Shown here one piece after another: positions 1 to 64,000 of a DNA stretch of 64,000 nucleotides (positions are counted from its first letter, which is position 1; the number at the start of each line of letters is the position of its first letter). Both the position numbers and the translations under genes were made by a program. Origin of the DNA: an uncultured candidatus Porisulfidus sp. Its GTDB lineage: Bacteria > Pseudomonadota > Gammaproteobacteria > Poriferisulfidales > Poriferisulfidaceae. The notes beneath the pieces were generated by a model that was not told the DNA's origin, ran no database searches, and was given only the letters and a program-made list of their open reading frames with translations. The stretch is from contig CBDASZ010000001.1 in NCBI GenBank assembly GCA_965199755.1, positions 737,509 through 801,508 of the forward strand, written 5' to 3'.

Positions 1-1
1 C

Positions 2-832
2 GACATCTTCCCGACGCGAAGCGAGGGCGTGCGGCAGATCAGCAGGGCGCTGCAAGGCACTTTGGGCAAGGAGCAGGTGCTGTTTTTCTCATCCGATCTG
101 GAGTTTGTCGACTACCCGGAGCGTCAGGCCGAGACGGTTGGCTCCATGAACTGGTACGCCTCCGCGCATCTGGCTGCGCGTCTGGTCAAGCATGGCATCT
201 TCATTGATGTAGGCAGCACGACCACAGATCTGATTCAGATCAGGGATCATCAGGTGCACATCAGTAGCTATACCGATGCGGAGCGTCTCAAGAGTGGCGA
301 GTTGCTGTATACCGGCGTGGTGCGCACTCCGCTTATGAGTCTGGCACCGCAAGTCGAGATCGACGGACAGCCTTGCAATCTGATGGCGGAGCATTTCGCC
401 ATCATGGCCGATGCCTACAACTTGCTCGGCATGCTGCCGGAAGCCTTGATTCCTTATGACACGCCGGACGGTGACGGCTGCTCCCGCTTCGAGTCCGCGC
501 GTCGCATGGCGCGCATGATCGGACGCGACTGCGAGGAAGATGACGCGCTGGACGAATGGGTCGCGCTGGCGCGAACTTTCGCTGACATGCAATGTGCGCG
601 CATTGTCGAGACCTTGAGTCACGTTAACACCGCCGAGAGTCCGGTGCTGGTCGGAACCGGGACCGGGCGTTTTGTTCTGGAGCGTGTCGCCCGCGAGAGC
701 CAGATGACCTACTACGACATCAACACACTGCTCGACACGCGCGGCATGGTGTCGGGGTCGTTCACGTTGGCGGATTGCCTTCCGGCCTATGCCGTCGCCG
801 AGTTGTTTCGGCGAGGCCATGCGGATCACTGA
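2..832 (+). CDS. ASKHA-fold hydantoinase/oxoprolinase-like protein, 5'-truncated by the window edge. It resembles the H4MPT-linked C1-transfer pathway family.
   Basis: Frame 2 is open back to the window start. The N-terminal 'FIDVGSTTTD' and C-terminal 'LVGTGTGRF' glycine-rich motifs are typical of the acetate/sugar kinase-Hsp70-actin fold. The stop overlaps the pabB start region. The family assignment is from memory and is not certain. Confidence 0.4.
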   Translation, partial: DIFPTRSEGVRQISRALQGTLGKEQVLFFSSDLEFVDYPERQAETVGSMNWYASAHLAARLVKHGIFIDVGSTTTDLIQIRDHQVHISSYTDAERLKSGELLYTGVVRTPLMSLAPQVEIDGQPCNLMAEHFAIMADAYNLLGMLPEALIPYDTPDGDGCSRFESARRMARMIGRDCEEDDALDEWVALARTFADMQCARIVETLSHVNTAESPVLVGTGTGRFVLERVARESQMTYYDINTLLDTRGMVSGSFTLADCLPAYAVAELFRRGHADH

Positions 833-2177
833 ACTTCCCTGGCACGCCGACCCGACGCGCCGGTTTCAACAGTTTGCCGATCAGCCCTGGTCGGTGCTGC
901 TCGACAGTTGCCACGATCAAAGTGGGCAGGGCCGTTTTGATATTTTCGCGGCGGCCCCTTATGCGACCTTCGAGGCGACCGGCTCACAAGCGATTCTGGG
1001 TCGCGGTCAGGAGCGACAGATACTGCGCGGCAATCCGTTCGCGCTTCTGAAGCAGCAACTGGCCCCGATGGGTGAACCAGCACCGGATCTGCCATTTTGT
1101 GGTGGCGCGATTGGCTACTTCAGCTACGAACTGGGACGCACGTGCGTGGAATTGTCGCCAGCACCACCGGGGACACTGCCGTACCCGGAACTGGCAGTCG
1201 GGCTGTATGACTGGGCTGTCATCGGGGATCATCAGCGCCAGCAGTGCTTTCTGGTGTCACAAGGCCGCGCGCATGAAACACAACTGATCTGGGATGAGCT
1301 GGTCGAGAAGTTGTCGGATGAGCGTCCTGCGCCGCCCACTTCTTATCATCTGCGTGAACCGCTACGCAGCAACCTCGATCAGGATGAGTACGGCGAAGCT
1401 TTTACTCAGGTGCGACGGCATATTGAGGCCGGCGACTGCTATCAGGTGAATCTGGCGCAGCGCTTTGCCGCGCCGAGCGAAGGCCGACTGTGGTCGGTGT
1501 ACCCTGAAGTGCGTCAGCACAATCCCGCGCCGTTTTCTGCTTACTTCCACCACCCGCAAGTGGAAATCGCCAGCGCCTCGCCGGAACGCTTCCTGCAGGT
1601 ACGCGACGGCCGTGTCGAGACCCGACCGATCAAAGGCACGATGCGCCGCATCCCCGGACAAGAGTCGGAGCACTGCGCGCAGTTGCGCGATAGCGTCAAG
1701 GATCGTGCGGAGAATCTGATGATCGTCGACCTGCTGCGCAACGATCTGGGCAAAAATTGCATGCAGGGCAGTGTGACGGTGCCGGAATTGTTCACGGTCG
1801 AGAGTTTCGCCACGGTGCATCATCTGGTCAGCACGATCACCGGAGAGGTGCGTCCGGGACGGCACGCTCTGGAAGTATTGGAGGGCTGCTTCCCCGGGGG
1901 CTCGATCACCGGTGCGCCCAAGCGTTGCGTCATGGAGATCATCGAGCGTCTGGAGAGAACGCCGCGTGGCATTTATTGTGGCAGCCTTGCGTACATCGGT
2001 CTCGACGGCAATATGGACAGCAGCATCGCCATTCGCACGATTGTGCAAGCGAATCAGGAAAGCAGCCTGCATGCCGGCGGCGGCTTGACACACGGCTCGC
2101 AAATGGATGCCGAGTATCAGGAGTGTCTCGACAAGGCGGCCGCCATGCGCACGGTACTGGAGTCCTGCCTCTGTTAA
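789..2177 (+). CDS. pabB: Aminodeoxychorismate synthase component I (PabB; anthranilate synthase component I family).
   Basis: A 462-aa ORF with chorismate-binding-enzyme motifs 'GDCYQVNLAQRF', 'RPIKGT', 'AENLMIVDLLRNDL', 'GGSITGAPKRCVMEIIERLE' and 'RGIYCGSLAYIGLDGNMDSSIAIRT'. An alternative start at ATG 819 would overlap the upstream stop by 14 nt. Confidence 0.88.
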   Translation: MPSPSCFGEAMRITELPWHADPTRRFQQFADQPWSVLLDSCHDQSGQGRFDIFAAAPYATFEATGSQAILGRGQERQILRGNPFALLKQQLAPMGEPAPDLPFCGGAIGYFSYELGRTCVELSPAPPGTLPYPELAVGLYDWAVIGDHQRQQCFLVSQGRAHETQLIWDELVEKLSDERPAPPTSYHLREPLRSNLDQDEYGEAFTQVRRHIEAGDCYQVNLAQRFAAPSEGRLWSVYPEVRQHNPAPFSAYFHHPQVEIASASPERFLQVRDGRVETRPIKGTMRRIPGQESEHCAQLRDSVKDRAENLMIVDLLRNDLGKNCMQGSVTVPELFTVESFATVHHLVSTITGEVRPGRHALEVLEGCFPGGSITGAPKRCVMEIIERLERTPRGIYCGSLAYIGLDGNMDSSIAIRTIVQANQESSLHAGGGLTHGSQMDAEYQECLDKAAAMRTVLESCLC

Positions 2178-2207
2178 AATTCAGGAATTACTGCTAGGCG
2201 TGGGACT

Positions 2208-3437
2208 ATGGAACTGGAAATCTACCGTCAAGTGTTGCTGGCCGGATTCATCATCACAGTGATTCTGGGTGCTGTCACTTTCAAGACCAATTTCTGCACT
2301 ATGGGTGCGGTGTCGGATGTCGTCAATATGGGCGACACCGGGCGTCTGCGCGCCTGGGTGCTCGGCATGGCGGTCGCCGTGCTGGGCGTCACGATGTTGG
2401 AATATCTGAGTCTGGCGGACATGGCGTTGACGGCGAGCCCGGAGACGGGTAGGCCGCCTTATCGCGCCGCGGTGTTCCCGTGGCCGCGCTTTGTCCTCGG
2501 CGGGTTGCTGTTCGGCATCGGCATGACGCTGGGGTCAGGATGCGGCAATCGCACCATGGTGCGCATTGGCGGAGGCAACCTGAAGTCCATTCTGGTACTT
2601 CTGGCCATGGGCGTCGCGGGTTATCTGATGATCTTCACCAACTTTGGCTATTACGCATTCCTGCAGTGGATGGAACCGGTGTATGTGAATCTGCAGACGC
2701 TGGGCATCGCTGACCAGTCACTCGGCGCGGTGGCGAGCGGAGTGCTGGGACTGCCTGCCGCATCGGCGTCCTTGGGCGTGGGTCTGTTGGTGACGGTAAT
2801 CATGCTGGTGTGGATCTTGCGCGATCAGAGTTTCTTTCAGAATCGTGACAACGTGCTAGCCGGCGTAGTGCTGGGGCTGTGTGTGGCCGCGGCTTGGTAT
2901 GTTACCGCCGGCATGATGGGACAGGAATTGATTGATGAAGTCAGTTTTCTGGAAGGGGAAGAGCAGCCGTACGGTGTCGGCGCGCAGGCATTGACCTTTG
3001 TGCAGCCGGCGGCAGTGTTGATTCGCTACCTTGAGACCGGGCTGGCGTCGCGCTTTATCAGTTTCTCGTTGGTCGCAGGTGGTGGCGTGATTCTTGGCGC
3101 GTTTTTGTACGCGGTGCTGGCGCGCAAGTTTCGCTGGGAATGGTTCCAGTCGTTCAGTGATGTGGTGCGCCATGTGATCGGAGGGATGCTGATGGGCTTG
3201 GGCGGTGTGCTGTCGATCGGCTGCACGATTGGGCAGGCGGTCTCCGGCGTCTCGACGCTGGCATTGGGTTCGTTCATCACGTTTTTCTCGATTTATATCG
3301 GCAGTGCATTGACGATGAAGGTGCAGTACTACAAAATGGTCTACGAAGATGAGGCCACCGTTTTGGGCGCGTTGCTAACCGGCATGGCCGATCTGCGCCT
3401 GTTGCCCCAGAAATGGCGCCGCTACGAAGCGATTTGA
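2208..3437 (+). CDS. YeeE/YedE family inner-membrane transporter for sulfur-containing compounds (thiosulfate-uptake-like, two-domain).
   Basis: 409 aa and very hydrophobic. The N half has 'TNFCTMGAVSD' and the C half has 'LSIGCTIGQAVSG'; these are the duplicated conserved-Cys motifs of YeeE/YedE. Confidence 0.8.
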   Translation: MELEIYRQVLLAGFIITVILGAVTFKTNFCTMGAVSDVVNMGDTGRLRAWVLGMAVAVLGVTMLEYLSLADMALTASPETGRPPYRAAVFPWPRFVLGGLLFGIGMTLGSGCGNRTMVRIGGGNLKSILVLLAMGVAGYLMIFTNFGYYAFLQWMEPVYVNLQTLGIADQSLGAVASGVLGLPAASASLGVGLLVTVIMLVWILRDQSFFQNRDNVLAGVVLGLCVAAAWYVTAGMMGQELIDEVSFLEGEEQPYGVGAQALTFVQPAAVLIRYLETGLASRFISFSLVAGGGVILGAFLYAVLARKFRWEWFQSFSDVVRHVIGGMLMGLGGVLSIGCTIGQAVSGVSTLALGSFITFFSIYIGSALTMKVQYYKMVYEDEATVLGALLTGMADLRLLPQKWRRYEAI

Positions 3438-3446
3438 AAGAGATAC

Positions 3447-3523
3447 GGGTCGTTAGCTCAGTCAGGTAGAGCATCGGACTTTTAATCCGCTGGTCGCAGG
3501 TTCGATCCCTGCACGACCCACCA
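3447..3523 (+). tRNA. tRNA-Lys (anticodon UUU).
   Basis: Cloverleaf 'gggtcgt..agctcagtcaggtagagc..tcgga-ctTTTaa-tccgc..ggttcgatccc..acgaccc-a-cca'. It is close to E. coli tRNA-Lys. Confidence 0.9.
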
Positions 3524-3658
3524 TCATGCCGTATGAAATGAGAGGCATTGCCGGTTGCCGCGAAGGGCGGTTTTGCCCGCGCATTGTGTATAATCCGAGA
3601 ACGGCATAACCTATGGCGTATAGGCCGTTGGAGAGACAAAGCAATTCAGGAGATTGCC

Positions 3659-5959
3659 ATGACGCAAGTATCAAAAATAAAAGTCCCTGAAGGACATTCC
3701 CTGCATCATGTGTGTTGCCCACATGACTGCCCCGACACCTGCTCCATGCTGGTGATGCGCGACGACAGTACCGGTCGTGCCGTGCGGGTTCAGGGCGATC
3801 CCACGCATCCGGTTACACGCGGGTATCTGTGCAACAAGGTCAACCACTATCTGGACCTGGTCTACAACGACAATCGGGTTCTGTATCCCCACAAACGAGT
3901 AGGCCCGAAAGGCCCCGGTGCCAAGTTCGAGCGCATCAGCTGGGACGAGGCGCTGGATATGGTCACCGACAATTTCAAGGAAGTCGTCGAAGAGTACGGC
4001 GCGGAAGCCGTACAACCGTATTCCTATTCCGGCACGCTTGGCATGCTGGGTTATTGGACCATGGATCAGCGTTTCTGGAACAAGATGGGCGCGGCGCGGC
4101 TGGAACAGTCGATTTGCATATATGCCGCCATGTGGGCGGGCATCCACACGTATGGCGTAGCGAACGGGCCGGCCATTCAGGATGCCGCGACCGCTGCGGA
4201 ACTGATTGTGCTGTGGGGGGCCAATCTGGTCAGCACCGGCGTGCATGCGATTCCGTTTATCCGTGAGGCGCAGGAACGTGGAGCCAAACTGGTGGTCATC
4301 GATCCGCGCATGACGCGCACCACCATGATGGCCGACTGGCACATTCAGCCGAAGCCGGGCACGGATGCCGCGCTGGCGCTGGGTGCGATGAAAATCATTG
4401 TTGATCGCGGGTTGCATGACGTTGAATTTCTGAAAGAGCAAACCCATGGCTGGGAAGAGTTCCTTGAGAAGAAACTCCCTGAATATCCGGTGGAGCGCGT
4501 GGCTGAAATTACGGGCTTGTCCGAGGAAGATATCGAGAAGTTCGCGTTGCTGTACGCCAGCACCAAGAAATCATTCATCCGCGCCAACTACGGCCTGAAC
4601 CGGCATCAGAACTCCGGGCAGACTTGTCGTGCGGTTCTGGTGATGCCTTGCATTACTGGCGCGTGGCGTGAGCCTTTAGGCGGTGCTGCCTTCGGCACGC
4701 TGGAGGAGATGTGGCTGAGTTTCAATATGGAGAAACTGCAGCGGCAGGCCGAACTCGGCGATCGTGCGAACAGCCGCCGCATCAATATGGTGCAGGTGGG
4801 ACGAGCGCTGGCGGACAACATCGGCGACACCGACGGCGAGCAAATGGACCCGCCGATCAAATCGCTGTTTGTCTACAACTCGGACCCCGCAAACTGCGCG
4901 CCCAACTCCGGCAATGTACGCCGAGGGCTGATGCGCGATGATCTGTTCGTGGCGGTGCATGAGACTTTCTGGACCGACACCTGCAACTATGCCGATGTGG
5001 TGCTGCCGGCTGACACGCAGCTGGAGCGTATGGATCTGCATGCGGCGTACGGGCACTGGCACTTCAATTTCAACAAGCCGGTGATTGACCCACTGGGCGA
5101 GAGTTGCCCGAACACGGAATTGTTCCGGCGTCTGGCGCAGAAGATGGGCTACGTTGAAGATACCGGAGATGCCTTCACCCAGACCGATGAGGAAATCATC
5201 CGCGACATCATGGTCAATGATGATGGCTTCAACCCGCTGATGGAAGGCGTGGAGTACGAGGATCTGGTCGAGAACGGCTGGGCGCGTGCGAACGACACCT
5301 CCGAACGCCGGGACTTCATGAAGATTGGTTGGCCCACGACCAGTAAGAAGATCGAGATCTACAGCGAGGCGCTGAAAGATCTGGGACAGGATCCGCTGCC
5401 GACCTACAACCCGGAAATCAACGGACAGGAAGATCCGAAACGTGAGAAGTATCCGATTCAGGTATTGAGTTCGGCTGCGCATTACTTCATTGGGGATTCC
5501 TTCCAGTCGGTACCGAGACTGCAGGCGATGATGTCACGGCCGACCGTGGAACTCAGCGTCGGCGATGCTCGCGAACGCGGCATTGAAGATGGCGATCTGG
5601 TACGGCTGTTCAATGATCAGGGCGAGACTTTCTGCTACGCCGTGGTTATTGAGGGGCTGCTGGATGGCGTGTGCGCGACCCAGAAGCAATTCAAGGGCAG
5701 CAACACCCCAGGCGGCATCAATGTCAATGTCTTGAATACGGAGATACTGACGGACTTCGGTGAAAGCCCGACGTTTTATTCGTGTCTCGCAGAGATCGAG
5801 AAAGCCGATGATGAGGCAGTGCGCAAGGCGCGTCTTGATGAGTTGGGCGGTGCCGAGGGCTACATTGCCGCATGGCGCAACAAAAACCGAGATGCGGACG
5901 CCACAGACGAACAAATTCTTGAATATGCCAAACAAGAACATCCAGGAGTGTTTAACTGA
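3659..5959 (+). CDS. Molybdopterin (bis-PGD) oxidoreductase of the MopB superfamily. It is cytoplasmic, has an N-terminal Fe-S Cys cluster, and its substrate is unknown.
   Basis: The SD 'caggag' lies 7 nt upstream of ATG 3659. The N-terminal 'CCPHDCPDTCSM' Cys motif is like those of formate-dehydrogenase/NasA-type enzymes. There is no Tat signal. The size (766 aa) and overall features resemble uncharacterised YoaE/YyaE-like Mo enzymes. The longer ORF from 3548 is rejected because it overlaps the promoter/leader region. Confidence 0.75.
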   Translation: MTQVSKIKVPEGHSLHHVCCPHDCPDTCSMLVMRDDSTGRAVRVQGDPTHPVTRGYLCNKVNHYLDLVYNDNRVLYPHKRVGPKGPGAKFERISWDEALDMVTDNFKEVVEEYGAEAVQPYSYSGTLGMLGYWTMDQRFWNKMGAARLEQSICIYAAMWAGIHTYGVANGPAIQDAATAAELIVLWGANLVSTGVHAIPFIREAQERGAKLVVIDPRMTRTTMMADWHIQPKPGTDAALALGAMKIIVDRGLHDVEFLKEQTHGWEEFLEKKLPEYPVERVAEITGLSEEDIEKFALLYASTKKSFIRANYGLNRHQNSGQTCRAVLVMPCITGAWREPLGGAAFGTLEEMWLSFNMEKLQRQAELGDRANSRRINMVQVGRALADNIGDTDGEQMDPPIKSLFVYNSDPANCAPNSGNVRRGLMRDDLFVAVHETFWTDTCNYADVVLPADTQLERMDLHAAYGHWHFNFNKPVIDPLGESCPNTELFRRLAQKMGYVEDTGDAFTQTDEEIIRDIMVNDDGFNPLMEGVEYEDLVENGWARANDTSERRDFMKIGWPTTSKKIEIYSEALKDLGQDPLPTYNPEINGQEDPKREKYPIQVLSSAAHYFIGDSFQSVPRLQAMMSRPTVELSVGDARERGIEDGDLVRLFNDQGETFCYAVVIEGLLDGVCATQKQFKGSNTPGGINVNVLNTEILTDFGESPTFYSCLAEIEKADDEAVRKARLDELGGAEGYIAAWRNKNRDADATDEQILEYAKQEHPGVFN

Positions 5960-7074
5960 TGATGCAGGACAATCTTGAGCAATACCGCGATCCGCTGAGC
6001 CTGCCGGTTCCTGATCGCCTCATCCAGACCCTGCGGGTTGGCTTCAGTGAAGGAGAGATCACCCGTATCCGAAACCTGACGCATGACACCTATGAGGTGG
6101 TCGTCACGGTAGAGGAGCCGCGGCTCGCTGGCAACGCCGGTCAATTCTGGACCTTGCGCGTGCCGGGTATTCGCAAGCCACGCCCGTACTCGTTCGCGCG
6201 AGCGCCGGAATCAGAGGCTCCGGGGGAACATACCTTTTTTATCCGGCTGGTGCCGGGGGGTGAGTTGTCCGAATGGCTCGAAGGCGGCAGTCGCGTCGGA
6301 GAGAAAGTCACCTTGTCCGGTCCGCTTGGCAAGTTTGGGCTGGACCCGTCAATGGACGACATGGTGTGCATCGCGGGCGGCTCTGGCATGAGCGCGGTGT
6401 TCTCGGTGATCGAACATGCGGCCAATCTTCAGGTGCCGCGGAATTGTTATTTCTTCTACGGTGCCCGCGCCCGACAGGATCTGTATCTGGAAGAGGAAAT
6501 CGAGGCGCTGAAGCAGCGCTGGCACCCGGATTACACGCTGGAATTTGTGCAAGTGCTCAGTGAGGAGCCGGAAGATTCCGACTGGGATGGTGGTCGCGGC
6601 ATGGTGACCGATTACGTCAAGCAGAACTACCTGGACTCCGGGAAGCTGGACATCAATGAGATCAAGGCTTATTTCTGCGGCCCGCCGCCGATGATTGATG
6701 CGGGCATTGCGGTGCTGCAGGATGCCGGACTCAGCAAGGCCAACATCTATTACGACAAGTTCGAGGACGCTCGCTCACCCTTGCCGGTGATCGACAACAC
6801 CAAGTGCGTGTTGTGCGATGAGTGCTTGATGGTCAAGCCTGTGAGCAACTGCATTGTGGAAGTGTCGCAACTGCGCGGCAATGGCGATGCGGCGGGCACG
6901 ATGGAGTTCGAGCGCGTTGAGCCGTCTGCGACTTCGGGGCTGTACTACAACACGCTGTATATCAATGAGCGTGAGTGCATCCGGTGTTATGCGTGCGTGG
7001 AAATCTGCCCGGCCGAGGCGATATCACCAGACTTCAAGTCGACGCCGACGACCCTGGCCAAAGTCATCAAATAA
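5959..7074 (+). CDS. FNR-like FAD/NAD(P)H-binding oxidoreductase with a C-terminal di-cluster ([3Fe-4S]/[4Fe-4S]) ferredoxin domain. It is the probable electron-transfer partner of the Mo enzyme.
   Basis: Its start overlaps the upstream stop (ATGA). It has an 'RPYSFA' flavin motif and a 'GGSGMS' NAD(P) motif. The C-terminus has 'CVLCDECLMVKP' (missing the 4th Cys) and 'CIRCYACVEICP'. Confidence 0.75.
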   Translation: MMQDNLEQYRDPLSLPVPDRLIQTLRVGFSEGEITRIRNLTHDTYEVVVTVEEPRLAGNAGQFWTLRVPGIRKPRPYSFARAPESEAPGEHTFFIRLVPGGELSEWLEGGSRVGEKVTLSGPLGKFGLDPSMDDMVCIAGGSGMSAVFSVIEHAANLQVPRNCYFFYGARARQDLYLEEEIEALKQRWHPDYTLEFVQVLSEEPEDSDWDGGRGMVTDYVKQNYLDSGKLDINEIKAYFCGPPPMIDAGIAVLQDAGLSKANIYYDKFEDARSPLPVIDNTKCVLCDECLMVKPVSNCIVEVSQLRGNGDAAGTMEFERVEPSATSGLYYNTLYINERECIRCYACVEICPAEAISPDFKSTPTTLAKVIK

Positions 7075-7076
7075 AG

Positions 7077-7862
7077 CTAAGCCAGCGACTCCAGACGCTT
7101 TAGCATCGCTTCCATAATTTTAGGTGAGGCGGCAATGATGTTGCCGCTCTCCAACGGCGAGTCATCGCTTTCGATCTGACGCACGAGGGCACCGGATTCT
7201 TGCGCCAGCACCATGCCGGCGGCAATGTCCCAAGGGTTCAGGTCGAACTCCCAGAAACCATCAAAACGTCCCGCTGCGACGTAAGCCAGGTCCAGCGCTG
7301 CAGAGCCGGCCCGGCGAATGCCGGCGGTATCGGGGACCAGAACCTTCAAGGTTTCCAGATATTGGGCGAGATCGGAGCCTTCACGAAAAGGGAAGCCAGT
7401 TGCCAGTAGCGCGTCGTGCAGACTGTTGGCTTGCCGGGCGCGGATGCGATGGCCATTCAACTTCGCGCCGCGGCCGCGCATGGCGGTGAACAGTTCCTGC
7501 TTGAACGGGTCGTAGACCACGCCCAGCATCAGTGTGTCATGGTGCTGCAAGGCAATAGATACGGCATAGTGCGGAATGCCAAACAGAAAATTGGTGGTGC
7601 CGTCGAGAGGATCCACCAGCCATTGATACTCTGAATCTCGCAGCGCATCCGGGGAAGTCTCCTCGGTGCGAATGCCGTAGTCCGGATAAGCGCGCTGCAG
7701 GCAGGTGACGATGACTTGCTCCGCCTCACGATCGACACTGGTGACGAAGTCATGCGCGCCTTTGCGCGCGACCTCAATGCGGTCGGTGAACTTGTGATGG
7801 CGAATAATGACCTTGCCGGCATCCTGTGCGGCACTCACGGCGATGTTCAGCAGCGCTTCCAT
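7077..7862 (-). CDS. suhB: Inositol monophosphatase family protein SuhB.
   Basis: 261 aa. It carries the IMPase motifs 'WLVDPLDGTTNF' and 'DYGIRTEE' plus 'AAGMVLAQESGA'. Confidence 0.88.
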   Translation of the reverse strand: MEALLNIAVSAAQDAGKVIIRHHKFTDRIEVARKGAHDFVTSVDREAEQVIVTCLQRAYPDYGIRTEETSPDALRDSEYQWLVDPLDGTTNFLFGIPHYAVSIALQHHDTLMLGVVYDPFKQELFTAMRGRGAKLNGHRIRARQANSLHDALLATGFPFREGSDLAQYLETLKVLVPDTAGIRRAGSAALDLAYVAAGRFDGFWEFDLNPWDIAAGMVLAQESGALVRQIESDDSPLESGNIIAASPKIMEAMLKRLESLA

Positions 7863-7987
7863 GGCAAGGTGGCCGGTGTTGTGGCGTGCTGATTTCAGAC
7901 GGTAATTCGGAGGCGATTGTAACAGGCGGCCTGATGGCTACGCGATGCTTGCCTACAATAGGCAGGTTTGAGTGAGGAAGATCGACG

Positions 7988-8704
7988 ATGACACGGCCCG
8001 GTCACATGATGACACAAAGCCTGCTGGGACTGTGTGTTGTGGCGGAACTGTGCTATTGGCAATGGGATGTGTTGCAAGAAGTATATTTCAGCGCCCTGAT
8101 GATGCCGTGGACCTGGATCGTTGTTGGAGTGCTCGCAATCGTATTAGTGATTGCCTTGGTGCATGGGCTGTTTCTGTTGTACTCCTATATTCGGGAGGAC
8201 GCGGCGATTGATGCTTTCACAGAGCAGTTGGACTTCACGTTGACTGCGGCGGGGCTTGCCAGCATTCGCAAAAGCCTGATCGTGTCGCGCTATCGGGCAG
8301 TACAGCAAAGCCGGGGAAGTTCTGATTGTCTGGCCGTACTGTCTTCCTTGTTATGGCGCCAAGAGAAGACACGCGCGGAGCTGTTGTTGCTGGCGCGCAG
8401 AGTGATGCTGGGGGCGGGTTTGATCGGTGCGGTGGCAGAGTTCGCTGTATTGATGTATGGGTTCAACACGGGAGAGTTGATGAGCGCGCTGGACTGGAGG
8501 TTGTGGGGCACCTTGCTGGTTCACGACATACAAATGGTGGTCTCATTCGCGGCGATTGCTTTGGCCGGCTATCTGGTGTTGTTGCTGTTGGATTCCCGCG
8601 TGACGAGGAGTCGAGAATACGTTTGTCAGCGTATTGATGAGATGAGTGTGCGGCAGCTGGTGCCGAGGCTGTCTGAGCGGTCTTCCGCGACGGAAGGTCA
8701 ATAA
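7988..8704 (+). CDS. Hypothetical 3-TM inner-membrane protein. Its topology is reminiscent of the MotA/TolQ/ExbB family, but there is no partner gene.
   Basis: The SD 'gaggaag' lies 8 nt upstream. It has one N-terminal TM helix, a cytoplasmic loop of about 60 aa, and two C-terminal TM helices. I did not recognise any conserved motif. Confidence 0.4.
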   Translation: MTRPGHMMTQSLLGLCVVAELCYWQWDVLQEVYFSALMMPWTWIVVGVLAIVLVIALVHGLFLLYSYIREDAAIDAFTEQLDFTLTAAGLASIRKSLIVSRYRAVQQSRGSSDCLAVLSSLLWRQEKTRAELLLLARRVMLGAGLIGAVAEFAVLMYGFNTGELMSALDWRLWGTLLVHDIQMVVSFAAIALAGYLVLLLLDSRVTRSREYVCQRIDEMSVRQLVPRLSERSSATEGQ

Positions 8705-8846
8705 TCTGCCTGGAGGCGGCCTCTGAGTGGGCATCCTTGAATGGTATTGATATCATTCCGCCACTGCTTCTGCTATAAATCCCATTTATTTTCATTAAGA
8801 TAAATACTTTTATTAAGATTTGCGCCATTGCATAAGGGAGTATCGG

Positions 8847-8960
8847 ATGTTTAAAAGATATGTTCCCCATTCGCAACCAGTATCTGCTGCCGTAATGAGC
8901 CTCCTGGTTCAAGTAACACGCAAGACATTCAAGGAGAGAAGAAGCGCATTCGTAGTTTAA
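8847..8960 (+). CDS. Small ORF (37 aa) inside a low-GC intergenic islet; hypothetical.
   Basis: A strong SD 'aagggag' lies 7 nt upstream of the ATG. Its composition is atypical for this genome. It has no recognisable family and may not be expressed. Confidence 0.2.
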   Translation: MFKRYVPHSQPVSAAVMSLLVQVTRKTFKERRSAFVV

Positions 8961-9099
8961 AAACTTACGATATGGAAGCCGCAGTTTGTTAAAATGCCTG
9001 ACCGAACAGGCTGGAATTTTAGGCGCTCCTCGTTGTCCAAAATAGAGCAAAAGCACCAAGCCTCTGCATTCTGACGAAATAACGCGATCATCAATCCCT

Positions 9100-10035
9100 A
9101 TGTCTGCTTCCATTGTGGTGGAGAATCTGGTCAAGATGTACGGCGATTTGTGCGCCGTCAATGACCTGAGTTTTGAAGTAGGGCCGGGGGAAGTTCTCGG
9201 TTTTCTTGGTCCGAATGGGGCGGGCAAGTCCACCACCATGAAAATGATCACCGGCTTTTTGGCTCCGACCTCTGGCCGTGTGCATGTCTGTGGCTATCCG
9301 GTAGAAACGCAACCACTGCAAGCCAAGCGACGTATGGGCTATTTGCCTGAAGGCGCGCCAGCCTACAGTGAGATGACGCCATGGCAGTTTCTGAACTTTA
9401 TTGCTGACATTCGCCGTCCCCAAGAACGCGCTGAACGTTTGGACTGGGTGGTGGATCAGTTGGGACTGGAGCCGGTGCTGCACCGTCCGGTAGAGACGCT
9501 GTCGAAAGGCTATCGTCGTCGAGTAGGTTTGGCGCAAGCGATCTTGCATGACCCGGACGTGCTGATTATGGATGAGCCGACGGATGGTCTGGACCCGAAC
9601 CAGAAACGCCAGGTGCGCCAGTTCATTAACGAAATGGCGAAAGACAAGATCATTGTGATCTCCACACATATTCTCGAAGAAGTAGAAGCGGTCTGCACCC
9701 GCGCCACCATCATTGCCGAGGGCAAGATTCTGGTGGACGACTCACCGGAAATATTGCGGGCGCGTTCCCGTTATCACAATGCAATAACCGTGCAGACATC
9801 AGTGGAGGCGTCGGTACGCGCAGAGTTACAGGAATTGAACGGAGTCGCCGAGTGCATTGAGGAACGTGAGGGCAGCCTCACGCTGGTGCCTCGCGCCGAT
9901 GCGGCACTGGAGGAGCCTGTGCGTCAGGTTCTGGCGCGCCATGATCTTGGGGATGCGCCGCTGCACATCCAGACGGGCCGACTGGATGATGTGTTTCACG
10001 ATTTGACCCAGCACGCTTATGAATCTACTGCCTAA
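9100..10035 (+). CDS. ABC transporter ATP-binding protein (GldA-like).
   Basis: Walker A 'GPNGAGKST', signature 'LSKGYRRRVGLAQAI', Walker B 'LIMDEPT'. It is the first gene of a 4-gene operon with overlapping junctions. Confidence 0.85.
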   Translation: MSASIVVENLVKMYGDLCAVNDLSFEVGPGEVLGFLGPNGAGKSTTMKMITGFLAPTSGRVHVCGYPVETQPLQAKRRMGYLPEGAPAYSEMTPWQFLNFIADIRRPQERAERLDWVVDQLGLEPVLHRPVETLSKGYRRRVGLAQAILHDPDVLIMDEPTDGLDPNQKRQVRQFINEMAKDKIIVISTHILEEVEAVCTRATIIAEGKILVDDSPEILRARSRYHNAITVQTSVEASVRAELQELNGVAECIEEREGSLTLVPRADAALEEPVRQVLARHDLGDAPLHIQTGRLDDVFHDLTQHAYESTA

Positions 10036-10762
10036 TCTGCTGCCGATTCTGCGGCGCGAATTGTTGGGGTACTTCCAGACGCCGGTCGCCTACGTGTTCA
10101 TCACGATTTTCCTGCTGTTGTCTGGGGCGATGACCTTTTACATGGGCAATTTCTATGAGCGCGAACAGGCAGACCTGAGCGCGTTCTTTATGTTTCATCC
10201 GTGGCTGTACCTGTTTTTGGTACCGGCCATTTCCATGCGTCTGTGGGCGGAAGAGCGCAAGACCGGCAGCATTGAATTGCTGATGACACTGCCCGTGACA
10301 GTGACTGAAACCGTGCTGGGCAAATTCCTGGCCGCGTGGGGCTTCACCGGAATCGCCTTGTTGCTGACCTTCCCGATCTGGATCACCGTGAATTACCTCG
10401 GCGACCCGGACAACGGCATTATTTTCGCCGCCTACATTGGCAGTTTTCTGATGGCAGGCGGATTCATGGCGATTGGCGCGTGTATTTCCGCGACCACGCG
10501 CAATCAGGTCATCGCCTTCATTCTGAGCGTCGTGATTTGTTTTCTGTATCTGCTCAGTGGCTTTCCGCTGGTGCTGGATTTCTTCCAGTTATGGTTGCCG
10601 CAGACGGTGGTCGACACCATCGCTTCGCTGAGCTTCCTGACTCACTTCACCTCCATTAACAAGGGTGTGATTGATCTGCGCGATCTGGTGTACTTCCTGA
10701 TTCTGATTTCGATCTGGCTGTACGCCAACATCATCATCGTACGCGCCCGCAAAGCGGTATGA
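10019..10762 (+). CDS. ABC-2 family permease (GldF-like).
   Basis: 247 aa with 6 predicted TM helices. Its start overlaps the ATPase stop. The N-terminus is 'LLPILRRELLGYFQTP'. Confidence 0.75.
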   Translation: MNLLPNLLPILRRELLGYFQTPVAYVFITIFLLLSGAMTFYMGNFYEREQADLSAFFMFHPWLYLFLVPAISMRLWAEERKTGSIELLMTLPVTVTETVLGKFLAAWGFTGIALLLTFPIWITVNYLGDPDNGIIFAAYIGSFLMAGGFMAIGACISATTRNQVIAFILSVVICFLYLLSGFPLVLDFFQLWLPQTVVDTIASLSFLTHFTSINKGVIDLRDLVYFLILISIWLYANIIIVRARKAV

Positions 10763-12651
10763 AGATCAAACTCGACGACGCGCAATCTTACGCCGCGGCT
10801 GGCATCGGCCTGCTGGGCGTGTTGCTGGTATCGGCAGTACTGCTCAGTAATCTGGTGCTGGACAATTTCCGCCTGGATTTGACCGAGCAAAAACTTTATA
10901 CCGTCAGTGATGGCACCTTGCAGGTGCTGGAGAAGATTCCTCAACCCATCAACCTGTATCTGTTTTTCTCCAATCGGGCCAGCGCTGATCATGCTGCGTT
11001 GCGCAACTACGCGCAGCGGGTTCGTGAATTGCTGGAGGAGTACACCTATTACGCGGACGGACGCCTGACGTTGCAGATCATCGACCCGGAGCCGTTCTCG
11101 GAAGACGAGGATCGCGCGGCCGAGTTTCGCTTGAAGGCACTGCCGGTGGCAGACGGTCACAATCTTTACTTTGGTTTGGTCGGCACCAATGCGGTGGATG
11201 ATGTCGCCATTATTGAGTTCTTCCAACCGGACCGCGAGACTTTTCTGGAATACGACATCAGCCAGTTGATCTACACACTGGCCAATCCGGTCAAGCCTGT
11301 TGTGGGAGTGGTGACCGGATTGCAGATGTTTGGTAGTTTCGACTCCGCGGAGCAGGCATCTATCCCTGAATGGGCGATGATCTCGCATCTCAAACAGACT
11401 TTTGATGTGCGGCAGATTGATGTTAAAGCTGGCGCAATTGACCCGGATATACGGATCCTCATGCTGGTGCATCCGAAAGGACTGGATGAGGCGATGCTGT
11501 ACGCCATTGATCAGTTTGTGTTGCGCGGAGGTCGGCTGATGCTGTTCGCGGATCCCTACGCAGACAAGGATCCTCTGTTCTATCAGGCCAGCAACCCACC
11601 GGAATCAGGTGGCATTCAGGCTTCCGACATCAAAGGGCTGCTGGATGCCTGGGGTCTGGAAATAGACATGGAGCAGATTGTGGCGGATCGACGCCAAGCG
11701 CTGCCTGTGCAGGCGCAAGATCAGGCGCGAACAGTACGACATGCGTCGTTTCTGAATATCTCGGTAGACAGTCTGAATCTGGAGAATTTGATCACAGCGC
11801 AATTATCTCGCGTAGTGGTGGGCTTCCCCGGCGCGGTGCGTACTGCGGAGAGTTTCGAGGGCGAGTTCACACCGCTGTTGCAAACCACCGTGGATTCTCG
11901 GCTGATTCACAAGCAGCACTATCGCTATTTGCCGAATCCGGCGGTACTGATGCAAGACTTTGTGCCGACCGAGGAGCGCTACATCATGGCGGCCTGGGTG
12001 CGTGCGCAACCGCGCAGCATGTTCCCGGAAGGCCCGCCGGAAGCGGTGGAGAATCCACCGGAAGGAGGGCATCTGGCAGGTGCCCTGGAGCCGCGCGACA
12101 TGATTATTGTCACGGACAGCGACATGCTATCGGACACGCTGTGGGCGCAGGTGCAGAACTTCTTTGGCCAGCGCGTGATTCGTCCGTGGGCGCATAACGG
12201 TGATTTCGTTGTCAATGCGCTCGACAGTCTGGGCGGCAGCGGTGATTTGATCGGACTGCGCGGACGTTCCCAGTTCTCGCGGCCATTTCACGTGGTCGAT
12301 GAGTTGCGCCAAGAGGCCGAGGCGCGACTGCATGAGCAGGAGAAGGCACTGAGGCAAAAACTTCAGGAGACCGAAGACAAGATACAGCAGTTGCAGCAGC
12401 ACAAACAGGAAGGCGAGCAGGATTTGCTGAGCTCCGAGCAGCGCGCGGAAATTGATGCGTACTATCAGGAACGCTCCCGGGTCCGCCGCGCCTTGCGCTC
12501 GGTGCGCCATGAACTGGATCAGGACATTGAATCTTTGGGTTCGCGCTTGCGGCTGATCAACATTTGGCTGATGCCATTGCTGGTCACCCTCGGTGCATTG
12601 GGTCTGTGGCTGATGCAGCGTCGCCGCCGCGCCCGGAGGCAGCAGGCATGA
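10759..12651 (+). CDS. GldG-like ABC-transporter auxiliary component (ABC-type uncharacterised transport system).
   Basis: 630 aa with N- and C-terminal TM anchors and a large periplasmic region. A coiled-coil 'QEKALRQKLQETEDKIQQLQQ' lies near the C-terminus. It overlaps both of its neighbours. Confidence 0.7.
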   Translation: MKIKLDDAQSYAAAGIGLLGVLLVSAVLLSNLVLDNFRLDLTEQKLYTVSDGTLQVLEKIPQPINLYLFFSNRASADHAALRNYAQRVRELLEEYTYYADGRLTLQIIDPEPFSEDEDRAAEFRLKALPVADGHNLYFGLVGTNAVDDVAIIEFFQPDRETFLEYDISQLIYTLANPVKPVVGVVTGLQMFGSFDSAEQASIPEWAMISHLKQTFDVRQIDVKAGAIDPDIRILMLVHPKGLDEAMLYAIDQFVLRGGRLMLFADPYADKDPLFYQASNPPESGGIQASDIKGLLDAWGLEIDMEQIVADRRQALPVQAQDQARTVRHASFLNISVDSLNLENLITAQLSRVVVGFPGAVRTAESFEGEFTPLLQTTVDSRLIHKQHYRYLPNPAVLMQDFVPTEERYIMAAWVRAQPRSMFPEGPPEAVENPPEGGHLAGALEPRDMIIVTDSDMLSDTLWAQVQNFFGQRVIRPWAHNGDFVVNALDSLGGSGDLIGLRGRSQFSRPFHVVDELRQEAEARLHEQEKALRQKLQETEDKIQQLQQHKQEGEQDLLSSEQRAEIDAYYQERSRVRRALRSVRHELDQDIESLGSRLRLINIWLMPLLVTLGALGLWLMQRRRRARRQQA

Positions 12652-13652
12652 GTTTGCGCGAATTGAAGATTCTCGCAGCGGTCACGGTCACGACCTTGCT
12701 GCTGGCATTGTTGACGCTCAGTCTGAAAATGTCCGCGCAGCATGATGAACGGCTGGGGCAGTTGTGGCTGGACGGGCTAGATGTCAACGCGGTGCACCGT
12801 ATCGAAATCACTGGACCGAACAATCAGGAAGTGGCGCTGGAGCGTCGCGCGCAGGGCTGGACAGTGGTTCAGCGGGAGCATTATCCGGCCCGAATCAGCA
12901 TGATTCGCACATTACTGCTGGATGTGTCGGAAGCCAGGTTATTTGAGCGCAAGACGGATGATGCCGAGCAGCACGCACAGTTGGGGCTAGGCAAGATTGG
13001 ACAGCCGCAAGCGCAAGGGCAGCAGATCAAACTGATAGGCGGAGGCGTGCGCGTGATTCGTATTGGCACGCAACCGAGCGGACGTAATGCCACATATGTA
13101 CGCCACAGCAATGAAGAGCAGGCATGGCTGGTGGATCGCACATTCACGATTCCGATGGAGCCGCGGCGCTGGCTGGAGCCGGAACTGCTCGATATTCGCC
13201 TTGAGCAGATGCACCGCATTACCATCACGCACGCAGACGGCGAAAAGGTGCGTGGTGAGCGCGACGCAGAAGAAGTGCGTTTCGCTCCGCTCAATTTACC
13301 GAGTGGGAAGGTGCTGAAGAATGAAATGGCGCTGAATCGCATCGCCAGCGCGATCACCAGTCTGTCACTGGAAGACGTGATGTCTGCGACTGAGGCGGGT
13401 GCGCATGTGCGCGACGCGAAGACGCGCATTGAGTACGACTTGTACGAGGGCTATATTTTGAAGGCGCAGTTATTCGCTATCGAGGAACAGCGCTATGCCT
13501 ACTTCACCGTGCAGGTCAAGGATGGGGCGAGGCAGGAATATCGCGATGCTGCGGCCGCGTTGGCCGCGAGGCTTGAGGGCTGGGCGTTTCGGATTCCGTC
13601 TTTTGCTTACGACAGTATGGCCCTGCGTTGGGCTGATCTGACTGAAGACTGA
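12648..13652 (+). CDS. DUF4340-like protein, membrane-anchored; the usual 4th gene of GldAFG-like operons.
   Basis: The ATGA overlaps the upstream stop. It has an N-terminal TM 'ILAAVTVTTLLLALLTL'. The longer ORF from 12564 is rejected. Confidence 0.55.
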   Translation: MSLRELKILAAVTVTTLLLALLTLSLKMSAQHDERLGQLWLDGLDVNAVHRIEITGPNNQEVALERRAQGWTVVQREHYPARISMIRTLLLDVSEARLFERKTDDAEQHAQLGLGKIGQPQAQGQQIKLIGGGVRVIRIGTQPSGRNATYVRHSNEEQAWLVDRTFTIPMEPRRWLEPELLDIRLEQMHRITITHADGEKVRGERDAEEVRFAPLNLPSGKVLKNEMALNRIASAITSLSLEDVMSATEAGAHVRDAKTRIEYDLYEGYILKAQLFAIEEQRYAYFTVQVKDGARQEYRDAAAALAARLEGWAFRIPSFAYDSMALRWADLTED

Positions 13653-13653
13653 G

Positions 13654-14646
<993 letters not shown>

Positions 14647-14785
14647 TTATGCCACGTGCCACTATCTTTATAATGAGAGATATGATAAGTCAAAGCGGGT
14701 GCGGGGAACGACCTGACCTGTCGCAAAGCCTGGATAGAAAGGGCGCAGAGCGACTCCTCCTGACACGGCTGCCGCCTTCGATATC

Positions 14786-17089
14786 GTGAAGAAGAAATCC
14801 TCTGCCCCGCGCGCCAAAAAAGCCCCGGAAGAAGCCGTCCTTTCTCCCATATTGCGAGAAGGAGTGTTGCTGCTGATGGCGGCCATATCAGTCTTTTTGC
14901 TGGTCGCGCTGGTGAGTTTCGATGGCAATGATCCGAGTTGGTGGGATACGGGCGACAACGCGACGGTGATGAACGCGGCCGGGCATGTTGGTGCCAATGT
15001 CGCCGTGGCCTTGTTCTTTTTGATCGGCCATCTGGCCTATCTGCTACCCTTGATGCTGGCGTACCACGGCTGGCTGATTTATCGGCAGAGAAAAATCTTC
15101 ACAGGAACCCGCAATCGTCCGAGCTGGCATCTGGCCACGCTGCACTGGGGCGGTTTTCTGATGACCCTGTCGTCCATCTGCGCTTTGGCGAGCATGCACG
15201 TGGTGCTCAACGATCCCATGCCAACGGGCAGCGGTGGCGTTCTGGGACGGGAGATCGCGTACGGTTTTGAGGCTGCCTTCAGCCGCATCGGAGGGACAGT
15301 GTTGCTGCTGGCGGGGCTGTTTAGCGGAATCACGGTGTGGACAGGATTTTCTTGGCTGGCGGCGACCGATACGGTGGGCCGCTGGACGATGGGACTGGGC
15401 GAGTGGCTGTACAGGATAGGCGAGTGGATTCACGATTATTGGAAAGGCCGGCGCAGTCGGCAGCAACGTCAGGAGCGTCTGGTTGAGCGGCAGAAAAAGA
15501 AAAGCAGACAGACGAAAGTTCGGGTCGAGCCCAAAGTGGAAGTCAAACCGGACAAGGTGCGCGAGGTCAAAGAGAAGCAGCCGGAGTTGTTCAAGGTTGA
15601 AGCTGGCGGGTTGCCGCCAGTGCACTTATTGGATTCTCCTTCCACAGAGGGTCATGGTTATTCGGATGATGAAATTGAACACATGAAAACGCAGATCGAG
15701 GTCAAACTTGAAGAGTTTGGCATCGGCGCTGAGGTGGTCAATGTAATTCGCGGCCCCGTGGTGACACGCTTTGAGCTGGAACCGGATGCCGGGGTACGCG
15801 GCGGCAAGATCAGCAGTTCCGCCAAAGATCTGGCACGTGCCTTGTCGGTGGTGAGTGTGCGCGTGGTGGAAGTGGTGGAAGGGAAATCTGTGATCGGCGT
15901 GGAAGTGCCCAACGAGGACCGCGAAATTGTCAGAATCAGCGAAATTCTGGGATCCGAGGCGTTCAACCGTTCGAGTTCCCTGCTGACTATGGTGCTCGGC
16001 AAGGCGATTGATGGTGAAGCGATGGTCGGGGATCTCGCCAAAATGCCGCACTTGCTGGTCGCGGGCACCACCGGCTCCGGCAAGTCGGTGGCCATCAATA
16101 CGATTCTGACCAGCCTGCTGTACAAAGCGACGCCGACGCAACTGCGCCTGATTCTGGTCGATCCGAAAATGCTGGAGTTGAACATCTACGATGGCATTCC
16201 GCATTTGCTGACGCCGGTGATTACGGACATGAAGCGCGCCGCGCGCGCCTTGCAATGGTGCGTGATTGAAATGGAGCGCCGCTACCGGCTGATGTCGGAG
16301 TTGGGCGTGCGCAACTTAAGTGGCTACAACAAAAAAATCGAAGAGGCGGGCGGCAGTCTGCGCGATCCCACGTATGACGAAGCCACGACAGAAGAAGATC
16401 AGGCCGAAGTACCGACGCTGGAGTTGCTGCCGTACGTTGCGGTGGTGATTGATGAGTTTGCCGACATGATCATGGTGGTGGGCAAGGCCGTGGAAGAGTA
16501 CATCATCCGCCTTGCGCAGAAAGCGCGGGCGGCGGGCATTCACCTAATTCTGGCTACCCAGCGCCCGACCCGTGATGTCATCACGGGATTGATCAAGTCC
16601 AACATTCCGTCGCGCATTGCGTTCAGTGTGGCGTCCAGCATGGATTCGCGGGTCATTCTGGATCAGAACGGTGCGGAAAGTTTATTGGGACAAGGGGATA
16701 TGCTGTTCATGGACAGCGGTTCCGCTGTGCCATCCCGGATACATGGCGCGTTCATTTCCGAAGACGAAGTCAGGGAGGTTGTGCAGCATCTGCACCAGCA
16801 CGGCGGCGAACCGCACTACCTGGAGGCGGTTACTGAAGAGCAGGAAACCGGTCCGGCTTATAGCGGTGGTGGGCAGGATGATGATGCCGATGATCTTTAC
16901 CAGGAAGGTGTTGAGGTGGTGCTACGCGATGAGAAAGCATCGATTTCTTATCTGCAGCGTCGTTTGAAAATCGGCTACAACCGTGCGGCCAGCATGATCG
17001 AGAGAATGGAAGAGGAGGGGATCGTCAGCCCGGTGCAGCCTAATGGGGGACGCGAGATTTTGGGGAGTTCGGGGGACGACGGATCTTGA
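14786..17089 (+). CDS. ftsK: DNA translocase FtsK.
   Basis: GTG start. It has an N-terminal multi-TM region, a Pro/Gln/Lys-rich linker, a motor domain with 'GTTGSGKS', and a C-terminal gamma domain. Confidence 0.92.
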   Translation: MKKKSSAPRAKKAPEEAVLSPILREGVLLLMAAISVFLLVALVSFDGNDPSWWDTGDNATVMNAAGHVGANVAVALFFLIGHLAYLLPLMLAYHGWLIYRQRKIFTGTRNRPSWHLATLHWGGFLMTLSSICALASMHVVLNDPMPTGSGGVLGREIAYGFEAAFSRIGGTVLLLAGLFSGITVWTGFSWLAATDTVGRWTMGLGEWLYRIGEWIHDYWKGRRSRQQRQERLVERQKKKSRQTKVRVEPKVEVKPDKVREVKEKQPELFKVEAGGLPPVHLLDSPSTEGHGYSDDEIEHMKTQIEVKLEEFGIGAEVVNVIRGPVVTRFELEPDAGVRGGKISSSAKDLARALSVVSVRVVEVVEGKSVIGVEVPNEDREIVRISEILGSEAFNRSSSLLTMVLGKAIDGEAMVGDLAKMPHLLVAGTTGSGKSVAINTILTSLLYKATPTQLRLILVDPKMLELNIYDGIPHLLTPVITDMKRAARALQWCVIEMERRYRLMSELGVRNLSGYNKKIEEAGGSLRDPTYDEATTEEDQAEVPTLELLPYVAVVIDEFADMIMVVGKAVEEYIIRLAQKARAAGIHLILATQRPTRDVITGLIKSNIPSRIAFSVASSMDSRVILDQNGAESLLGQGDMLFMDSGSAVPSRIHGAFISEDEVREVVQHLHQHGGEPHYLEAVTEEQETGPAYSGGGQDDDADDLYQEGVEVVLRDEKASISYLQRRLKIGYNRAASMIERMEEEGIVSPVQPNGGREILGSSGDDGS

Positions 17090-17715
17090 TGCGTCGTGGC
17101 CGCGCTTGCGTGCTGGCGAGCCTGATTCTGGGAGTCGCTGCGACCGGTGCGTACGCTGAGGAAGTACTACATCAGTTCTTCGCGCAAACCCAAACCATAC
17201 AAGGTGAATTCACCCAGGTGGTGACCTACCCCAGTGGCGAAGTGTATGCCACGGGCAACGGGAAAATACGTTTGCTGCGACCTGATTTTCTGTACTGGGA
17301 TTATCAAGGTGAAGAGCCTTTGACGCTGGTCTCAGACGGCAAAAACTTCTGGACTTATGATCCGCTGCTAATGCAGGCGACCGTCACACCGCTGGATGAG
17401 GCGCTGGGACGTTCACCGCTGGCGATGCTGGTTCGTGGGCGAGGCTGGGAAGATCTGTTCGCCGTGCAGCGCGCGTGGTTTGAAAGTGACACCGAGTGGG
17501 TCGCATTGCGCCCGCGCGAGGGAAATGATACTACGAGCGCCATTGAGATCGGATTTCGCGCCGGGCAACTGCATCGGATTCATTTCACGGACGCACTGGG
17601 CCAGCGCGTTGAGATCATGTTTCAGAATGTCACCAGCAACCAGTCGATGCAGCCGGAGGATTTTCACTACACGCCTCCCGCCGGGACTGATATTCTTGGT
17701 CAAGCCAATCCATGA
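17089..17715 (+). CDS. lolA: Outer-membrane lipoprotein carrier protein LolA.
   Basis: Signal peptide 'MRRGRACVLASLILGVAATGAYA'. It has a 1-nt overlap with the ftsK stop. ftsK-lolA-rarA is a conserved synteny. Confidence 0.85.
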   Translation: MRRGRACVLASLILGVAATGAYAEEVLHQFFAQTQTIQGEFTQVVTYPSGEVYATGNGKIRLLRPDFLYWDYQGEEPLTLVSDGKNFWTYDPLLMQATVTPLDEALGRSPLAMLVRGRGWEDLFAVQRAWFESDTEWVALRPREGNDTTSAIEIGFRAGQLHRIHFTDALGQRVEIMFQNVTSNQSMQPEDFHYTPPAGTDILGQANP

Positions 17716-19040
17716 GCGACCTGTTCGAGAAGCCCAATCGATACCGGCCTCTGGCGGATCGGATGCGGCCGCGAACACTGGAAGAATTTGTTGGACAGGG
17801 TCACTTGCTCGGTGACGGCCTGCCGCTGAATCAGGCGATTCGCGCAGGGCATCTGCATTCCATGGTGTTTTGGGGGCCACCGGGCTCTGGCAAGACCACG
17901 CTGGCGCGTCTGGTGAGTCATTACGCGAGCGCGCGTTTCATCAGCATCTCCGCAGTATTGGCCGGCGTCAAGGAAATACGTGAGGCGATTGCCGCGGCGC
18001 GGCAGACGCGCGATCAGGACGATCAGGCCACGGTCTTATTTGTCGATGAGATTCATCGCCTGAACAAGGCGCAGCAGGATGTGTTCCTGCCGCACATGGA
18101 AGATGGCACGATTCATCTTCTGGGAGCGACCACTGAGAATCCCTCATTTGAGATCAACAACGCGCTGTTGTCTCGTGCGCGGGTATACGTGCTGAAGATA
18201 CTGGAAGTCGCGGACCTGGAGTCGGTGCTTGATGCCGCATTACAAGATGAGGAGAGAGGTGTGGGATCTTCTGCAGTGACGCTGGCGGATGAGGCGCGCA
18301 CTGTGTTGATACGCGCGGCGGACGGAGATGCGCGGGTGTTGCTGAACCTGCTCGAAATCGCGCTGGATCTGGCTGTGGCGGAAGGCGATCATTTGCGTAT
18401 TGACGGGGATGTGGCGCAACAAGTGGCTAGTCAGGGAGCGCGCCGTTTCGACAAGGGAGGGGAATATTTCTACGATCAGATCTCCGCGCTGCATAAAGCC
18501 GTGCGCGGTTCTGACCCGGATGCCGCGCTGTACTGGCTATGTCGCATGATCGACGGTGGCTGCGATCCGCGCTACATTGCACGTCGTGTCACGCGCATGG
18601 CGAGTGAGGATATTGGCAATGCGGCACCGCAGGCGTTGAACTTCTGCCTGTCGGCGTGGCAGGCTTATGAACGGCTGGGTTCGCCTGAAGGGGAGCTGGC
18701 AATCGCGTCAGCCGTGCTCTATCTCACTTGCGCTCCGAAAAGCAATGCGGCGTATAAAGCCTACAAACTTGCGATGGAGCAGGCAAAGATCTCAGGAACG
18801 CTGGAAGTGCCAATGCACCTGCGTAATGCGCCGACGCGGCTAATGAAGGATTTGGGCTATGGGAAGAATTATCAGTATGCCCATGATTTTGAAGATGCTC
18901 ATGTTCCCGGAGAAGTGTATTTCCCAGACTCTCTTGTAGGCAGCCAGTTTTATTTCCCGACCGATCGCGGGCAAGAAAAAACTGTTGCAGAATGGCTGCA
19001 GCGCATTCGTGAGGCGGCCAGCCAGAAAAAAGAGGCTTGA
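17712..19040 (+). CDS. rarA: Replication-associated recombination protein A (AAA+ ATPase).
   Basis: Walker A 'GPPGSGKTT', Walker B 'LFVDEIHR', and a C-terminal MgsA domain. Confidence 0.92.
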   Translation: MSDLFEKPNRYRPLADRMRPRTLEEFVGQGHLLGDGLPLNQAIRAGHLHSMVFWGPPGSGKTTLARLVSHYASARFISISAVLAGVKEIREAIAAARQTRDQDDQATVLFVDEIHRLNKAQQDVFLPHMEDGTIHLLGATTENPSFEINNALLSRARVYVLKILEVADLESVLDAALQDEERGVGSSAVTLADEARTVLIRAADGDARVLLNLLEIALDLAVAEGDHLRIDGDVAQQVASQGARRFDKGGEYFYDQISALHKAVRGSDPDAALYWLCRMIDGGCDPRYIARRVTRMASEDIGNAAPQALNFCLSAWQAYERLGSPEGELAIASAVLYLTCAPKSNAAYKAYKLAMEQAKISGTLEVPMHLRNAPTRLMKDLGYGKNYQYAHDFEDAHVPGEVYFPDSLVGSQFYFPTDRGQEKTVAEWLQRIREAASQKKEA

Positions 19041-19050
19041 GCCCTTTATT

Positions 19051-19482
19051 TTATTCAGGAGTGAACGGTTCTACCGGGTTTCCGGCTTCAATCCAAGCTT
19101 TGATGCCGCCGGCCATGTGCCGCACATTTTCAAATCCCATATCCGTCAGAGTTTGCGCGGCCAATGCCGAGCGACCGCTAGTGCCGCAATACAGAATCAA
19201 TTTAGTGGCTTGTGAGAAGATCTGACGGTGCATGGGAGATGAGGGGTCCGCATAAAACTCCAGCATGCCGCGCGAGGCATGGTGCGCACCGGGAATCGTG
19301 CCGCTTTGCATCAGTTCATGCTGGTCGCGGACGTCAATCACCGCGATTTCAGGATTGCCCAGAGCCTGAGTGACCTCGTTGAGCGAACATTCCTCAACCT
19401 GATCGATTGCATCGCCCAGAATATCGCGGAACCCGCGTTTGATAGAAACAGCCATAGTAGAGCCAAGTATATCGCATAGCAT
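19051..19482 (-). CDS. Single-domain rhodanese-like sulfurtransferase.
   Basis: It has the active-site 'CGTSGRS' loop. The alternative start at 19455 (MAVSIK...) gives a typical 134-aa rhodanese. Confidence 0.75.
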   Translation of the reverse strand: MLCDILGSTMAVSIKRGFRDILGDAIDQVEECSLNEVTQALGNPEIAVIDVRDQHELMQSGTIPGAHHASRGMLEFYADPSSPMHRQIFSQATKLILYCGTSGRSALAAQTLTDMGFENVRHMAGGIKAWIEAGNPVEPFTPE

Positions 19483-19564
19483 CGGGCATCTCTACGCTGT
19501 TAACGGCTGGTACAATGACTTCAACTAGTGGCAGGGGCATCTATCTGTCGGAGGTGACGAGCGT

Positions 19565-19780
19565 ATGAACCCGTTAAATCCCAAAATCTGGCCAAGCTGG
19601 ATTGGTTCTATGTGGACGATAGTTGTACTTGTTCTGGTGCATAACATTATCATTTTCTATATCCCCTCTGCTAGCTGGCGTTCGGGTTTGGGCGTACTGG
19701 TCGGTTTATTTATCGGTGCCTGGACGCTTCACAACTTGCACCTGTGGGCCGATCAGGTCGAACCCGAGAAGGGATCGTAA
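19565..19780 (+). CDS. Small 2-TM membrane protein; hypothetical.
   Basis: The SD 'ggagg' lies 10 nt upstream. It is 71 aa with two hydrophobic helices. Confidence 0.45.
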   Translation: MNPLNPKIWPSWIGSMWTIVVLVLVHNIIIFYIPSASWRSGLGVLVGLFIGAWTLHNLHLWADQVEPEKGS

Positions 19781-19813
19781 CAAGACCTCTGAACACAGCC
19801 TCCTTAACCGCTC

Positions 19814-20902
19814 ATGCCCGGTGCGCCTCAAACCCTGCCTCTGGGTTCGCTGATTGTTGATTTTGAAGGGACGGCTTTGCAGCCGGAAGACTGCGAGGTT
19901 TTGTGCCATCCGCTAGTCGGCGGTGTCATTCTGTTCACACGAAACTTTGAGGCCGTGGCGCAGGTCGTGGAATTGAATGAGCAGATTCGCGCCTTGCGCA
20001 GTCCGCACCTCGCCATCAGCGTTGATCAGGAAGGCGGGCGAGTGCAGCGTTTCAAGGACGGTTTCACGCCACTGCCGGCGGCTGCGAGTTTTGGCAAGAG
20101 TTATCGCCAGGTTGAGGATGCGCAACGGCAGCAAGCCTATGATGCGTGCAAGACCTCAGGTTGGCTGATGGCGGCGGAATTACGCGCGGTCGGTGTGGAT
20201 TTGTCATACGCTCCGGTAGTGGATCTGGACTGGGGCGCAAGCGAGGTCATCGGCACGCGCTCATTTCATCGCAGCCCTTACGCTGTCAATGATCTGGCCT
20301 CGCAATATATCGCCGGCATGCACCAGGCTGGCATGAAGTCAGTACTCAAGCATTTTCCCGGTCACGGATATGTGCGTGCGGACTCCCACCTCAGTCTGCC
20401 GGAAGATACGCGCAGTTTCACGGAAATCTACGGTGAGGATATGATTCCGTTTGAGCACCTCGGTCAAATGTATAAAGAGGGCTTGATGACGGCGCACATT
20501 GTGTTCTCGCAAGTGGATGACAGCCCGGTTACGTTTTCGCATCGCTGGCTGCAGCATGTATTGCGGGATCAACTGGCTTTTGAGGGAGTGGTGTTCAGTG
20601 ACGATCTCAATATGGAGGCAGCCCGAAGTTATGGTTCCGCGGCGGAGCGGGCGCAAATGGCTTTTCAGGCCGGCTGCGATGTGGCGTTGTTGTGTAATAA
20701 TCGTCCGGAAGTTATTGAGGTGCTGGATCAGATGGGTGGCTATCGCAACCCGGTGGGGAGTGCCCGACTGTCACGAATGCGAGGCTCTCCAGTGAACCAG
20801 ACCCTTGAGGAACTCCGCGCTTCGGAAGCGTGGCAAAAAGCGCATGACACTGTACTTCGCTATGTCGATGAAGCCATTCGAGAGCCGGAACTCGACCTGT
20901 AG
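19814..20902 (+). CDS. nagZ: Beta-N-acetylhexosaminidase NagZ (GH3).
   Basis: 'HPLVGGVILFTRNF' matches the E. coli NagZ N-terminus. 'KHFPGHG' is a GH3 motif. Confidence 0.9.
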   Translation: MPGAPQTLPLGSLIVDFEGTALQPEDCEVLCHPLVGGVILFTRNFEAVAQVVELNEQIRALRSPHLAISVDQEGGRVQRFKDGFTPLPAAASFGKSYRQVEDAQRQQAYDACKTSGWLMAAELRAVGVDLSYAPVVDLDWGASEVIGTRSFHRSPYAVNDLASQYIAGMHQAGMKSVLKHFPGHGYVRADSHLSLPEDTRSFTEIYGEDMIPFEHLGQMYKEGLMTAHIVFSQVDDSPVTFSHRWLQHVLRDQLAFEGVVFSDDLNMEAARSYGSAAERAQMAFQAGCDVALLCNNRPEVIEVLDQMGGYRNPVGSARLSRMRGSPVNQTLEELRASEAWQKAHDTVLRYVDEAIREPELDL

Positions 20903-20936
20903 GCCGGGTTGATTATCACTGGGAGTAACACGACTT

Positions 20937-22037
20937 ATGGACTTTTCCATCATTCTTGCTGAAATGATCGACTGGGTCAACACGGCCTCGGTCACGTTGG
21001 GTGCCGAAACTCTGCTGAAACTGATTCTGGTCGGGCTTGGCATGCTGGTGGCTTTTTATGTATGGCACCGTGTGCTGGTACTTCTGCAGCGCAGCGCCAA
21101 ATGGACTTCGGGGGTCGTCGACGATGCGTTGCTGCAGGCGATTAATCGCCCGGTGCGGGTGCTGATCTGGTTTGTCGGCCTGTACCTGGTAGCCAGAATT
21201 TTTGCGCTGGAGTATCTTCAGCCACTGGTGGATAGGCGCTTTGTGCAGTCCGGCATTATTTTGCTGGCCGGCTGGTTCCTGATAGGGCTGATCCGCCATT
21301 ACATTCGTATGCGCTGTGATGCCGCGCGCCATCAAGATTCGGACATTGATGTCGATCTGTATCAGGCCGCTTCGCGTGTGCTGCAGGCCGCGATCATTGT
21401 GCTGCTGGGCATCTTTTTGCTGCAGACTTTTGATGTCAGCGTCACTGGGATTTTGACCTTTGGTGGTGTCGGCGGCCTGATTGTCGGCTTCGCGGCCAAG
21501 GATATGCTGGAGAACTTTTTCGGTGGGCTGATGCTGCACATGGACCGACCATTCAAGACTGGCGACTGGATCCGCTCACCGGACCGAAACATTGAAGGGA
21601 CAGTAGAGCGCATCGGCTGGCGTCAGACCCTGATTCGCACCCATTCAAAAAACGCCATGTATATCCCCAACGGGATGTTTCTGACCATCGTCATTGAAAA
21701 CCCCGGACGCATGTCGCACCGCATGATTAAAGTGGTGATCGGCTTGCGCTATGAAGATATGGGCCGGATGCGTGCTGTAGTGGATGATGTGCAGAAGCAT
21801 CTGGAGAGTTCAGGGGATTTCGATAAACAAATGCCATGCCTGGTGCGCTTCAATGCCTTCAATGATTCATCGATTGACTTTTTCGTGCAGTGCTATACCC
21901 GCGAGGTTCACCGCCCACAGTACACCATCATCAAACAGAACCTGCTGTATGCCATCGCTGATATCGTCGCCAGCCATGGCGCGGATATAGCGTTCCCTAC
22001 CCGGACCGTTCACCTGGAGTCGGATACTCCCGAATAA
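20937..22037 (+). CDS. Mechanosensitive ion channel, MscS family.
   Basis: An N-terminal multi-TM region is followed by the MscS beta-domain 'GDWIRSPDRNIEGTVERIGWRQTLIRT'. Confidence 0.85.
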   Translation: MDFSIILAEMIDWVNTASVTLGAETLLKLILVGLGMLVAFYVWHRVLVLLQRSAKWTSGVVDDALLQAINRPVRVLIWFVGLYLVARIFALEYLQPLVDRRFVQSGIILLAGWFLIGLIRHYIRMRCDAARHQDSDIDVDLYQAASRVLQAAIIVLLGIFLLQTFDVSVTGILTFGGVGGLIVGFAAKDMLENFFGGLMLHMDRPFKTGDWIRSPDRNIEGTVERIGWRQTLIRTHSKNAMYIPNGMFLTIVIENPGRMSHRMIKVVIGLRYEDMGRMRAVVDDVQKHLESSGDFDKQMPCLVRFNAFNDSSIDFFVQCYTREVHRPQYTIIKQNLLYAIADIVASHGADIAFPTRTVHLESDTPE

Positions 22038-22040
22038 CAG

Positions 22041-22748
22041 TTAGCGGCCTTCGGCTTCTCCGTTGTCTTCTTCTTCGGGCGGCTCTTCAATTTCAGTCAC
22101 TCTGGCGAGGATGCCCAGATAAGGGTGATCCATGTAATTGAGTTGACCGGAGCGCAATTTGCGCAGCGTGCGTAACGCCATGCCTTGCGGGAAGCCTGCC
22201 TCTTCAGCACCGGCTTCTTCAATGGAAGGAGCTTCCGGCAGATAATTCATCTCGATATCCAGTTGCAAGAACTGTTCATGCGACAGCGTGATCAGACCAT
22301 CGAGAAGGCCCGACTGATTGTCGGCGGTGAGGGTGGCATTACTGAGTCGTACGGCACGAGAGTTTTTTGGATCCTGAGCTGGCTGCTGCCATGCAATGTG
22401 ATGTAGCACCTGATAGCCGGCGTCCTCCTCCAGATTCAGGCGCTCGGCGATCATCGGCTCGCTCAGTTCGTTCAGGCGCAGATACCCGCTGAGACAAGCT
22501 GCCACGTCTTCTTCAGTGCTGAAGATGATGTGCTGGTTTTTGGTGAAGCCGAGGGGTTGACAGGAATAGCGCCCGAAGTCGACAGAATCGGAAGTGTCGA
22601 TGGGAACGATCGGGGCGTACAGATCGGCCGCCTGCGCTTGCGCGTCAGGTTGCACAAAGACAATGATTTCGACGCGATATAACTCGCTGGCCCAGACGGG
22701 AGCCGGCAGGGTGAAAGCCGCAATCAGAAGCAGGAGGCGTGCGTTCAT
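22041..22748 (-). CDS. Secreted protein, probably CsiV family (peptidoglycan-associated; often next to mfd).
   Basis: It has the signal peptide 'MNARLLLLIAAFTLPAPVWA' and an acidic C-terminus. The family assignment is from memory. Confidence 0.5.
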   Translation of the reverse strand: MNARLLLLIAAFTLPAPVWASELYRVEIIVFVQPDAQAQAADLYAPIVPIDTSDSVDFGRYSCQPLGFTKNQHIIFSTEEDVAACLSGYLRLNELSEPMIAERLNLEEDAGYQVLHHIAWQQPAQDPKNSRAVRLSNATLTADNQSGLLDGLITLSHEQFLQLDIEMNYLPEAPSIEEAGAEEAGFPQGMALRTLRKLRSGQLNYMDHPYLGILARVTEIEEPPEEEDNGEAEGR

Positions 22749-22799
22749 GGGCAGTCTTCAACAGGGTGAGTATCAGGCGTGCGCATTGTAGCCGTCCGT

Positions 22800-25700
22800 T
22801 CAATCCGCTAATTCCGCCATGGTTTCACGAAGCGCGGTGAGGCGGTCCTCCGGCTGTGGCATTTCCCAGGTAAGGTGCAGCCGCATTTGTGGGTCCAGCC
22901 GATACATTTCCGGTGCCTTGCCGACCAGTTCCAGAATACGATCCGGGTCAGGTCCGGGATCGTTGAAACTGATGCGCCCTCCATGCTCGGTGAATTCAAC
23001 TTTGCGCAACAGGCCGGTGGCAGTGATTTCCTGCTTGACCCGCGTAATGCGGAACAGGTTTTGGGTGGCATCAGGCAATACGCCAAAACGATCGACCATC
23101 TCGACGCACAACTCATCAAGTTGTTCCCCGGAGTTGGCGCTGGCAATGCGCTTGTATAAGGTGAGGCGCAGATGAATGTCCGGCAGGTAGTCATCCGGGA
23201 TCAGAGCGGGCAGTCCCAATGAAATTTGCGGGCCATGTTCTAGAGGCTGATCCAGTTGTGGCAACGCGCCTTGCTTGAGGGTCTCCACTGCGCGTTTCAG
23301 CAGTCGGTGGTACAGCGCGAAACCGACCTGGTGGATCTGTCCGCTTTGTTCTTCGCCAAGCAATTCGCCCGCCCCGCGAATCTCAAGATCCTGAGTCGCC
23401 AGCATGAATCCGGAGCCCAATTCTTCCATGGATTCGATTGCTTCAATACGGCGGCGGGCATTCGCCTTCAGTGTGCTGATCGGCGGAGTGATCAGGTAGG
23501 CGTAGGCCAGATGATGGGAGCGCCCGACTCGGCCGCGCAACTGATGCAGTTGCTGCAAGCCCAAGTGCTGGGCCTGATCGATAATGATGGTGTTGGCGGT
23601 GGGAATGTCCAGTCCGCTTTCAATGATGGTGGTGCAAACCAGAATGCTGAATCGCTGGCGATAAAAATCGCGCATCACAACTTCCAGTTCGCGTTCGCGC
23701 ATCTGCCCGTGCGCAATGCGGACTTCGGCTGCGGGAATCAAGCGCCGAATAGTCGCCGCCATTTGTTCAATGGAATCGACGTGGTTATGCAGCACATAAA
23801 TCTGTCCGCCGCGCTTGAGTTCGCGCATGCACGCATCGACTACCTGCTGGTCATTCCATTGCGTCACGTAGGTTTTGATGGCGTGGCGATGGGCCGGTGC
23901 GGTCGCGATGATGGATAAATCACGCAGTCCCGATAGCGACATGTTCAGGGTTCTCGGAATAGGCGTCGCGGTCAGGGTCAGCAGGTTGGTTTGCGCGCGC
24001 AGCGCCTTGAGTTTTTCCTTATGCCGCACGCCGAAGCGCTGCTCCTCATCGATGATGATCAGACCCAGATTGTGAAAGCGCACGGTGTCCTGAAGCAGAC
24101 TGTGTGTGCCGATGATGATGTCGAGTTGTCCTGATGCCAGCTTTTCCAATACGGCGCGTTGCTCACTGCGGTTCTTGAATCGGGAGAGGGAATCAATCTT
24201 GACCGGCCAGCCGGCGAAGCGGTCCTGGAAGGTTTTGTGATGCTGCTGGGCGAGCAGCGTGGTGGGAGTCAGCACCGCGACCTGAAAACCTGCGAACGCG
24301 GCGACAAACGTAGCACGCATGCCCACCTCGGTTTTGCCAAAACCAACATCGCCGCACACGATGCGATCCATGGGTGTATCAGCAAGCAAGCCTTCCAGTA
24401 CTTCCGTGATGGCTTGGGTTTGATCGGGGGTCTCCTCGAAGGCAAAGTCCGCGGCAAAGCGTGAGTAATCTGCGGGCAGGGTTAGAGCGCAATCGGACTG
24501 CGCCGCTCGCCGTGCTTGTACTTCCAGCATTTCCGCCGCAATGTCGTGAGCGCGTTCGGCTGCTTTGCGACGGATACGTTTCCATTGTTCGCCGCCGAGT
24601 GAATGCAGCGGAGCGTTCTCCGGGTCCACGCCGCTGTAGCGGGATATTCGGTGCAGCTCCGTGACAGGAACGTAAAGACAATCGGTGCCGGCATACTGGA
24701 TGAATAAAAACTCATGCGGAACCCCATCGACGTCAAGTTTCTTCAATCCCTGATAGCGTCCCACACCGTAATCCTCATGCACGATGGGGGCATCAATCTG
24801 CAGGTTGGACAGTTCGGCCAGAAGCGCCTTGAAACTTTTGGCGCTGCGGTTGCGGCTTTGTTGCGGCGGGCGCTGATGTGGGAACAGGTGCCTCTCAGGG
24901 ATGATGGCAAGTTGCGCCTCCGGCAACTCAAAGCCTTCCTCCAGATCCGCCACGGTCAGTGCCATCGACTCTGATGCGTCGCAAAAGGCATCCCAGCTTT
25001 TGACTTCACGCGGCTGCAGGCCAAGCCCCGCCAGACGTTCCTGCAGCTGTTCGCGACGGCCGGGGGATTGTGCCGTGAACAGAATCCGGTCAGGGGTGTT
25101 CTTCAGGAAGCGCCGCAAGGCTTGAGCAGGTTGCTTGTTTTCCGGGCGCACACGAAGTTCCGGCAAGGCGCGTGTCGGGTAGTTGAAGCTTTGTCGGGAC
25201 GGGTGCTGCTCCAACTCCAGTCGCCCCAACTCCAGACAGGAGAAATGTGAGATCGCGTCATCCCATTCCTGTTCGTCCAGATACAGCGACGTGCAAGGCA
25301 AGGGCGGGCGCTCCAGATCCGTGCACCGGGACTGATAACGTAGGTGTGCGTCTTCGCGCACGCGCTTAAGTGCTCCGTCAATACCATCCAAAGACAGAAT
25401 CAGAGTATCTTCGGGAAGGTAGTCAAACAGGCACGCAGTGCTGTCGAAGAATAACGGCAGGTAGTATTCGATGCCGGAGGGGACTATCCCGTCACTGATG
25501 TTGCAGTAGATCAGGCTATGCGTCGGGTCTTGCTCGAAGGCTTGGCGGAAGTTGTGGCGGAACCGATCAATGGCTTCTTGCGTGAGCGGAAACTCGCGCC
25601 CCGGCAGAACCGTCACCTGCGACAGGCGTCCCTCGGAGATCTGCCGTTCGACGTCGAACGGACGAATGGATTCGAGTTCGTTGTCGAAGAAATCCATCCG

Positions 25701-26246
25701 GCACGGCTGTGTTGCGCCCATCGGAAAGAGATCAACGACCGCGCCGCGTACCGCATACTCACCAGGTGCCATGACGGGTGAGCAGGCTTGGTATCCGGCG
25801 TGGGTGAGATTCTGGCGCAGTTGCTCAATCTCCAGACGCCTCCCGACGGAGAAGTGCAGCGCATGCTCGCGCACGTAAGATTCAGGACACAGGCGCTGGA
25901 AGGCTGTGGGTGCGGCGGCGATCAGCAACTCATTGCCAAAATCCGTCTGTAGCCGGTTGAGAATATCCAGCCGCTGTGAAATAATCTCGCTGTGCGGAGA
26001 ACTCAGATCGTAGGGGAGGGTCTCCCAATCCGGGAACAGCAGCGGTGGGTGCGCGGAGCCACAGAAAAACTCATACTCCGAGGCGAGGCGCTGCTGGCTC
26101 GCGATGTCGGGGGTCAGCAACAGCAGCGGCCGGCCGCTCTGCGCGACCATTTCTGATATTGCCAGAGCAAGTGAGGAGCCGTACAACTGGCCGCACTTGT
26201 GAGGCAGTCCCGATTGCGGGATTGACGGCGCAGAAAGCAAACTCAT
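22800..26246 (-). CDS. mfd: Transcription-repair coupling factor Mfd.
   Basis: 1148 aa with UvrB-homology, RNAP-interaction and SF2 helicase domains ('GDVGFGKTEV', 'IIDEEQRFG', 'QLRGRVGR') and a TRCF C-terminus. Confidence 0.95.
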   Translation of the reverse strand: MSLLSAPSIPQSGLPHKCGQLYGSSLALAISEMVAQSGRPLLLLTPDIASQQRLASEYEFFCGSAHPPLLFPDWETLPYDLSSPHSEIISQRLDILNRLQTDFGNELLIAAAPTAFQRLCPESYVREHALHFSVGRRLEIEQLRQNLTHAGYQACSPVMAPGEYAVRGAVVDLFPMGATQPCRMDFFDNELESIRPFDVERQISEGRLSQVTVLPGREFPLTQEAIDRFRHNFRQAFEQDPTHSLIYCNISDGIVPSGIEYYLPLFFDSTACLFDYLPEDTLILSLDGIDGALKRVREDAHLRYQSRCTDLERPPLPCTSLYLDEQEWDDAISHFSCLELGRLELEQHPSRQSFNYPTRALPELRVRPENKQPAQALRRFLKNTPDRILFTAQSPGRREQLQERLAGLGLQPREVKSWDAFCDASESMALTVADLEEGFELPEAQLAIIPERHLFPHQRPPQQSRNRSAKSFKALLAELSNLQIDAPIVHEDYGVGRYQGLKKLDVDGVPHEFLFIQYAGTDCLYVPVTELHRISRYSGVDPENAPLHSLGGEQWKRIRRKAAERAHDIAAEMLEVQARRAAQSDCALTLPADYSRFAADFAFEETPDQTQAITEVLEGLLADTPMDRIVCGDVGFGKTEVGMRATFVAAFAGFQVAVLTPTTLLAQQHHKTFQDRFAGWPVKIDSLSRFKNRSEQRAVLEKLASGQLDIIIGTHSLLQDTVRFHNLGLIIIDEEQRFGVRHKEKLKALRAQTNLLTLTATPIPRTLNMSLSGLRDLSIIATAPAHRHAIKTYVTQWNDQQVVDACMRELKRGGQIYVLHNHVDSIEQMAATIRRLIPAAEVRIAHGQMRERELEVVMRDFYRQRFSILVCTTIIESGLDIPTANTIIIDQAQHLGLQQLHQLRGRVGRSHHLAYAYLITPPISTLKANARRRIEAIESMEELGSGFMLATQDLEIRGAGELLGEEQSGQIHQVGFALYHRLLKRAVETLKQGALPQLDQPLEHGPQISLGLPALIPDDYLPDIHLRLTLYKRIASANSGEQLDELCVEMVDRFGVLPDATQNLFRITRVKQEITATGLLRKVEFTEHGGRISFNDPGPDPDRILELVGKAPEMYRLDPQMRLHLTWEMPQPEDRLTALRETMAELAD

Positions 26247-26311
26247 GGGACTGAAAAAGCGGGGGTCGGGGCCCCCGCTCTAGTTTAGGTTGGCGGGTGC
26301 CCGCCGAGGGG

Positions 26312-27598
26312 TTACGCGAACATATCGGCGACGATGTTGTTGTACCAGCTGTATGCATACTGTACTTCGCGCTTGAGCATCTCGTCAGAGGCATCCGTCG
26401 GCGTTAGGCCGCCGGCCACCTTGTCGATTTTGCTCTTGTCCGCATTGAGGCGGTAGACCGCGGCGACCGAGATACCGTAGTCCGGCGCGATCAGGCTGTA
26501 GCACGTGTTGACGTAGGATGGCGTGCCTGGTTCGGCCTCGGCCAGCAGGGCGACCACTGCTGCGGCGCAGACTTTGGCCTCCGAGTTCGCGGCGTAGCCG
26601 GATTTCGGCAAGCCGGTGGCGATGCTGGCATCACCGACCACATGTACGCCCGGCACCAGTGTCGACTCGAAGGTGTCCAAGTGAATGGGACACCAGCCGG
26701 ACTCATCGGTCAGGCCGGCCGCTTGCGCGATTTTGCCGGCGCTTTGCGGCGGGATGATGTTGATCACCGCACCTTCGTGAGTATCATCAAACTGCGTGGT
26801 CACGGTCATGGCTCCGGTATCAACCTCGGCAATGCCGCCGGCGGTTTCAGCGCCTGGCACCCACTGGATCATGCCGTCATAGCGTCGCTCCCAGCCTTGC
26901 GTGAACAGTCCCATCTTGGAGAACTTGTCCTTGGCGTCGAGCACCAGAATCTTGGATTTGGGCTTGTGTTCGCTGAAGTAATGCGCAACCTGACAGATCC
27001 GCTCATAAGGTCCGGGGGGACAGCGGAACGGATTGCCCGGCGGGCAGATGATAAAGGTGCCGCCTTCGTCCATCGCTTCGAGTTGCGAGCGTAGCAGGGC
27101 GGTTTGCGGTCCGGCCTTCCAGGCATGCGGCATGACTTCGGCCGCGGCTTCGTCATAGCCTTCAATGGCATCATATTTCAGGTCAATGCCGGGGCTGACG
27201 ATCAGACGATCGTAGGCATGGCTGCCGCCGTCGTCGGTGCTCACCGTGCGTGCGTCGGTGTCGACGCCGGTGGCCGTCGCGTGCACCACCTTGATGCCGT
27301 GTGCGGCCAAGCCCTCGTAACCATGGCGAATGGTCTCGATGTTGCGCCCGCCACCAATGACTTCATTGCTCATGAAGCAGGTGTAGTGGTGCGTGTTGGC
27401 TTCGATCAGCGTGACGTTGATGCTGCTGTCAGCCATCTTCACGGATTTGGCGGCTACCGCGCCGCCGGCACCACCGCCGATGACGACGACATTCTTGTTG
27501 CCGCCCAAAGCGATGTGTGGGAAACCGGCCCCCAGTGCGCCGATGGCGGCTGCGCCGCTGGTGGCTTTGAGGAATCCGCGTCGGGTCAATGTAGTCAT
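26312..27598 (-). CDS. fccB: Flavocytochrome c sulfide dehydrogenase, flavoprotein subunit.
   Basis: Tat signal '[21 protein letters not shown]' and FAD motif '[15 protein letters not shown]'. It is co-oriented downstream of the dihaem cytochrome subunit. Confidence 0.85.
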
Positions 27599-27617
27599 GA
27601 TGAGGGTTCCTCCGCGC

Positions 27618-28310
27618 TTACTGTTGGCTGGCGTAATAGTGGATGAGGTCGGTCAGACCGTCCTCACCCGTGGTTTCGTGGACGTCCTTGAGTCGGGACC
27701 TCATTTTCTTGGGCATGCCGCGCGTGCCGCTATGGAAGTCGGCCAGCGAATATTGCAAATAAGGCACCCACTGTCCGGCCAGTGGCACCATGTCATCCAG
27801 TGTGGAGCGGCCGCCGTCTTCATGGCACTTTTCGCAATTATCGGCGTGCAAGGCTTCACCGGAACTGACGCGGTCGGCATCGAACTCCTGGGTTGCCGCC
27901 ACCATGCTCATACCAGCGAAGTAATCGGCCATGGCTTTGATCTCATCGAGCGTGTAGCCGCCGGCGATGCGTCCCATGATGGTGCCCTGGCGTTGAAAGA
28001 TACTGACGTCTTCCAGTGTGGCGTCGCCGTCGACAATCGCTTCGGCTGCATCCAGATCTGCGGCGTGCTTGTAGGAAAGCATGGCTCCGATGAAGTAAGT
28101 GGCTGGCAGGCCTGCTAGCGAGGGGGTAGCCGGGCCGATGCTGTTGCCGCTTGGGCCATGACAGGCGACACAGGCTCCGGTCAGCATGGACACCGATGCC
28201 ATAGGTGCGGTGTCTTCCGCATGCAGCATGGGTGAACATACAAGTGCGGCGGCCAACGTAAGACGGGCGAAAAATTGCAGTTGCATCAGTCCCTCCTGAT
28301 TGGGGTACAT
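27618..28310 (-). CDS. fccA: Flavocytochrome c sulfide dehydrogenase, dihaem cytochrome c subunit.
   Basis: Signal peptide; two CxxCH motifs ('CVACHG' and 'CEKCHEDGG'). Confidence 0.8.
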
Positions 28311-28463
28311 CGGGCAGACCGTCCATTATCCAGTCTGCTTAACGTCTTTGCCCGTATTCTAACACGTGCCTAAGGGCTGAGGGACACGTGCGCAACTCGA
28401 CGATGTGGCACAATAGAACAGCGTTTGCAGAGGGTCTGACCGTGTGCGTTCAGGCCGCGTGAA

Positions 28464-28539
28464 GCGGGAATAGCTCAGTTGGTAGAGCGTAACCTTGCCA
28501 AGGTTAAGGTCGCCGGTTCGAACCCGGTTTCCCGCTCCA
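28464..28539 (+). tRNA. tRNA-Gly (anticodon GCC).
   Basis: 'gcgggaatagctcagttggtagagc...ccttGCCaagg...ggttcgaacccgg-tttcccgc-t-cca' is near-identical to E. coli glyW. Confidence 0.92.
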
Positions 28540-28556
28540 AACGCGAGCGACTCCCT

Positions 28557-28630
28557 GGCTGAGTGGCAGAGTGGTTATGCAGCGGCCTGCAAAGCCGTGG
28601 ACGCCGGTTCGATTCCGACCTCAGCCTCCA
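28557..28630 (+). tRNA. tRNA-Cys (anticodon GCA).
   Basis: 'ggctgagtggcagagtggttatgcagcggcctGCAaagccg...ggttcgattccgacctcagcc-t-cca'. Confidence 0.9.
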
Positions 28631-28638
28631 TTTGGGAC

Positions 28639-28788
28639 TTATAGCAGGGTGACGCAGTTAGCTAGGTCGTCATCAGCCAACGCCCCGATGATCGTCCAGC
28701 AGCCGTCCCAATCTCTGGGTTCAATGTCCCTTAAAAGCCCAGTCAGGGTTGCATCCAGTTCTGTCATGCGTGGTGCTAGTTCAGTCAT
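28639..28788 (-). CDS. Small ORF (49 aa, 'MTELAPRMTELDATLTG...') in the insertion between tRNA-Cys and tRNA-Leu; hypothetical.
   Basis: The SD 'caGGAGaagaaa' lies directly upstream of the ATG on the minus strand. No family was recognised. A 10-aa 'MTELELRYPE' mini-ORF lies just upstream. Confidence 0.25.
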   Translation of the reverse strand: MTELAPRMTELDATLTGLLRDIEPRDWDGCWTIIGALADDDLANCVTLL

Positions 28789-28925
28789 TTTCTTCTCCTG
28801 GGCTTGCGCCCGTGTTGGCGGCTGCGTCACTCCGGATAACGTAGTTCCAGCTCAGTCATCAGGCGAGCCTGGGCGGCACCGGCTGCAGGCGCGCGCGTGA
28901 GTCAGAGTGGTCAGGCTTCGGCTAT

Positions 28926-29030
28926 CTAAGGTGCCTTTCGGACGAATACCTTTGCCTGATACTTGAACTGATTGCCGACAGGTGAGACGAATACCTTTAT
29001 GTCGTCGGAAATTTTATAGACCTCTTTCAT
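28926..29030 (-). CDS. Small ORF (34 aa, 'MKEVYKISDDIKVFVSPVGNQFKYQAKVFVRKAP'); hypothetical.
   Basis: The SD 'GGAGAttaatc' precedes the ATG. It contains an internal 'KVFV' repeat, mirrored by a 15-nt direct DNA repeat. The region is low-GC. Confidence 0.25.
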   Translation of the reverse strand: MKEVYKISDDIKVFVSPVGNQFKYQAKVFVRKAP

Positions 29031-29273
29031 GATTAATCTCCATGAGCCATTCATGGCCCTAGCATAACACCCCGAAGTATCACCAAGCGACACTCAGAAT
29101 CTGCTATCGGATGGTCTGTAAGATCCTTATCAATCGGGAATGAGAAGAAACTTTCGGGTGAAATTTGCAGGAAAGAGTCTGTCAATTTCCCTATATAAGT
29201 TTCCTCCATTTCTCCGTCGTATGCTTACTGAAACAAGTGTGAGATACGGCAGTGTCATACAATACGCCGCAGT

Positions 29274-29576
29274 GCGGGCGTGGCGAAATTGGTAGACGCA
29301 ACGGACTTGAAAATTTGAGTGCTCCGTGGGAAACCGCGGATGCAGAACCGCTCAAATTCGGGGAACCCTGAAATATGGCAATCCCGAGCCAAGCTCCGCT
29401 CTATTTGAGTGGAGAAGGTGTAGAGACTAGACGGGCGGCACCTAAGGTCAAGGCTAAGGTGAAGGGATAGTCCGGACCACAAACCGGATCCTGATCCGGG
29501 CGGCGCAAGCCGTAGTTGGTGTGAAAATCCGTAGGGCGAATAGCCCGTGGGGGTTCAAGTCCCTCCGCCCGCACCA
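29274..29576 (+). tRNA. tRNA-Leu (anticodon UAA) interrupted by a group I intron. Exon 1 is 29274-29308 and exon 2 is 29524-29576, giving an 88-nt mature tRNA.
   Basis: The acceptor 'gcgggcg' pairs with 'cgcccgc', followed by 'a-cca'. There is a D-arm, and an anticodon stem 'acgga'/'tccgt' with loop 'c-t-t | a-a-a-a' split after U34. It has the long variable arm 'agggcgaatagcccgt' and the T-arm 'gggggttcaagtccctc'. The gly-cys-leu(UAA) context matches E. coli glyW-cysT-leuZ. Confidence 0.85.
29309..29523 (+). ncRNA. Group I self-splicing intron (IC3-like) inserted between U34 and A35 of tRNA-Leu(UAA).
   Basis: The 5' splice site follows a U. P1 forms as exon 'actt' with intron 'gagt', giving the U-G wobble. 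P2 is 'ccgtgg-GAAA-ccgcgg', with a GNRA loop. The core 'gaaggtgtagagactagacgg..cacctaaggtcaaggctaaggtgaagggatagtccgg' matches the conserved R/S (P7/P3/P8-P9) elements of the Azoarcus and cyanobacterial tRNA group I ribozymes. It is also similar in 'caaattcgg..tatggcaa..cgagccaagct'. It ends in omega-G ('gtgtg'). Confidence 0.85.
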
Positions 29577-29591
29577 CCTATCTCTTTGGAG

Positions 29592-29623
29592 ATACTTGAC
29601 TAATTTAGTCAGGATTGTATAAT
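29592..29623 (+). promoter_or_regulatory. isc operon promoter with a type-1 IscR binding site overlapping the -35/-10 elements.
   Basis: 'ATACTTGACTAATTTAGTCAGGATT' fits the type-1 IscR consensus ATAsyyGACTrwwwyAGTCrrsTAT. The -35 is 'TTGACT' (29596-29601) and the -10 is 'TATAAT' (29618-29623), with a 16-nt spacer. It lies 33 nt upstream of iscR. Confidence 0.65.
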
Positions 29624-29655
29624 GTGCTCATCATCTACAGGGTGCATGAGTCAAC

Positions 29656-30153
29656 ATGAAGCTGAATGCTAAAGGACGCTATGCGGTCACCGCGATGCTT
29701 GACGTGGCGCTACACAATGGCGACGGGCCGGTTCCGCTGTCTTATATCGCGCAGCGCCAAGGTATTTCGCGCCCTTATCTGGAGCAGTTGTTTTCGCATC
29801 TGCGTCGCGCCGGACTGGTGCGCAGTGTGCGCGGCCCCGGCGGCGGCTATCTGATCGCGCAGGAACTGGCTGACATTTCGGTGGCGGAAGTAATCAGCGC
29901 GGTGGATGAACGATTTGACGCGACACGCTGCGGCGGGCGTGAGAACTGCCAGAACAACGAACCGTGCCTGACGCATGGGTTGTGGGCGAAACTGAGTCAG
30001 GAAGTCGAGCGCTTCCTCAACGACATCAGTCTTGAAGACGTATTGGGCTGGCGCGACGTGCGCAAGGCCGCGCACCGCCAGAACGAACATGCGGCGCAAC
30101 TTTTTGAAATGCTTCCGCAGGAAGCCGCAGCGGAACAGGAGGCCCGGCTATGA
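29656..30153 (+). CDS. iscR: Fe-S cluster assembly transcriptional regulator IscR (Rrf2 family).
   Basis: '[20 protein letters not shown]' is an HTH. The three cluster-ligand Cys lie in '[13 protein letters not shown]'. It heads the isc operon. Confidence 0.92.
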
Positions 30154-31373
30154 GCGACTTGAAACTTCCCATTTATCTGGACTATTCCGCGACCACGCCG
30201 GTGGATCCGCGAGTGGCCGACGCCATGCACCAGTACATGACCATGGAAGGGGCCTTCGGCAATCCAGCGTCACGTTCACACAGCTTTGGCTGGCAGGCGG
30301 AAGAGGCGGTAGATCAGGCGCGCAAGCAGGTAGCGGCTTTGATCGGCGCGGACCCGCGCGAGATCATCTGGACCAGCGGCGGCACCGAGTCAGACAACCT
30401 CGCGATCAAGGGAGCGGCGCACTTCTATCAGAAGAAAGGCAAGCACGTGATTACGGTGAAGACCGAACACAAGGCTGTGCTGGATGCGTGTCGCCAGTTG
30501 GAGCGCGAAGGTTTTGAAGTCTCCTACCTGGAGCCGCAGCCGAACGGCCTGCTGGATCTGGACGCCTTGCGCGCAGAGTTGCGTGACGACACCGTGCTGG
30601 TGTCGGTGATGCATGTCAACAATGAGATCGGCGTCATTCAGGACATTGCGGCGATCGGCGAGATGACGCGCGAGCGCAACATCATTCTGCACGTGGACGC
30701 GGCGCAGAGCGCAGGCAAAGTGCAGATTGACATGAACGAAATGAAAGTGGATCTGATGACCCTGTCGGCGCACAAGATTTATGGACCCAAAGGGATTGGC
30801 GCGCTGTATATCAGGCGCAAGCCGCGAGTGCGGCTGGAAGCGCAGATTCATGGCGGCGGCCACGAACGCGGTTTGCGTTCCGGGACTTTGCCGACGCATC
30901 AGATTGTCGGTATGGGCGAGGCATTCCGCATTGCCAAGGAGGAAATGGTGGAAGAATCCGCGCGCATTCTGGCTTTGCGTCAACGTCTGTGGGAAGGCCT
31001 CAACGAAATGGAAGAGGTCTATATCAACGGCGACCTGGAGCAGCGTGTCGCCGGTAACCTGAATGTCAGTTTCAACTTCGTGGAAGGCGAGTCGTTGATT
31101 ATGGCGCTCAAGGATATTGCCGTCTCCAGCGGTTCAGCCTGTACCTCGGCGTCGCTGGAGCCCAGTTATGTACTGCGCGCGCTAGGGCGCAACGACGAGC
31201 TGGCGCATAGTTCCTTGCGCTTTAGCATTGGACGCTTCACGAGCGAGCAGGAAGTTGATCACACCATTTCGCTGATTAAGCAGGCGGTTGAACGTCTGCG
31301 CGAATTGTCACCGCTGTGGGAAATGCACCAGGAAGGGATTGACCTGGACTCGGTGCAGTGGGCGGTTCACTAA
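30150..31373 (+). CDS. iscS: Cysteine desulfurase IscS.
   Basis: '[18 protein letters not shown]' and the PLP Lys in '[10 protein letters not shown]'. The active-site loop is '[21 protein letters not shown]'. Confidence 0.95.
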
Positions 31374-31398
31374 CTAACTCAATAACAGGAGATAAATC

Positions 31399-31827
31399 AT
31401 GGCTTACGGTAAAAAAGTTCTGGATCATTACGAGAATCCGCGCAATGTCGGATCAATGGACAAGGGCGACAGTCAGGTCGGCACCGGCATGGTCGGCGCA
31501 CCTGCCTGCGGTGATGTGATGAAGTTGCAGATCCGAGTCAACGACAACGGTGTCATTGAAGACGCCAAGTTCAAGACTTACGGCTGCGGTTCGGCGATCG
31601 CGTCATCCAGCCTGCTGACCGAATGGGTCCGCGGCAAGACGCTGGAGGAAGCCGGCCAGATTCGCAACAGCGACATCGCTGAGGAACTGGCGTTGCCGCC
31701 GGTAAAGATTCATTGCTCGGTGCTGGCGGAAGACGCCATTCAGGCGGCGATTTCTGATTATCAGGAAAAGCAGGGCGCTGAATCAGAGACCGTCGGGGAA
31801 GAAGAGTCCGCGGCGCAGCCAGCCTGA
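31399..31827 (+). CDS. iscU: Fe-S cluster scaffold IscU.
   Basis: 'YENPRNVGS', '[12 protein letters not shown]' and '[16 protein letters not shown]'. It has a 14-aa acidic C-terminal extension. Confidence 0.95.
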
Positions 31828-31846
31828 AAACACGCCTGACTCCCCC

Positions 31847-32170
31847 ATGTCTGTCACAGTAACCGAAGCGGCGGCCGAGCGCATCCGCTCGCATCTGGGC
31901 GAGCGCGGCTACGGCCTGGGCCTGCGCATTGGGGTGAAGACTACGGGTTGCTCCGGCATGGCGTATGTGCTTGAGTTTGCCGATGAACTTGAAGAAAACG
32001 ATCATCTGTTTGAGGACAAGGGCGTGAAACTGGTAGTGGCACCTAAAAGCTTGGTCTATCTGGAAGGTACTGAGCTGGATTACGGTCGGGAAGGATTAAA
32101 CGAAGGCTTCCGTTTCACCAATCCCAACGAGAAAGCGCGTTGCGGTTGCGGAGAAAGCTTCAGCATCTAG
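31847..32170 (+). CDS. iscA: Iron-binding A-type carrier IscA.
   Basis: 107 aa. The C-terminal motif is 'CGCGESF'. Confidence 0.93.
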
Positions 32171-32177
32171 CTCACAG

Positions 32178-32717
32178 ATGAGGGGGGCAGCCGTGGCGCT
32201 GACACTTCCGCAAAATTACTTTGAACTGTTTCAACTGCCGTGCGCCCCTGTGGTGGATACGCAGCAGTTGACAGAGCGCTATCGCGCGTTGCAGCACGAG
32301 CTGCACCCGGACCGCTACGCGACCGCGCCGGATTCAGAACGCCGACTGGCCGCGGCGGCTGCCGCCCATGTCAATCAGGCGTATCAGATACTGGGAGACC
32401 GGCACGCGCGGGCGATCTATCTCCTCGAACTGCAAGAAATCACCATTGATGATGAGCGCGACACTTCGCAGGACGCGGAATTTCTGATGCACCAGATGGA
32501 ATTGCATGAGCAAATAGAGGAACTGGGCACTGCTGCGGAGGTGGCGGAGTTTGAGGCGTTGCTGGAGCGCGAGGAAGAGACTCTGTGGGAGGCGTTTCAG
32601 GCAAATTATCAACAGCAGCAATGGGAAGGCGCACGCGACACCTTGCTCAAACTTCGATTCTATCGTCGGCTGAAACGGCAAACCGGCGAACTTCAGGTGC
32701 GGATGCCCGCGGCATAA
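32178..32717 (+). CDS. hscB: Co-chaperone HscB.
   Basis: 'YFELFQLP' and the J-domain 'ELHPDRYA'. An alternative GTG start at 32193 has a better SD, 'agggggg'. Confidence 0.88.
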   Translation: MRGAAVALTLPQNYFELFQLPCAPVVDTQQLTERYRALQHELHPDRYATAPDSERRLAAAAAAHVNQAYQILGDRHARAIYLLELQEITIDDERDTSQDAEFLMHQMELHEQIEELGTAAEVAEFEALLEREEETLWEAFQANYQQQQWEGARDTLLKLRFYRRLKRQTGELQVRMPAA

Positions 32718-32720
32718 GTT

Positions 32721-34547
32721 ATGGCGCTGCTGCAAATTTCTGAACCAGGCCAGACCGCAGCCGCCCAGCGCGTCTGCGGCATTGATCTGGGCACCACGCA
32801 TTCACTGGTCGCGCTGGCGCGCGACGGCGAGGCGCATACGCTGGCGGATAATGACGGAAGCCATCGCTTGCCTTCCGTGGTGCGCTATACGGATGAGGGC
32901 ACGGTTGAGGTTGGTGCGACCGCGATGCGGGACTCAGGTGCGTTCTTTTCGATCAAGCGATTGATGGGACGCTCTGGAGAAGAAGTCGCCGATACGTTTG
33001 TTGTGGAAGACGCGCAAGCGACCGTGCCGCGCTTCACCACTCCGGCAGGGCCCAAAACAGCGGTCGAGATTTCGGCTGAAATTCTGCGTCCACTGGCCCG
33101 GCGTGCGTGTGCCGAACTGAACGGAGAACTTGACGGTGCTGTAATCACGGTGCCAGCGTATTTCGATGAGGCGCAGCGTCAGGCGACCAAAGATGCCGCA
33201 CGGCTTGCCGGATTGCACGTACTGCGACTGATCAATGAGCCGACCGCCGCGGCCATCGCCTACGGACTGGGGCAGCAGCATGACGAGGAAGTGATCGCGG
33301 TCTTTGATCTAGGCGGTGGGACTTTTGATATTTCGGTTTTGCGGCTCAATCAGGGTGTCTTCGAAGTGCTTGCGACGGGCGGTGATACGGTTCTGGGCGG
33401 GGATGACTTTGATCAGCTGTTGCTGGAGCGCTATGTGGCGGCGCAGGATGATTCTGTCGATTCATCGCGGCATCGCGAGATCCTGGTCGCGGCGCGGGAA
33501 GCACGGGAGCATCTATCGGAAACTTCAGAGGTGCAGATGCAGTGCGCTAATATGGCATCGCTCGCAGTCACACGTGAACAACTTGAGGGATGGAGCGCGC
33601 CGCTGCTTGATCGTATGCTGCAGCGTTGTCGCCAGGCATTGGCGGATGCGGGTGTGACGGTGCAAGAAGTCGGTGAGGTGGTGCTGGTCGGCGGCATGAC
33701 GCGCATGCCTTATGTACGACGCGAGGTGGAAGAGTTTTTCGGACGTCAGCCGCACACGGATCTCAACCCTGATCGGGTGGTGGCTTTGGGGGCCGCCATT
33801 CAGGCCGAAGCCCTGACTCTGGGCGCGCAGTCCGATTTGCTGCTGCTGGATGTCATTCCACTGTCGCTGGGCATTGAAATTATGGGCGGACTGGTGGAGC
33901 GAGTCATGGAGCGCAATACCACCATACCGGCGCATCATACGCAGGAGTTCACTACCTTCAAGGACGGCCAGACCGCCATGTCAATCCATGTGGTGCAAGG
34001 AGAGCGGGACCGGGTATCCGATTGTCGCTCGCTGGCGCGCTTTGAGCTGCGTGGCATCCCGCCGATGACGGCGGGCGCGGCGCGCATTCAGGTGGGCTTC
34101 CAAGTGGATGCCGACGGCTTGTTGGAAGTGGAAGCGCGAGAGCAGACCAGTGACGCGCGGGCCGGAGTATCAGTACAGCCTTCCTACGGACTGGAAGAGG
34201 CGGAGATCGAGCGCATGCTGCGAGAATCCGTCAGTCATGCGGAAGAAGACGTGGCGGCACGGGCATTGGTCGAGCAGCAAGTCGAAGCGGATCGTGTCTT
34301 GCAGGCACTGGAAGATGCGCTGGCGGTGGACGGCGAGGTGCTGCTGGATGTTGAAGAACATCAGGCCATTGACGCGCTTGCGCAGAGTTTGCGCGAACAG
34401 CGTGAGGGAGACGATGCGGAGACCATTCGCGCCGCAATCAAGGCGCTGGAGGTGGGCTGCGAAATCTATGTGGAGCGGCGCATGAACCAGAATATTCAGC
34501 GCGTCATGCAGGGCCATCATGTGGCCGAGTTTCAGGAGGGCGAATGA
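32721..34547 (+). CDS. hscA: Fe-S cluster assembly chaperone HscA (Hsp70 family).
   Basis: '[12 protein letters not shown]' and '[14 protein letters not shown]'. It is 608 aa. Confidence 0.95.
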
Positions 34548-34885
34548 TGCCGGTATTACATTTTATGGCGCACGTGGAAATCTGTCCCGAAGAGCGCACG
34601 ATCGAAGTGGAACCGGGTGTGAGCATTTGCGATGCGGCGTTGTCGCATGGCATTGATATTGAGCATGCCTGCGAGAAATCCTGCGCGTGCACCACGTGTC
34701 ATGTGTATGTTCGCGCTGGAGGCGCGTCGCTGAATGAGACGACTGAAGATGAAGAAGACTTGCTGGATCGGGCTTGGGGGCTGGATCCGGACTCACGGTT
34801 GAGCTGTCAGACGATTGTCGGCGAGGAAGATCTGACCATTGAATTGCCGCGCTACACCCTGAACCAGGTTTCAGAAAATCACTAG
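34544..34885 (+). CDS. fdx: [2Fe-2S] ferredoxin of the ISC system.
   Basis: Adrenodoxin-type '[12 protein letters not shown]' and 'LSCQ'. It overlaps the hscA stop. Confidence 0.93.
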
Positions 34886-34894
34886 GAGGCTGTT

Positions 34895-35095
34895 ATGTCA
34901 TTATGCTGGACGGACACGCTGGAAATCGCGATACAACTGGAAGATGAGCACCCGGACGTGGATCCGCAGTATGTGCGATTCACGGACTTGCGCGACTGGG
35001 TTATGGCGCTGGAGGAGTTTGACGATGACCCGGAGCGTTGCGGAGAGCGCATCCTTGAAGCCATTCAGATGGCTTGGATTGACGAGCATGAGTGA
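34895..35095 (+). CDS. iscX: Fe-S assembly protein IscX (YfhJ).
   Basis: A 66-aa acidic protein, 'MSLCWTDTLEIAIQLEDEHPDVDP...'. Confidence 0.9.
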   Translation: MSLCWTDTLEIAIQLEDEHPDVDPQYVRFTDLRDWVMALEEFDDDPERCGERILEAIQMAWIDEHE

Positions 35096-35191
35096 GTATC
35101 AGACAGCCCCTGTGATAAAATTCGCCGCGCATTCAGTTCGCGTGGCCTCGTTCGCGGCGGATCACTCAACAGCATCGTACCGTTCATAGCC

Positions 35192-35845
35192 ATGCGCATT
35201 ATTCTTTTAGGTGGGCCGGGTGCCGGCAAAGGCACGCAGTCAAATTTCATTGCGGCGCGCTACGGCATTCCGCAGATCTCGACTGGTGACATGCTGCGCA
35301 CCGAGAAAGCCAAAGGCTCGACTTTAGGCAAGCAGGCCGGAGAAATCATGGATGCAGGCGGACTGGTGCCGGACGAATTAATTCTGGACATGATCGAGCA
35401 ACGTATCGCCGAGGAAGATTGCGTGGAAGGGTTTCTGCTTGACGGATTCCCGCGCACCATAGCCCAGGCTGAGGCGCTGCAGGATGATGAGGTCACTATC
35501 GACCACGTGATGGAGATCCGAGTCGATGATGAAGAGATCATTCGCCGCATGAGCGGACGCCGGGTGCATCCGGGCTCCGGGCGCGCCTATCACATCGAGT
35601 TCAATCCGCCGAAAACCGAAGGCATAGACGACGTCACCGGCGAGGAGCTGATTCAGCGCGATGACGATCGTGAAGAAGTGGTGCGCCAGCGTCTGGATGT
35701 GTATCACGAGCAGACCGAGCCACTGATTGAACACTATTCGCAGTTGTCGGAATCCGGCGGCGAAGACGCGCCGGCTTATCATGTCGTCAATGGCGTAGGC
35801 TCCATTGATAATATTCGGGATCAGATTTTTGACGCTCTGGATTGA
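35192..35845 (+). CDS. adk: Adenylate kinase.
   Basis: '[16 protein letters not shown]', 'STGDMLR' and '[10 protein letters not shown]'. Confidence 0.95.
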
Positions 35846-35887
35846 GCGCGTCAGTTACAAACACGCACGGCTTTTGGAGAGAGCATT

Positions 35888-36361
35888 ATGGGAACGCCAA
35901 CTTTGTTCACAGCGATTTTGGGAGTCTTGATTGCCATCACGGTGGTGCTGTTCATCGTCGCGCAGAACGTGGTCGACTCGGACCCGAAATGGGACGATGC
36001 GCGAGTCGCGCAGACCATTCAGGAGCGTCTCACTCCGGTCGGCAAGCTGAACACCTCAGGTGAGCCGATTGTGACGAGTCCCGTGAATTTTATGTCTGAA
36101 GCCCAGGCGGCTCCGGACTATGCTTCCGGCGAGGCCGTGTATGCCGCAGTGTGTCAGGCGTGCCATAGCACCGGTGTGCTGAACTCCCCCAAACTGGGAG
36201 ATCCGGCGTCCTGGGGTGACCGGCTGGCTAAAGACAAGGAGACCCTCTATCAGAGCGTGTTGAACGGTCTCAATCTGATGCCGCCGCGCGGCGGACGTCC
36301 CGATCTGTCGGGCGAGCAGATCCGAATGGCTGTGGACTATATGCTCGACAGCCTCAACTAG
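35888..36361 (+). CDS. Cytochrome c5 family protein, membrane-anchored monohaem.
   Basis: An N-terminal TM helix is followed by 'CQACHSTGVLNSPKLGD' (CxxCH). Confidence 0.8.
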   Translation: MGTPTLFTAILGVLIAITVVLFIVAQNVVDSDPKWDDARVAQTIQERLTPVGKLNTSGEPIVTSPVNFMSEAQAAPDYASGEAVYAAVCQACHSTGVLNSPKLGDPASWGDRLAKDKETLYQSVLNGLNLMPPRGGRPDLSGEQIRMAVDYMLDSLN

Positions 36362-36639
36362 TCGGATTGCTTCTCGTAAGTCTCGCGTTCAATTTCGTCG
36401 AGACGGGCCTGTAGAGTCGCCAGCGTGATGCGTGTGCGTTTCAGCAGTTCCGCCTGCACCGCGAACTCTTCGCGCGTGATAATGTCCAGATATTGCAAGG
36501 CATTGTCCAGTACCAGCTGGAGGGTGTTCGTCAGCTCACCACGCGCCATTTTCAAAGGTTCCGGCTCAACCGATTTGAGTCGGACTTCGACGCGACGTTT
36601 AAGTTCTTCGAGTTGTTCCGTATCCAGTAGTGTTTCCAT
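36358..36639 (-). CDS. ubiK: Ubiquinone biosynthesis accessory factor UbiK (YqiC/BMFP family).
   Basis: 'DIITREEFAVQAELLKRTRITLATLQARLDEIE' aligns with E. coli YqiC '[33 protein letters not shown]'. Confidence 0.8.
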   Translation of the reverse strand: METLLDTEQLEELKRRVEVRLKSVEPEPLKMARGELTNTLQLVLDNALQYLDIITREEFAVQAELLKRTRITLATLQARLDEIERETYEKQSD

Positions 36640-36726
36640 TTGAGCGAGAGTTGGAAGTAGTGATTAATCTATTGTTGATAAAATGAAATAGCGTTCAACG
36701 CATTTTTAATTATAAAGAAGACAGCA

Positions 36727-37614
36727 ATGGCGTCACCGTCTCAGCCCCCGCCGGCATCGCCGATTGATCCGGTTGAATTGACCCATGACAGCACGTTTCA
36801 GTTCCGTTGTCACAAGGATATTGCTTGTTTCAATGCGTGTTGCAAAAGCATTGATTTGCAACTCACGCCGTACGATATTGTGCGCCTGAAAAACTACTTC
36901 AACCTCAGTTCCAGTGAATTTGTCGCCCGGTATACTGTCCCGTTTGAGATGGACGCGCATGGCATGCCAGGACTCAAGATGGCGACCAAGACAGGCGGTG
37001 GTGAGTGCGTGCATTTGACCGAGGAGGGCTGCGGGGTGTATGAAGATCGCCCGGCGGCGTGTCGCTACTATGCGCTCGGCAATGTGGGCATGCGAAAGAA
37101 AGACACCAGCGCGGTTGAGGATGTCTACTTCGTTGTGCGCGAGCCGCACTGTCTGGGACATGAAGAGCCGCACACACAGACGGTGGCGGAGTATCGCGAA
37201 GATCAGGGCCTGGTCGCATACGATGAACACAATCGACGCTGGCGGGAATTGATTCTGCGCAAGCGTTCCGCAGGGCCCACCGTCGGTGCGCCATCGCCGC
37301 GCAGTCTGCAACTTTTTGATATGTGCAGTTATGATGTGGACAGTTTTCGGGAATTTCTGCAAAGTCCTTCCTTCCAGCAATATGTTGATTTGCCTGAGGA
37401 GGAATTGCAGGAGTTGCTATGCGATGAGGAGAAACTACTGGACTTCTCCTTACGTTTTCTGGAACAAGTGTTGTTTGGCGGCGATGCCGTCAAACTGCAG
37501 CCGGACGCTCGGGAAAAGCGCATTGAAGCGCGCCGGGGAGTCTGGCAGGAACGTCGCGATCAAAGCGTCAGGGAGCATCAGGAAGAACTGCAGCGTCAGC
37601 AGTATGAGGGATAA
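36727..37614 (+). CDS. YkgJ-family cysteine-cluster protein (putative Zn/Fe-binding domain) with a long C-terminal extension.
   Basis: 'CHKDIACFNACCKSIDLQLTPYDIVRL' and 'GGECVHLTEEGCGVYEDRPAACRYY' are the YkgJ/UPF0153 Cys pattern. At 295 aa it is much longer than a typical YkgJ. Confidence 0.6.
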   Translation: MASPSQPPPASPIDPVELTHDSTFQFRCHKDIACFNACCKSIDLQLTPYDIVRLKNYFNLSSSEFVARYTVPFEMDAHGMPGLKMATKTGGGECVHLTEEGCGVYEDRPAACRYYALGNVGMRKKDTSAVEDVYFVVREPHCLGHEEPHTQTVAEYREDQGLVAYDEHNRRWRELILRKRSAGPTVGAPSPRSLQLFDMCSYDVDSFREFLQSPSFQQYVDLPEEELQELLCDEEKLLDFSLRFLEQVLFGGDAVKLQPDAREKRIEARRGVWQERRDQSVREHQEELQRQQYEG

Positions 37615-37617
37615 GAC

Positions 37618-38142
37618 ATGAGAATCGGGTTGCTTTCCGATACGCATGGCTGGCTGGATCCACGCATCAGTTCAGTCTTGTCCGAGGCTGACTGCATTGT
37701 GCACGCGGGAGATGTTCTGGGCGCACACATACTGGAGCAGTTGCACACCTTGAGCCGAGACGGCCAGGTGATCGCGGTGGCGGGAAATAATGACCGCTTC
37801 CACGGCAGCGATCTGCCAGATGAACAAGAACTGCCTTTACCGGGAGGCTGCTTGACGGTGGTGCATGGGGATCGCTTTGGCAGCCCTCCGCAGCATGGTC
37901 GGATGCGCCAGCAGTGGCCGCAGTCTCGCGCGATTGTCTACGGCCACACGCACCGTGTGGCTCAGGATCAGGAAGCCGAACCCTGGGTGCTGAATCCGGG
38001 TGCTGCAGGGCGCACCCGGTTGCGCGGCGGGCCGTCGTGCATGATGCTGACCGCGCACGTGCAGCGCTGGGAACTGGATCTCTACCAATTTTCACTATCA
38101 GAACAGGACGAATCATGTCCCTCGGTCGCCGCCATATTTTGA
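37618..38142 (+). CDS. Metallophosphoesterase (YfcE-like phosphodiesterase).
   Basis: 'LSDTHG', 'VHAGD', 'GNND', 'VVHGD' and 'GHTH'. It starts 4 nt after the ykgJ-like stop. Confidence 0.8.
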   Translation: MRIGLLSDTHGWLDPRISSVLSEADCIVHAGDVLGAHILEQLHTLSRDGQVIAVAGNNDRFHGSDLPDEQELPLPGGCLTVVHGDRFGSPPQHGRMRQQWPQSRAIVYGHTHRVAQDQEAEPWVLNPGAAGRTRLRGGPSCMMLTAHVQRWELDLYQFSLSEQDESCPSVAAIF

Positions 38143-39236
38143 AGCTGCTGGAGTCGGCCGGGATTGTAGAGAACGGCCCCGACGTCTGCGATATCCAGGT
38201 CCGCGACCCTCGTCTGTATCGGCGCGTTCTGCTGCAGGGAAGTCTGGGGCTGGGCGAGGCATATATGGATGGCTGGTGGGATTGTCTGGCGTTGGAGGAG
38301 TTTTTCTTTCGAGTGATTCTCGCGCGACTGGATACGCAGGTGCACAGTTTCAGTAATGCCACCAATGCAATGATGGCGCGCTTGCGCAACATGCAAAGCC
38401 GGATGCGCTCAGGCATCGTGGCGCGCCAGCACTATGACATTGGCAACGATCTGTACAAGACCATGCTGGACAAGCGCATGATGTATTCCTGCGGCTATTG
38501 GCGCGAGGCTGATGATCTGGATGCCGCGCAGGAAGCGAAGCTGGAATTGATTGCCTGCAAACTGGAGTTGAGGCCAGGTGATCGGGTCTTGGACATTGGC
38601 TGCGGCTGGGGCGGGGCCTGCGAGTTTTTTGCGAAAGAATATGGTGCTCATGTGGTGGGAGTGACCGTGTCGCAAGGACAGTATGAACTGGCACAGCAAC
38701 GTTGCGAGGGTTTGCCGGTGACGATCCTGAAAACGGACTATCGCGACCTTGCGGACGATGCGGAATTTGAGGCGGTCTATTCCATTGGCATGTTCGAGCA
38801 CGTCGGCTACAAAAACTACGACACTTACATGAGCAAGGTGCATTCCATGCTGCCGGAAGGCGGGCGCTTTCTGCTGCACACGATTGGCAACTCCACCACC
38901 TTGACGCACAGCGACCCCTGGATCAATCGTTATATCTTCCCGAACGGGATGACGCCATCCCCGACGCAGATCAGCGAATCAATTGAGCCTTACTTCGTGA
39001 TGGAAGACTGGCACAACTTCGGACTGGATTATGAGCGCACGCTGATGGAGTGGCGTGGGAACTTCGAACTTGCTTGGGAAGAGGACCTGCAGGATAACTA
39101 TGACGACCGCTTCTTCCGCATGTGGCGTTATTACTTGAGTTGCAGCGCCGCTTCCTTCCGCGCTCGACAAAGCCAGTTATGGCAGATTCTACTGGTTCGT
39201 GACGGACTGAATGAGATGGTGCCGGCGTGCCGGTAG
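38115..39236 (+). CDS. cfa: Cyclopropane-fatty-acyl-phospholipid synthase.
   Basis: The SAM-MTase motif 'VLDIGCGWGG', plus 'YDIGNDLY' and 'IFPNG'. It is 373 aa, comparable to E. coli Cfa. It overlaps the phosphoesterase by 28 nt. The ORF-track N-extension from 37914 is rejected. Confidence 0.88.
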   Translation: MSLGRRHILKLLESAGIVENGPDVCDIQVRDPRLYRRVLLQGSLGLGEAYMDGWWDCLALEEFFFRVILARLDTQVHSFSNATNAMMARLRNMQSRMRSGIVARQHYDIGNDLYKTMLDKRMMYSCGYWREADDLDAAQEAKLELIACKLELRPGDRVLDIGCGWGGACEFFAKEYGAHVVGVTVSQGQYELAQQRCEGLPVTILKTDYRDLADDAEFEAVYSIGMFEHVGYKNYDTYMSKVHSMLPEGGRFLLHTIGNSTTLTHSDPWINRYIFPNGMTPSPTQISESIEPYFVMEDWHNFGLDYERTLMEWRGNFELAWEEDLQDNYDDRFFRMWRYYLSCSAASFRARQSQLWQILLVRDGLNEMVPACR

Positions 39237-39248
39237 GCACAACATCGA

Positions 39249-39701
39249 TCAGCCGCAGCCTCCGGCGGTGACCGTCACTTCTCTGGACGCTTGAAACAGG
39301 CCCTCCGAGGTATGCGCGAGGGCGACCACGCGCGTAGTGGCGCGCATCTTCACACGCAGTGATACAAATGGTTCGGTGGCTTCTCCGATGTGTGCGACGG
39401 TAATTAGCGGCACCGGATTGGCCTCGACCAGAATGCTGATTTTCTGGATGCCGGGCAGTGGCGCGTAGACCTGAACCGGCACTTTGCTGCTGTCTTCAGC
39501 GAGATCCGGCACATCCAGTTCAATGTCGGCATGTTCCTGAGGAGTCTGCCCATCAGTCAGCAGAGCTATCGCCTCATCCATTTCTGTGGCGTCAAAGGAT
39601 TCTGAGCGCGCGAACAGCGGGGCGGCCAGTGCGATGCCGGGCAGAGCGGCGAGCCCTTGCAACAGGCGGCGGCGGGTATGAATCAATCGTGGAGAGGTCA
39701 T
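39249..39701 (-). CDS. SoxY-like sulfur carrier protein (thiosulfate oxidation carrier family); orphan, with no adjacent soxZ.
   Basis: It has the Tat signal 'HTRRRLLQGLAALPGIALAAPLFA' and is about 150 aa. The C-terminus 'VTVTAGGCG' is the SoxY Cys-swinging-arm signature. The ORF-track extension to 39998 is rejected. Confidence 0.65.
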   Translation of the reverse strand: MTSPRLIHTRRRLLQGLAALPGIALAAPLFARSESFDATEMDEAIALLTDGQTPQEHADIELDVPDLAEDSSKVPVQVYAPLPGIQKISILVEANPVPLITVAHIGEATEPFVSLRVKMRATTRVVALAHTSEGLFQASREVTVTAGGCG

Positions 39702-39723
39702 GGGGCGTATTTTACTGGGTCGG

Positions 39724-41202
39724 TTATAGTGCTTCCGCCATTTCCAGAATTTGCTTGCGGCGTTGCTGCACCCGGGCCTGATTGGCCGAATTAATTTTGA
39801 TGTGCTTTTCCGCCAGTTCCACTTGCTGCACGGCGAGACGCAACTTGTACTGACTGATGTAATGATCGGCCAGCGCCAGATGAACAACGGCGGGCTGATT
39901 TGTGGCATCGGCGGCTTCCGCAAGCAGCCGATAACTTTGCGGGTCCTGAACGCCTCGGCGGATACGGACCCGCGCAAGGCGCAGAGCCTCTTGGGCATTC
40001 CCCATATCCAGATGGGCCTGAATCAGATACCACTCGATGTCATTGTGTTGCGGAAACTGCTCATACAGGGCGAGCAAGCGCTCCAGCGCTTGTTCGATCT
40101 GGCCCAGATGTTTTACGGAACGGATCGCAGCCAGTTCGAGCAGCAAGGCCACGCCGGGTGTGGCGGGTTGGATCTTTTGCAGTTCCGCGAGCGCGCGCTC
40201 ATCTTCATTCCGTCGCTGCAAGACTACGGCAAAACCATAGCGTTGCACGTCAGTCAACTCATTCCCCAGAGCCAGGTTTTGGTAGTGTTGGAGGCGCACG
40301 TGCGGAGCAACCAGCAACGCATTCAGGCGTTCGCGGATATAAGAAAATTTAGGACGGTCCTTGATGAAGCGACCTTTATATTGAAGGGCGCGGTTCTGCG
40401 CTTCCACAATACGCGACTGGCTTGTTGGATGCGTGCTGAGATACTCGAAGTCTTTGCCCTGAGGCTGTGAGGATTTCTTCATCAGCACATGGAAGAAATT
40501 GGCGACGCCATTTGGATCAATGCCGGCCTTGGCCAGGTAGCGCGTGGCGAAGCGATCGGCTTCCTGCTCGCTGGCGCGGCTGTGATTGAGGAACTCCTGA
40601 ATCTGCGCGGCTTGTCCCACCATCAGGGTGGGCAATATGGTGGACAAACTGTAAGCCCCGGCGAGCAAGACGGCGGCGGACGCCAGAATGCTCAGATTGG
40701 AATGCTCCATTTCGTCGTACATTCGGGCGATGTGGCGCTGGGTCACATGGGCCATTTCGTGAGCCAGCACGCCAAGCAACTCCGATTCGGTGTTGGCCTG
40801 ACCAATCAAGCCGGTATTGAAGGCCAGTAGCCCGCCGGGCATGGCGAAGGCGTTAATGTCACGCGAGCGCACAATCAAAATGTCAAATTCCAGTTCAATG
40901 TCATTGCTGGCGCGAAGTTGCGCGAGCAAGGTTTGCATATAGGTGTTGGATTCCGGGTCGTCTTCTATAGGCAGTTCTCCGTAAAGGCGAGCACGCAGCA
41001 GTTTCTTGAGATTGGCCTCCTCCGCAGGGGTTATGGTGCGGTCAGCGAGCTCGCCGACGCCGGGCAGGGCGGTGTCATCAATAATGTTGTGGTGTTCATC
41101 GGCGCTCACATCAGTGGCAAGGATGCCGAGCAGGAGTCCCGCGCTCCACGTGAGAGGGCGGCGATTTCGCGTATGGACGGGCGACTGAGGCACTGAGTAC
41201 AT
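39724..41202 (-). CDS. M48-family zinc metallopeptidase with C-terminal TPR repeats (BepA/YfgC-like).
   Basis: Signal peptide and 'HEMAHVTQRH' (HExxH). At 492 aa it is comparable to E. coli BepA. Confidence 0.8.
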   Translation of the reverse strand: MYSVPQSPVHTRNRRPLTWSAGLLLGILATDVSADEHHNIIDDTALPGVGELADRTITPAEEANLKKLLRARLYGELPIEDDPESNTYMQTLLAQLRASNDIELEFDILIVRSRDINAFAMPGGLLAFNTGLIGQANTESELLGVLAHEMAHVTQRHIARMYDEMEHSNLSILASAAVLLAGAYSLSTILPTLMVGQAAQIQEFLNHSRASEQEADRFATRYLAKAGIDPNGVANFFHVLMKKSSQPQGKDFEYLSTHPTSQSRIVEAQNRALQYKGRFIKDRPKFSYIRERLNALLVAPHVRLQHYQNLALGNELTDVQRYGFAVVLQRRNEDERALAELQKIQPATPGVALLLELAAIRSVKHLGQIEQALERLLALYEQFPQHNDIEWYLIQAHLDMGNAQEALRLARVRIRRGVQDPQSYRLLAEAADATNQPAVVHLALADHYISQYKLRLAVQQVELAEKHIKINSANQARVQQRRKQILEMAEAL

Positions 41203-41284
41203 AGCGGCAGCAGAAATAATCAGTATTTAGTATTTTATAGAGTAAAATTGGTTCCCCGACTATTTGTACGGAGAGGAATCCCTC

Positions 41285-41515
41285 ATGTCCGATTTTGACC
41301 AGGAACTGGATGCCTGCGGCTTGAACTGTCCGCTCCCCATTCTACGCGCGAAAAAGACTCTAGCCAAAATGGATAGCGGCCAGGTCTTGCACATCATTGC
41401 GACCGATCCGGGTGCGGTCAAGGATTTCGAGTCCTTTGCCCGTCAGACCGGCAATCCGCTGCTGGAATCCGACGAGCGGGAAGGAAAGTTTTATTTCCGC
41501 CTGCAAAAAGCCTAA
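41285..41515 (+). CDS. TusA-family sulfurtransferase.
   Basis: The SD 'ggagagga' and the 'LDACGLNCPLPILRAKK' CPxP active site. It is 76 aa. Confidence 0.85.
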   Translation: MSDFDQELDACGLNCPLPILRAKKTLAKMDSGQVLHIIATDPGAVKDFESFARQTGNPLLESDEREGKFYFRLQKA

Positions 41516-41634
41516 ACAGGGTGCTGAGGCGCGACGCGGTGCGCCGGATTCACTGCCAATCATTTGAAAATCCGCTATTTTTGACGCACAATAGTCGTTA
41601 GAACACGTTGCCTCTGTATTGAGGGGGCAGCCTC

Positions 41635-43368
41635 ATGAGTACGGAACCTTTGCGACCGCCGCCTGATCTGGCTCTGGAGCCGTTACCGGGCGCTGAAATT
41701 TTCGTCCGCTGCCTGCTGGAAGAGCAGGTAGAGAAAGTGTTTGGCTATCCGGGCGGCGCGGTGCTGCATATCTATGACGCCTTGCACGCCCAGCAGGATG
41801 TCGATCATATTCTGGTGCGCCATGAGCAAGGTGCGGTGCATGCGGCGGAAGGCTATGCCAAATCCACAGGCAGAGTCGGTGTCGCGCTGGTTACGTCCGG
41901 CCCTGGTGCGACCAATGCCGTCACGGGTATCGCCGACGCTTATCTGGACTCGGTGCCGCTGGTGGTGTTCACCGGACAGGTGCGCACGGCGGTTATTGGC
42001 AACGATGCCTTTCAGGAAGTCGACACGGTCGGCATTACACGCCCGTGCGTGAAGCACAACATTCTGGTGAAGAACGTCGCGGATATGCCGCTGGCGATCC
42101 GGCGCGCTTTCCACTTGGCGAATACGGGACGTCCGGGACCGGTGGTGGTGGATCTGCCGAAAGACGTGACCGAGCAAAGAATGCCGTTCTCCTACCCGGA
42201 TGATCCGCAACTGCGCTCGTACCAGCCGACGATGTCGGGCCACACCGGGCAAATCAAGCGTGCGGTCAAATTGATTCTGAAGGCGCAACGACCCATCATC
42301 TACAGCGGCGGTGGCGTGATCTCCTCAGAGGCGCATGAAGAACTCACCGAGTTTGTGCATCTGACCGGCTTTCCAGTCACCAACACGCTGATGGGCCTCG
42401 GCGCAGTGCCGGGCACGGACCCGCAATTCATCCAGATGCTTGGCATGCACGGTTCCTACGAAGCCAACATGGCCATGCACCACAGCGACACGCTGATCGC
42501 GGTCGGTGCGCGCTTTGATGATCGCATCACCGGGGACTTGGCGAAGTTCTGTCCGTACGCGAAAGTCATTCACATTGATATTGATCCGTCGTCCATTTCC
42601 AAGAATTTCCCGGCGCACGTGCCGATTGTGGGCGACGCCAAGCACGTGCTGAAAGCGCTGTGCGATGAATTGCGCGATAGCAATCGCGCACTGCCGGATA
42701 TTTCGCCGTGGTGGACGCACATTCGCGAGTGGGCGGAGAAGGATTCGTTTGGCTTTAAGCAGGATATGGACGCGCCCATCAAGCCGCAGTATGTGCTGGA
42801 TCATCTGTATCGGCTGACGAATGGCGATGCCTATGTCACATCAGACGTTGGGCAGCATCAGATGTGGGTGGCGCAGTTGTACAAGTTCGACAAGCCGCGC
42901 CGCTGGATCAACTCAGGCGGTCTCGGTACCATGGGCTTCGGCCTGCCGGCCGCGATGGGCGTGCAACTGGCGCACCCGGAGGCTCAGGTGTGCTGTGTGA
43001 CGGGCGAGGCCAGCATTCAGATGTGCATTCAGGAGTTGTCCACCTGTCGCCAGTACGGCTTGCCGATCAAGATCATCAATCTGAACAATCGCTACATGGG
43101 CATGGTGCGCCAATGGCAGGACTTCTTCTATGATTCCCGTTACGCGATGTCTTACATGGAGGCATTGCCGGACTTCGTGAAACTGGCCGAGAGCTATGGC
43201 CATGCCGGCATGAAGATTGAGAAGGCGGCGGACGTGGAGCCGGCGTTGAAAGAACTCCTGAGCATGGAAGACCAACTGGTGTTTGCCGACTTCGTGACGG
43301 ACCCGACGGAAAATGTATTCCCGATGATTGCTCCGGGCGCGGCGCACAATGACATGATCCTGAGCTGA
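41635..43368 (+). CDS. ilvI: Acetolactate synthase large (catalytic) subunit, biosynthetic type.
   Basis: ThDP enzyme motifs 'GYPGGAVLHIYDAL' and 'GLGTMGFGLPAAMG'. It is 577 aa. Confidence 0.93.
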   Translation: MSTEPLRPPPDLALEPLPGAEIFVRCLLEEQVEKVFGYPGGAVLHIYDALHAQQDVDHILVRHEQGAVHAAEGYAKSTGRVGVALVTSGPGATNAVTGIADAYLDSVPLVVFTGQVRTAVIGNDAFQEVDTVGITRPCVKHNILVKNVADMPLAIRRAFHLANTGRPGPVVVDLPKDVTEQRMPFSYPDDPQLRSYQPTMSGHTGQIKRAVKLILKAQRPIIYSGGGVISSEAHEELTEFVHLTGFPVTNTLMGLGAVPGTDPQFIQMLGMHGSYEANMAMHHSDTLIAVGARFDDRITGDLAKFCPYAKVIHIDIDPSSISKNFPAHVPIVGDAKHVLKALCDELRDSNRALPDISPWWTHIREWAEKDSFGFKQDMDAPIKPQYVLDHLYRLTNGDAYVTSDVGQHQMWVAQLYKFDKPRRWINSGGLGTMGFGLPAAMGVQLAHPEAQVCCVTGEASIQMCIQELSTCRQYGLPIKIINLNNRYMGMVRQWQDFFYDSRYAMSYMEALPDFVKLAESYGHAGMKIEKAADVEPALKELLSMEDQLVFADFVTDPTENVFPMIAPGAAHNDMILS

Positions 43369-43369
43369 C

Positions 43370-43876
43370 ATGCGCCGGATTCTGGCGGTTCTTCTGGAGA
43401 ATGAGGCCGGTGCTTTGTCGCGGGTCTCCAACCTGTTCTCTGCACGCGGTATCAACATCGACTCGTTGGCGGTGACCTCGGCTTCCGATGCCACGCTGTC
43501 ACGCATGACGCTGGTGACCTTCGGTGACGATCATGTGCTGGAGCAGGTCACCAAGCAACTGCACAAGCTGGTGGACGTGGTCACGGTCATGGACCTGACC
43601 GCCCAAGAGCACGTAGAGCGCGAAATGGCACTGGTTAAAGTGCTGTTGCGCGACACCAAGGGGGTCGACGAACTGCAACAGATCAACAAGGTGTATCACG
43701 GACGCATCGTGGATGTTGATTCCCTGTGCTATACCAGTGCGGTTGCAGGCACCCGCGAGGAAATTGACGCCTACATCACGGCACTGTCCGGGCATGACCT
43801 TGTGGAAGTGGTCCGCTCTGGGCCGCTTGGCATTGCGCGCGGCGAGAAAGCTCTCGCCATCGGACACCATCTTTGA
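43370..43876 (+). CDS. ilvH: Acetolactate synthase small (regulatory) subunit.
   Basis: 'MRRILAVLLENEAGALSRVSNLFSARGINIDSLAV' is an ACT domain. Confidence 0.93.
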   Translation: MRRILAVLLENEAGALSRVSNLFSARGINIDSLAVTSASDATLSRMTLVTFGDDHVLEQVTKQLHKLVDVVTVMDLTAQEHVEREMALVKVLLRDTKGVDELQQINKVYHGRIVDVDSLCYTSAVAGTREEIDAYITALSGHDLVEVVRSGPLGIARGEKALAIGHHL

Positions 43877-44929
<1,053 letters not shown>

Positions 44930-45051
44930 TCATGGGGCTGTTGGCATCTGCATAAGCGTGCGTTGTGGCTATCTGCCGTGCTAAAATGCAACCACGCAAC
45001 TCCGGTTGCGTTGCAAAAGCAATATTGATACAAAACTTGGAGTAAGGGATC

Positions 45052-45129
45052 ATGCTTGGAAACATCGTTTCTATGGGGATTTTCTGGGCCGTCTATGCGC
45101 TGCTCGTTTGGTGCATTACGAACCTTTGA
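45052..45129 (+). CDS. Possible 25-aa hydrophobic micro-protein ('MLGNIVSMGIFWAVYALLVWCITNL').
   Basis: The SD 'ggagtaaggg' lies 7 nt upstream. It follows a hairpin (44985-45019) downstream of ilvC. It is speculative. Confidence 0.2.
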   Translation: MLGNIVSMGIFWAVYALLVWCITNL

Positions 45130-45147
45130 TAAGTCTGAATCGATGAC

Positions 45148-45957
45148 TTGCGCCGCGGCTATTGCGCCGCGGCGGTATTTCCTCCTCTCTCACGCAGTTC
45201 TGTGAAGGGACAACCTCGCCATCGGCGCAGTATTTATTTACTGCCAAGCCTACTGACCACCTTTGCCATGCTCGCGGGCTTTGCCGCGATCACGCTGGCG
45301 ATGAAAGGGCAGTTCGGTACCGCTGCCATTGCTATTTTTGTGGCCATGGTGCTGGATGCGCTGGACGGTCGCGTAGCCCGCCTGACACATACGGCCAGTG
45401 AATTTGGCTTGCATTACGACAGCATCAGCGACATGCTGGCGTTTGGAGTCGCGCCGGCGCTCATCCTGTATGAGTGGTCGCTGCAATACATGCACCCGAT
45501 AGGCGGCGAGTGGGCCACGCTGGGATGGCTGGGTGCCTTCTTTTATATGGCTGCAGTCGCACTGCGCCTCGCGCGTTTTAATGTGCACGCTCACAGCGCA
45601 GACCGTAAATTCTTCCACGGGCTTCCAAGCCCGGCAGGGGCGGGGCTTCTGATTTCGGCTCTATGGGTTGCACATCGCGCCGGCTATAGTGGTGCGGATC
45701 TCAAGGCTTGGGTGCTGATAGCGACTCTGTTGGTGAGCGTGTTGCTAGTGAGTCGTTTTGCTTACTACAGCTTCAAGGAAACCACGCCGGGCTTTCATGT
45801 ACGGATGCTGACGTGGCTGGCTATTCTCGGAGGCGTACTATTGTTCGCTCTGGACCCGCCGAAGGTGTTGCTGGTGGCTTTTGGTCTGTATGCGCTCACA
45901 GGCCCCGCGCTTTACATGCGTTTTCTCTGGCGTCGCCACAGCAAAGCGCCTTCCTGA
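45148..45957 (+). CDS. pssA: CDP-alcohol phosphatidyltransferase family protein, most likely CDP-diacylglycerol--serine O-phosphatidyltransferase (PssA).
   Basis: 'DALDGRVARLTHTASEFGLHYDSISDMLAFG' is the D-G-x2-A-R...G...D...D motif. The start codon is uncertain, because the N-terminal 25 aa are atypical. Confidence 0.7.
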   Translation: MRRGYCAAAVFPPLSRSSVKGQPRHRRSIYLLPSLLTTFAMLAGFAAITLAMKGQFGTAAIAIFVAMVLDALDGRVARLTHTASEFGLHYDSISDMLAFGVAPALILYEWSLQYMHPIGGEWATLGWLGAFFYMAAVALRLARFNVHAHSADRKFFHGLPSPAGAGLLISALWVAHRAGYSGADLKAWVLIATLLVSVLLVSRFAYYSFKETTPGFHVRMLTWLAILGGVLLFALDPPKVLLVAFGLYALTGPALYMRFLWRRHSKAPS

Positions 45958-45968
45958 ACGGTTGCGGC

Positions 45969-46445
45969 TTACAGCAGGGCGATTTCGCTGACTAAAATGC
46001 CGTCGGTGTCGGCCGCGAGCCAATGCCCAGGCACGAAGTCGACGCCCGCGAACTGTACCGTCACATCCCGCTCACCCAGATCACGCTTGACGCTTTTCAG
46101 GGGATACGTCCCCAGCGCCTTGACGCCGACGGACAGGGTGGCGATCACTGCGGAATCCCGAATAAGGCCGTTGACAATGATGCCGGACCAGTTGTTGTCC
46201 TGAGCCTTGCCGGCAAGAATATCACCGAGCAGGGCGCAATTTCCTGACGCATTGCCGTCAATGACCAGCACACGGCCTTGCCCGTCTTCACTCAAGGCTT
46301 CACGAACTTTTGAGTTGTCATCAGGACAACGCACAGTGGAAATATATCCCGAAAAGGCAAGGATACCGCCGAAATCACGAAACCCCGGTGTCGCGATGTG
46401 GATAGCGCTGTGTTGATCGGAAAGATCTGCGGTTGACACTCTCAT
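45969..46445 (-). CDS. rraA: RraA-family protein (ribonuclease E activity regulator; MenG-like).
   Basis: 158 aa. 'RVLVIDGNASGNCALLGDILAGKAQDNNWSGIIVNGLIRD' fits the RraA fold. Confidence 0.8.
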   Translation of the reverse strand: MRVSTADLSDQHSAIHIATPGFRDFGGILAFSGYISTVRCPDDNSKVREALSEDGQGRVLVIDGNASGNCALLGDILAGKAQDNNWSGIIVNGLIRDSAVIATLSVGVKALGTYPLKSVKRDLGERDVTVQFAGVDFVPGHWLAADTDGILVSEIALL

Positions 46446-46547
46446 GGGGAACAGGGTGCGTCAGGCGCACTCATTATAAAGTGCGGTACTGCAGGATAAA
46501 GTGTGGTCCTGCAGGGGCTTATTGCGGCAATTACAGTGCGTGATGTC

Positions 46548-47483
46548 TCAAGCCAGGCACTGCTTAAGATTTTTTGCCAGATTGCGCATCATCTCGAAGT
46601 ACAGATCGGGGCCATCAGCAAGATCGGCCCCAAGCGGGTCCAGCATCCCACTGGAAGCTTCACTGCCTTCAATTACAGTTTGTATCAGACGGTCCGAGAA
46701 TTGAGGTTCGCGAAATACACATCGTGCACCGGTTGCCTTTAATTTATCACGCATTTCCTGAAGACGTGCTGGCGGCGGAGTTTCGCCGGAGGGGTGCGTG
46801 ATGCTGCCGACGTTATTCAGCTGATATGCCTTCTCCAGGTACTGATAGGCGTCGTGAAAGACAATGAATGGTTTGCCGCGCACGTCAGCGAGGATGGTTT
46901 CCAACTCTTTCTCCAGAGCGTCAATGCGCGCAATGACCTTCAGGGCGTTGGCTTTATAGGTTTTGCGGTTGTCAAAATCAATGGCGCTCAACTCTTTTAC
47001 GATCCACATCACCATGCGCCGGGCGTTATCCGGATCCAGCCAGACGTGTAAGTCGGGAACATCGTGTCCATGATCATGTCCGTGATCATGATCGGCATGC
47101 CCGTCCTCCCAGGGACCGCCTATCCGAAATGGGTGCAGCGAAAGATTCGCGTCATTAGCCGCTGTTGATACCTTAATTCCGTCGGGCAGGGTCTGGAGCG
47201 TGGACTCCATAAAAACCTCAAAACTATCTCCCATATATAGGATAAGTTTGGAGTTTTGCACTGCACTTACTTGCGAGGGCTTGAGCTGAAAGTTATGCGG
47301 TGTGGTCGCACCTTTGAGGATAAGAATGGGTTCTGTAATATCGCCCGCGACGCCGGAGACAAGCGAGTGAAGTGGCTTGACCGTGGTCACAATGCCGCCG
47401 GTTTTCCCGAATTCAGATTCGGCGAAGGCCAATCCTGGGAAATGCAGAAGCAGAAGAAGCAAGATCGAGGTGCGAATAGGCAT
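46548..47483 (-). CDS. znuA: Zinc ABC transporter substrate-binding protein ZnuA.
   Basis: A signal peptide and the His-rich loop 'HADHDHGHDHGHD'. It is divergent from zur-znuCB. Confidence 0.9.
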   Translation of the reverse strand: MPIRTSILLLLLLHFPGLAFAESEFGKTGGIVTTVKPLHSLVSGVAGDITEPILILKGATTPHNFQLKPSQVSAVQNSKLILYMGDSFEVFMESTLQTLPDGIKVSTAANDANLSLHPFRIGGPWEDGHADHDHGHDHGHDVPDLHVWLDPDNARRMVMWIVKELSAIDFDNRKTYKANALKVIARIDALEKELETILADVRGKPFIVFHDAYQYLEKAYQLNNVGSITHPSGETPPPARLQEMRDKLKATGARCVFREPQFSDRLIQTVIEGSEASSGMLDPLGADLADGPDLYFEMMRNLAKNLKQCLA

Positions 47484-47527
47484 ATTAAGGAGTACCTGTA
47501 GTTGGTAGAATAGGGGATCTTGAAAAG

Positions 47528-47549
47528 ATGTTATATTATACTATAACAT
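47528..47549 (+). promoter_or_regulatory. Zur box (Zn-uptake regulator operator) in the znuA / zur-znuCB divergent promoter region.
   Basis: The near-palindrome 'ATGTTATATTATACTATAACAT' resembles the gammaproteobacterial Zur consensus GTTATA..TATAAC. It lies 10 nt upstream of zur and 45 nt from the znuA start. Confidence 0.7.
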
Positions 47550-47558
47550 TCTTCGGGC

Positions 47559-48041
47559 ATGCACATTGCATGTTGGGATCTTATTATGAAACATCGCATG
47601 GAGCATGATCGTTTTGTAGATCGCGCCTTGCAGCGTGCAGAGCAAATCTGTCAGGATCATGGGGCTCGCTTTACCCATTTGCGCCGGCGTGTGCTGGAAA
47701 TCATCTGGGCCAATCACACTCCGTCGAAAGCCTATGACATTCTGGCTGTACTGATGCGGGAAGACGCTTCCGCGAAACCACCGACCGTCTACCGGACGCT
47801 GAACTTTCTGATGGAGCACGGGCTGGTACACAAGATCAATAGTCTGAACGCCTACATGGGTTGCGCGCATCCTGACGCGCATGAAGAGTGTCAGTTTTTG
47901 ATCTGCAGAAAATGTGGCGTGGTTGAAGAATGCCGCAATCCGGAAGTCACTCAGGCCGTCAGCAGTACAGCTAATGCGAGCAAGTTTCATCTCCAGAAAA
48001 CAGAAGTAGAGCTTTCTGGTGAATGTGCGGCGTGTCTGTAG
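47559..48041 (+). CDS. zur: Zinc uptake regulator Zur (Fur family).
   Basis: A Fur-family DNA-binding region and the C-terminal 'CQFLICRKCGVVEEC'. It is the first gene of the znuCB operon, a Pseudomonas-like arrangement. A shorter start at Met10/Met14 is possible. Confidence 0.8.
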   Translation: MHIACWDLIMKHRMEHDRFVDRALQRAEQICQDHGARFTHLRRRVLEIIWANHTPSKAYDILAVLMREDASAKPPTVYRTLNFLMEHGLVHKINSLNAYMGCAHPDAHEECQFLICRKCGVVEECRNPEVTQAVSSTANASKFHLQKTEVELSGECAACL

Positions 48042-48054
48042 TGAGGAATTAATT

Positions 48055-48780
48055 ATGGGCACTTTGATTGAGGCGAAAAACATTCACGTCTTCCGCCATA
48101 AAAAACATATTCTCGACGATGTTTCGGTGCACATCGGAGAGCGCGATTTCATCACCATCATCGGTCCGAACGGAGCCGGGAAATCAATGTTGCTGAAATG
48201 TCTGATCGGCTTCTACGAACCCAACAGAGGCAGTATTCAACGCCAACCAGGATTACGGATTGGCTATGTTCCGCAGCGCCTGACGCCGCATCCCTCTATG
48301 CCGATTACGGTGCATCGCTTCCTGTCTTTGCGCAAGCGCACCACTGAGACTCATTTGCAGCGCATCGTGCAAGAGACGCATATCGAAAAGTTTCTGGAAT
48401 CGCCGCTGTCGACCTTGTCGGGCGGAGAATTGCAGCGTGTGCTGCTGGCGCGCAGCCTGCTGGTCGATCCACAACTGCTAATACTGGATGAAATATCCCA
48501 GAATCTGGACATCACCCGGCAAGTGAGTTTCTATCGATTGCTGGAGCAGATCTATGAAGAGCATGAACTCAGCATCCTGATGGTGTCGCACGATCTGCAC
48601 ATGGTGCTGGCGTCGACCCAGAGAGTCATCTGTTTGTTTCACCACGTGTGCTGCTCCGGGGAGCCGCAAGCCGTCACCAAGGATCCCCAATTCATCTCAC
48701 TGTTCGGCGATGATATGGCTGAAATGATGGCGATCTACCAACACAGTCACGACAAGCATCAGCATCATGAGCACACTTGA
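48055..48780 (+). CDS. znuC: Zinc ABC transporter ATP-binding protein ZnuC.
   Basis: The SD 'gaggaa' and Walker A 'GPNGAGKS'. The signature is 'LSGGELQRVLLAR'. The C-terminus is His-rich, 'HSHDKHQHHEHT'. The ORF-track extension from 48019 is rejected. Confidence 0.9.
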   Translation: MGTLIEAKNIHVFRHKKHILDDVSVHIGERDFITIIGPNGAGKSMLLKCLIGFYEPNRGSIQRQPGLRIGYVPQRLTPHPSMPITVHRFLSLRKRTTETHLQRIVQETHIEKFLESPLSTLSGGELQRVLLARSLLVDPQLLILDEISQNLDITRQVSFYRLLEQIYEEHELSILMVSHDLHMVLASTQRVICLFHHVCCSGEPQAVTKDPQFISLFGDDMAEMMAIYQHSHDKHQHHEHT

Positions 48781-49579
48781 CATATTGTTCGAACCGTTTC
48801 TTGTGCGCGCGGTCATCGGCGGGGTCGGGGTTGCGATTATTGCCGGCGCTATTGGCTGCTTAGTGGTCTGGCGTCGCATGGCCTATTTCGGTGATTCGCT
48901 GGCGTACAGCGCCTTGCTCGGTATTGCACTAGGATTGGCCGTTGGCATCAATCTGAATCTCAGCACGCTGCTGACGTGCTCCGTCTTTGCAGTGGCATTG
49001 TTGTGGCTGCAGCAAAGAAAGATTCTGGCGACCGACACGCTGCTGGGCATACTGGCGCACGCCGCACTGGCCGCAGGCATGATCACCCTGAGTTTTCTGG
49101 AGCAGGAGAGGGGATTGCAGACGTATCTGTTTGGCGATATTCTGACGGTGACGACGCAGGAGTTGTGGTGGATTTATATTGGTGGCGCACTGATTCTGCC
49201 GCTGCTGGCCTGGAACTGGTCGGCGCTGGTGCTGATGACCATCCACGAAGATCTGGCGCGGGCGGAAAATATCAACACCATCTTCACGCAAATGCTGCTG
49301 TTGTTTTTGATGACTTTGGTGGTCGCGGTCTCGATTCGCATCGTAGGTATTCTGCTGATCACTTCGCTGTTGATTATTCCGGCTGCCGCTGCGCGTTTTT
49401 TGGCGCGCACTCCGCAAACCATGGCGATAACCTCCGCACTGGTCGGCGTCCTCTCCGTGCTCATCGGGGTATATAGCTCATTATATTTTGATACGCCCTC
49501 TGGGCCGTCCATCATCATGGCAGCAACTTTTCTGTTTATGCTATTGCTTTCTCTCTTCTCCCATCGCATGAGGTATTAA
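48767..49579 (+). CDS. znuB: Zinc ABC transporter permease ZnuB.
   Basis: 270 aa and multi-TM. It overlaps znuC by 14 nt. Confidence 0.9.
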   Translation: MSTLDILFEPFLVRAVIGGVGVAIIAGAIGCLVVWRRMAYFGDSLAYSALLGIALGLAVGINLNLSTLLTCSVFAVALLWLQQRKILATDTLLGILAHAALAAGMITLSFLEQERGLQTYLFGDILTVTTQELWWIYIGGALILPLLAWNWSALVLMTIHEDLARAENINTIFTQMLLLFLMTLVVAVSIRIVGILLITSLLIIPAAAARFLARTPQTMAITSALVGVLSVLIGVYSSLYFDTPSGPSIIMAATFLFMLLLSLFSHRMRY

Positions 49580-49581
49580 TA

Positions 49582-50994
49582 ATGCGTTCTCTTATTTTCT
49601 TTGTACTGGCGGCTGCGGCAACGACCGTGAGTCCGACCTTCGCGGCGAAAGGGCATGACCATTCAGCGCACGCAGGTGAGGGTTTTTACGCGGACATTCA
49701 TACCAAGGTGCATGCGGATAATATCGTTTCCTCCGAGGAAAGCGACGGGGAGTTCGTTGAAATCTATACGCACTCGCATTTTGACGTCGGCGGCTCATTG
49801 GGCGAGTACTTTTCCATTCATGCGGGCTTCAAACTTGAAGGTGAACCTGCCGGACATGCCCATGGATCTGGACCCGCGCTTGCCGTGCCAGATGGCAGTC
49901 ATCGGTTCTTTGATGACCACCCGCTGTTGATCGAGCAATTGAGGTTGAGCTTCAGCAACGGCCCGTTTTCGCTTTATGCGGGTAAATTCAATCCGATTGT
50001 CGGCTTCGACTATGAGCGCTTCCCCGGCGTGTACAGTTACCAGACCGTTGAGGAATACGCGATTCGGGAGCGCATCGGTGTGGGTGGCGCGATGAAGTTC
50101 AATGCCGCGGAGCGTGGCACACACAAACTGGATATATCAGGCTTCTTTGCCGACACCACGTTTTTGAGCGATTCCATAATCACGCGGCGTGGACAGACCG
50201 ACGAAGAAGATGGCGGCGTCAGCAATACCGAAGACCTGTCTTCCTTTGCTATCTCGCTCGGTGGGACGGATTTCTACTCGCTGACCAATGACTTTGTCGA
50301 GGGACTGTCGTATCGAGTCGGATACGCGAAACAGAAAGCGGGAATGTGTGAGGAGACCGATGAAAGACGCATGTCCGCCTCTCTGGAATACAAGCATGTG
50401 TTTTCTCGCGACCTGAGTGCCCGTCTGGTCACCGAATATATGGATATTGATCACTTTGGCGGCGTGGACGCGCATGACCGCTCACACGGCATGGTGGCTC
50501 TGGGTTGGGATTACAAGCAGTGGAATCTCTCCATGTCGTACATGCACGTCAACAACAAGTTGCGGCAAATGGACCTGATCGAAGCGATGCACGAACATCA
50601 TGGCGAGGAAGAAGAAAATGAAGAGCACGATGAAGGTCATGCAGAGGATGATCACGCGGATGAGGACGAGCATGGGCATGATGAAGAAAGTGGGTGCGTA
50701 GCTCATGGACACGAAGACGAACATGGCCATGAAGAGGGCGAGGAAGATGGACATGTCGAAATGGTGTCCGCCATGGAAGAGGAGCCTCACGATGACGAGG
50801 AAGATCATGGGCATGGGCATGAAGATGAACACGACCACGGCGGCGAGGGCTTGGACGGTCATATCTTTCAGGTCTCAGTCGGCTACCGATTCGACAATGG
50901 CGTCGGCATTGACTGGGGCTACCAGTACGTGGACGAAGAAGGGGAGATCACCGAACGCACCGGTTTGATGCTGAGTTTCGGCTACGCTTTCTAG
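49582..50994 (+). CDS. Putative outer-membrane beta-barrel protein with a large His/Asp/Glu-rich (metal-binding) loop. It is co-transcribed with zur-znuCB.
   Basis: It starts 3 nt after the znuB stop. It has a signal peptide 'MRSLIFFVLAAAATTVSPTFA', alternating amphipathic beta-strand patterns, and a C-terminal 'SFGYAF' aromatic terminus. An 85-aa region about 30% His lies at nt ~50587-50856. Confidence 0.7.
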   Translation: MRSLIFFVLAAAATTVSPTFAAKGHDHSAHAGEGFYADIHTKVHADNIVSSEESDGEFVEIYTHSHFDVGGSLGEYFSIHAGFKLEGEPAGHAHGSGPALAVPDGSHRFFDDHPLLIEQLRLSFSNGPFSLYAGKFNPIVGFDYERFPGVYSYQTVEEYAIRERIGVGGAMKFNAAERGTHKLDISGFFADTTFLSDSIITRRGQTDEEDGGVSNTEDLSSFAISLGGTDFYSLTNDFVEGLSYRVGYAKQKAGMCEETDERRMSASLEYKHVFSRDLSARLVTEYMDIDHFGGVDAHDRSHGMVALGWDYKQWNLSMSYMHVNNKLRQMDLIEAMHEHHGEEEENEEHDEGHAEDDHADEDEHGHDEESGCVAHGHEDEHGHEEGEEDGHVEMVSAMEEEPHDDEEDHGHGHEDEHDHGGEGLDGHIFQVSVGYRFDNGVGIDWGYQYVDEEGEITERTGLMLSFGYAF

Positions 50995-51083
50995 TCGAGC
51001 AGGTCACCCGCGACAGTCACAGCGGTCTTGTCGGCAAGCGGCAAGACCGAAGAGATTCTTAATGGTATCTGAGAGCCGTCAAT

Positions 51084-51176
<93 letters not shown>

Positions 51177-51196
51177 CGCAGACTCGTGGGGACGGG

Positions 51197-51526
51197 TCAC
51201 GCTTTTTGCAAATCGCCGCCGCCCATGGCTGGCATATAAGTGATATTGCCTTCTGCCTTGCGTATTTCAGGCGTACCGGCTTTCTCCACCTCATCAATGC
51301 GGACCACGGCCTGCATCGGAACATAGGTTCGCGCGACGGACTCAAATTCCGTCTTCAGTCGCTCCTCGCTGGGATCGACCACCACTTGCGTGCGTTCACC
51401 AAAGATGATGTCTTCCACCACTACAAAACCGAACAAATCGGAAGAGTAGACGTGTTGCGCGTAGATTTCGTAGATCTCACCGTTGGAGTGGAAGATGATC
51501 TTGTAAATCGGCTCAGGTTCTGTCAT
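51197..51526 (-). CDS. Conserved hypothetical protein (possibly the DUF1820 family).
   Basis: 109 aa, soluble and acidic. The family name is from memory only. Confidence 0.4.
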   Translation of the reverse strand: MTEPEPIYKIIFHSNGEIYEIYAQHVYSSDLFGFVVVEDIIFGERTQVVVDPSEERLKTEFESVARTYVPMQAVVRIDEVEKAGTPEIRKAEGNITYMPAMGGGDLQKA

Positions 51527-51555
51527 GACAAACTGGAGTAGGGGATTGCGTCCGA

Positions 51556-52914
51556 TTATAGCAACATAGGAGGATCTTCCATGTGATCCACGACGGCTTT
51601 GCCAAAGCCGGAAGTTGTCACCAGAGTCGCCCCTGGGATCAACTCCTGCATGTGTCGTTCGACTTCTTGGCGAGTCGCCGCACCGCTCGCAGCGGTCGAC
51701 AAGCCCGCGCGTACGCGCGCCAAGTCATAGGTCAGGAACTTGTTGGAGATCGCCCCGGATATGCCCTTGATCACCAGATCGGCCGCTTCCACCCAGCCCA
51801 TGTAGCGTAGCATCATCTCGGCCGACAGAATAATGGAGCCCGGATTGACGCGGTTCTTGCCGGCGTATTTGGGCGCGGATCCGTGGGTGGCCTCGAACAC
51901 GGCGACCGCATCGGCCATGTTGGCACCCGGCGCGATGCCGATGCCGCCGACCTGTGCGGCCAGCGCATCCGAAATATAGTCGCCATTCAGATTCAGTGTG
52001 GCAATCACATCGTAATCCGCCGGCTTCAGCAGGATCTGCTGCAGAAAGTTATCAGCGATGACGTCCTTGATGACAATAGTGCTGCCATCGTTCGGATTGC
52101 GAATTTGATGCCAAGGGCCGTCGCCAATTATTTCGGCACCAAACTCCTCGGCCGCCATCTCGTAACCCCAATGACAAAACGCGCCCTCAGTGTGCTTCAT
52201 AATGTTGCCTTTGTGCACCAGCGACACGGAGCGGCGATGGTTCTCAAGCGCATAACGAATGGCCTTGCGAATCAAGCGGCACGATCCTTCACGCGAGACA
52301 GGCTTGATGCCGATGCCGGAAGAGCCGGGAAAGCGGATCTGGGTGACCTGCATCTGCTTTTGCAGAAACGCAATGACTTCCTTCGCCTCCGCGCTGTCGC
52401 TCGCCCATTCGATGCCGGCGTATATGTCCTCGGTGTTTTCACGAAACACCACCATGTCCGTGGTGTCGGAAGATTTCAGCGGTGTCGGGGTGCCGCGAAA
52501 ATAACGAATCGGACGCACACAGGCGTACAGATCCATCTTCTGCCGAATGGAAACATTCAGTGAGCGAATGCCTTCACCGACAGGGGTGGTGAGGGGCCCT
52601 TTGATAGAGATAACATGATCCTGCATGACCTGCAAGGTCTCATCCGGCAGCCAGGAGCCATCGCGGTACAGCTTGTTCGCTTTCTCTCCGGCGTAGACCT
52701 CCATCCAGCAGATCTTTCGTTTGCCGTCGTACGCCGAGCGTACCGCTTCATTGACCACCTGGCGCATGACCGGGGTGACGTCAATGCCAATGCCGTCGCC
52801 TTCAATAAACGGGATAATGGGATGGTCCGGGACCTTAACTTCTCCGTCCGAGCTAACATTAATGACTTCTCCCTCGCTGGGAGGGAGAATATGCTCATAC
52901 TTGGTCGGGGGCAT
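51556..52914 (-). CDS. icd: Isocitrate dehydrogenase (NADP-dependent, dimeric type).
   Basis: '[27 protein letters not shown]' matches the E. coli Icd N-terminus '[23 protein letters not shown]'. Its C-terminus 'FGKAVVDHM' resembles the E. coli Icd C-terminus 'FGDAIIENM'. It is about 30 aa longer than E. coli Icd. Confidence 0.9.
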
Positions 52915-52938
52915 AACGCAGTTCGGTTGCGCCGTGCG

Positions 52939-54243
52939 TCAGAACTGTTCTTCTTCGGTCGAATCCTTCATCGCGGTGACGGAAGATGCGCCGCCCTGAA
53001 TGACGGTGGTGACGTCATCAAAATAACCGGCACCGACTTCTTGTTGATGGCTAACAAATGTGTAGCCGCGATCGCCAGAGGCGAACTCAGGCTCCTGCAC
53101 TTTCTCCACGTAATGCTTCATGCCTTCATCGCCCGCGTAATCGTAGGCCAGATCAAACATGTGGTACCACATGCTATGAATGCCGGCGAGCGTGATGAAT
53201 TGGTATTTGTAGCCCATCGCGGACAGTTCGCGCTGGAATTTTGCGATGGTGGCATCGTCAAGATTCTTCTTCCAGTTGAATGACGGCGAGCAGTTGTAGG
53301 CGAGCAGCTGGTTCGGGTGCTCATTGCGCACCGCCTCAGCGAAGGCGCGTGCGAACTCCAGATCCGGCGTGCCGGTTTCGCACCACACCAGGTCGGCGTA
53401 GGGCGCGTAAGCGATACCCCGTGAAATCGCCTGATCCAGACCATTGCAGACTCGATAGAAACCCTCAGTTGTGCGTTCTCCGGTGAGAAACGGCTTGTCG
53501 TTTTCATCGAAGTCCGAAGTTATCAGGTTGGCCGCTTCTGCATCCGTGCGCGCCAGTACGATAGTCGGTACGCCCAGAACATCCGAAGCCAGTCGCGCCG
53601 CGATCAATTTCTGTACGGCTTCCTGCGTGGGCACCAGCACCTTGCCGCCCATGTGTCCGCATTTCTTGACAGCGGCCAGCTGATCTTCAAAGTGCACGCC
53701 CGCAGCACCATTGACGATCATGTTCTTCATCAACTCGAAAGCGTTCAGCACGCCGCCGAAGCCGGCTTCCGCATCAGCGACGATCGGCGCGAAATAATCA
53801 ACGAACCCTTCGTCTTCCGGGCCGACACCGCGGCACCACTGAATTTCATCCACACGTTTGAACGCATTATTGATGCGGCGCACCACGGCGGGTACCGAAT
53901 CATAAGCGTAGAGTGACTGGTCCGGGTACATGGTCTCGGAGGTGTTGGCATCAGCCGCGACTTGCCAGCCAGACAGGTAAATGGCTTCAATGCCGGCCTT
54001 CACCTGCTGGACGGCTTGCCCGGCGGTGAGGGCCCCTAGGCAGTTGACGTAACCCTTGCGGGCATCGCCGTTGACCAGCCGCCAAAGTTTTTCAGCGCCT
54101 TCGGTGGCGGTGGTGTTGGCGGGTACACGGGACCCGCGCAACCGCACCACATCCTCTGCGGTATAGTCTCGGCGTACATCGCTCCAGCGCGGGTTGGTGT
54201 CCCAATCTTGCTGCAGCGCTTCGATCTGTTGTTGTCGATTCAC
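52939..54243 (-). CDS. aceA: Isocitrate lyase.
   Basis: 434 aa. The active-site motif is '[14 protein letters not shown]'. Confidence 0.93.
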
Positions 54244-54330
54244 GTAACAATCCTCTTGAAATGTCGCGTATTAGGATAACAACGCCGCACAGAGTGCGGC
54301 GCAAGTTTCAGGGCAATTTTATCAGATACG

Positions 54331-54900
54331 CTAGTCGAGGGAACTGAAGGTGCTCGCGTCTGGAGCTGGTTTCGGTCGTCGCGGAACCTTGTGCGCCACG
54401 CCCTTGTGGCAGTCGATGCAGGTCTTGCCGCGCATCGGTGCGCTGTGGTGCTTCTTGCGTGCGCTTCGATCTTGCTTTTTCAGATCCATTGCCTCATAGG
54501 TGTGGCAACTCTGGCATTCGCGTGAGTCGGTGGCTTTCATGCGATCCCACACGCGGTTCGCCATCTCCCAGCGATGCGCTTCGAATTTCTCTTCGTTGTC
54601 GATCTTGCCGCTGATTTCACCCCAGACGTCCCGCGCCGCCATAAACTTCGCGAACACTTTCGGGCCAAGCGGATGCGGCACATGGCAATCAGCGCAGCCA
54701 GCACGTATGCCATATTCATTCTTGTAATGAGCGGATTCCTTCCACTCCGCAGTATTCCACTGCATGGAGTGACACGAGGTGCAAAATTCCGTGGTATTGG
54801 TTGCATCCAGTACCATAGACGTGCCGAGCGCGCCGACGAAGCCTACGGCTACCAGTACTCCAACTGCCGCGACCGAAACTGATTTCCACATGGGCATCAT
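54331..54900 (-). CDS. NapC/NirT (CymA-like) membrane-anchored tetrahaem cytochrome c quinol dehydrogenase.
   Basis: An N-terminal TM helix and four CxxCH motifs: 'CTSCHS', 'CADCHV', 'CQSCHT' and 'CIDCHK'. It is stand-alone with no co-oriented reductase partner. Confidence 0.8.
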   Translation of the reverse strand: MMPMWKSVSVAAVGVLVAVGFVGALGTSMVLDATNTTEFCTSCHSMQWNTAEWKESAHYKNEYGIRAGCADCHVPHPLGPKVFAKFMAARDVWGEISGKIDNEEKFEAHRWEMANRVWDRMKATDSRECQSCHTYEAMDLKKQDRSARKKHHSAPMRGKTCIDCHKGVAHKVPRRPKPAPDASTFSSLD

Positions 54901-54944
54901 TGTACCGAAAGGATTAGTCTTGACTGTATGCTACAAGTTCCCTG

Positions 54945-55526
54945 ATGCTTGAAGCGCAAGCCCTTGGTTGTACACGCGGCGGGCGTCCTTTGTTCGCCGA
55001 GTTGTCATTCTCACTGCGCGCGGGCGAACTGCTGCTAGTACGTGGCCCGAACGGCTGCGGCAAGACTTCGCTGCTGCGCATGCTGGCCGGCTTGCTGCCG
55101 GTGGAAGAGGGGCACCTTGAGTGGATGCAAGGCCCAGCGCCGGTACTCTGGATCGGCCATCGCACCGGCATCAGTGCGGATATGACCGCATGGGAAAACC
55201 TCCGTTATCTGGCAACGCTGGAAGGGGATCTCTCTCGACTGGATATCGGCGTGTTGGAAGAAGTCGGATTGGCACGGTTTGCGCATACCCTTGCCTCTCG
55301 TCTGTCGGAAGGGCAGATGCGGCGCATCGCACTGGCGCGCATTGCGATTAGTGCGCGGCCGCTGTGGCTTTTGGACGAGCCGATGACCGCGCTGGATGCC
55401 GCCTCCATGCAGTGGCTGGAAGCGCAAATGTCGCACCACATAAATGCCGGTGGCGCAATCGTGATGGCCACGCATCGGGACGCGCCAGAAAATATTCCGG
55501 CGCGTGTTCTGGAGCTCGGATCATGA
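54945..55526 (+). CDS. ccmA: Cytochrome c biogenesis haem exporter ATP-binding protein CcmA.
   Basis: Walker A 'GPNGCGKTSLLRMLAGL' and signature 'LSEGQMRRIALAR'. Confidence 0.9.
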   Translation: MLEAQALGCTRGGRPLFAELSFSLRAGELLLVRGPNGCGKTSLLRMLAGLLPVEEGHLEWMQGPAPVLWIGHRTGISADMTAWENLRYLATLEGDLSRLDIGVLEEVGLARFAHTLASRLSEGQMRRIALARIAISARPLWLLDEPMTALDAASMQWLEAQMSHHINAGGAIVMATHRDAPENIPARVLELGS

Positions 55527-56194
55527 TGTGCACCTTGTTCCTCGCGCAATGGCGTCGCGAAATGGCACTGGCATGGCGGCGGCGCGGACGCTTTCTGCAG
55601 CCGTTGTTGTTTTATATGCTGGTCATGCTGCTGTTTCCGCTGGCCATGGACCCGGACCCGGTGCGACTGGAGACTCTGGCTCCCGCGCTATTGTGGGTCA
55701 CCGCTTTGCTGGCCGCCTTGCTGGCACCGGCGATGCTGTTCTCTTCGGACTATGAAGAAGGCTGCATAGAACTGTGGATCACCGGCGGTATGCCGCTGGC
55801 CTGGCTGATACTGGCCAAATTGCTCGCCTACACTGTGATCGTATCGCTTCCCCTGATTGTGGCGAGTCCTTTGCTGGGTGGATGGTTCGGACTGTCCGAT
55901 GCCAGTCTGCGGGTGCTGTTTCTCTCCATGGCGCTTGGCGTGCCAGCCTTGTGTCTGATCGGCTCTTTGGGCGCGGCCTTGACTCTGAGTCTGCCGCGTG
56001 GCGGCATTCTGCTCGCATTGATTGTGCTGCCGCTGTATATTCCAGTGCTGATGTTTGGTGCTGGTGCGGTTACGGCTGCTTCTCAAGGGCATTCCGTCAT
56101 CGCGGCGCTGACCTTGCTTGGTGGCATGTTGCTGCTGACATTGAGCCTGATTCCGCTGGCGGCGGCGGCGGCGCTCAAGGCTAGTTTGGAATAA
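55523..56194 (+). CDS. ccmB: Haem exporter permease CcmB.
   Basis: It has an ATGA overlap with ccmA. It is 223 aa and multi-TM. The longer ORF from 55364 is rejected. Confidence 0.88.
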   Translation: MMCTLFLAQWRREMALAWRRRGRFLQPLLFYMLVMLLFPLAMDPDPVRLETLAPALLWVTALLAALLAPAMLFSSDYEEGCIELWITGGMPLAWLILAKLLAYTVIVSLPLIVASPLLGGWFGLSDASLRVLFLSMALGVPALCLIGSLGAALTLSLPRGGILLALIVLPLYIPVLMFGAGAVTAASQGHSVIAALTLLGGMLLLTLSLIPLAAAAALKASLE

Positions 56195-56204
56195 TAGCAA
56201 ACTT

Positions 56205-56942
56205 ATGCTCAAACAATTCGCCTTTCTGGGCTCACCTGCGCAGTTCTATACCCGCACCGGCGTGTGGCTGCCATGGCTGTCCGTGCTTACGGCGATTGGG
56301 ATGCTGATCGGTTTCTATTGGGGACTGATGGTCGCACCGCCCGACTATCAGCAAGGCGAGGTGTATCGCATTATCTACGTGCACGTGCCTTCGGCGTGGC
56401 TGTCATTGATGGTTTATGGGGTGATGGCAAGTGCCGCAGCTTGCGCTTTAATCTGGCACCTCAAACTGGCGGAAATCGCTGTCTACGAATGCGCTGTGCT
56501 GGGCGCGATGTTCACCGCACTGGCGCTGCTGACCGGCATGCTGTGGGGCAAGCCTACGTGGGGCACTTTCTGGCAGTGGGGTGATGCCAGGCTGGTGTCT
56601 GAACTGATCTTGCTGTTTCTGTATCTGGGAGTACTGGCCTTGCACAATGCTATCGCCAACCCGCGTAAGGCGGCGCGTGTCGCCTCCATTCTGGCCTTGG
56701 CCGGTGTGGTCAATGTGCCTATCGTGCATTACTCCGTAGAGTGGTGGAACACCTTGCACCAGGGTCCGACGGTGAGCAAGTTCTCCGCGCCGTCCGCACA
56801 TGAGAGCATGCTGTGGCCGTTATTGTTGATGGCCGTGATGTTCACGCTTTATTTTGCGACAGTGTTGCTGGCGCGTATCCGCATGCGCATTCTGGAACGC
56901 GAAGCCGATCGACGCTGGGTTGAGGAGATGCGCAATGGCTGA
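56205..56942 (+). CDS. ccmC: Haem exporter protein CcmC.
   Basis: 245 aa. The W-rich motif 'WGTFWQWGDARL' is present. Confidence 0.92.
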   Translation: MLKQFAFLGSPAQFYTRTGVWLPWLSVLTAIGMLIGFYWGLMVAPPDYQQGEVYRIIYVHVPSAWLSLMVYGVMASAAACALIWHLKLAEIAVYECAVLGAMFTALALLTGMLWGKPTWGTFWQWGDARLVSELILLFLYLGVLALHNAIANPRKAARVASILALAGVVNVPIVHYSVEWWNTLHQGPTVSKFSAPSAHESMLWPLLLMAVMFTLYFATVLLARIRMRILEREADRRWVEEMRNG

Positions 56943-57066
56943 ATTTATCGCCATGGGCGGTTATGCCTTTTATGTCTGGACCTCGTATGGCATTGTGGTC
57001 ATCGCACTTGTCGGCGCGGCTTTTCTGCCGTGGCAAAAACATCGGCGACTGCGCCGTGACCGCTAA
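56935..57066 (+). CDS. ccmD: Haem exporter protein CcmD.
   Basis: A 43-aa single-TM peptide, 'MAEFIAMGGYAFYVWTSYGIVVIALV'. It overlaps the ccmC stop ('atggctga'). Confidence 0.8.
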   Translation: MAEFIAMGGYAFYVWTSYGIVVIALVGAAFLPWQKHRRLRRDR

Positions 57067-57078
57067 AATCGCAGCCCC

Positions 57079-57534
57079 ATGAATGCTCTGCAAAAACGTC
57101 GCCTTGGTCTGGTGCTCGCCGTCTCAATCGGCGTCGCCGCCGGCGTCGCCCTGATGCTGATGGCCTTCCAGCAGAACCTGCTGTATTTCTACAGTCCCTC
57201 GCAGGTGACCGCGGGCGCAGTGACTGAAGGTGCGACCTTTCGGCTGGGCGGACTGGTGGTTGAGGACAGCGTCGCGCACGATGCGGATGATGCACTGACT
57301 GTTCGCTTTGTGCTGACCGACCGAGTGGATTCTCTGCCTGTGCAATACCGCGGATTGCTGCCGGATCTGTTTCGCGAAGGGCAGGGGATCGTTGCCTTGG
57401 GTGCTTTGAATGAGGCCGGAGTTTTTGTCGCCACCGAGGTGCTGGCGAAACATGATGAGTACTATATGCCGCCGGAAGTCGCCAAGTCCCTGGAAGAGGC
57501 CGGCGCCCAGCAACCTTATGAGATGAGCTGGTGA
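57079..57534 (+). CDS. ccmE: Cytochrome c-type biogenesis haem chaperone CcmE.
   Basis: An N-terminal TM anchor and an OB-fold. It is 151 aa. Confidence 0.9.
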   Translation: MNALQKRRLGLVLAVSIGVAAGVALMLMAFQQNLLYFYSPSQVTAGAVTEGATFRLGGLVVEDSVAHDADDALTVRFVLTDRVDSLPVQYRGLLPDLFREGQGIVALGALNEAGVFVATEVLAKHDEYYMPPEVAKSLEEAGAQQPYEMSW

Positions 57535-59489
57535 TCCCCGAACTCGGACATTTCGCACTGGTGCTGGCGTTTGTACTCGCCACGCTGCAAGTGATTCTGC
57601 CAACCTTTGGCACCTGGCGCGGGGATGTCGCGTTGGTGCGCAGTGCGGATTCGTTGGCGCTGGGGCAGGCAGTTATGGTGCTGTTGTCCTATCTGGCGCT
57701 GACCGCGTCATTCATCATGCACGACTTCTCGGTCGCTTACGTCGCCAACAACTCCAATACCGAATTGCCTTTGGCGTATAGGATCTCTGGTGTCTGGGGC
57801 GCGCATGAAGGCTCCTTGCTGTTGTGGGCGCTGGTGCTGAATGGCTGGACTGTTGCGGTGATGGCTTTGAGCCGCCGCCTGCCGACACTGTTCCGCGCCC
57901 GTGTACTGATTGCGCTGGGCTTTATCAGTCTGGGCTTTCTGGCTTTCATGTTGGCTACCTCAAATCCCTTCGATCGTCTGATCCCGCCGACATTGGAAGG
58001 CCGCGATCTGAATCCCTTGCTGCAGGACCCCGGCCTGGTGATTCATCCACCTTTGCTATACATGGGTTATGTCGGCTTTGCCGTGGCGTTCGCATTTGCG
58101 GTCGCTGCCTTGTGGGGCGGACAGTTGCACGCCGCTTGGGCGCGCTGGACCCGGCCGTGGGTGACCGCCGCGTGGATGTTTCTGACGCTTGGCATTGCTC
58201 TCGGCAGTTGGTGGGCCTATCACGAACTCGGCTGGGGCGGGTGGTGGTTCTGGGATCCGGTGGAAAATGCCTCATTTATGCCGTGGCTTGCCGGTACTGC
58301 GCTGATTCACTCGTTGGCTGTCACCGAAAAGCGCAATACATTCAAGCGCTGGACGGTATTGTTAGCGCTGCTGGCGTTCTCACTCAGTCTGGTCGGTACA
58401 TTTCTGGTGCGCTCCGGCGTGCTGGTGTCGGTGCATGCGTTTGCCAACGACCCAGAACGCGGCGTATTTATTCTAGCCTTCCTCGCCATTGTGATCGGTG
58501 CCGGACTAGGTCTGTTCGCATGGCGTGCCCATCGCCTTGAAAATCCCGGACATTTTGAACTTCTATCGCGAGAAACCTTCTTGTTATTCAATAATTTGCT
58601 ATTGATTATTGCGACATTCTCTATTTTGCTCGGCACGCTGTATCCGCTAATCATTTCGGTGCTGGACCTGCCAACCATGTCAGTCGGCGCACCGTACTTC
58701 AATGCCATTTTCGTGCCGCTTGCCTTGCCATTGCTGTTTTTGTGCGCAATCGGGCCGGTGGCGCGCTGGAAGAAAACCCGTGTGCGGGAGGTACTGCGCC
58801 GTCTGCAGGTACCGCTTGCTGTCGCGCTGATTCTGGGCGTGACGATTCCCTTGTCGGCCTACGGCACCACGCCGGGCATCACGATTCTGTCAATCATGCT
58901 GGGGATCTGGTGCATTGGCGGCGCGATCGTGGTGATATGGCGGCAGTTTGGACGCATGCGCCGGGGCACGGGTGCCTGGTACAGTTTTCGACATATCCCG
59001 CGACACCTGTTAGGCATGGCCAGCGCCCACACAGGTCTTGGCGTTCTGGCTCTGGGTATCGCGTTCACCTCCACCTTTTCACAAGAGCGTGAAATCGTCA
59101 TGCACGCCGGAGACACGATCACATTCGCCTCACGGGAGTTTCAGTTCCATGGCGTCAGTTCGGTCGACGGCCCCAACTACGATGCCATTCGCGGCGACAT
59201 CAGCGTGCATCGCGATGGTGAGGCGGTGACGCGCCTGTACCCGGAGAAGCGTACCTATCGTGTGCAGCGCTCCCCAATGACCGAGGCCGCCATTCATTCA
59301 ACGATCTGGGTGGATATCTACGCCGCGCTGGGCGAGGCGGCACCCGATGGCAGTTGGGGCGTGCGCCTGTACGTCAAGCCCATGATTCAATGGCTGTGGG
59401 GCGGTGCCATTCTGATGGCTTTGGGTGGCCTTCTGGCCATGTCCGACAAGCGCTACCGCTACCGTCGCCGGGACAAGGGAACCGCCTGA
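57531..59489 (+). CDS. ccmF: Cytochrome c-type biogenesis protein CcmF.
   Basis: 652 aa and multi-TM. The W-rich motif 'WGGWWFWDPVEN' is present. Confidence 0.93.
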   Translation: MIPELGHFALVLAFVLATLQVILPTFGTWRGDVALVRSADSLALGQAVMVLLSYLALTASFIMHDFSVAYVANNSNTELPLAYRISGVWGAHEGSLLLWALVLNGWTVAVMALSRRLPTLFRARVLIALGFISLGFLAFMLATSNPFDRLIPPTLEGRDLNPLLQDPGLVIHPPLLYMGYVGFAVAFAFAVAALWGGQLHAAWARWTRPWVTAAWMFLTLGIALGSWWAYHELGWGGWWFWDPVENASFMPWLAGTALIHSLAVTEKRNTFKRWTVLLALLAFSLSLVGTFLVRSGVLVSVHAFANDPERGVFILAFLAIVIGAGLGLFAWRAHRLENPGHFELLSRETFLLFNNLLLIIATFSILLGTLYPLIISVLDLPTMSVGAPYFNAIFVPLALPLLFLCAIGPVARWKKTRVREVLRRLQVPLAVALILGVTIPLSAYGTTPGITILSIMLGIWCIGGAIVVIWRQFGRMRRGTGAWYSFRHIPRHLLGMASAHTGLGVLALGIAFTSTFSQEREIVMHAGDTITFASREFQFHGVSSVDGPNYDAIRGDISVHRDGEAVTRLYPEKRTYRVQRSPMTEAAIHSTIWVDIYAALGEAAPDGSWGVRLYVKPMIQWLWGGAILMALGGLLAMSDKRYRYRRRDKGTA

Positions 59490-60019
59490 TGTTTCCGCTC
59501 CGTTGGATACTTCCGCTGCTGGCCTTCCTGATGATGGTGGCGCTACTGGCATTTGGCCTGCGCGGCGATCCGACCATGGTCAGTTCTCCGCTGGTCGGTC
59601 GAACTGTGCCGGCCTTCACTGCGCCGATACTGGAGCCGTGGGAACCGGGCGTGCAATTTGAATCGACCACGCTACGCGGTGAGTGGAGCATGCTGAACGT
59701 CTGGGCGAGTTGGTGTGTCACCTGTCTGGAGGAACATGATCTGCTCATGCGCCTGTCAGCGCAGATCGCCATTTATGGCATCAATCACAAGGATACGCAC
59801 GTTGACGCATTGCAGTGGCTGCGCGAGCGCGGCAACCCTTATCGGCACAACATCGTTGACGCGGACGGTCATGTTGGCATTGAACTTGGCGTCTACAAAG
59901 TGCCGGAGACATTTCTGATGGATCCGAAAGGAGTGATTCGCTACAAGCACATCGGTGCTCTGACTGAACAGGCATGGCGACAGGAAATGCTGCCGCGAAT
60001 TCGTGGAGAGCGCTCGTGA
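59489..60019 (+). CDS. ccmG: Thiol:disulfide interchange protein CcmG/DsbE.
   Basis: It overlaps the ccmF stop. A TM anchor is followed by the thioredoxin motif 'WASWCVTC'. The ORF-track N-extension is rejected. Confidence 0.9.
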   Translation: MFPLRWILPLLAFLMMVALLAFGLRGDPTMVSSPLVGRTVPAFTAPILEPWEPGVQFESTTLRGEWSMLNVWASWCVTCLEEHDLLMRLSAQIAIYGINHKDTHVDALQWLRERGNPYRHNIVDADGHVGIELGVYKVPETFLMDPKGVIRYKHIGALTEQAWRQEMLPRIRGERS

Positions 60020-60462
60020 GTATCTTGCGCTTTGGCCTGATGGCGATCCTTGTGTTGGGTGCGGCGCAAGCGGAGGTGCTTTCTCCTGATGAAGTGCGCA
60101 TCCAGAAACTGCTGTACGAATTGCGCTGTCTGGTCTGCCAGAACCAGTCGCTGGCGGACTCGAATGCGGAGTTGGCCGGTGACTTGCGTCAGCGTGTACG
60201 CGAGCTGGTGGAAAGCGGCAAGAATGATGCCGAAGTGATCGCGCATCTGCGTGACCGCTATGGTGACTTCATCCTGTACAGGCCGCCCCTGGAAGCCCAC
60301 ACGGTGGTGCTATGGGTCGGGCCATTCGCGGCACTGGCATTGTTTGCGCTGGTGCTGATCCGGCGGATTCGAAGACATCACAAGGACAGTGTGGTGCCGT
60401 TATCGGAATGGGATCGCCGCCGCGTCAATACCATCCTGAAGCGCCGGGAGGATGAAGACTGA
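60016..60462 (+). CDS. ccmH: Cytochrome c-type biogenesis protein CcmH.
   Basis: The GTG start overlaps the ccmG stop (GTGA). It has the 'LRCLVCQNQSLADS' CxxC motif and a C-terminal TM helix. Confidence 0.85.
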   Translation: MSILRFGLMAILVLGAAQAEVLSPDEVRIQKLLYELRCLVCQNQSLADSNAELAGDLRQRVRELVESGKNDAEVIAHLRDRYGDFILYRPPLEAHTVVLWVGPFAALALFALVLIRRIRRHHKDSVVPLSEWDRRRVNTILKRREDED

Positions 60463-61655
60463 TGTGGGGCTTTGCAATCGGCATTCTGGTACTGCTGGCA
60501 CTGGCGGTTGTGTTTGCTTTGTGGCCATGGTTGACCAAACCTTCAGCACAATCGGAATCGATGAACGAAGTGCTCGCGCACGCCTATCGACTGCGCCGAG
60601 ACGAATTGCAGGAAGACGTGGAAATCGGCTGGCTGTCGCCGGAGCTATTCAGTGAGGCCGAATCGGAACTGGATCGTGGGCTGCTGAAAGACACTCAGGA
60701 CATCGGAGATTTTGACGTGTCCGCCGACACCCCTCGGCGCATTGCGCCGGTGTTAGGCACTGTCGTGGTGCTGGCGGGCTTGAGCTTATATTTGGGCTCC
60801 AGCGAACTCGTGCGCTTCGCACTGCCGTGGGGGCAGACGGATCAGGAGGAAAGCGCCGAGCAGTTGCAACAGCGTCTGGAAGAACAGTTGGCTGTGCAGC
60901 CGGAAGACGCGCAGGGCTGGGCGCATTTGGCGGAACTGCATCGGGTGCATGACCGCATTGATGAAGCGATCGCCGCCTGGGTTCGGGCCAACGCGCTGCT
61001 GGAATATTCCGACCCTTCCGCACTGGTGGCATTGGCCGATGTGCTAGTCGTTGCCAACAACGATCAGTTCACAGATGAAGCGATTGATTATTTGCTGCAG
61101 GCCCTGAGGATTGACCCGCAGCATCAAAAGGCGTTGTGGCTGGCTGGCTGGGCGGCGCGTCAGCGCGACCAGACCGAAGCAGCGGTGCAGTATTGGGAGC
61201 GACTGCTTGAGGCGCTGCCACAAGAGGAAGAGGGTGTGCGCAGCCTGATTGAGGGCTGGCTTGCCGAAGTGCGCGGAGAAGTCCGAGCGATGCCATCGCG
61301 AAGCGAATTGCAGCTGCGTGTGGGCGTGACTTTGGCGGCAGAATTGGAGGCAGATCTTTCGCCGGGTGCGACCCTGTTTGTGTATGCCCGACAGGCCAAT
61401 GGCGCACCTATGCCGCTTGCGATCTGGCGCGGCATCGCGCAGGACTTGCCTGTGGAAGTCGTGTTGGATGATTCCATGGGGATGGCGCCAGGCATGCCGA
61501 AGTTGTCACAAGCCGAACAGGTCGTGGTGCTGGCGCGACTTAGTGAAAGTGGCGAAGCGCTTCGGCGCAGCGGCGACTTGTTGGGTGAATCAAAGCCGCT
61601 GGTGCTTGCCGAGACAGACGCCATCGACATTGTAATTGACACGCGCGTTCCATGA
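60462..61655 (+). CDS. ccmI: Cytochrome c-type biogenesis protein CcmI (TPR-containing).
   Basis: An N-terminal TM helix is followed by TPR repeats. It overlaps the ccmH stop (TGATG). Confidence 0.8.
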   Translation: MWGFAIGILVLLALAVVFALWPWLTKPSAQSESMNEVLAHAYRLRRDELQEDVEIGWLSPELFSEAESELDRGLLKDTQDIGDFDVSADTPRRIAPVLGTVVVLAGLSLYLGSSELVRFALPWGQTDQEESAEQLQQRLEEQLAVQPEDAQGWAHLAELHRVHDRIDEAIAAWVRANALLEYSDPSALVALADVLVVANNDQFTDEAIDYLLQALRIDPQHQKALWLAGWAARQRDQTEAAVQYWERLLEALPQEEEGVRSLIEGWLAEVRGEVRAMPSRSELQLRVGVTLAAELEADLSPGATLFVYARQANGAPMPLAIWRGIAQDLPVEVVLDDSMGMAPGMPKLSQAEQVVVLARLSESGEALRRSGDLLGESKPLVLAETDAIDIVIDTRVP

Positions 61656-62899
61656 GTGGGTCAGTTCCCGTCTGGATTGCACTGCGCTACCTGCGCGCAC
61701 AGCATCGCCATCGCTTCATTTCATTTATTTCGGTGGTGTCGACGGCCGGCATTGCGCTGGGCCTGACCGCGGTTATCACCGTGATGTCGGTGATGAACGG
61801 GTTCCATACGGAGATCCGCGACCGCATCCTCAGCATGGTCTCACATATCAATGTCACCGAGTTGAGTGTGAAACTACACGATTGGCCGAGCATGGCGGAA
61901 CGCATCGAAGCATACGAAGAAGTCGTAGCCAGTGCGCCATTCATTGAAGCACAAGGCATGCTGATGTACCGCAATCGCGTCAGCGGCATCGGACTGCGAG
62001 GTATTGAGCCTGCGCAGGAGATTCGGGCTTCGCAAGTCGGCGGGCATATGCTGGAAGGAGAATTGACGCAACTGGAGCCGAGGGCTTGGCGTATCGTGCT
62101 GGGGCAGGAACTGGCGCAGCACCTGGGCGTGCGTGTCGGAGATCGCGTCACGCTGGTGGTGCCCAAAGCCACCAGTACCATCGCTGGCATGGTGCCGAAG
62201 ACGCGCCGCTTTCAGGTGGCCGGCATTTTTCGCCTGGACATGCACCGCTTCGATCGCAATCTGGCCTTGATTCACCTGCAGGATGCCGCGCGCATTATGG
62301 GGGTGGGGGAGGCGGTGACCGGTCTGAAAGTGCGCACTCAGGATCTGTTCCTGGCACCGTGGCTGGCGGATCGCATGCGTGAGGACCTGGGATCGAGCTA
62401 TTGGGTTCGGGACTGGAGTCAGATTCACCAAAGCTTCTTTCAGGCCGTGCAGATGGAGAAGACCATGCTGTTTCTGCTGCTGATGCTGATTGTGCTGGTC
62501 GCGGCATTCAACATTGTGTCGGCACTACTGATGACGGTGTTGGAGAAACGCGCAGATATTGCGGTTCTGCGCACATTGGGGATGACGCGCACAGGAATTC
62601 TGCGCGTGTTTGTACTGCAAGGCTCGCTGATCGGGATGTTTGGCGCAGTGCTTGGGATTGCCGGTGGCGTCGCGCTGTCCCTGAACCTGCAACTGGTCGT
62701 TGGATTCATCGAAACCTTGTTCCAATTCAAGATCTTCTCGCCAGAAGTGTATTACATTAGTGAGATTCCTTCATTGCTGTTATGGGGCGATGTGGCGATC
62801 GCGGCTGTCGCATCACTGGTTTTGGCGGTGCTGGCGGCGATTTATCCCGCGCGCAAGGCGCTTGACGTAATGCCAGCGGAGGTGCTGAGATATGAGTGA
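61652..62899 (+). CDS. lolC: Lipoprotein-releasing system permease (LolC/LolE family).
   Basis: 415 aa with an FtsX-like fold: 4 TM helices and a large periplasmic loop. Confidence 0.88.
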   Translation: MSGSVPVWIALRYLRAQHRHRFISFISVVSTAGIALGLTAVITVMSVMNGFHTEIRDRILSMVSHINVTELSVKLHDWPSMAERIEAYEEVVASAPFIEAQGMLMYRNRVSGIGLRGIEPAQEIRASQVGGHMLEGELTQLEPRAWRIVLGQELAQHLGVRVGDRVTLVVPKATSTIAGMVPKTRRFQVAGIFRLDMHRFDRNLALIHLQDAARIMGVGEAVTGLKVRTQDLFLAPWLADRMREDLGSSYWVRDWSQIHQSFFQAVQMEKTMLFLLLMLIVLVAAFNIVSALLMTVLEKRADIAVLRTLGMTRTGILRVFVLQGSLIGMFGAVLGIAGGVALSLNLQLVVGFIETLFQFKIFSPEVYYISEIPSLLLWGDVAIAAVASLVLAVLAAIYPARKALDVMPAEVLRYE

Positions 62900-63575
62900 T
62901 CCGGTGATCCGCTGTCGCCAGTTGCATCGCAGTTTTGGCGATGGCACAGGGGCTGTGCATGTGCTGCGTGAGCTGGATATGGATATTCAGAGCGGCGAAA
63001 GCGTCGCCATTGTTGGCGCTTCCGGCTCTGGCAAGAGCACATTGCTGCATTTGTTGGCCGGTCTGGATCAGCCGGATGCGGGAAAAATTGAATTTCTGGG
63101 TCAGGAAATTGGAGCACTGGACGATAAGGCTCTGGCGCGTCTGCGCAATGAGCATCTGGGCTTTGTCTATCAGATGCACCATTTGCTGCCGGAGTTTAGT
63201 GCGCTTGAAAATGTGGCGCTGCCAAAAATGCTCTCTGGGGTGACGCATTCAGAAGCCCGGCAGGCGGCGATGACTTTGTTGGAACGTGTCGATCTCGCTC
63301 CACGCGCCGAACATCGTCCGGGAGAGTTATCGGGAGGAGAGCGTCAGCGCGTCGCGGTGTGCCGCGCCTTGGTCATGGAGCCGGAGGTGATTTTGGCCGA
63401 TGAGCCAACCGGGAATCTGGACCCGCAAACGGCGCAAGGCGTGTTTCGTCTGCTGCGGGAGATGAACGAAGAGCGCGGCGGCGCTCTGGTGCTGGTGACA
63501 CATGACCGCACACTGGCTTCAGCCATGGCGGTGCGCTATCAATTGATTGACGGGAAAGCCGAGCGCGGAGACTGA
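62892..63575 (+). CDS. lolD: Lipoprotein-releasing system ATP-binding protein LolD.
   Basis: Walker A 'GASGSGKSTLLH', signature 'LSGGERQRVAVCRAL' and the LolD motif region. It overlaps lolC by 8 nt. Confidence 0.92.
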   Translation: MSDPVIRCRQLHRSFGDGTGAVHVLRELDMDIQSGESVAIVGASGSGKSTLLHLLAGLDQPDAGKIEFLGQEIGALDDKALARLRNEHLGFVYQMHHLLPEFSALENVALPKMLSGVTHSEARQAAMTLLERVDLAPRAEHRPGELSGGERQRVAVCRALVMEPEVILADEPTGNLDPQTAQGVFRLLREMNEERGGALVLVTHDRTLASAMAVRYQLIDGKAERGD

Positions 63576-63600
63576 GCGCTTTCTGCGCAATCCTCAAACC

Positions 63601-64000
63601 TCAAACCTGCAGGCAGGCGCGCACTCGCTCGCGTAGAACCGGCAGCACTTCGTTCTCAAACCACGGGTTGCGGCGCAGCCAGCCGTTATTGCGCCAGGAA
63701 GGATGCGGCAGCGGCAACAGCCCGCGTTCTGCATGCTCTTGCCAGGCGGTGACATTTTCAGTCAGGGAGCGCCGACTCCTGGTCTCCAGATGCCAGCGTT
63801 GCGCATGTAGTCCTATGAGCAGAAACAATTTCAGCTGCGGCATGGCCTCGAAGATCCGTGCGCGCCACTGTGTGGCACAAATAGCCGGTGGCGGCAAATC
63901 ACCGCCGCGCGCATCCTGACCCGGAAAGCAGAATGCCATCGGCACGGTTGCGATATGCCGCGCATCATAGAACTGTGTGAGGGTCACGCCCATCCAGTCG
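63601..64000 (-). CDS. Uracil-DNA glycosylase superfamily-like protein, 5'-truncated by the window end.
   Basis: 'FCFPGQD' and 'LPLPHPSWRNNGW' resemble the two UDG-superfamily motifs (G-x-x-PG and HPS). The ORF continues past position 64000. Confidence 0.4.
   Translation of the reverse strand, partial: DWMGVTLTQFYDARHIATVPMAFCFPGQDARGGDLPPPAICATQWRARIFEAMPQLKLFLLIGLHAQRWHLETRSRRSLTENVTAWQEHAERGLLPLPHPSWRNNGWLRRNPWFENEVLPVLRERVRACLQV

Follow-up and report, generated by a model that had tools for sequence, protein, structure and literature searches.

A conserved MopB oxidoreductase and FNR/Fe-S reductase gene pair next to, and probably independent of, a YeeE-family gene in an uncultured candidatus Porisulfidus genome

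Enzymes of the MopB superfamily drive much of microbial nitrogen, sulfur, arsenic, selenium, and chlorine chemistry, and large parts of their tree have no assigned reaction. What, then, does a MopB enzyme of such a part do when its gene lies beside that of a YeeE-family transporter in a putative sulfur oxidizer? The question is raised by a 64,000-nucleotide stretch of DNA from an uncultured candidatus Porisulfidus sp., here called the window. The original prediction, made from the sequence, was that the transporter might import a sulfur oxyanion or N-oxide on which a neighboring NAD(P)H-linked molybdoenzyme acts. The sulfur-oxidizer setting is plausible, as the window has fccAB-like genes (26312-28310) and the closest relatives of the locus are metagenome-assembled genomes (MAGs) of sponge-associated sulfur oxidizers. 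The predicted order and positions of the four genes also agree with the open reading frames, Pfam, and ARAGORN/Rfam, giving the following features:

2208..3437, + strand: YeeE/YedE-family membrane protein, 409 aa (PF04143, full-length match)
3447..3523, + strand: tRNA-Lys, anticodon UUU (ARAGORN; Rfam tRNA, 71.9 bits)
3584..3594, + strand: conserved element TTGTGTATAAT, with a -10 hexamer inside at 3589-3594; putative promoter of the MopB operon
3601..3629, + strand: inverted repeat/5'-UTR hairpin (ACGGC...GCCGT around CCTAT...ATAGG)
3659..5959, + strand: MopB (Mo/W-bisPGD) oxidoreductase, catalytic subunit, 766 aa (Pfam, cofactor motifs, tree)
5959..7074, + strand: FNR-type flavoprotein with C-terminal Fe-S domain, predicted electron-transfer subunit, 371 aa (Pfam, motifs)

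We consider it likely that positions 3659-7074 are a two-gene operon with its own promoter, encoding a soluble, cytoplasmic, two-subunit, NAD(P)H-fed reductive molybdoenzyme to which YeeE is only a syntenic neighbor.

The catalytic subunit belongs to the MopB/DMSO reductase superfamily by its domains, with Molybdop_Fe4S4 (PF04879, 38.7 bits), Molybdopterin (PF00384, 140.1 bits), and Molydop_binding (PF01568, 47.7 bits) in canonical order and all above their gathering scores. Its ATG at 3659 stands 6 nt behind an AGGAG (3648-3652) and is where conservation among relatives starts. As anticipated, the protein has 766 amino acids, carries CCPHDCPDTC near its N terminus (residues 19-28), and lacks a Tat signal; no twin-arginine motif appears in this reading or in the longer one from TTG at 3548. 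The N-terminal [4Fe-4S] site is predicted to be C20-x3-C24-x3-C28...C58. These four cysteines and C153 are invariant in 46 aligned sequences, so that at the sequence level the superfamily's cluster cysteines and protein metal ligand are all present. The C153 column of the alignment holds the ligand cysteine of Nas, Nap, Fdh, Phs, and acetylene hydratase and the ligand serine of DmsA, and Cys153 is the predicted metal ligand here. The best match of known structure is acetylene hydratase (2e7z; E 8.7e-55, about 30% identity). The AlphaFold model of the protein is poor (mean pLDDT 54.8).

To which MopB family does the enzyme belong? It reaches no curated NCBIfam cutoff: it scores 208.6 bits against NasC (NF047855, cutoff 1100), 122 against haloarchaeal NasA (NF041323, cutoff 1000), 254.5 against the DmsA/YnfE type (TIGR02166, cutoff 777.7), and 247 against formate dehydrogenase (TIGR01591, cutoff 666). 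In a neighbor-joining tree with limited references (NarB, ArrA, TtrA, PsrA, and SoeA not included; deep nodes with bootstraps of 22 to 35), its orthologs form a clade (bootstrap 100) inside a radiation of only uncharacterized MopBs (bootstraps 87 and 79), and the prediction of an uncharacterized clade thus holds. A Nas/Nap/Fdh/YdeP clade of four NasA proteins, NapA, FdhF, and one YdeP-family protein has a bootstrap of 100 and excludes the query, which is thereby placed outside NasA/NarB; NasC, NasA, and NarB have been treated as one family (PMC10100899). Three further identities were considered and rejected. A DmsA/YnfE-type S-/N-oxide or selenate reductase is contradicted by the missing RR motif, a Cys rather than Ser ligand, and an FNR/Fe-S partner. 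An FdhF-type formate dehydrogenase is contradicted by Ile, not His, after the ligand Cys and by the Fdh reference lying in the excluded clade. Acetylene hydratase is contradicted by the absence of its C-x2-C-D motif (C-PHD-C-PDT-C in the query versus C-QS-C-D-IN-C), in which the Asp after the second cluster Cys is catalytic, and by its grouping with PhsA (bootstrap 79), outside the radiation of the query.

The second gene was predicted to encode an FNR-type FAD/NAD(P)H domain fused to a C-terminal ferredoxin domain, and Pfam bears out the fusion: FAD_binding_6 (PF00970), NAD_binding_1 (PF00175), and Fer4. The FNR-type module spans approximately residues 28-270 and has the RxYS, GGxGxx, and CGPP motifs of the FNR family, in the form of R75-x-Y77-S78, G140-GSGMSA, and C240-GPPPM, each invariant in 20 homologs. 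The ferredoxin domain had been called 7Fe-type, and here the prediction fails. In 7Fe ferredoxins the first motif is without its second Cys (CxxAxxC...CP). The pattern in this protein is CxxCxxCx8C...CxxCxxCxxxCP, and all eight cysteines (C283, C286, C289, C298; C340, C343, C346, C350) are invariant in the 20 homologs. Since these include the second Cys of the first motif (C286), we reject the 7Fe ([3Fe-4S][4Fe-4S]) assignment; by its dicluster motif, the domain is of the 2x[4Fe-4S] type. The best NCBIfam and PDB relatives of the subunit are BenC/MmoC-type reductases (140 bits to the BenC and MmoC models; PDB 1tvc and 1krh), and its FNR module is closest to the NADH-oxidizing BenC/MmoC/NqrF reductases. 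The matches to the BenC and MmoC models start at model positions 105-108, past where their [2Fe-2S] domain lies, and there is no Fer2 match in the 371 residues, that is, no N-terminal plant-type [2Fe-2S] domain. In the AlphaFold model, the FNR module has pLDDT values of 80-95 and the Fe-S domain is not modeled confidently.

The two genes are a true unit. The reductase gene lies directly 3' of the MopB gene in 74 of the 76 genome loci with room for it and in 55 of 58 metagenome loci, the pair is found in the alphaproteobacterium Hyphomicrobium methylovorum (MopB 70% identical), and the pairing is seen in further lineages too. Two MAGs (L061, L075) have a second MopB copy without a reductase partner, 70-71% identical to that of the window. 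Translational coupling through an ATGA junction had been proposed. The overlap of the two genes is real and its 1 nt is kept in close relatives, but the junction reads TGATG, with the stop TGA at 5957-5959 and the ATG at 5959-5961. Our literature search found no paper on this MopB/reductase family.

A promoter of its own for the operon is suggested by the spacer upstream. The predicted extended -10 element, tgtgtataat at 3585-3594, has a perfect TATAAT at 3589-3594. Its sequence and position stand; its TG dinucleotides, however, lie at -16/-15 and -14/-13, not at the canonical -15/-14. The hexamer has no -35 match, which is why a sigma-70 promoter scan did not list the site at 3584-3594. Among relatives with at least 83% MopB identity, GTGTATAAT occurs 59-74 nt 5' of the MopB ATG in 13 of 14, although the surrounding spacers have diverged; it is present also in a locus without YeeE (L009) and in 1 of 63 more distant relatives. 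We regard the element as the putative promoter of the MopB operon. Just 3' of it, RNAfold predicts a hairpin (3601-3629). A hairpin is predicted at the corresponding position for most close relatives, whose stem sequences differ (e.g., GAACGGC/GCCGTTC in L001, GGCAGG/CCTGCC in L009).

The neighbors of the pair vary by lineage and include DinB/TraB, HtpG/Hsp33/dodecin, MFS/Amt, a Liv-type ABC transporter, and YeeE. Such variability would be less expected of an enzyme acting at one step of a dedicated pathway than of a self-contained reductase with an assimilatory, scavenging, or detoxifying role. As a counterpoint, several lineages have a co-directional transporter gene immediately upstream of the pair (YeeE, GPH-like MFS, Liv-type ABC), and the substrate could be imported.

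Could the pair be a nitrate reductase? The original prediction compared it to NasC/NasB, and there is a likeness of logic, in that an NAD(P)H flavoprotein accompanies a cytoplasmic MopB that has a Cys ligand and a single [4Fe-4S] cluster. The pair might then be a new, non-orthologous assimilatory reductase of nitrate, or of another N-oxyanion or N-oxide, a NasC/NasB analog made from other parts. A role in nitrogen assimilation would suit three observations: in 21 metagenome loci and L101/L102, the reductase gene is followed by a co-directional gene for an ammonium transporter; in Hyphomicrobium, a Liv/Urt-like ABC transporter is encoded upstream of the pair; and small autotroph genomes of 1.6-1.9 Mb keep the pair. 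However, the Nas/Nap/Fdh clade does not include the MopB protein, which shares 22-25% identity with four NasA proteins encoded beside nirB/nirD and scores far below the NasC and NasA cutoffs. It also has Cx3Cx3C in place of the Cx2Cx3C of Nas/Nap/Fdh, and Ile instead of Met after its ligand Cys. Nitrite reductase and nitrate transporter genes are absent from the recurrent neighbors of ~165 loci (80 genome loci, 80 metagenome loci, and several others) and from the whole 64-kb window; the upstream MFS is weakly GPH-like and not NarK-like, and the ABC transporter stays below the urea and nitrate cutoffs. Membership in the assimilatory nitrate reductase family is thus contradicted by scores, tree position, and gene association alike, and we regard even a non-orthologous nitrate or N-oxide reductase as unlikely. 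What stands of the comparison is a predicted soluble enzyme without a Tat signal and with a dedicated flavin/Fe-S partner; as the reductase and NasB are not homologous, the resemblance does not go beyond this logic.

A broader proposal makes the pair the founder of a new class of soluble molybdoenzymes that depend on NAD(P)H and act on an imported small sulfur or nitrogen compound, for which the differing upstream transporters would be alternative uptake routes. An example would be a cytoplasmic thiosulfate/polysulfide or S-/N-oxide reductase feeding assimilation. If true, this class would be widespread in marine sulfur-oxidizing and methylotrophic Proteobacteria, but we hold the proposal to be improbable.

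It is tempting to read the YeeE gene as one such route and to join it and the pair into one functional system, in which YeeE imports a sulfur oxyanion, e.g., thiosulfate, for the molybdoenzyme to reduce or oxidize. YeeE itself matches Sulf_transp (PF04143) over its full length (E 2.8e-54), and in an alignment with Spirochaeta thermophila YeeE its Cys112 and Cys339 fall on Cys91 and Cys293, giving it the family's fold and conserved cysteines; C30, in the N-terminal helix region, is outside the alignment. The label "thiosulfate-type" is not established, as the protein scores 73 and 50 bits against the TsuA models (cutoffs 400 and 645), and no small YeeD/TsuB (TusA-like) reading frame flanks 2208-3437; it is not a TsuA equivalog. 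The order YeeE-tRNA-Lys-MopB is kept in the window and in 12 of the 14 close genome relatives whose sequence reaches far enough upstream, even though the DNA upstream of YeeE differs among them in at least four ways. It recurs in a second lineage (L135, L140, L160; MopB 71-73% and YeeE ~51% identical to the window). A functional link would also suit the sulfur-oxidizing host, the SoxY-like gene convergently downstream in Porisulfidus-like loci, and the Cys metal ligand common to Psr/Phs sulfur reductases.

However, the arrangement is confined to these two lineages, always with the tRNA between. YeeE is found within the fetched flanks of the pair in 0 of 65 other genome loci and is the upstream neighbor in 4 of 57 metagenome loci where one is visible (versus DinB in 21 and MFS in 14), and YeeE and the pair are ~143 kb apart in the complete MAG OZ245010.1. 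Conversely, YeeE keeps queC and/or tRNA-Lys as neighbors with no pair nearby (L104, L106, L107/L108), and in Leucothrix, YeeE-tRNA-Lys is placed behind recX. The tRNA gene starts 10 nt past the YeeE stop codon and follows YeeE in all 12 close YeeE-bearing genome relatives, in L114, L135, L140, and L160, and also in L104 and L106, where there is no MopB nearby. Breaks fall at the tRNA/MopB junction (L009 and L063 without YeeE; L011 with a 2-kb insertion), and between YeeE and the pair stand both the tRNA gene and the conserved promoter element. Other genes of the collinear frame, amt, an M48 peptidase gene, and ilvBNC, are linked to the pair as strongly as YeeE is. YeeE and tRNA-Lys are part of an older block, tol-pal-cpoB-queE-queC-yeeE-tRNA-Lys. 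YeeE thus appears to be an inherited neighbor of the MopB operon, through shared gene-order ancestry, rather than a partner, and it is probably not part of that operon. The predicted functional link is not borne out, and its probability seems to us very low; adjacency to YeeE gives no ground for annotating the MopB enzyme as a sulfur-compound reductase.

Equally remote is an enzyme that works oxidatively (formate, sulfite, or arsenite to NAD(P)+) or, like acetylene hydratase, without redox turnover, its partner merely keeping the metal reduced: acetylene hydratase is the best PDB match and shares Cys-Ile at the ligand position, and NAD-linked MopB dehydrogenases exist (cf. the family table in PMC10100899), but the tree separates the two proteins, the hydratase motif is absent, Ile stands where formate dehydrogenases have a His after their Cys/Sec ligand, BenC/MmoC-type FNR modules are NADH oxidizers in all characterized matches, and a strictly conserved, translationally coupled reductase would exceed the expected need of an activating helper.

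Returning to the NAD(P)H-fed reductase that we favor, its domain content suggests a path for electrons. NAD(P)H would reduce the FAD of the FNR-type module, from which electrons could travel by way of the two [4Fe-4S] clusters in the C-terminal domain of the reductase to the [4Fe-4S] cluster near the MopB N terminus and on to the Cys153-ligated Mo(W)-bisPGD centre. This centre may carry out the two-electron reduction, most likely by oxygen-atom abstraction, of a small cytoplasmic substrate. Gene models, domains, the invariance of the cofactor motifs, the conserved pairing, the place in the tree, and the synteny pattern are direct results of the analysis; we infer the cofactor occupancy, direction of electron flow, subunit contact, and substrate class of the pair, and the reductive direction of catalysis has a single basis, the type of reductase module.

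The pair is strongly conserved, with 70% identity in MopB between a gammaproteobacterial sponge-symbiont relative and Hyphomicrobium, and it is abundant in marine metagenomes. Identifying its substrate would add a reaction to the metabolism of marine sulfur oxidizers and methylotrophs and would let thousands of entries named "molybdopterin-dependent oxidoreductase" be annotated.

How does the locus compare with known systems? YeeE/TsuA of S. thermophila and Escherichia coli are of the same Pfam family as the window YeeE, and two of their three functional cysteines align with it. In contrast, the window protein matches the solved protein with an E value of 2e-9, is ~50-70 residues longer, and has no YeeD/TusA partner. 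Acetylene hydratase of Pelobacter acetylenicus is, like the query, a cytoplasmic monomer-type MopB with one [4Fe-4S] cluster and Cys-Ile. Besides the low identity, missing motif, and separate tree group, the query differs in being nearly always encoded with a reductase partner; acetylene hydratase is a non-redox enzyme without one.

The Bacillus NasC/NasB and Klebsiella NasA/NasC systems resemble the pair in their cytoplasmic MopB, which has a Cys ligand and a single [4Fe-4S] cluster at its N terminus and receives electrons from NAD(P)H by way of its own flavin/Fe-S protein, the product of a neighboring gene. Their partner is of the Pyr_redox_2 type (cf. the Ralstonia nas locus), whereas the FNR fold and 2x[4Fe-4S] domain are used here; the cluster motifs of the catalytic subunits differ as well, and here no nirBD or nitrate transporter genes lie near. 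The BenC/MmoC/AntC reductases have a homologous FAD/NAD(P)H module with the same RxYS, GGxGxx, and CGPP motifs. Unlike the subunit described here, with its C-terminal eight-Cys dicluster domain and MopB partner, they have a plant-type [2Fe-2S] domain at the N terminus and work with oxygenases. Among the characterized MopB families that matched, we found none paired with an FNR plus 2x[4Fe-4S] subunit.

A further counterpart is a sister cassette of AraC, MopB, a small ferredoxin, a Pyr_redox_2 FAD reductase, and MoaA, carried on plasmids of Agrobacterium, Thioclava, and Methylophaga; we found no plasmid-encoded protein covering >70% of the 371-aa reductase. The cassettes (Agrobacterium vitis, A. 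tumefaciens, Thioclava, and Methylophaga pinxianii) contain MoaA or Glp, and in the one scanned against Pfam (L084), the 4Fe-4S ferredoxin also has DUF3470. Their MopB is the closest relative outside the ortholog group (35-39% identity) and has the same Cx3Cx3C motif, which reads CPHDCPDTC in Agrobacterium and CPLDCPDTC in Thioclava. The cassette is itself uncharacterized and so gives no substrate for the pair. It differs in having three separate proteins, a non-homologous reductase, an AraC regulator, and a Moco biosynthesis gene. With its ferredoxin and Pyr_redox_2 reductase, it nevertheless appears to share the route from NAD(P)H through a ferredoxin to MopB, which would lend that logic independent support.

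The original prediction described four genes at this locus, and all of them are where it placed them.

2208-3437: YeeE-family ORF, 409 aa, with a full-length match to PF04143 Sulf_transp (E 2.8e-54)
3447-3523: tRNA-Lys(UUU), starting 10 nt past the YeeE stop codon
3659-5959: MopB molybdoenzyme ORF, 766 aa, with three MopB domains
5959-7074: FNR/Fe-S reductase ORF, 371 aa, with FAD_binding_6, NAD_binding_1 and Fer4 domains

The MopB start codon has an AGGAG 6 nt ahead of it, and sequence conservation among relatives begins precisely at this ATG (3659). No twin-arginine motif is present in either the ATG-3659 reading or the longer one from TTG-3548, and the cluster motif CCPHDCPDTC occupies residues 19-28. 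The MopB and reductase genes meet at a TGATG, in which the TGA stop shares 1 nt with the next ATG, instead of the ATGA first proposed; the overall observation was largely correct, and its architectural inference holds. Exact look-ups of both proteins returned no record, so the context below is drawn from relatives, whose protein clusters carry only generic "molybdopterin-dependent oxidoreductase" labels.

The two genes form a conserved unit. Scanning one genome per species gave 80 loci whose MopB has 70% identity or more, and almost all come from metagenome-assembled genomes (MAGs) named Ca. Porisulfidus (sponge sulfur oxidisers), Oxydemutatoraceae, Piscirickettsiaceae, Thiotrichales, or Chromatiales; roughly 40 chromosome-level MAGs are in this set. 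The FNR/Fe-S gene directly follows MopB in 74 of the 76 genome loci with room for it, and the two unpaired loci are second MopB copies in MAGs that also hold a complete pair. These copies (loci L061 and L075, from the same MAGs as L049 and L047) are 70 to 71% identical to the window protein and sit without an FNR/Fe-S partner in a different gene context. The association also holds from the other side: a metagenome scan seeded with the reductase alignment has MopB as the immediate upstream gene in 55 of the 58 loci where it would fit. The pair extends to the cultured alphaproteobacterium Hyphomicrobium methylovorum (MopB 70% identical; GCA_013626205.1, QHJE01000001.1, L081:7751-11125) and to further marine lineages. 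In H. methylovorum, the reductase gene is followed after about 400 nt by a second FNR/2x[4Fe-4S] paralogue of 394 aa (L081:11528-12712) that lacks a separate MopB; next comes a gene for a VWA-domain protein, and 5 to 10 kb further, on the opposite strand, is a sulfide-detoxification-like cluster (TauE, Lactamase_B, FCSD).

The molybdoenzyme falls in a clade without an assigned family, as judged from its motifs and placement. Across 46 MopB sequences, C20-x3-C24-x3-C28...C58 and C153 are invariant, and C153 aligns with the metal-ligand Cys of NasA, NapA, FdhF, PhsA, and acetylene hydratase and with the ligand Ser of DmsA. No curated NCBIfam model came near its cut-off on the query (best dmsA_ynfE, 254 bits versus 778; NasC, 209 versus 1100), and among solved structures the strongest match is acetylene hydratase (E 8.7e-55). 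We built a bootstrapped neighbour-joining tree from 50%-identity cluster representatives, the aligned part of acetylene hydratase, and annotated plasmid references, namely DmsA, four NasA encoded beside nirB/nirD, NapA, FdhF, ClrA, PhsA, a YdeP-family protein, and NarG. In this tree, which is distance based, has weak deep nodes, and lacks several reference families (NarB, ArrA, TtrA, PsrA, SoeA), the query lies outside the Nas/Nap/Fdh/YdeP clade (bootstrap 100). The orthologue group has a bootstrap of 100 and is nested in a radiation (bootstrap 87 and 79) of only uncharacterised proteins, which bears out the predicted uncharacterised clade; acetylene hydratase, PhsA, and DmsA all fall outside this radiation. 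Identity to the query is 22 to 25% for the NasA proteins, 30% for acetylene hydratase, and 38 to 40% for the nearest outside relatives. The query also has Cx3Cx3C where Nas, Nap, and Fdh have Cx2Cx3C, and Ile after the ligand Cys in contrast to the Met or His of Nas/Nap/Fdh-type enzymes. Together, this placement and these motifs argue against a NasA/NarB assimilatory nitrate reductase, a placement that would have refuted the original prediction by its own terms. Literature searches, including YoaE, Porisulfidus, Oxydemutator, and DMSO-reductase-family phylogeny, found no characterisation of the clade. AlphaFold gave a poor model of MopB (mean pLDDT 54.8) from an alignment limited to sequences with 72% identity or more. 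The wider radiation appears functionally diverse: a plasmid of Streptomyces sp. NBC_01216 (L109) encodes a MopB 37.5% identical to the query, without a reductase partner, in surroundings that resemble a small-molecule biosynthetic cluster (dapF, 2OG-Fe dioxygenase, aldo/keto reductase, aminotransferase, ornithine cyclodeaminase).

The connection to sulfur transport that the original prediction suggested does not hold. The window shows the order YeeE-tRNA-Lys-MopB-reductase, and so do 12 of the 14 close relatives (those with a MopB identity of 83% or more) that have enough upstream DNA; none of the 65 other genome loci does. Among metagenome loci with a visible upstream neighbour, 4 of 57 have it, one Porisulfidus-like and three of a second lineage (MopB 71 to 73%, YeeE ∼51% identical); DinB takes this position in 21 loci and a GPH-like MFS gene in 14. 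According to Pfam annotation of the flanking genes, YeeE closes a long collinear block, tolQ-(tolR)-tolA-tolB-pal-cpoB-queE-queC-yeeE-tRNA-Lys. Parts of this arrangement also exist away from the pair: L104 (which has the tRNA-Lys as well) and L107/L108 carry queC-YeeE with no molybdoenzyme gene in the vicinity, in Leucothrix pacifica YeeE comes after recX and before two tRNA-Lys genes, and in MAG OZ245010.1 about 143 kb separate YeeE from the pair. Gene order breaks on both sides of YeeE, with at least four different contexts upstream; YeeE is missing ahead of the pair in L009 and L063, and in L011 an insertion of 2 kb follows the tRNA. Within the collinear frame, amt, an M48 peptidase, and ilvBNC show as strong a "linkage" to the pair as YeeE does. 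We conclude that the adjacency reflects inherited gene order, not functional coupling. A functional link to YeeE or another transporter is a residual possibility, since in several lineages the gene immediately before the pair, on the same strand, encodes one or another transporter.

The MFS-type loci read queC-tRNA-Lys-MFS-MopB-reductase-amt. Within the queC...MopB-reductase-amt frame, the pair is preceded either by YeeE before tRNA-Lys (L140:4289-5659, L135, L160) or by the weakly GPH-like MFS gene after it (L102:3236-4605, L174, L183), an alternation by which the tRNA-Lys region appears to be a site of gene turnover. We did not adopt the idea that the pair is a genomic island at tRNA-Lys, as no integrase was seen and its G+C is unremarkable (0.58 to 0.59, within a window range of 0.54 to 0.60). 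In one Porisulfidus MAG, two IS605 OrfB/TnpB-like genes with a Cas12f1-like TNB domain (L010:6474-7679 and 16232-17437) flank the YeeE-MopB region.

Conservation of a promoter element points to a putative independent promoter for the pair. The original prediction proposed an extended -10, tgtgtataat; its perfect TATAAT (3589-3594) stands, while its TG dinucleotides are one base off the canonical position, so that TGnTAnAAT is not matched. There is no -35 match, and a consensus promoter scan did not list the site. The element GTGTATAAT is nonetheless kept 59 to 74 nt ahead of the MopB ATG in 13 of 14 close relatives, in spacers that have otherwise diverged; one of these loci is without YeeE. 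A sigma-54-like GG/GC pattern seen by eye upstream of the -10 was set aside for its lack of conservation and a spacing one base out. Rfam matched only the tRNA over positions 1-9000; the 5′ UTR contains neither a Moco riboswitch nor one of another class. Directly after the -10 element is a short inverted repeat (3601-3629, ACGGC/GCCGT), which could be a 5′-UTR stem-loop or an operator. An inverted repeat or predicted hairpin lies at this position in L001, L003-L012, L063, L065, L068, and L114, with other stem sequences, e.g., GAACGGC/GCCGTTC in L001 and GGCAGG/CCTGCC in L009.

The surroundings say very little about the substrate. Recurrent neighbours are DinB, TraB, a 236-aa protein without known function, HtpG/Hsp33/dodecin, Amt, and a Liv-type ABC transporter that reached no specific family cut-off. 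DinB, TraB, glycerate kinase, FabA, aminopeptidase N, and the like were rejected as functional partners because they are housekeeping genes. Neither a nitrite reductase or nitrate transporter gene nor one for Moco biosynthesis or dedicated to sulfur metabolism recurred consistently among the loci examined. A self-contained operon found in such varied settings is consistent with a reductase that acts on its own, in assimilation, scavenging, or detoxification. In L101/L102:8210-9415 and 21 metagenome loci, the gene after the reductase, 37 to 68 nt away on the same strand, encodes Amt (TIGR00836, 421 bits), with no glnK between. In L003:13481-13942 (minus strand) and seven other Porisulfidus-like loci, the reductase gene is met just downstream by a lone, convergent SoxY-like gene (PF13501 match; 118.8 bits versus a TIGR04488 cut-off of 125; no adjoining SoxZ noted); in the window this slot holds an inositol-monophosphatase (SuhB-like) gene (7077-7862). 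The only clear sulfur-oxidation genes in the 64-kb window lie elsewhere, with two tRNA genes next to them:

26312-28310, minus strand: fccAB-like genes for a flavocytochrome c sulfide dehydrogenase flavoprotein (FCSD domains) and a dihaem-like cytochrome c
28464-28630: tRNA-Gly and tRNA-Cys, beside the fccAB-like genes

The other annotated genes are all housekeeping, with a few ORFs without a family match; two that Pfam does not match are a 238-aa ORF (7988-8704, plus strand) and a 470-aa ORF (49582-50994, plus strand) after a ZnuABC-type transporter operon. An isocitrate lyase-family gene adjoins an isocitrate/isopropylmalate dehydrogenase-family gene (52939-54243 and 51556-52914, respectively, minus strand), in a genome with relatives described as autotrophic sulfur oxidisers.

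The reductase indicates how the enzyme may be supplied with electrons. In 20 homologues, the FAD motif RxYS and the nucleotide-binding GGSGMSA and CGPPPM are invariant, as are eight Cys (C283/286/289/298 and C340/343/346/350-P), which make the predicted Fe-S domain a 2x[4Fe-4S] motif instead of the 7Fe ferredoxin first suggested; AlphaFold modelled this domain poorly (pLDDT 35 to 50). The FNR module is closest to the NADH-oxidising reductases BenC, MmoC, and NqrF, but in contrast to these the window protein holds its clusters at the C-terminus. By these homologies, electrons would run from NAD(P)H via flavin and clusters to the molybdenum centre. No plasmid-encoded protein has the full reductase architecture. 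The nearest relatives outside the orthologue group (35 to 39% identity) are all part of one recurring cassette, carried by plasmids of Agrobacterium vitis, A. tumefaciens, Thioclava, and Methylophaga pinxianii, consisting of MopB, a ∼100-aa 4Fe-4S ferredoxin, a ∼450-aa Pyr_redox_2 FAD reductase, and MoaA or Glp, with an AraC regulator ahead of it in the three alphaproteobacterial copies; DUF3470 is also found in the one cassette ferredoxin that was scanned against Pfam (L084). Cassette and pair thus build the same chain, pyridine nucleotide to flavin to ferredoxin-type clusters to MopB, from non-homologous parts, and two such solutions support the view that both are probably soluble, NAD(P)H-driven enzymes. 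The enzyme thus represents a widespread but uncharacterised version of the NAD(P)H-linked MopB theme, and its electron-input subunit is of a new kind.

Follow-up and report, generated by a model that had tools for sequence, protein, structure and literature searches.

The stretch of DNA analysed here (the window, 64 kb in total) comes from a sulfur-oxidising gammaproteobacterium, and carries on its plus strand genes for tRNA-Gly(GCC) and tRNA-Cys(GCA), followed by a tRNA-Leu(UAA) gene that is split within its anticodon loop. Two minus-strand open reading frames at 26312-28310, which from their sequence alone we take to be flavocytochrome c sulfide dehydrogenase genes, precede these tRNA genes. 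A strong promoter-like site at 29596-29623, 20 bases past tRNA-Leu, lies ahead of iscR, the product of which has a Pfam match to the Rrf2 family; further on come open reading frames matching iscS, iscU, iscA and hscB of the isc cluster in relatives. The tRNA features of the locus are as follows:

28464-28539, plus strand: tRNA-Gly(GCC)
28557-28630, plus strand: tRNA-Cys(GCA), 643 nt upstream of tRNA-Leu
29274-29308, plus strand: 5' exon of tRNA-Leu(UAA), 35 nt, from ARAGORN, run on the joined exons and in intron mode
29309-29523, plus strand: group I intron, 215 nt, from Rfam RF00028 and the ARAGORN intron-mode boundaries
29524-29576, plus strand: 3' exon of tRNA-Leu(UAA), 53 nt, from ARAGORN

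The 5' exon (GCGGGCGTGGCGAAATTGGTAGACGCAACGGACTT) supplies the acceptor stem, the D arm, the 5' half of the anticodon stem and nucleotides C32, U33 and U34. It terminates in ...ACGGACUU, the last nucleotide ahead of the 5' splice site (U-1) being U29308. The 3' exon (AAAATCCGTAGGGCGAATAGCCCGTGGGGGTTCAAGTCCCTCCGCCCGCACCA) opens with AAAAUCCGU and ends in an encoded CCA. It contributes A35 and A36, the remaining anticodon loop and stem, the long variable and T arms, and the acceptor strand. Once joined, the exons were recognised by ARAGORN as an 88-nt tRNA-Leu(taa), and in intron mode, run on the genomic sequence, the program again found this gene, placing a 215-nt intron between GACTT and AAAAT. 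The exon coordinates, the 88-nt reconstruction and the placement of a 215-nt insert after U34 that had been put forward in the first-pass annotation are therefore correct by both sequence and ARAGORN, and the intron-aware gene search that it had proposed does find the gene. Neither default ARAGORN nor the Rfam tRNA model detected the split gene in the 64-kb window. A scan of splice sites at the window locus showed that the only site with a preceding U lies after U34, giving Leu(UAA); the one alternative has a preceding C and would give Phe(GAA).

The insert was identified as a group I intron by an Rfam covariance search, which had also been suggested at the outset. The match to Intron_gpI (RF00028) lies on the plus strand at 29299-29488 and spans model positions 1-253, the full model, with a score of 61.5 bits, the gathering threshold being 50 (E 3.6e-13 for the 64-kb window), confirming the earlier call of a group I ribozyme. 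The core 20-mer AAGGTGTAGAGACTAGACGG has a single occurrence in the window, at 29415-29434, and zero occurrences are expected in shuffles, even with 3 mismatches; the precursor fold was also more stable than 100 of 100 shuffles (z = -4.45). Chance similarity is ruled out by the RF00028 E-value together with the shuffles, and a second intron of the same type in the window is ruled out by the core being found once even at 3 mismatches. The longest plus-strand open reading frames inside the intron are 31-34 aa. The 75-aa open reading frame that had been described as spurious is present on the minus strand at 29255-29482, overlapping the intron, and has no Pfam match. An intron-encoded homing endonuclease was rejected on these grounds, as the 215-nt intron holds no suitable reading frame, and an intron without a homing endonuclease gene is not mobile by homing.

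The helices were mapped on the window sequence, and this map was then scored on 44 tRNA-Leu introns (the window and 43 others), aligned end to end with 8 nt of exon on each side and a mean column identity of 65%. Its elements are:

29305-29320, plus strand: P1 hairpin, exon ACUU (29305-29308) and intron GA (29309-29310) pairing with UUGAGU (29315-29320)
29314-29316, plus strand: P10 guide UUU, which can pair with AAA at 29524-29526, the first bases of the 3' exon
29322-29329 with 29334-29342, plus strand: P2, with U29341 bulged and a GAAA tetraloop at 29330-29333
29348-29353, plus strand: P3 5' strand CCGCUC, pairing with the P3 3' strand GGGCGG at 29433-29438
29357-29363 with 29382-29388, plus strand: P4, enclosing P5
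29367-29368 with 29377-29378, plus strand: P5, a minimal helix of 2 bp
29389-29390 with 29417-29418, plus strand: P6
29394-29401 with 29407-29414, plus strand: P6a hairpin
29423-29429, plus strand: P7 5' strand G(A)GACUA with A29424 bulged, pairing with UAGUCC at 29468-29473
29440-29460, plus strand: P8 hairpin, with a CCUAAG...CUAAGG motif like the 11-nt receptor for GAAA tetraloops
29461-29473, plus strand: J8/7 GAAGGGA and the P7 3' strand UAGUCC (29468-29473), almost invariant in the alignment
29476-29520, plus strand: P9 domain, its closing helix ACCA/UGGU (29476-29479 with 29517-29520) enclosing two hairpins
29484-29489 with 29494-29499, plus strand: P9a
29500-29504 with 29509-29513, plus strand: P9b, with a GCAA tetraloop at 29505-29508
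29523, plus strand: omega-G, the terminal guanosine directly ahead of the 3' splice site

The U-G wobble of P1, the P2 hairpin with its GAAA loop, the catalytic core and the terminal G, all listed in the first-pass annotation, can be read directly in the window. The 5' splice site is marked by the U29308-G29317 wobble, a U-G pair in 44 of 44 aligned introns, and P1 as a whole is 97.7% paired; U-1 and omega-G are likewise found in all 44. The two P10 U-A pairs closest to the splice site occur in 38-39 of the 44 introns, where the invariant 3' exon makes covariation impossible, and suggest that a P10 helix may form for exon ligation. P2, with the sequence CCGUGG-GAAA-CCGCGG, is 90.3% paired and has both-side changes in seven of its eight pairs, as does P6a (7/8). 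P3 is 99.6% paired, with a window C-G replaced by U-A in 29 relatives; P4 is 97.7% paired, and P5 is 100% paired with a C-G/G-C exchange in 13 relatives. P6 is invariant across the alignment. P7, which crosses P3 to form a pseudoknot and which, from established knowledge of group I introns, we take to be the guanosine-binding site, is invariant in 44 of 44 introns and shows no covariation there, all relatives having been selected for the exact shared core 20-mer. A compensatory change in P7 (GACUG/CAGUC) is found in a plasmid homologue described below. The three outer pairs of P8 are 99.2% paired and the three inner pairs 78%. By analogy with the Azoarcus intron, P8 is the likely docking site for the GAAA loop of P2. 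Within the P9 domain, which beyond 29488 lies outside the Rfam match and was drawn from the family alignment, the closing helix is 92.5% paired, P9a is 87.3% paired with both-side changes in all six pairs, and P9b is 93.2% paired.

Over the whole map, 94.0% of alignment cells pair as compared with 81.2% in shuffles, none of 500 shuffles attaining the observed value, and sliding the partners by 1-3 columns lowers pairing to 30-43%; since the window intron, on which the map was drawn, is itself in the alignment, the pairing percentages (78-100% per helix) and the slid-partner control lean towards the map. Stronger evidence is provided by both-side changes, which were found in 38 of 66 pairs. Compensatory changes are plentiful in P2, P6a, P9a and P9b, with some in P3, P5, P8 and P9, and P4 also has both-side changes; covariation is uninformative for P7 and much of the core, which are invariant among the relatives. 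An independent run of RNAalifold on 77 introns recovered P1, P2, P4, P5, P6a, P8, P9, P9a and P9b.

The comparison with the closely related locus of Candidatus Porisulfidus (L071) bears on whether the intron is still maintained. Sixteen pairs have changed between the two introns, of which 15 are still paired, 12 of them by double change, which marks continuing selection on the fold. Vertical inheritance under such selection appears to describe the intron in the window's lineage. It is highly improbable that the locus is instead a decaying relic, that is, a pseudogene with a non-splicing intron in a genome whose tRNA-Leu(UAA) is supplied by another gene elsewhere: apart from the preserved pairs, the two exons are undamaged and join into a canonical tRNA, and the core elements, U-1 and omega-G are all present. 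These features outweigh the points in favour of decay, namely that no more than 64 kb of the genome is in view, that such split genes can occur as truncated second copies (seen at locus L011), and that the intron of the relative L001 differs from that of the window by two mismatched pairs, A-C in P2 and in P6a.

The gene is thus very probably the equivalent of leuZ, in which a 215-nt group I intron of the bacterial tRNA class separates U34 from A35 of tRNA-Leu(UAA) and is spliced by the standard group I pathway. The sequence with its splice-site nucleotides, the Rfam match, the conserved and covarying fold and the joining of the exons into a tRNA-Leu are observed; the catalysis, the tertiary contacts and the promoter are inferred. 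The precursor would be transcribed, probably from its own promoter just upstream, and the intron would adopt the P1-P9 architecture, its core probably braced by docking of the P2 GAAA loop into P8 and of the P9b GCAA loop into P5. Free guanosine held in P7 would attack the phosphate after U29308, in the U-G wobble of P1. G29523 would then take over the guanosine site, P10 would align the 3' exon, and the 3'-OH of U34 would attack the 3' splice site, so joining the exons. The predicted products are a mature 88-nt tRNA with the anticodon loop CUUAAAA and the released intron.

Many plastid trnL introns splice with protein help, and a true group I intron dependent in vivo on a protein cofactor or chaperone, rather than self-splicing autonomously, would fit the minimal periphery seen here (P5 has only 2 bp) and the P8 receptor CUAAGG in place of the canonical UAUGG. 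The Azoarcus intron, at 205 nt, is self-splicing and efficiently so without protein, and the core of the window intron is identical over at least 20 nt to that of self-splicing bacterial members. Self-splicing has been lost in some plastid members of the class, which lack it in vitro (PMC9275481), as against the small bacterial members that self-splice efficiently without protein; the Nostoc tRNA-Leu intron serves as a positive control for self-splicing in vitro in PMC13011429, which cites Zaug et al. (1993). On balance, a requirement for protein is very unlikely.

The insert is assigned on its sequence to the bacterial tRNA intron class, the IC3 of the literature and Leu.3Ug of Williams (2020), an IC3 label that rests on homology to the class and not on a subgroup-specific model. 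This subgroup was deduced from the group I intron database, which marks all four classical tRNA intron classes as IC3 (as quoted in 10.1101/2020.01.27.920355), and from the finding that 81% of bacterial tRNA introns belong to subgroup IC (PMC13011429).

Several known introns are useful for comparison. The tRNA-Leu(UAA) intron of Anabaena has the same host gene and the same U34/A35 site, the U-G wobble, omega-G and P1-P9 architecture, no open reading frame and a similar size (about 200-250 nt), but the window's host is gammaproteobacterial and its P5 and P6 are shorter. The two cores presumably differ at two positions of the 20-mer (GGUGCAGAGACUCGACGG vs GGUGUAGAGACUAGACGG). Other proteobacterial tRNA-Leu(UAA) introns are direct homologues that align over their full length, with only lineage-level differences in P2, P6a, P8 and P9a; the L9b loop is GCAA in the window and GAAA in most relatives. 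Reinhold-Hurek and Shub reportedly described, in 1992, the introns of Azoarcus tRNA-Ile(CAU) and Agrobacterium tRNA-Arg(CCU), which belong to the same small IC3-type ribozyme family. The core 20-mer is common to tRNA-Ile2(CAU) introns and to the tRNA-Arg(CCU/UCU) and tRNA-fMet classes, and is found exactly in tRNA-Ile2(CAU) introns of Polynucleobacter and Neisseriaceae and in tRNA-Arg(CCU) introns of Methylorubrum and Xanthobacter. In contrast to the window intron, those of Azoarcus and Agrobacterium interrupt other tRNAs and are inserted after position 36 instead of 34, and therefore have a different guide sequence. The Azoarcus intron also has longer P2 and P5 helices and two canonical tetraloop receptors.

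The distribution of the class was assessed by searching a set of genomes, one for each bacterial species, for exact copies of the 20-mer AAGGTGTAGAGACTAGACGG; at least 120 species genomes contain it. Raw ARAGORN splice-site calls were unreliable, L001 being called tRNA-Phe and a plasmid copy tRNA-Stop, and splice sites were re-derived with G as the last intron base and U (failing that, C) as the final base of the 5' exon. Among the 120 or more matches listed, at least 80 loci are tRNA-Leu(UAA) genes split after U34; the others are mainly tRNA(CAU) and tRNA-Arg(CCU/UCU), with ten in which no gene could be resolved. The split Leu(UAA) genes among the matches listed include at least four from named Gammaproteobacteria (Halioglobus, Carnimonas, Microbulbifer and Ca. 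Porisulfidus), at least six from Betaproteobacteria, at least about 47 from Alphaproteobacteria, at least 14 from Acidobacteriota and at least three from Bacteroidota. The introns nearest to that of the window are 69-91% identical to it, with 91% for L001; among the matches listed, the nearest ones beyond the window's own lineage are those of L071 and Halioglobus (L061), each with 76% identity.

The first-pass annotation had regarded such an intron as unusual for a gammaproteobacterium, a view that is not upheld by the at least 80 split Leu(UAA) genes, four named Gammaproteobacteria among them. Vepritskiy et al. are said to have described a tRNA-Leu intron in a gamma-proteobacterium in 2002. 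For the gammaproteobacteria Beggiatoa and Thiomargarita there are reports of interrupted tRNA-Leu-TAA genes (PMC4853749), and 34/35 introns of tRNA-Leu in Pseudomonadota are already included in surveys (PMC13011429; bioRxiv 10.1101/2020.01.27.920355). One of these recorded 5,292 split tRNA genes in about 80,000 genomes and counts 34/35 in tRNA-Leu(UAA) among the four classical classes of bacterial tRNA intron (10.1101/2020.01.27.920355); the other, from 2026, places Pseudomonadota introns mainly at 33/34, 34/35 and 36/37 (PMC13011429). The tRNA-Leu 34/35 site is treated as classical in three sources (PMC13011429; 10.1101/2020.01.27.920355; PMC4476775). The claim that such an intron is unusual in a gammaproteobacterium is outdated.

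The gene neighbourhood clarifies the position of the split gene. The order Gly(GCC)-Cys(GCA)-Leu(UAA) on one strand is that of glyW-cysT-leuZ in E. coli, and an operon of this type had been proposed for the window. The order of tRNA-Gly, tRNA-Cys, spacer and split tRNA-Leu recurs in four other Gammaproteobacteria, Halioglobus, Carnimonas and Microbulbifer among them (L071, L061 and L065, with Cys-Leu in L092); across the relatives, L071 included, the spacers range from 170 to about 2,360 nt. As this order is shared across relatives, the leuZ-type position is ancestral. Checking relatives for the intron, a further suggestion made at the start, showed that L001 (a 2.63-Mb ENA contig, IscS 92% identical to that of the window) and L071 (1.76 Mb, IscS 85% identical) carry the same intron at the same site, directly upstream of iscR, and L071 retains iscR-iscS downstream. 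At the isc locus of four more relatives by IscS (L125-L128, 79-87% identity) no tRNA was found, and three of them have suhB or trmJ upstream of iscR.

Although the gene order proposed for the operon is thus conserved, its co-transcription as one operon is doubtful. The 643-nt spacer between tRNA-Cys and tRNA-Leu has a 3' part of 42-46% GC as compared with about 60% in the flanks, and its plus strand holds no terminator-like or promoter-like site. In L001, a transposase lies upstream, and neither tRNA-Gly nor tRNA-Cys is found within about 3 kb upstream. The AT-rich spacer and the missing Gly and Cys genes of L001 leave a single transcription unit unproven and make a separate promoter for tRNA-Leu likely. 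No consensus sigma-70 promoter was found upstream of the split tRNA-Leu; in each of the three closest genomes a -10-like hexamer lies 8-12 nt ahead of the tRNA, which in the window is TACAAT at 29258-29263 and which we take to be the likely separate promoter.

A homologue of the split gene is also widespread on plasmids, where a BLAST search returned 1,285 records. On pCTX-M3 the matching gene, a tRNA-Leu(UAA) split by a 213-nt intron, is complete. Its exons give an 86-nt tRNA-Leu(taa), and the core helices of the intron are all intact. About 90 nt separate it from the stop codon of a tmrB-like ATPase gene, which adjoins the resistance gene aac(3)-IId. The 310-nt element recurs at 99% identity or more in 1,277 PLSDB plasmids; of 5,426 complete E. 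coli genomes, 636 carry it, and no annotation lies under it in any record listed. The nearest relatives of the plasmid intron are alphaproteobacterial, at about 80% identity. The aac(3)/tmrB pair has a homologue with 86% nucleotide identity in an environmental contig, where the flanking genes match Sinorhizobium loci; homology there ends at the tmrB stop codon and there is no tRNA at that point. A literature search limited to one collection of papers returned none tying tmrB to a group I intron or to tRNA-Leu.

The window copy only just passes the RF00028 threshold. At the gathering score, the model misses clear homologues, namely L071, L061, L123 and L124, which include the plasmid copy (36.8 bits) and the intron of a Bradyrhizobium plasmid, and Rfam-based surveys therefore under-count these introns. 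The annotation of the window gene is correct and useful, and adds one more member to a well-described class. Without the split-gene call, the genome would seem to be short of a tRNA-Leu(UAA), and the annotation at this position would instead be a spurious 75-aa open reading frame.

A rough neighbour-joining tree of 77 introns places the window, L001, L071 and Halioglobus in one clade. The Betaproteobacteria cluster together, as do the Acidobacteriota, with one Binatia sequence inside; the only ones to group with marine Alphaproteobacteria are Carnimonas and Microbulbifer. The pattern looks like largely vertical inheritance and some transfer. A broader view, which we hold as a tentative and rather doubtful one, is that the U34/A35 intron is an old, mostly vertically inherited resident of many phyla and no speciality of cyanobacteria and plastids. 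If this were true, the copy in the window would go back to an intron older than the divergence of these groups rather than to a recent acquisition.

A search with the split tRNA-Leu(UAA) gene of the window (29274-29576) retrieved a gene of the same kind from the plasmid pCTX-M3:

L123:4001-4299 (pCTX-M3, NC_004464.2 61823-62121): complete, unannotated split tRNA-Leu(UAA) gene

Splicing at U-1 and omega-G would yield an 86-nt tRNA-Leu(taa) as the predicted product, and every core helix of the intron is intact. Its closest relatives are alphaproteobacterial introns of ∼80% identity. In PLSDB the 310-nt plasmid element occurs at ≥99% identity in 1,277 plasmids, whose hosts include E. coli, Klebsiella, Salmonella and Acinetobacter; among 5,426 complete genomes of E. 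coli, 636 carry it. In pCTX-M3 the group I intron measures 213 nt, and ∼90 nt separate the split gene from the tmrB-like ATPase gene at its stop codon; aac(3)-IId adjoins them, with ISCfr1 and IS26 on either side.

A gene pair homologous to that of the resistance plasmids was recovered from an environmental contig:

L130:3127-4564 and L129 (JGI 3300048852 contig Ga0496061_000101; Logan SRR35547097): AAC(3) gene overlapping a tmrB-like gene

The environmental AAC(3) shares 87% protein identity with AAC(3)-IId; the figure for the tmrB-like gene is 88%. The two genes are arranged as on the resistance plasmids, and across 1,450 nt the nucleotide identity is 86%. The pair is flanked by BA14K and EF-hand genes, which have counterparts at Sinorhizobium loci carrying tmrB alone (L131, L132). 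Together, the environmental pair and these matching flanks suggest that the aac(3)-II/tmrB module came from a Rhizobiaceae-like lineage. On the environmental contig, the gene pair has no tRNA-Leu intron next to it.

A proteobacterial genome from a metagenome (L011) carries the split gene in one complete and one truncated copy:

L011:5517-5826: complete split tRNA-Leu(UAA)
L011:6129-6290, minus strand: truncated second copy, opposite in orientation to the complete copy and ∼300 nt away

The truncated copy comprises the 5′ exon and roughly the first two thirds of an intron, and its subtype is ATTGGAGTG, as in the plasmid-borne copy. Seven phage records also match the window intron, at 70–76% identity over 39–82% of its length; Gordonia phage Daredevil, Pelagibacter phage HTVC120P and two uncultured phages of 735 kb are among them. 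The phage matches include:

LR756501.1 190325-190495
NC_048021.1 41897-42009
MH598807.1 19653-19771

There is no annotation beneath the phage matches. Phages, too, thus carry related ribozyme cores.

The surroundings of the tRNA-Leu gene contain the following features:

window 28631-29273: 643-nt spacer between tRNA-Cys and tRNA-Leu
window 28639-28830, minus strand: 63-aa ORF in the spacer
window 28926-29093, minus strand: 55-aa ORF in the spacer
L001:2530-2720 (closest relative): run of short CTCGCTC/GAGCGAG-based repeats upstream of the split tRNA-Leu
window 29585-29630, L001:3440-3475 and L071 (a Ca. Porisulfidus locus) about 2380-2420: conserved block ATACTTGACTnATTTAGTCAGGATTGTAtAAT, 20 nt past tRNA-Leu and immediately ahead of iscR

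The spacer holds short ORFs only, none with a Pfam match, and its 3′ part is AT-rich (GC 42–46% against ∼60%). In four other Gammaproteobacteria the cysT-leuZ spacer ranges from 170 to ∼2,360 nt, a variation in length that reads as if DNA had been repeatedly inserted or lost between the two genes. The repeat run of the closest relative adjoins a DDE transposase gene and has no counterpart in the window. Downstream, block ATACTTGACTnATTTAGTCAGGATTGTAtAAT is overlapped by a near-consensus promoter (TTGACT, 16 nt, TATAAT), with no terminator between tRNA-Leu and this promoter. Within the block, an inverted repeat (GACT...AGTC) resembles an IscR operator.

At its gathering score, Rfam RF00028 did not report the introns of four loci that are clear homologues of the window intron:

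L071:1545-1850 (Ca. Porisulfidus)
L061:456-754 (Halioglobus)
L124:2501-2791 (Bradyrhizobium plasmid)
L123:4001-4299 (pCTX-M3)

The pCTX-M3 intron scored 36.8 bits, under the threshold, and the window intron itself 61.5 bits, merely 11.5 bits over it. Because the model misses such clear homologues, Rfam-based surveys will under-count bacterial tRNA introns.

Follow-up and report, generated by a model that had tools for sequence, protein, structure and literature searches.

A porin gene in the zur-znuCB operon

The window (the whole 64-kb stretch of DNA that was analysed) carries a zinc uptake locus, in which znuA, zur, znuC and znuB were named via Pfam and NCBIfam. znuA (46548..47483, minus strand), encoding the periplasmic Zn-binding protein (Pfam ZnuA, 2.2e-67; NCBIfam ZnuA, 6e-55), lies divergent from a zur-znuC-znuB-porin operon on the plus strand. 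In this operon, the Zn uptake regulator gene zur (47559..48041; Pfam FUR, 4.3e-15), for which the top NCBIfam match was Zur (4.7e-32, under the equivalog cutoff), is followed by znuC (48019..48780; ABC ATPase; NCBIfam ZnuC, 1.5e-78) and znuB (48767..49579; ABC permease; Pfam ABC-3, 1.7e-65; NCBIfam ZnuB, 1.9e-69). The ZnuC match begins at residue 13, and the ATG at 48055 (MGTLIE...) is likely to be the true start of znuC. Both ZnuA and ZnuC contain His-rich segments, a loop in the former (GHADHDHGHDHGHD; aa 128-141, nt 47061-47102, minus strand) and the C-terminal tail in the latter (YQHSHDKHQHHEHT).

The fourth gene of the operon is the porin open reading frame (ORF; 49582-50994, plus strand), which encodes 470 aa with 38 His and has a GAGGT ribosome-binding site 7 nt 5' of it. 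Two nucleotides separate it from znuB (TAA-ta-ATG); an earlier reading of this DNA, made from sequence alone, had rightly placed the gene immediately after znuB on the same strand, with a gap of 3 nt instead of 2. A GC-rich hairpin of 11 bp without a U tract (51023..51049, plus strand; -29.6 kcal/mol, z = -2.2) begins 29 nt past the porin stop codon and possibly marks the end of the operon, where the terminator scan called no canonical terminator. Beyond the hairpin lies a convergent tRNA-Ser(GGA) gene (51086-51176), and an isocitrate dehydrogenase gene is also adjacent. The nearest named homologs of its product come from 'Gammaproteobacteria bacterium' MAGs (70-72% identity), which placed the DNA only as that of an uncultured gammaproteobacterium. 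Two ORFs that overlap the coding region of loop L7, one of 126 aa in antisense (50482-50862) and one of 87 aa in another frame of the plus strand (50705-50968), were not accepted as genes and were taken as by-products of purine-rich codon bias.

The Zur operator was assigned to a 22-nt palindrome at 47528..47549 (no strand), whose halves, ATGTTATATTA and TACTATAACAT, are complementary at 10/11 positions. The Zur-box core TGTTATANTATAACA matches twice within it, at overlapping positions (<=2 mismatches), and nowhere else in the 64-kb window, with 0.03 matches expected from shuffles; the consensus was taken from the literature and did not come from a model trained on the taxa examined. The operator covers the -10 element of a promoter-like site for zur-znuC-znuB-porin (TTGAAA-18 nt-TAACAT; 47520..47549, plus strand), which was found by a consensus scan only (9/12 matches) and is weak evidence alone because such sites were not enriched over shuffles. 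A separate Zur box or promoter for the porin gene within znuB was considered and rejected, as the window scans found neither. Membership of the window porin in the Zur regulon is thus inferred from operon position alone, without binding or derepression data, and the same position, without expression data, is the basis for its presumed co-transcription with zur-znuCB behind the Zur operator.

A 16-strand barrel of the porin superfamily

AlphaFold2 predicted a confident 16-strand beta-barrel for the window protein (pLDDT 81.8, pTM 0.78), and the model of a second family member, from Sneathiella, again had 16 strands (pLDDT 87.1, pTM 0.84). Outer-membrane porins were the only Foldseek matches (E ~1e-9 to 1e-12, the top ones with probability 1.00 and TMt 0.56-0.64); the structural neighbours OmpF, PorB, VhChiP and OprP shared only 11% sequence identity or less (12% in the comparison with OprP and OprO), and OprP (2o4v) was accompanied by OprO (4rjw), DcaP and channels of the Occ family. 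In the window model, long connections occurred solely between odd-to-even strands, as in porins, and only ~13 residues separated the signal peptide from strand 1. Pfam gave neither a Plug (PF07715) nor a TonB_dep_Rec (PF00593) match in the window protein.

Both a Sec signal peptide and a C-terminal aromatic beta-signal were recognized by inspection of the sequence. The signal peptide (MRSLIFFVLAAAATTVSPTFA; aa 1-21, 49582..49644, plus strand) was modelled as a helix at residues 2-15 followed by low pLDDT, with a cleavage region of MRSLIFFVLAAAATTVSPTFA/AK (TFA/AK), and an equivalent hydrophobic N-terminus was present in all family members. The C-terminal strand GLMLSFGYAF (50962..50991, plus strand) ends in Phe, as is typical of outer-membrane beta-signals, and the family consensus is ...YSxxF. 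The earlier assignments of a signal peptide and a GYAF terminus (...SFGYAF) therefore held by inspection; the assignment of an outer-membrane barrel held on two 16-strand models and porin-only Foldseek matches, and its distinction from the TonB-dependent ZnuD type held on the 16 strands, the lack of Plug and TonB_dep_Rec matches and the length of 470 aa.

Pfam Porin_4 matched the window protein with 16.1 bits (E = 0.011), short of the gathering threshold of 27 bits, and 73/90 family members matched this model at E <=0.01 (best, 5.7e-10). A profile search gave marginal OmpK35/PhoE matches (E ~0.002), and a single-sequence PDB search gave one spurious match (E = 0.25). No NCBIfam family covers the porin, and no curated family in Pfam or NCBIfam matches it. 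We conclude that the family is a divergent branch of the Gram-negative porin superfamily (Porin_4/MBB clan) and not a core member. One NCBI record labels a family member simply 'porin'. Pfam Zip matches in three relatives were set aside, being probably low-complexity matches to His-rich loops.

A long His/acidic insertion in loop L7

Loop L7, which connects strands 13 and 14, carries an insertion of 99 residues in the window protein (aa 327-425; 50560..50856, plus strand), recognized by its composition (19 His, 44 Asp/Glu, 1 Cys and 4 Met) and by a pLDDT of 37-59. The insertion is predicted by the model to be disordered, and its placement on the extracellular side follows standard porin topology. 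The median length of L7 in the family is 9 residues, and the loop has ~10 aa in the Sneathiella model. The sequence-only reading had described ~85 residues at nt ~50587-50856, with ~30% His and >50% Glu/Asp, facing either the surface or the periplasm. This interval in fact holds 90 residues (aa 336-425), and its composition had been overstated, the values being 21% His and 47% Asp+Glu, with 14% Gly; chance nevertheless falls far short of explaining the enrichment, the probability of >=19 His in 90 residues being ~1e-7 against the protein's own background of 5% His. When the segment was mapped to either a loop or a plug, it fell in L7 and not in a plug, and of the two sides proposed, the extracellular one is supported by standard porin topology.

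That L7 could be a tandem-repeat or assembly artefact was rejected because TRF found almost nothing in its DNA (only a 16-nt CATGGG x2.7, and no simple tandem repeat), because the reading frame stays open past L7 and encodes C-terminal strands alignable with those of other members, and because P0002, the closest relative, has a smaller stretch of 41 aa inserted at the same site.

Nine histidines define the His-rich branch

Conservation was counted over 78 His-rich members of the family and compared with the His-poor members. Nine His (H25, H27, H30, H64, H66, H92, H94, H181 and H298), which lie in the N-terminus, strand 2, L2, strand 7 and L6, were 92-100% conserved in the His-rich branch, and the same nine were near 0% in the His-poor members, except for H30 (33%) and H181 (50%). 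H25, H27 and H30 (94-96%) belong to an N-terminal motif of the mature protein (AKGHDHSAHAGEG; 49645..49683, plus strand), which has a low pLDDT and, given a barrel of 16 strands, is predicted to be periplasmic or within the lumen. Strands 1-3 (49684..49836, plus strand) were delimited by strand alternation, hydrophobicity and conservation, and their polar side reads D38 H40 K42 H44 D46, E60 Y62 H64 H66 D68 and S78 H80 K84, in which H64 and H66 were 99% and 97% conserved in the His-rich branch; that this side faces the lumen is inferred from the alternation and not from coordinates. At the base of L2, the motif EGEPAGHAHG (49837..49866, plus strand) includes H92 (92%) and H94 (100%), and 25/78 relatives have a poly-His/acidic stretch inserted at this very site.

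Such poly-His/acidic insertions occurred at three separate sites, namely L2 (25/78), the N-terminus (5/78) and L7 (3/78), and every other loop was fixed in length. About 50 of the 78 had no long insertion at all, yet retained both the core set of nine His and control by Zur. The signature of the family is the nine conserved His and not a long loop, and the L7 insertion, on which the sequence-only reading had laid its emphasis and which only three His-rich members have, is lineage-specific.

Zur control tracks histidine content across the family

The porin family comprises at least 134 homologs, and the linkage counts were drawn from 80 genome loci, for which the genome scan used a 9-sequence alignment. 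The 56 close homologs are from Alpha- and Gammaproteobacteria, including SAR11, SAR116 and Sneathiella. Cultured carriers are S. glossodoripedis JCM 23214 (L041), S. chungangensis KCTC 32476 (L039) and S. litorea DP05 (L043). Adjacency to znuA, zur or znuCB was found for 43/56, with 19 genes located downstream of znuB, 20 divergent from znuA and 4 linked otherwise; the remaining 13 were solitary. A Zur box (<=2 mismatches) was present upstream of 49/56 within 200 nt and of 52/56 within 500 nt, and 11/13 solitary copies had a Zur box of their own. The 52/56 homologs thus corroborate the earlier claim that the window gene is under the Zur box at 47528-47549, which at the locus itself held via operon position. 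With <=1 mismatch allowed, 74 Zur sites were found in 641 kb (~0.1 expected by chance), all of them either upstream of a porin gene or intergenic in a znu cluster, except for two in L048 whose context was unassigned. Partners in these loci were, without exception, Zur and Zn2+ binding proteins of the ZnuA type. Zur-box control therefore holds almost everywhere the His-rich family occurs, in the absence of expression or binding data for the family.

Proteins of the His-rich branch contain 16-31 His and bear three His motifs, which are absent from the His-poor paralogs with their 2-10 His per protein. No Zur boxes were found at the 25 loci of the His-poor branch, one of which has a zur homolog ~5 kb away; 9/25 adjoin imelysin and di-haem oxidoreductase genes, and one adjoins feoB. 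Both types occur in Sneathiella glossodoripedis, where the His-rich gene (L041) has a Zur box and the His-poor one (L077) lies in another context. Within one family, His chemistry thus tracks Zur regulation.

Discussion

We lean, by a modest margin, towards the reading that the porin is a TonB-independent channel that is made only when Zn is scarce and that feeds Zn2+ to ZnuA and ZnuBC. The sequence-only claim of a Zn(II)-capturing outer-membrane component dedicated to ZnuABC is thereby supported, with Zn transport itself still an inference, as experimental data on expression, binding or transport are lacking for the whole family. Because the family is almost always under Zur and occurs in marine and other aquatic bacteria, it is probably a missing TonB-independent outer-membrane zinc route.

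Mechanistically, the flexible extracellular loops rich in His/Asp/Glu (the 99-residue L7 here, and L2 in most relatives) would act as a low-affinity antenna that concentrates Zn2+ at the pore mouth or strips it from weak ligands; the His/Asp/Glu clusters in loop 3 of ZnuD have been described as a 'fishing net' for Zn (PMC4557270). Zn2+ would then pass a series of His/carboxylate sites at the bases of L2 and L6 and along the inferred lumen side of strands 1-3, including H64, H66, E60, E88, H92, H94 and H298, which may form a ladder analogous to the arginine ladder of OprP, and the periplasmic N-terminal H-x-H-x-x-H motif would deliver the metal to the loop of ZnuA that is rich in His. As there is no plug, no TonB box and no TonB_dep_Rec or Plug match, any transport must be passive, and the flux would be driven by the high-affinity ZnuA sink and ATP hydrolysis at ZnuBC. 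The antenna cannot explain every insertion, because in some relatives the expanded His stretches are N-terminal and would face the periplasm. Since general porins already pass Zn2+, only analogy speaks for the benefit of a dedicated passive channel; moreover, an open pore, its radius and a trimeric assembly have not been established for this protein, the fold of which is predicted by model only.

Three other readings were weighed against this one. The barrel might merely anchor His/acidic loops that store or sequester Zn at the surface, or take it from a secreted carrier, with transport occurring elsewhere. The loops are indeed long, disordered and extremely rich in metal ligands, their insertions vary in site and length as would suit a role in capacity or avidity, and Zur regulons include extracellular Zn-binding proteins such as ZepA (PMC10957091), an unrelated exoprotein that we rejected as a relative. 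However, ~50/78 members without a long insertion retain Zur control and the nine His, the conserved His lie in strands and loop bases and not in displayed loops, and a 16-strand barrel exceeds the size of the usual display anchors, so that we consider a pure surface binder unlikely. Also unlikely, in our judgement, is a channel for a Zn-ligand complex (a zincophore or a Zn-amino-acid chelate) or for Ni, Co, Mn or Cu in place of free Zn2+. A 16-strand pore passes solutes of a few hundred daltons, the structural neighbours include the substrate-specific VhChiP, DcaP, OprP and Occ family, and His-rich motifs bind Ni, Co and Cu as well. Zinc in seawater is mostly bound to organic ligands, which also favours this possibility. 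Against it, no metallophore biosynthesis or export genes were found at any locus examined, the partner genes consistently encode Zur and a ZnuA-type protein that binds Zn2+, and the inferred His and carboxylate lumen suits direct coordination of the ion.

Least credible, and very unlikely in our view, is an ordinary non-selective general porin that is co-regulated with znu, raises permeability during Zn starvation and has His that are incidental or structural. It is true that the fold is that of general porins, that 73/90 members match Porin_4, if weakly, and that one NCBI record reads 'porin'. Nevertheless, His content separates cleanly with Zur control (16-31 versus 2-10 His), His/Asp/Glu-rich insertions arose repeatedly at three sites, and S. 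glossodoripedis keeps both the His-rich L041 and the His-poor L077 proteins.

The Zn2+ channel that we favour can be compared with several known systems. Like ZnuD of Neisseria and Acinetobacter (PMC4557270, PMC2895646), the porin would be a Zur-regulated outer-membrane partner of ZnuABC with His/Asp/Glu clusters in extracellular loops (HSHEYDDCHAD and HDDDNAHAHTH in ZnuD); unlike ZnuD, whose 22-strand barrel contains a plug domain and depends on TonB for energy, it has 16 strands and neither plug nor TonB box. Alike in concept is MnoP of Bradyrhizobium japonicum, a Mn2+ porin (Hohle et al. 2011, cited in PMC6011978), as an example of a metal-regulated, TonB-independent channel for a single divalent metal that is co-regulated with an inner-membrane importer. 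The traits of this class that are present here are control by a metal regulator and coupling to an importer, through the zur-znuCB operon in the window and the 43/56 linked homologs, whereas the metal of MnoP is Mn, its regulator is Mur and its partner is MntH. No NCBIfam or Pfam model joins the window porin to MnoP (blr0095), which is not known to have a His-rich signature. OprP and OprO of Pseudomonas (2o4v and 4rjw; Foldseek TM ~0.51-0.56) are porins that likewise have 16 strands, are induced when a nutrient is limiting and line their pore with a substrate ladder, but they are anion-specific, PhoB-regulated and lined by Arg/Lys, in contrast to the inferred His/Asp/Glu cation ladder of the window porin.

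The 16 strands, long odd-to-even loops, helix-containing L3 and C-terminal Phe are shared with the classical porins OmpF, PorB, Omp32 and VhChiP, whereas the nine subfamily-specific His, the N-terminal His motif and Zur control are not; they are not known from any general porin. In Mycobacterium smegmatis, both Zn starvation and zur deletion induce the porin MspD, which contributes to Zn homeostasis alongside ZnuABC (PMC13098993); it is, however, an MspA-type octamer from the outer membrane of mycobacteria, has no relation to the window porin in sequence or architecture and has not been reported as His-rich. PcoB/CopB (PMC9210255, PMC12509749) similarly have an outer-membrane barrel, an electronegative ion pathway and a disordered region rich in metal ligands; however, their operon confers copper resistance and responds to an excess, not a scarcity, of the metal, and their disordered region is N-terminal. 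They were absent from the top 50 Foldseek matches.

A 2018 review of Zur regulons lists TonB-dependent receptors as the only Gram-negative outer-membrane components, and the literature searched yielded nothing relevant on a Zur-regulated or zinc-specific Gram-negative porin and no paper describing this family. The earlier remark that proteins of this kind are poorly described thus held, there being also no curated family match. Passage of Zn across the outer membrane is understood only for TonB-dependent receptors (ZnuD) and is otherwise credited to unspecified general porins; a Zur-controlled, His-lined porin, if real, would be a second dedicated Zn mechanism, one that needs no energy input.

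A bolder joint reading, which we think could as easily prove wrong as right, is that the His-rich branch is the long-assumed but never-identified TonB-independent Zn2+ gate partnering ZnuABC, with a His/carboxylate ladder and expandable antenna loops, and a major outer-membrane Zn route in abundant marine oligotrophs (SAR11, SAR116, Sneathiella-like Alphaproteobacteria and uncultured Gammaproteobacteria). On this view, the family as a whole would consist of metal-cation porins, with the His-poor branch recruited to iron systems, because 9/25 of its loci adjoin imelysin/di-haem oxidoreductase genes and one adjoins feoB. In SAR11 genomes, no siderophore or haem uptake was found, and high-affinity Zn uptake has been described as the sole retained trace-metal trait (PMC4771312); since the family occurs in SAR11, it could affect models of marine Zn acquisition. 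It also offers a metatranscriptomic marker for Zn limitation and a natural scaffold for studying the metal selectivity of beta-barrel pores. As the porin gene is present in cultured Sneathiella species, for which the Zur box TGTTATGTTATAACA was named, the hypothesis can be tested directly.

A predicted porin at the end of the zur-znuCB operon

The gene at 49582-50994 on the + strand encodes 470 aa and follows znuB with only 2 nt between the znuB stop codon and its own start codon (TAA-ta-ATG), 7 nt 5' of which lies a Shine-Dalgarno GAGGT. Upstream of it are zur (47559-48041), znuC (48019-48780, start probably 48055) and znuB (48767-49579), with znuA (46548-47483) divergent, all four identified by Pfam and NCBIfam. 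The proteobacterial Zur-box core, a consensus taken from the literature, is TGTTATANTATAACA. At no more than two mismatches, this core matched the 64-kb window twice, compared with 0.03 matches expected from dinucleotide shuffles, and both matches fell inside the Zur operator of the znuA-zur intergenic region, a 22-nt palindrome (ATGTTATATTA/TACTATAACAT, 47528-47549) that is complementary at 10 of 11 positions and overlaps a promoter-like TTGAAA-18-TAACAT. The porin stop codon is followed by a GC-rich hairpin that lacks a U tract and then by a convergent tRNA-Ser. The znuC product ends in a His-rich tail, YQHSHDKHQHHEHT (48736-48777), for which a role in cytoplasmic Zn sensing or regulation is possible.

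The product has a signal-peptide-like N-terminus, 38 His and the C-terminal end ...SFGYAF. An AlphaFold2 model built with a 90-sequence family alignment (pLDDT 81.8, pTM 0.78; 283 residues above pLDDT 90) displayed 16 strands with short even-to-odd turns, long odd-to-even loops and, in the strand 5-6 loop, a short helix at the position of porin L3. The same topology was predicted for a 382-aa homolog from Sneathiella glossodoripedis (pLDDT 87.1, pTM 0.84). Foldseek searches of the PDB returned outer-membrane channels only (E 1e-9 to 4e-12, identity at most 13%), namely VhChiP, PorB, DcaP, OmpF/OmpK36, OmpU/T, Omp32, OprB, OprP/OprO and the Occ family. The barrel fold proposed in the sequence-only reading therefore held. 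An even number of strands and a C-terminal beta-signal should put both termini in the periplasm, and the odd-to-even connections should thus be extracellular, a sidedness that we infer from standard porin topology.

That reading had also described a loop of about 30% His and more than 50% Glu/Asp, and had left open whether it was a loop or a plug. The segment in fact comprises 90 residues (aa 336-425) with 21% His and 47% Asp+Glu, so both percentages were too high, but the enrichment itself holds and is far from chance. It lies within L7 (aa 327-425), the strand 13-14 connection, where pLDDT is low (37-59); this position and low confidence argue for a disordered loop, predicted to be extracellular, and not a plug. 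The DNA encoding the segment is not a tandem repeat. Two further ORFs share nucleotides with the L7 coding region, a 126-aa antisense one (50482-50862, - strand) and an 87-aa one in another frame (50705-50968, + strand). Rather than genes, both are most likely a side effect of a codon composition rich in GAA, GAT and CAT.

A conserved histidine signature in one branch of the family

A homolog search returned 134 proteins, almost all of them unnamed and of 380-420 aa, and profile searching against 1.84 billion representatives gave 1,045 clusters at E ≤1e-3 and 547 at ≤1e-30. The family has two branches, one His-rich, with 78 members among the 90 aligned sequences and 24 among the top 148 representatives, and one His-poor. 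Members of the His-rich branch have 16-31 His and share three motifs: H-D-H-x-x-H directly after the signal peptide, Y-T-H-S-H in strand 2 and E-G-E-P-A-G-H-x-H-G at the base of L2. Nine His (H25, H27, H30, H64, H66, H92, H94, H181 and H298 in the window protein) are 92-100% conserved in this branch, whereas most are essentially missing from the His-poor branch, in which H30 (33%) and H181 (50%) are partly kept. Carboxylates E60, E88, D143, E422 and E455 are likewise specific to the His-rich branch. Strand alternation places D38, H40, K42, H44 and D46 of strand 1, E60, Y62, H64, H66 and D68 of strand 2, and S78, H80 and K84 of strand 3 on one polar face, which is inferred, without recourse to coordinates, to line the lumen.

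Loops L1, L3, L4, L6 and L8 and the turns are invariant in length across the family. Poly-His/acidic expansions occur at three sites only: L2 (25/78, reaching 81 aa and 22 His), the N-terminus (5/78) and L7 (3/78). L7 is longest in the window protein, at 99 aa, compared with 41 aa in its nearest relative and a family median of 9 aa. Because L7 expansion is so rare and the median so short, the long loop is a lineage-specific elaboration, the most extreme in the family, and the real family signature is the core His set. Some members (P0117, P0140 and P0203, 517-542 aa) carry N-terminal extensions of more than 100 residues before the barrel; 22 His precede strand 1 in P0117, and the whole of P0140 contains 56. 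Part of the P0117 extension may be upstream znuA-like sequence if the predicted start is wrong.

Zur boxes accompany the His-rich branch

A genome scan, with each GTDB species represented once, yielded 80 loci, classed as close homologs (56; at least 200 bits) or distant, His-poor ones (25). Among the 56 close loci, the porin gene lay directly after znuB, as in the window, in 19, was divergent from znuA in 20, showed other kinds of znu/zur linkage in 4 and was solitary in 13. A Zur box (≤2 mismatches) was found within 200 nt upstream in 49/56 and within 500 nt in 52/56. Eleven of the 13 solitary genes had their own box, as in the Sneathiella locus L032, where the surrounding genes are unrelated. 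Loci of the znuB-porin type usually carry, besides the znuA-zur box, another one in the spacer between znuB and the porin gene; this spacer has shrunk to 2-3 nt in both the window and L001, its closest relative, and the porin gene therefore depends on the operator of the operon. At ≤1 mismatch, 641 kb of homolog loci contained 74 sites (chance expectation estimated at ~0.1); apart from two in L048 whose context is unassigned, every one of them precedes the porin gene or falls between genes of a znu cluster. No Zur box was detected in the 25 His-poor loci, one of which has a zur homolog ~5 kb off. The strongest evidence for a role in zinc starvation is that this regulation persists in two proteobacterial classes and under several different gene arrangements; equally strong is that His content follows the presence of the box. 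Zur-regulon membership, as claimed from sequence alone, is thus supported computationally by the operator in the window and the boxes of the close homologs.

Loci from Pelagibacteraceae have two tandem perfect Zur boxes, then a small ORF, then the porin gene. The ORF (L042 5532-5962; also in L044 and L050) encodes a Cys-containing, 125-aa product without a Pfam match and is possibly an unrecognised Zur-regulon member in SAR11. On the contig of L001 (ENA ERZ25068043, 2.63 Mb), a gene called upstream of znuA (L001 1-2015) has a listed product of 21,867 aa, which may be a giant protein or merely an artefact of annotation.

Proposed role in zinc acquisition

The protein is an outer-membrane barrel, of 16 strands in the model, that is genetically coupled to ZnuABC, and its branch has specifically conserved His and carboxylate residues. 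Zur control of this porin is shown computationally, by operator, boxes and operon position, without expression or binding data. The porin very likely serves zinc acquisition; that it does so as a passive Zn2+-selective channel is an inference made without transport data, which we consider more likely than not. In such a channel, the His/Asp/Glu loops outside the cell would locally enrich Zn or take it over from weak ligands. Within the lumen, the His/carboxylate ladder would offer a succession of low-affinity sites, and on the periplasmic side the N-terminal His motif would deliver Zn to ZnuA, itself equipped with a His-rich loop (aa 128-141), with ZnuBC as the thermodynamic sink.

The loops could instead belong to a surface Zn-binding protein that is not a conduit; the barrel could be an unselective porin; or it could conduct Zn-ligand complexes or another metal. 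We consider each of these three readings unlikely.

The Zn2+-selective channel has partial parallels among known systems. Loop 3 of ZnuD carries clusters like the His/Asp/Glu loops of the window protein and has been proposed to concentrate Zn or take it from weak ligands (PMC4557270). The window protein itself is not a ZnuD-type TonB-dependent receptor; it lacked the defining features tested, with neither plug nor receptor domain in a domain search, and so differs from ZnuD as the sequence-only reading had proposed. OprP, a Foldseek neighbour, is a starvation-induced porin whose Arg ladder would, by analogy, parallel the proposed His/carboxylate ladder, and functional precedents exist in MnoP, a Mn2+ porin, and MspD, a Zur-induced mycobacterial porin of unrelated fold. 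The protein is structurally a member of the porin superfamily, but its Pfam Porin_4 score (16.1 bits) did not reach the threshold of 27 bits, profile-to-PDB sequence matches were marginal and no NCBIfam model matched. A 2018 review of Zur regulons gives TonB-dependent receptors as the sole outer-membrane components in Gram-negative bacteria, and we found no Zur-regulated or zinc-specific Gram-negative porin in the literature searched, which covered subscription journals only in part, so that an earlier mention is not excluded. The suggestion that such proteins are poorly described therefore held. Overall, the original observation is real and, within the limits of computation, its interpretation is supported, but the finding is better framed as a conserved family of uncharacterised porins that are under Zur control and putatively have a histidine-lined lumen, an addition to the nutrient-specific, starvation-induced porins.

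Neighbours of the His-poor paralogs

Genes for an imelysin (Peptidase_M75, EfeO-like) and a di-haem oxidoreductase adjoin the His-poor paralogs in 9 of 25 loci (L077 5734-9676; also L060, L061, L065, L066, L071, L079, L081 and L085), and feoB lies beside the paralog in one (L068 4735-8451). None of these neighbours occurred in the 56 His-rich loci. The gene neighbours hint that metal uptake might be the role of these porins throughout the family, one branch being linked to iron.

An apparent tRNA-Leu intron elsewhere in the window

The tRNA-Leu(UAA) gene at 29274-29576 (+ strand) is apparently interrupted: a group I intron matches Rfam RF00028 with 61.5 bits at 29299-29488. ARAGORN made no call at 29274-29576; the flanking exons are GCGGGCGTGGCGAAATTGGTAGACGCAACGGACTT and AAAATCCGT...GGTTCAAGTCCCTCCGCCCGCACCA. 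Introns at this position are a classic feature of cyanobacteria and plastids, and one in a gammaproteobacterium is unusual.
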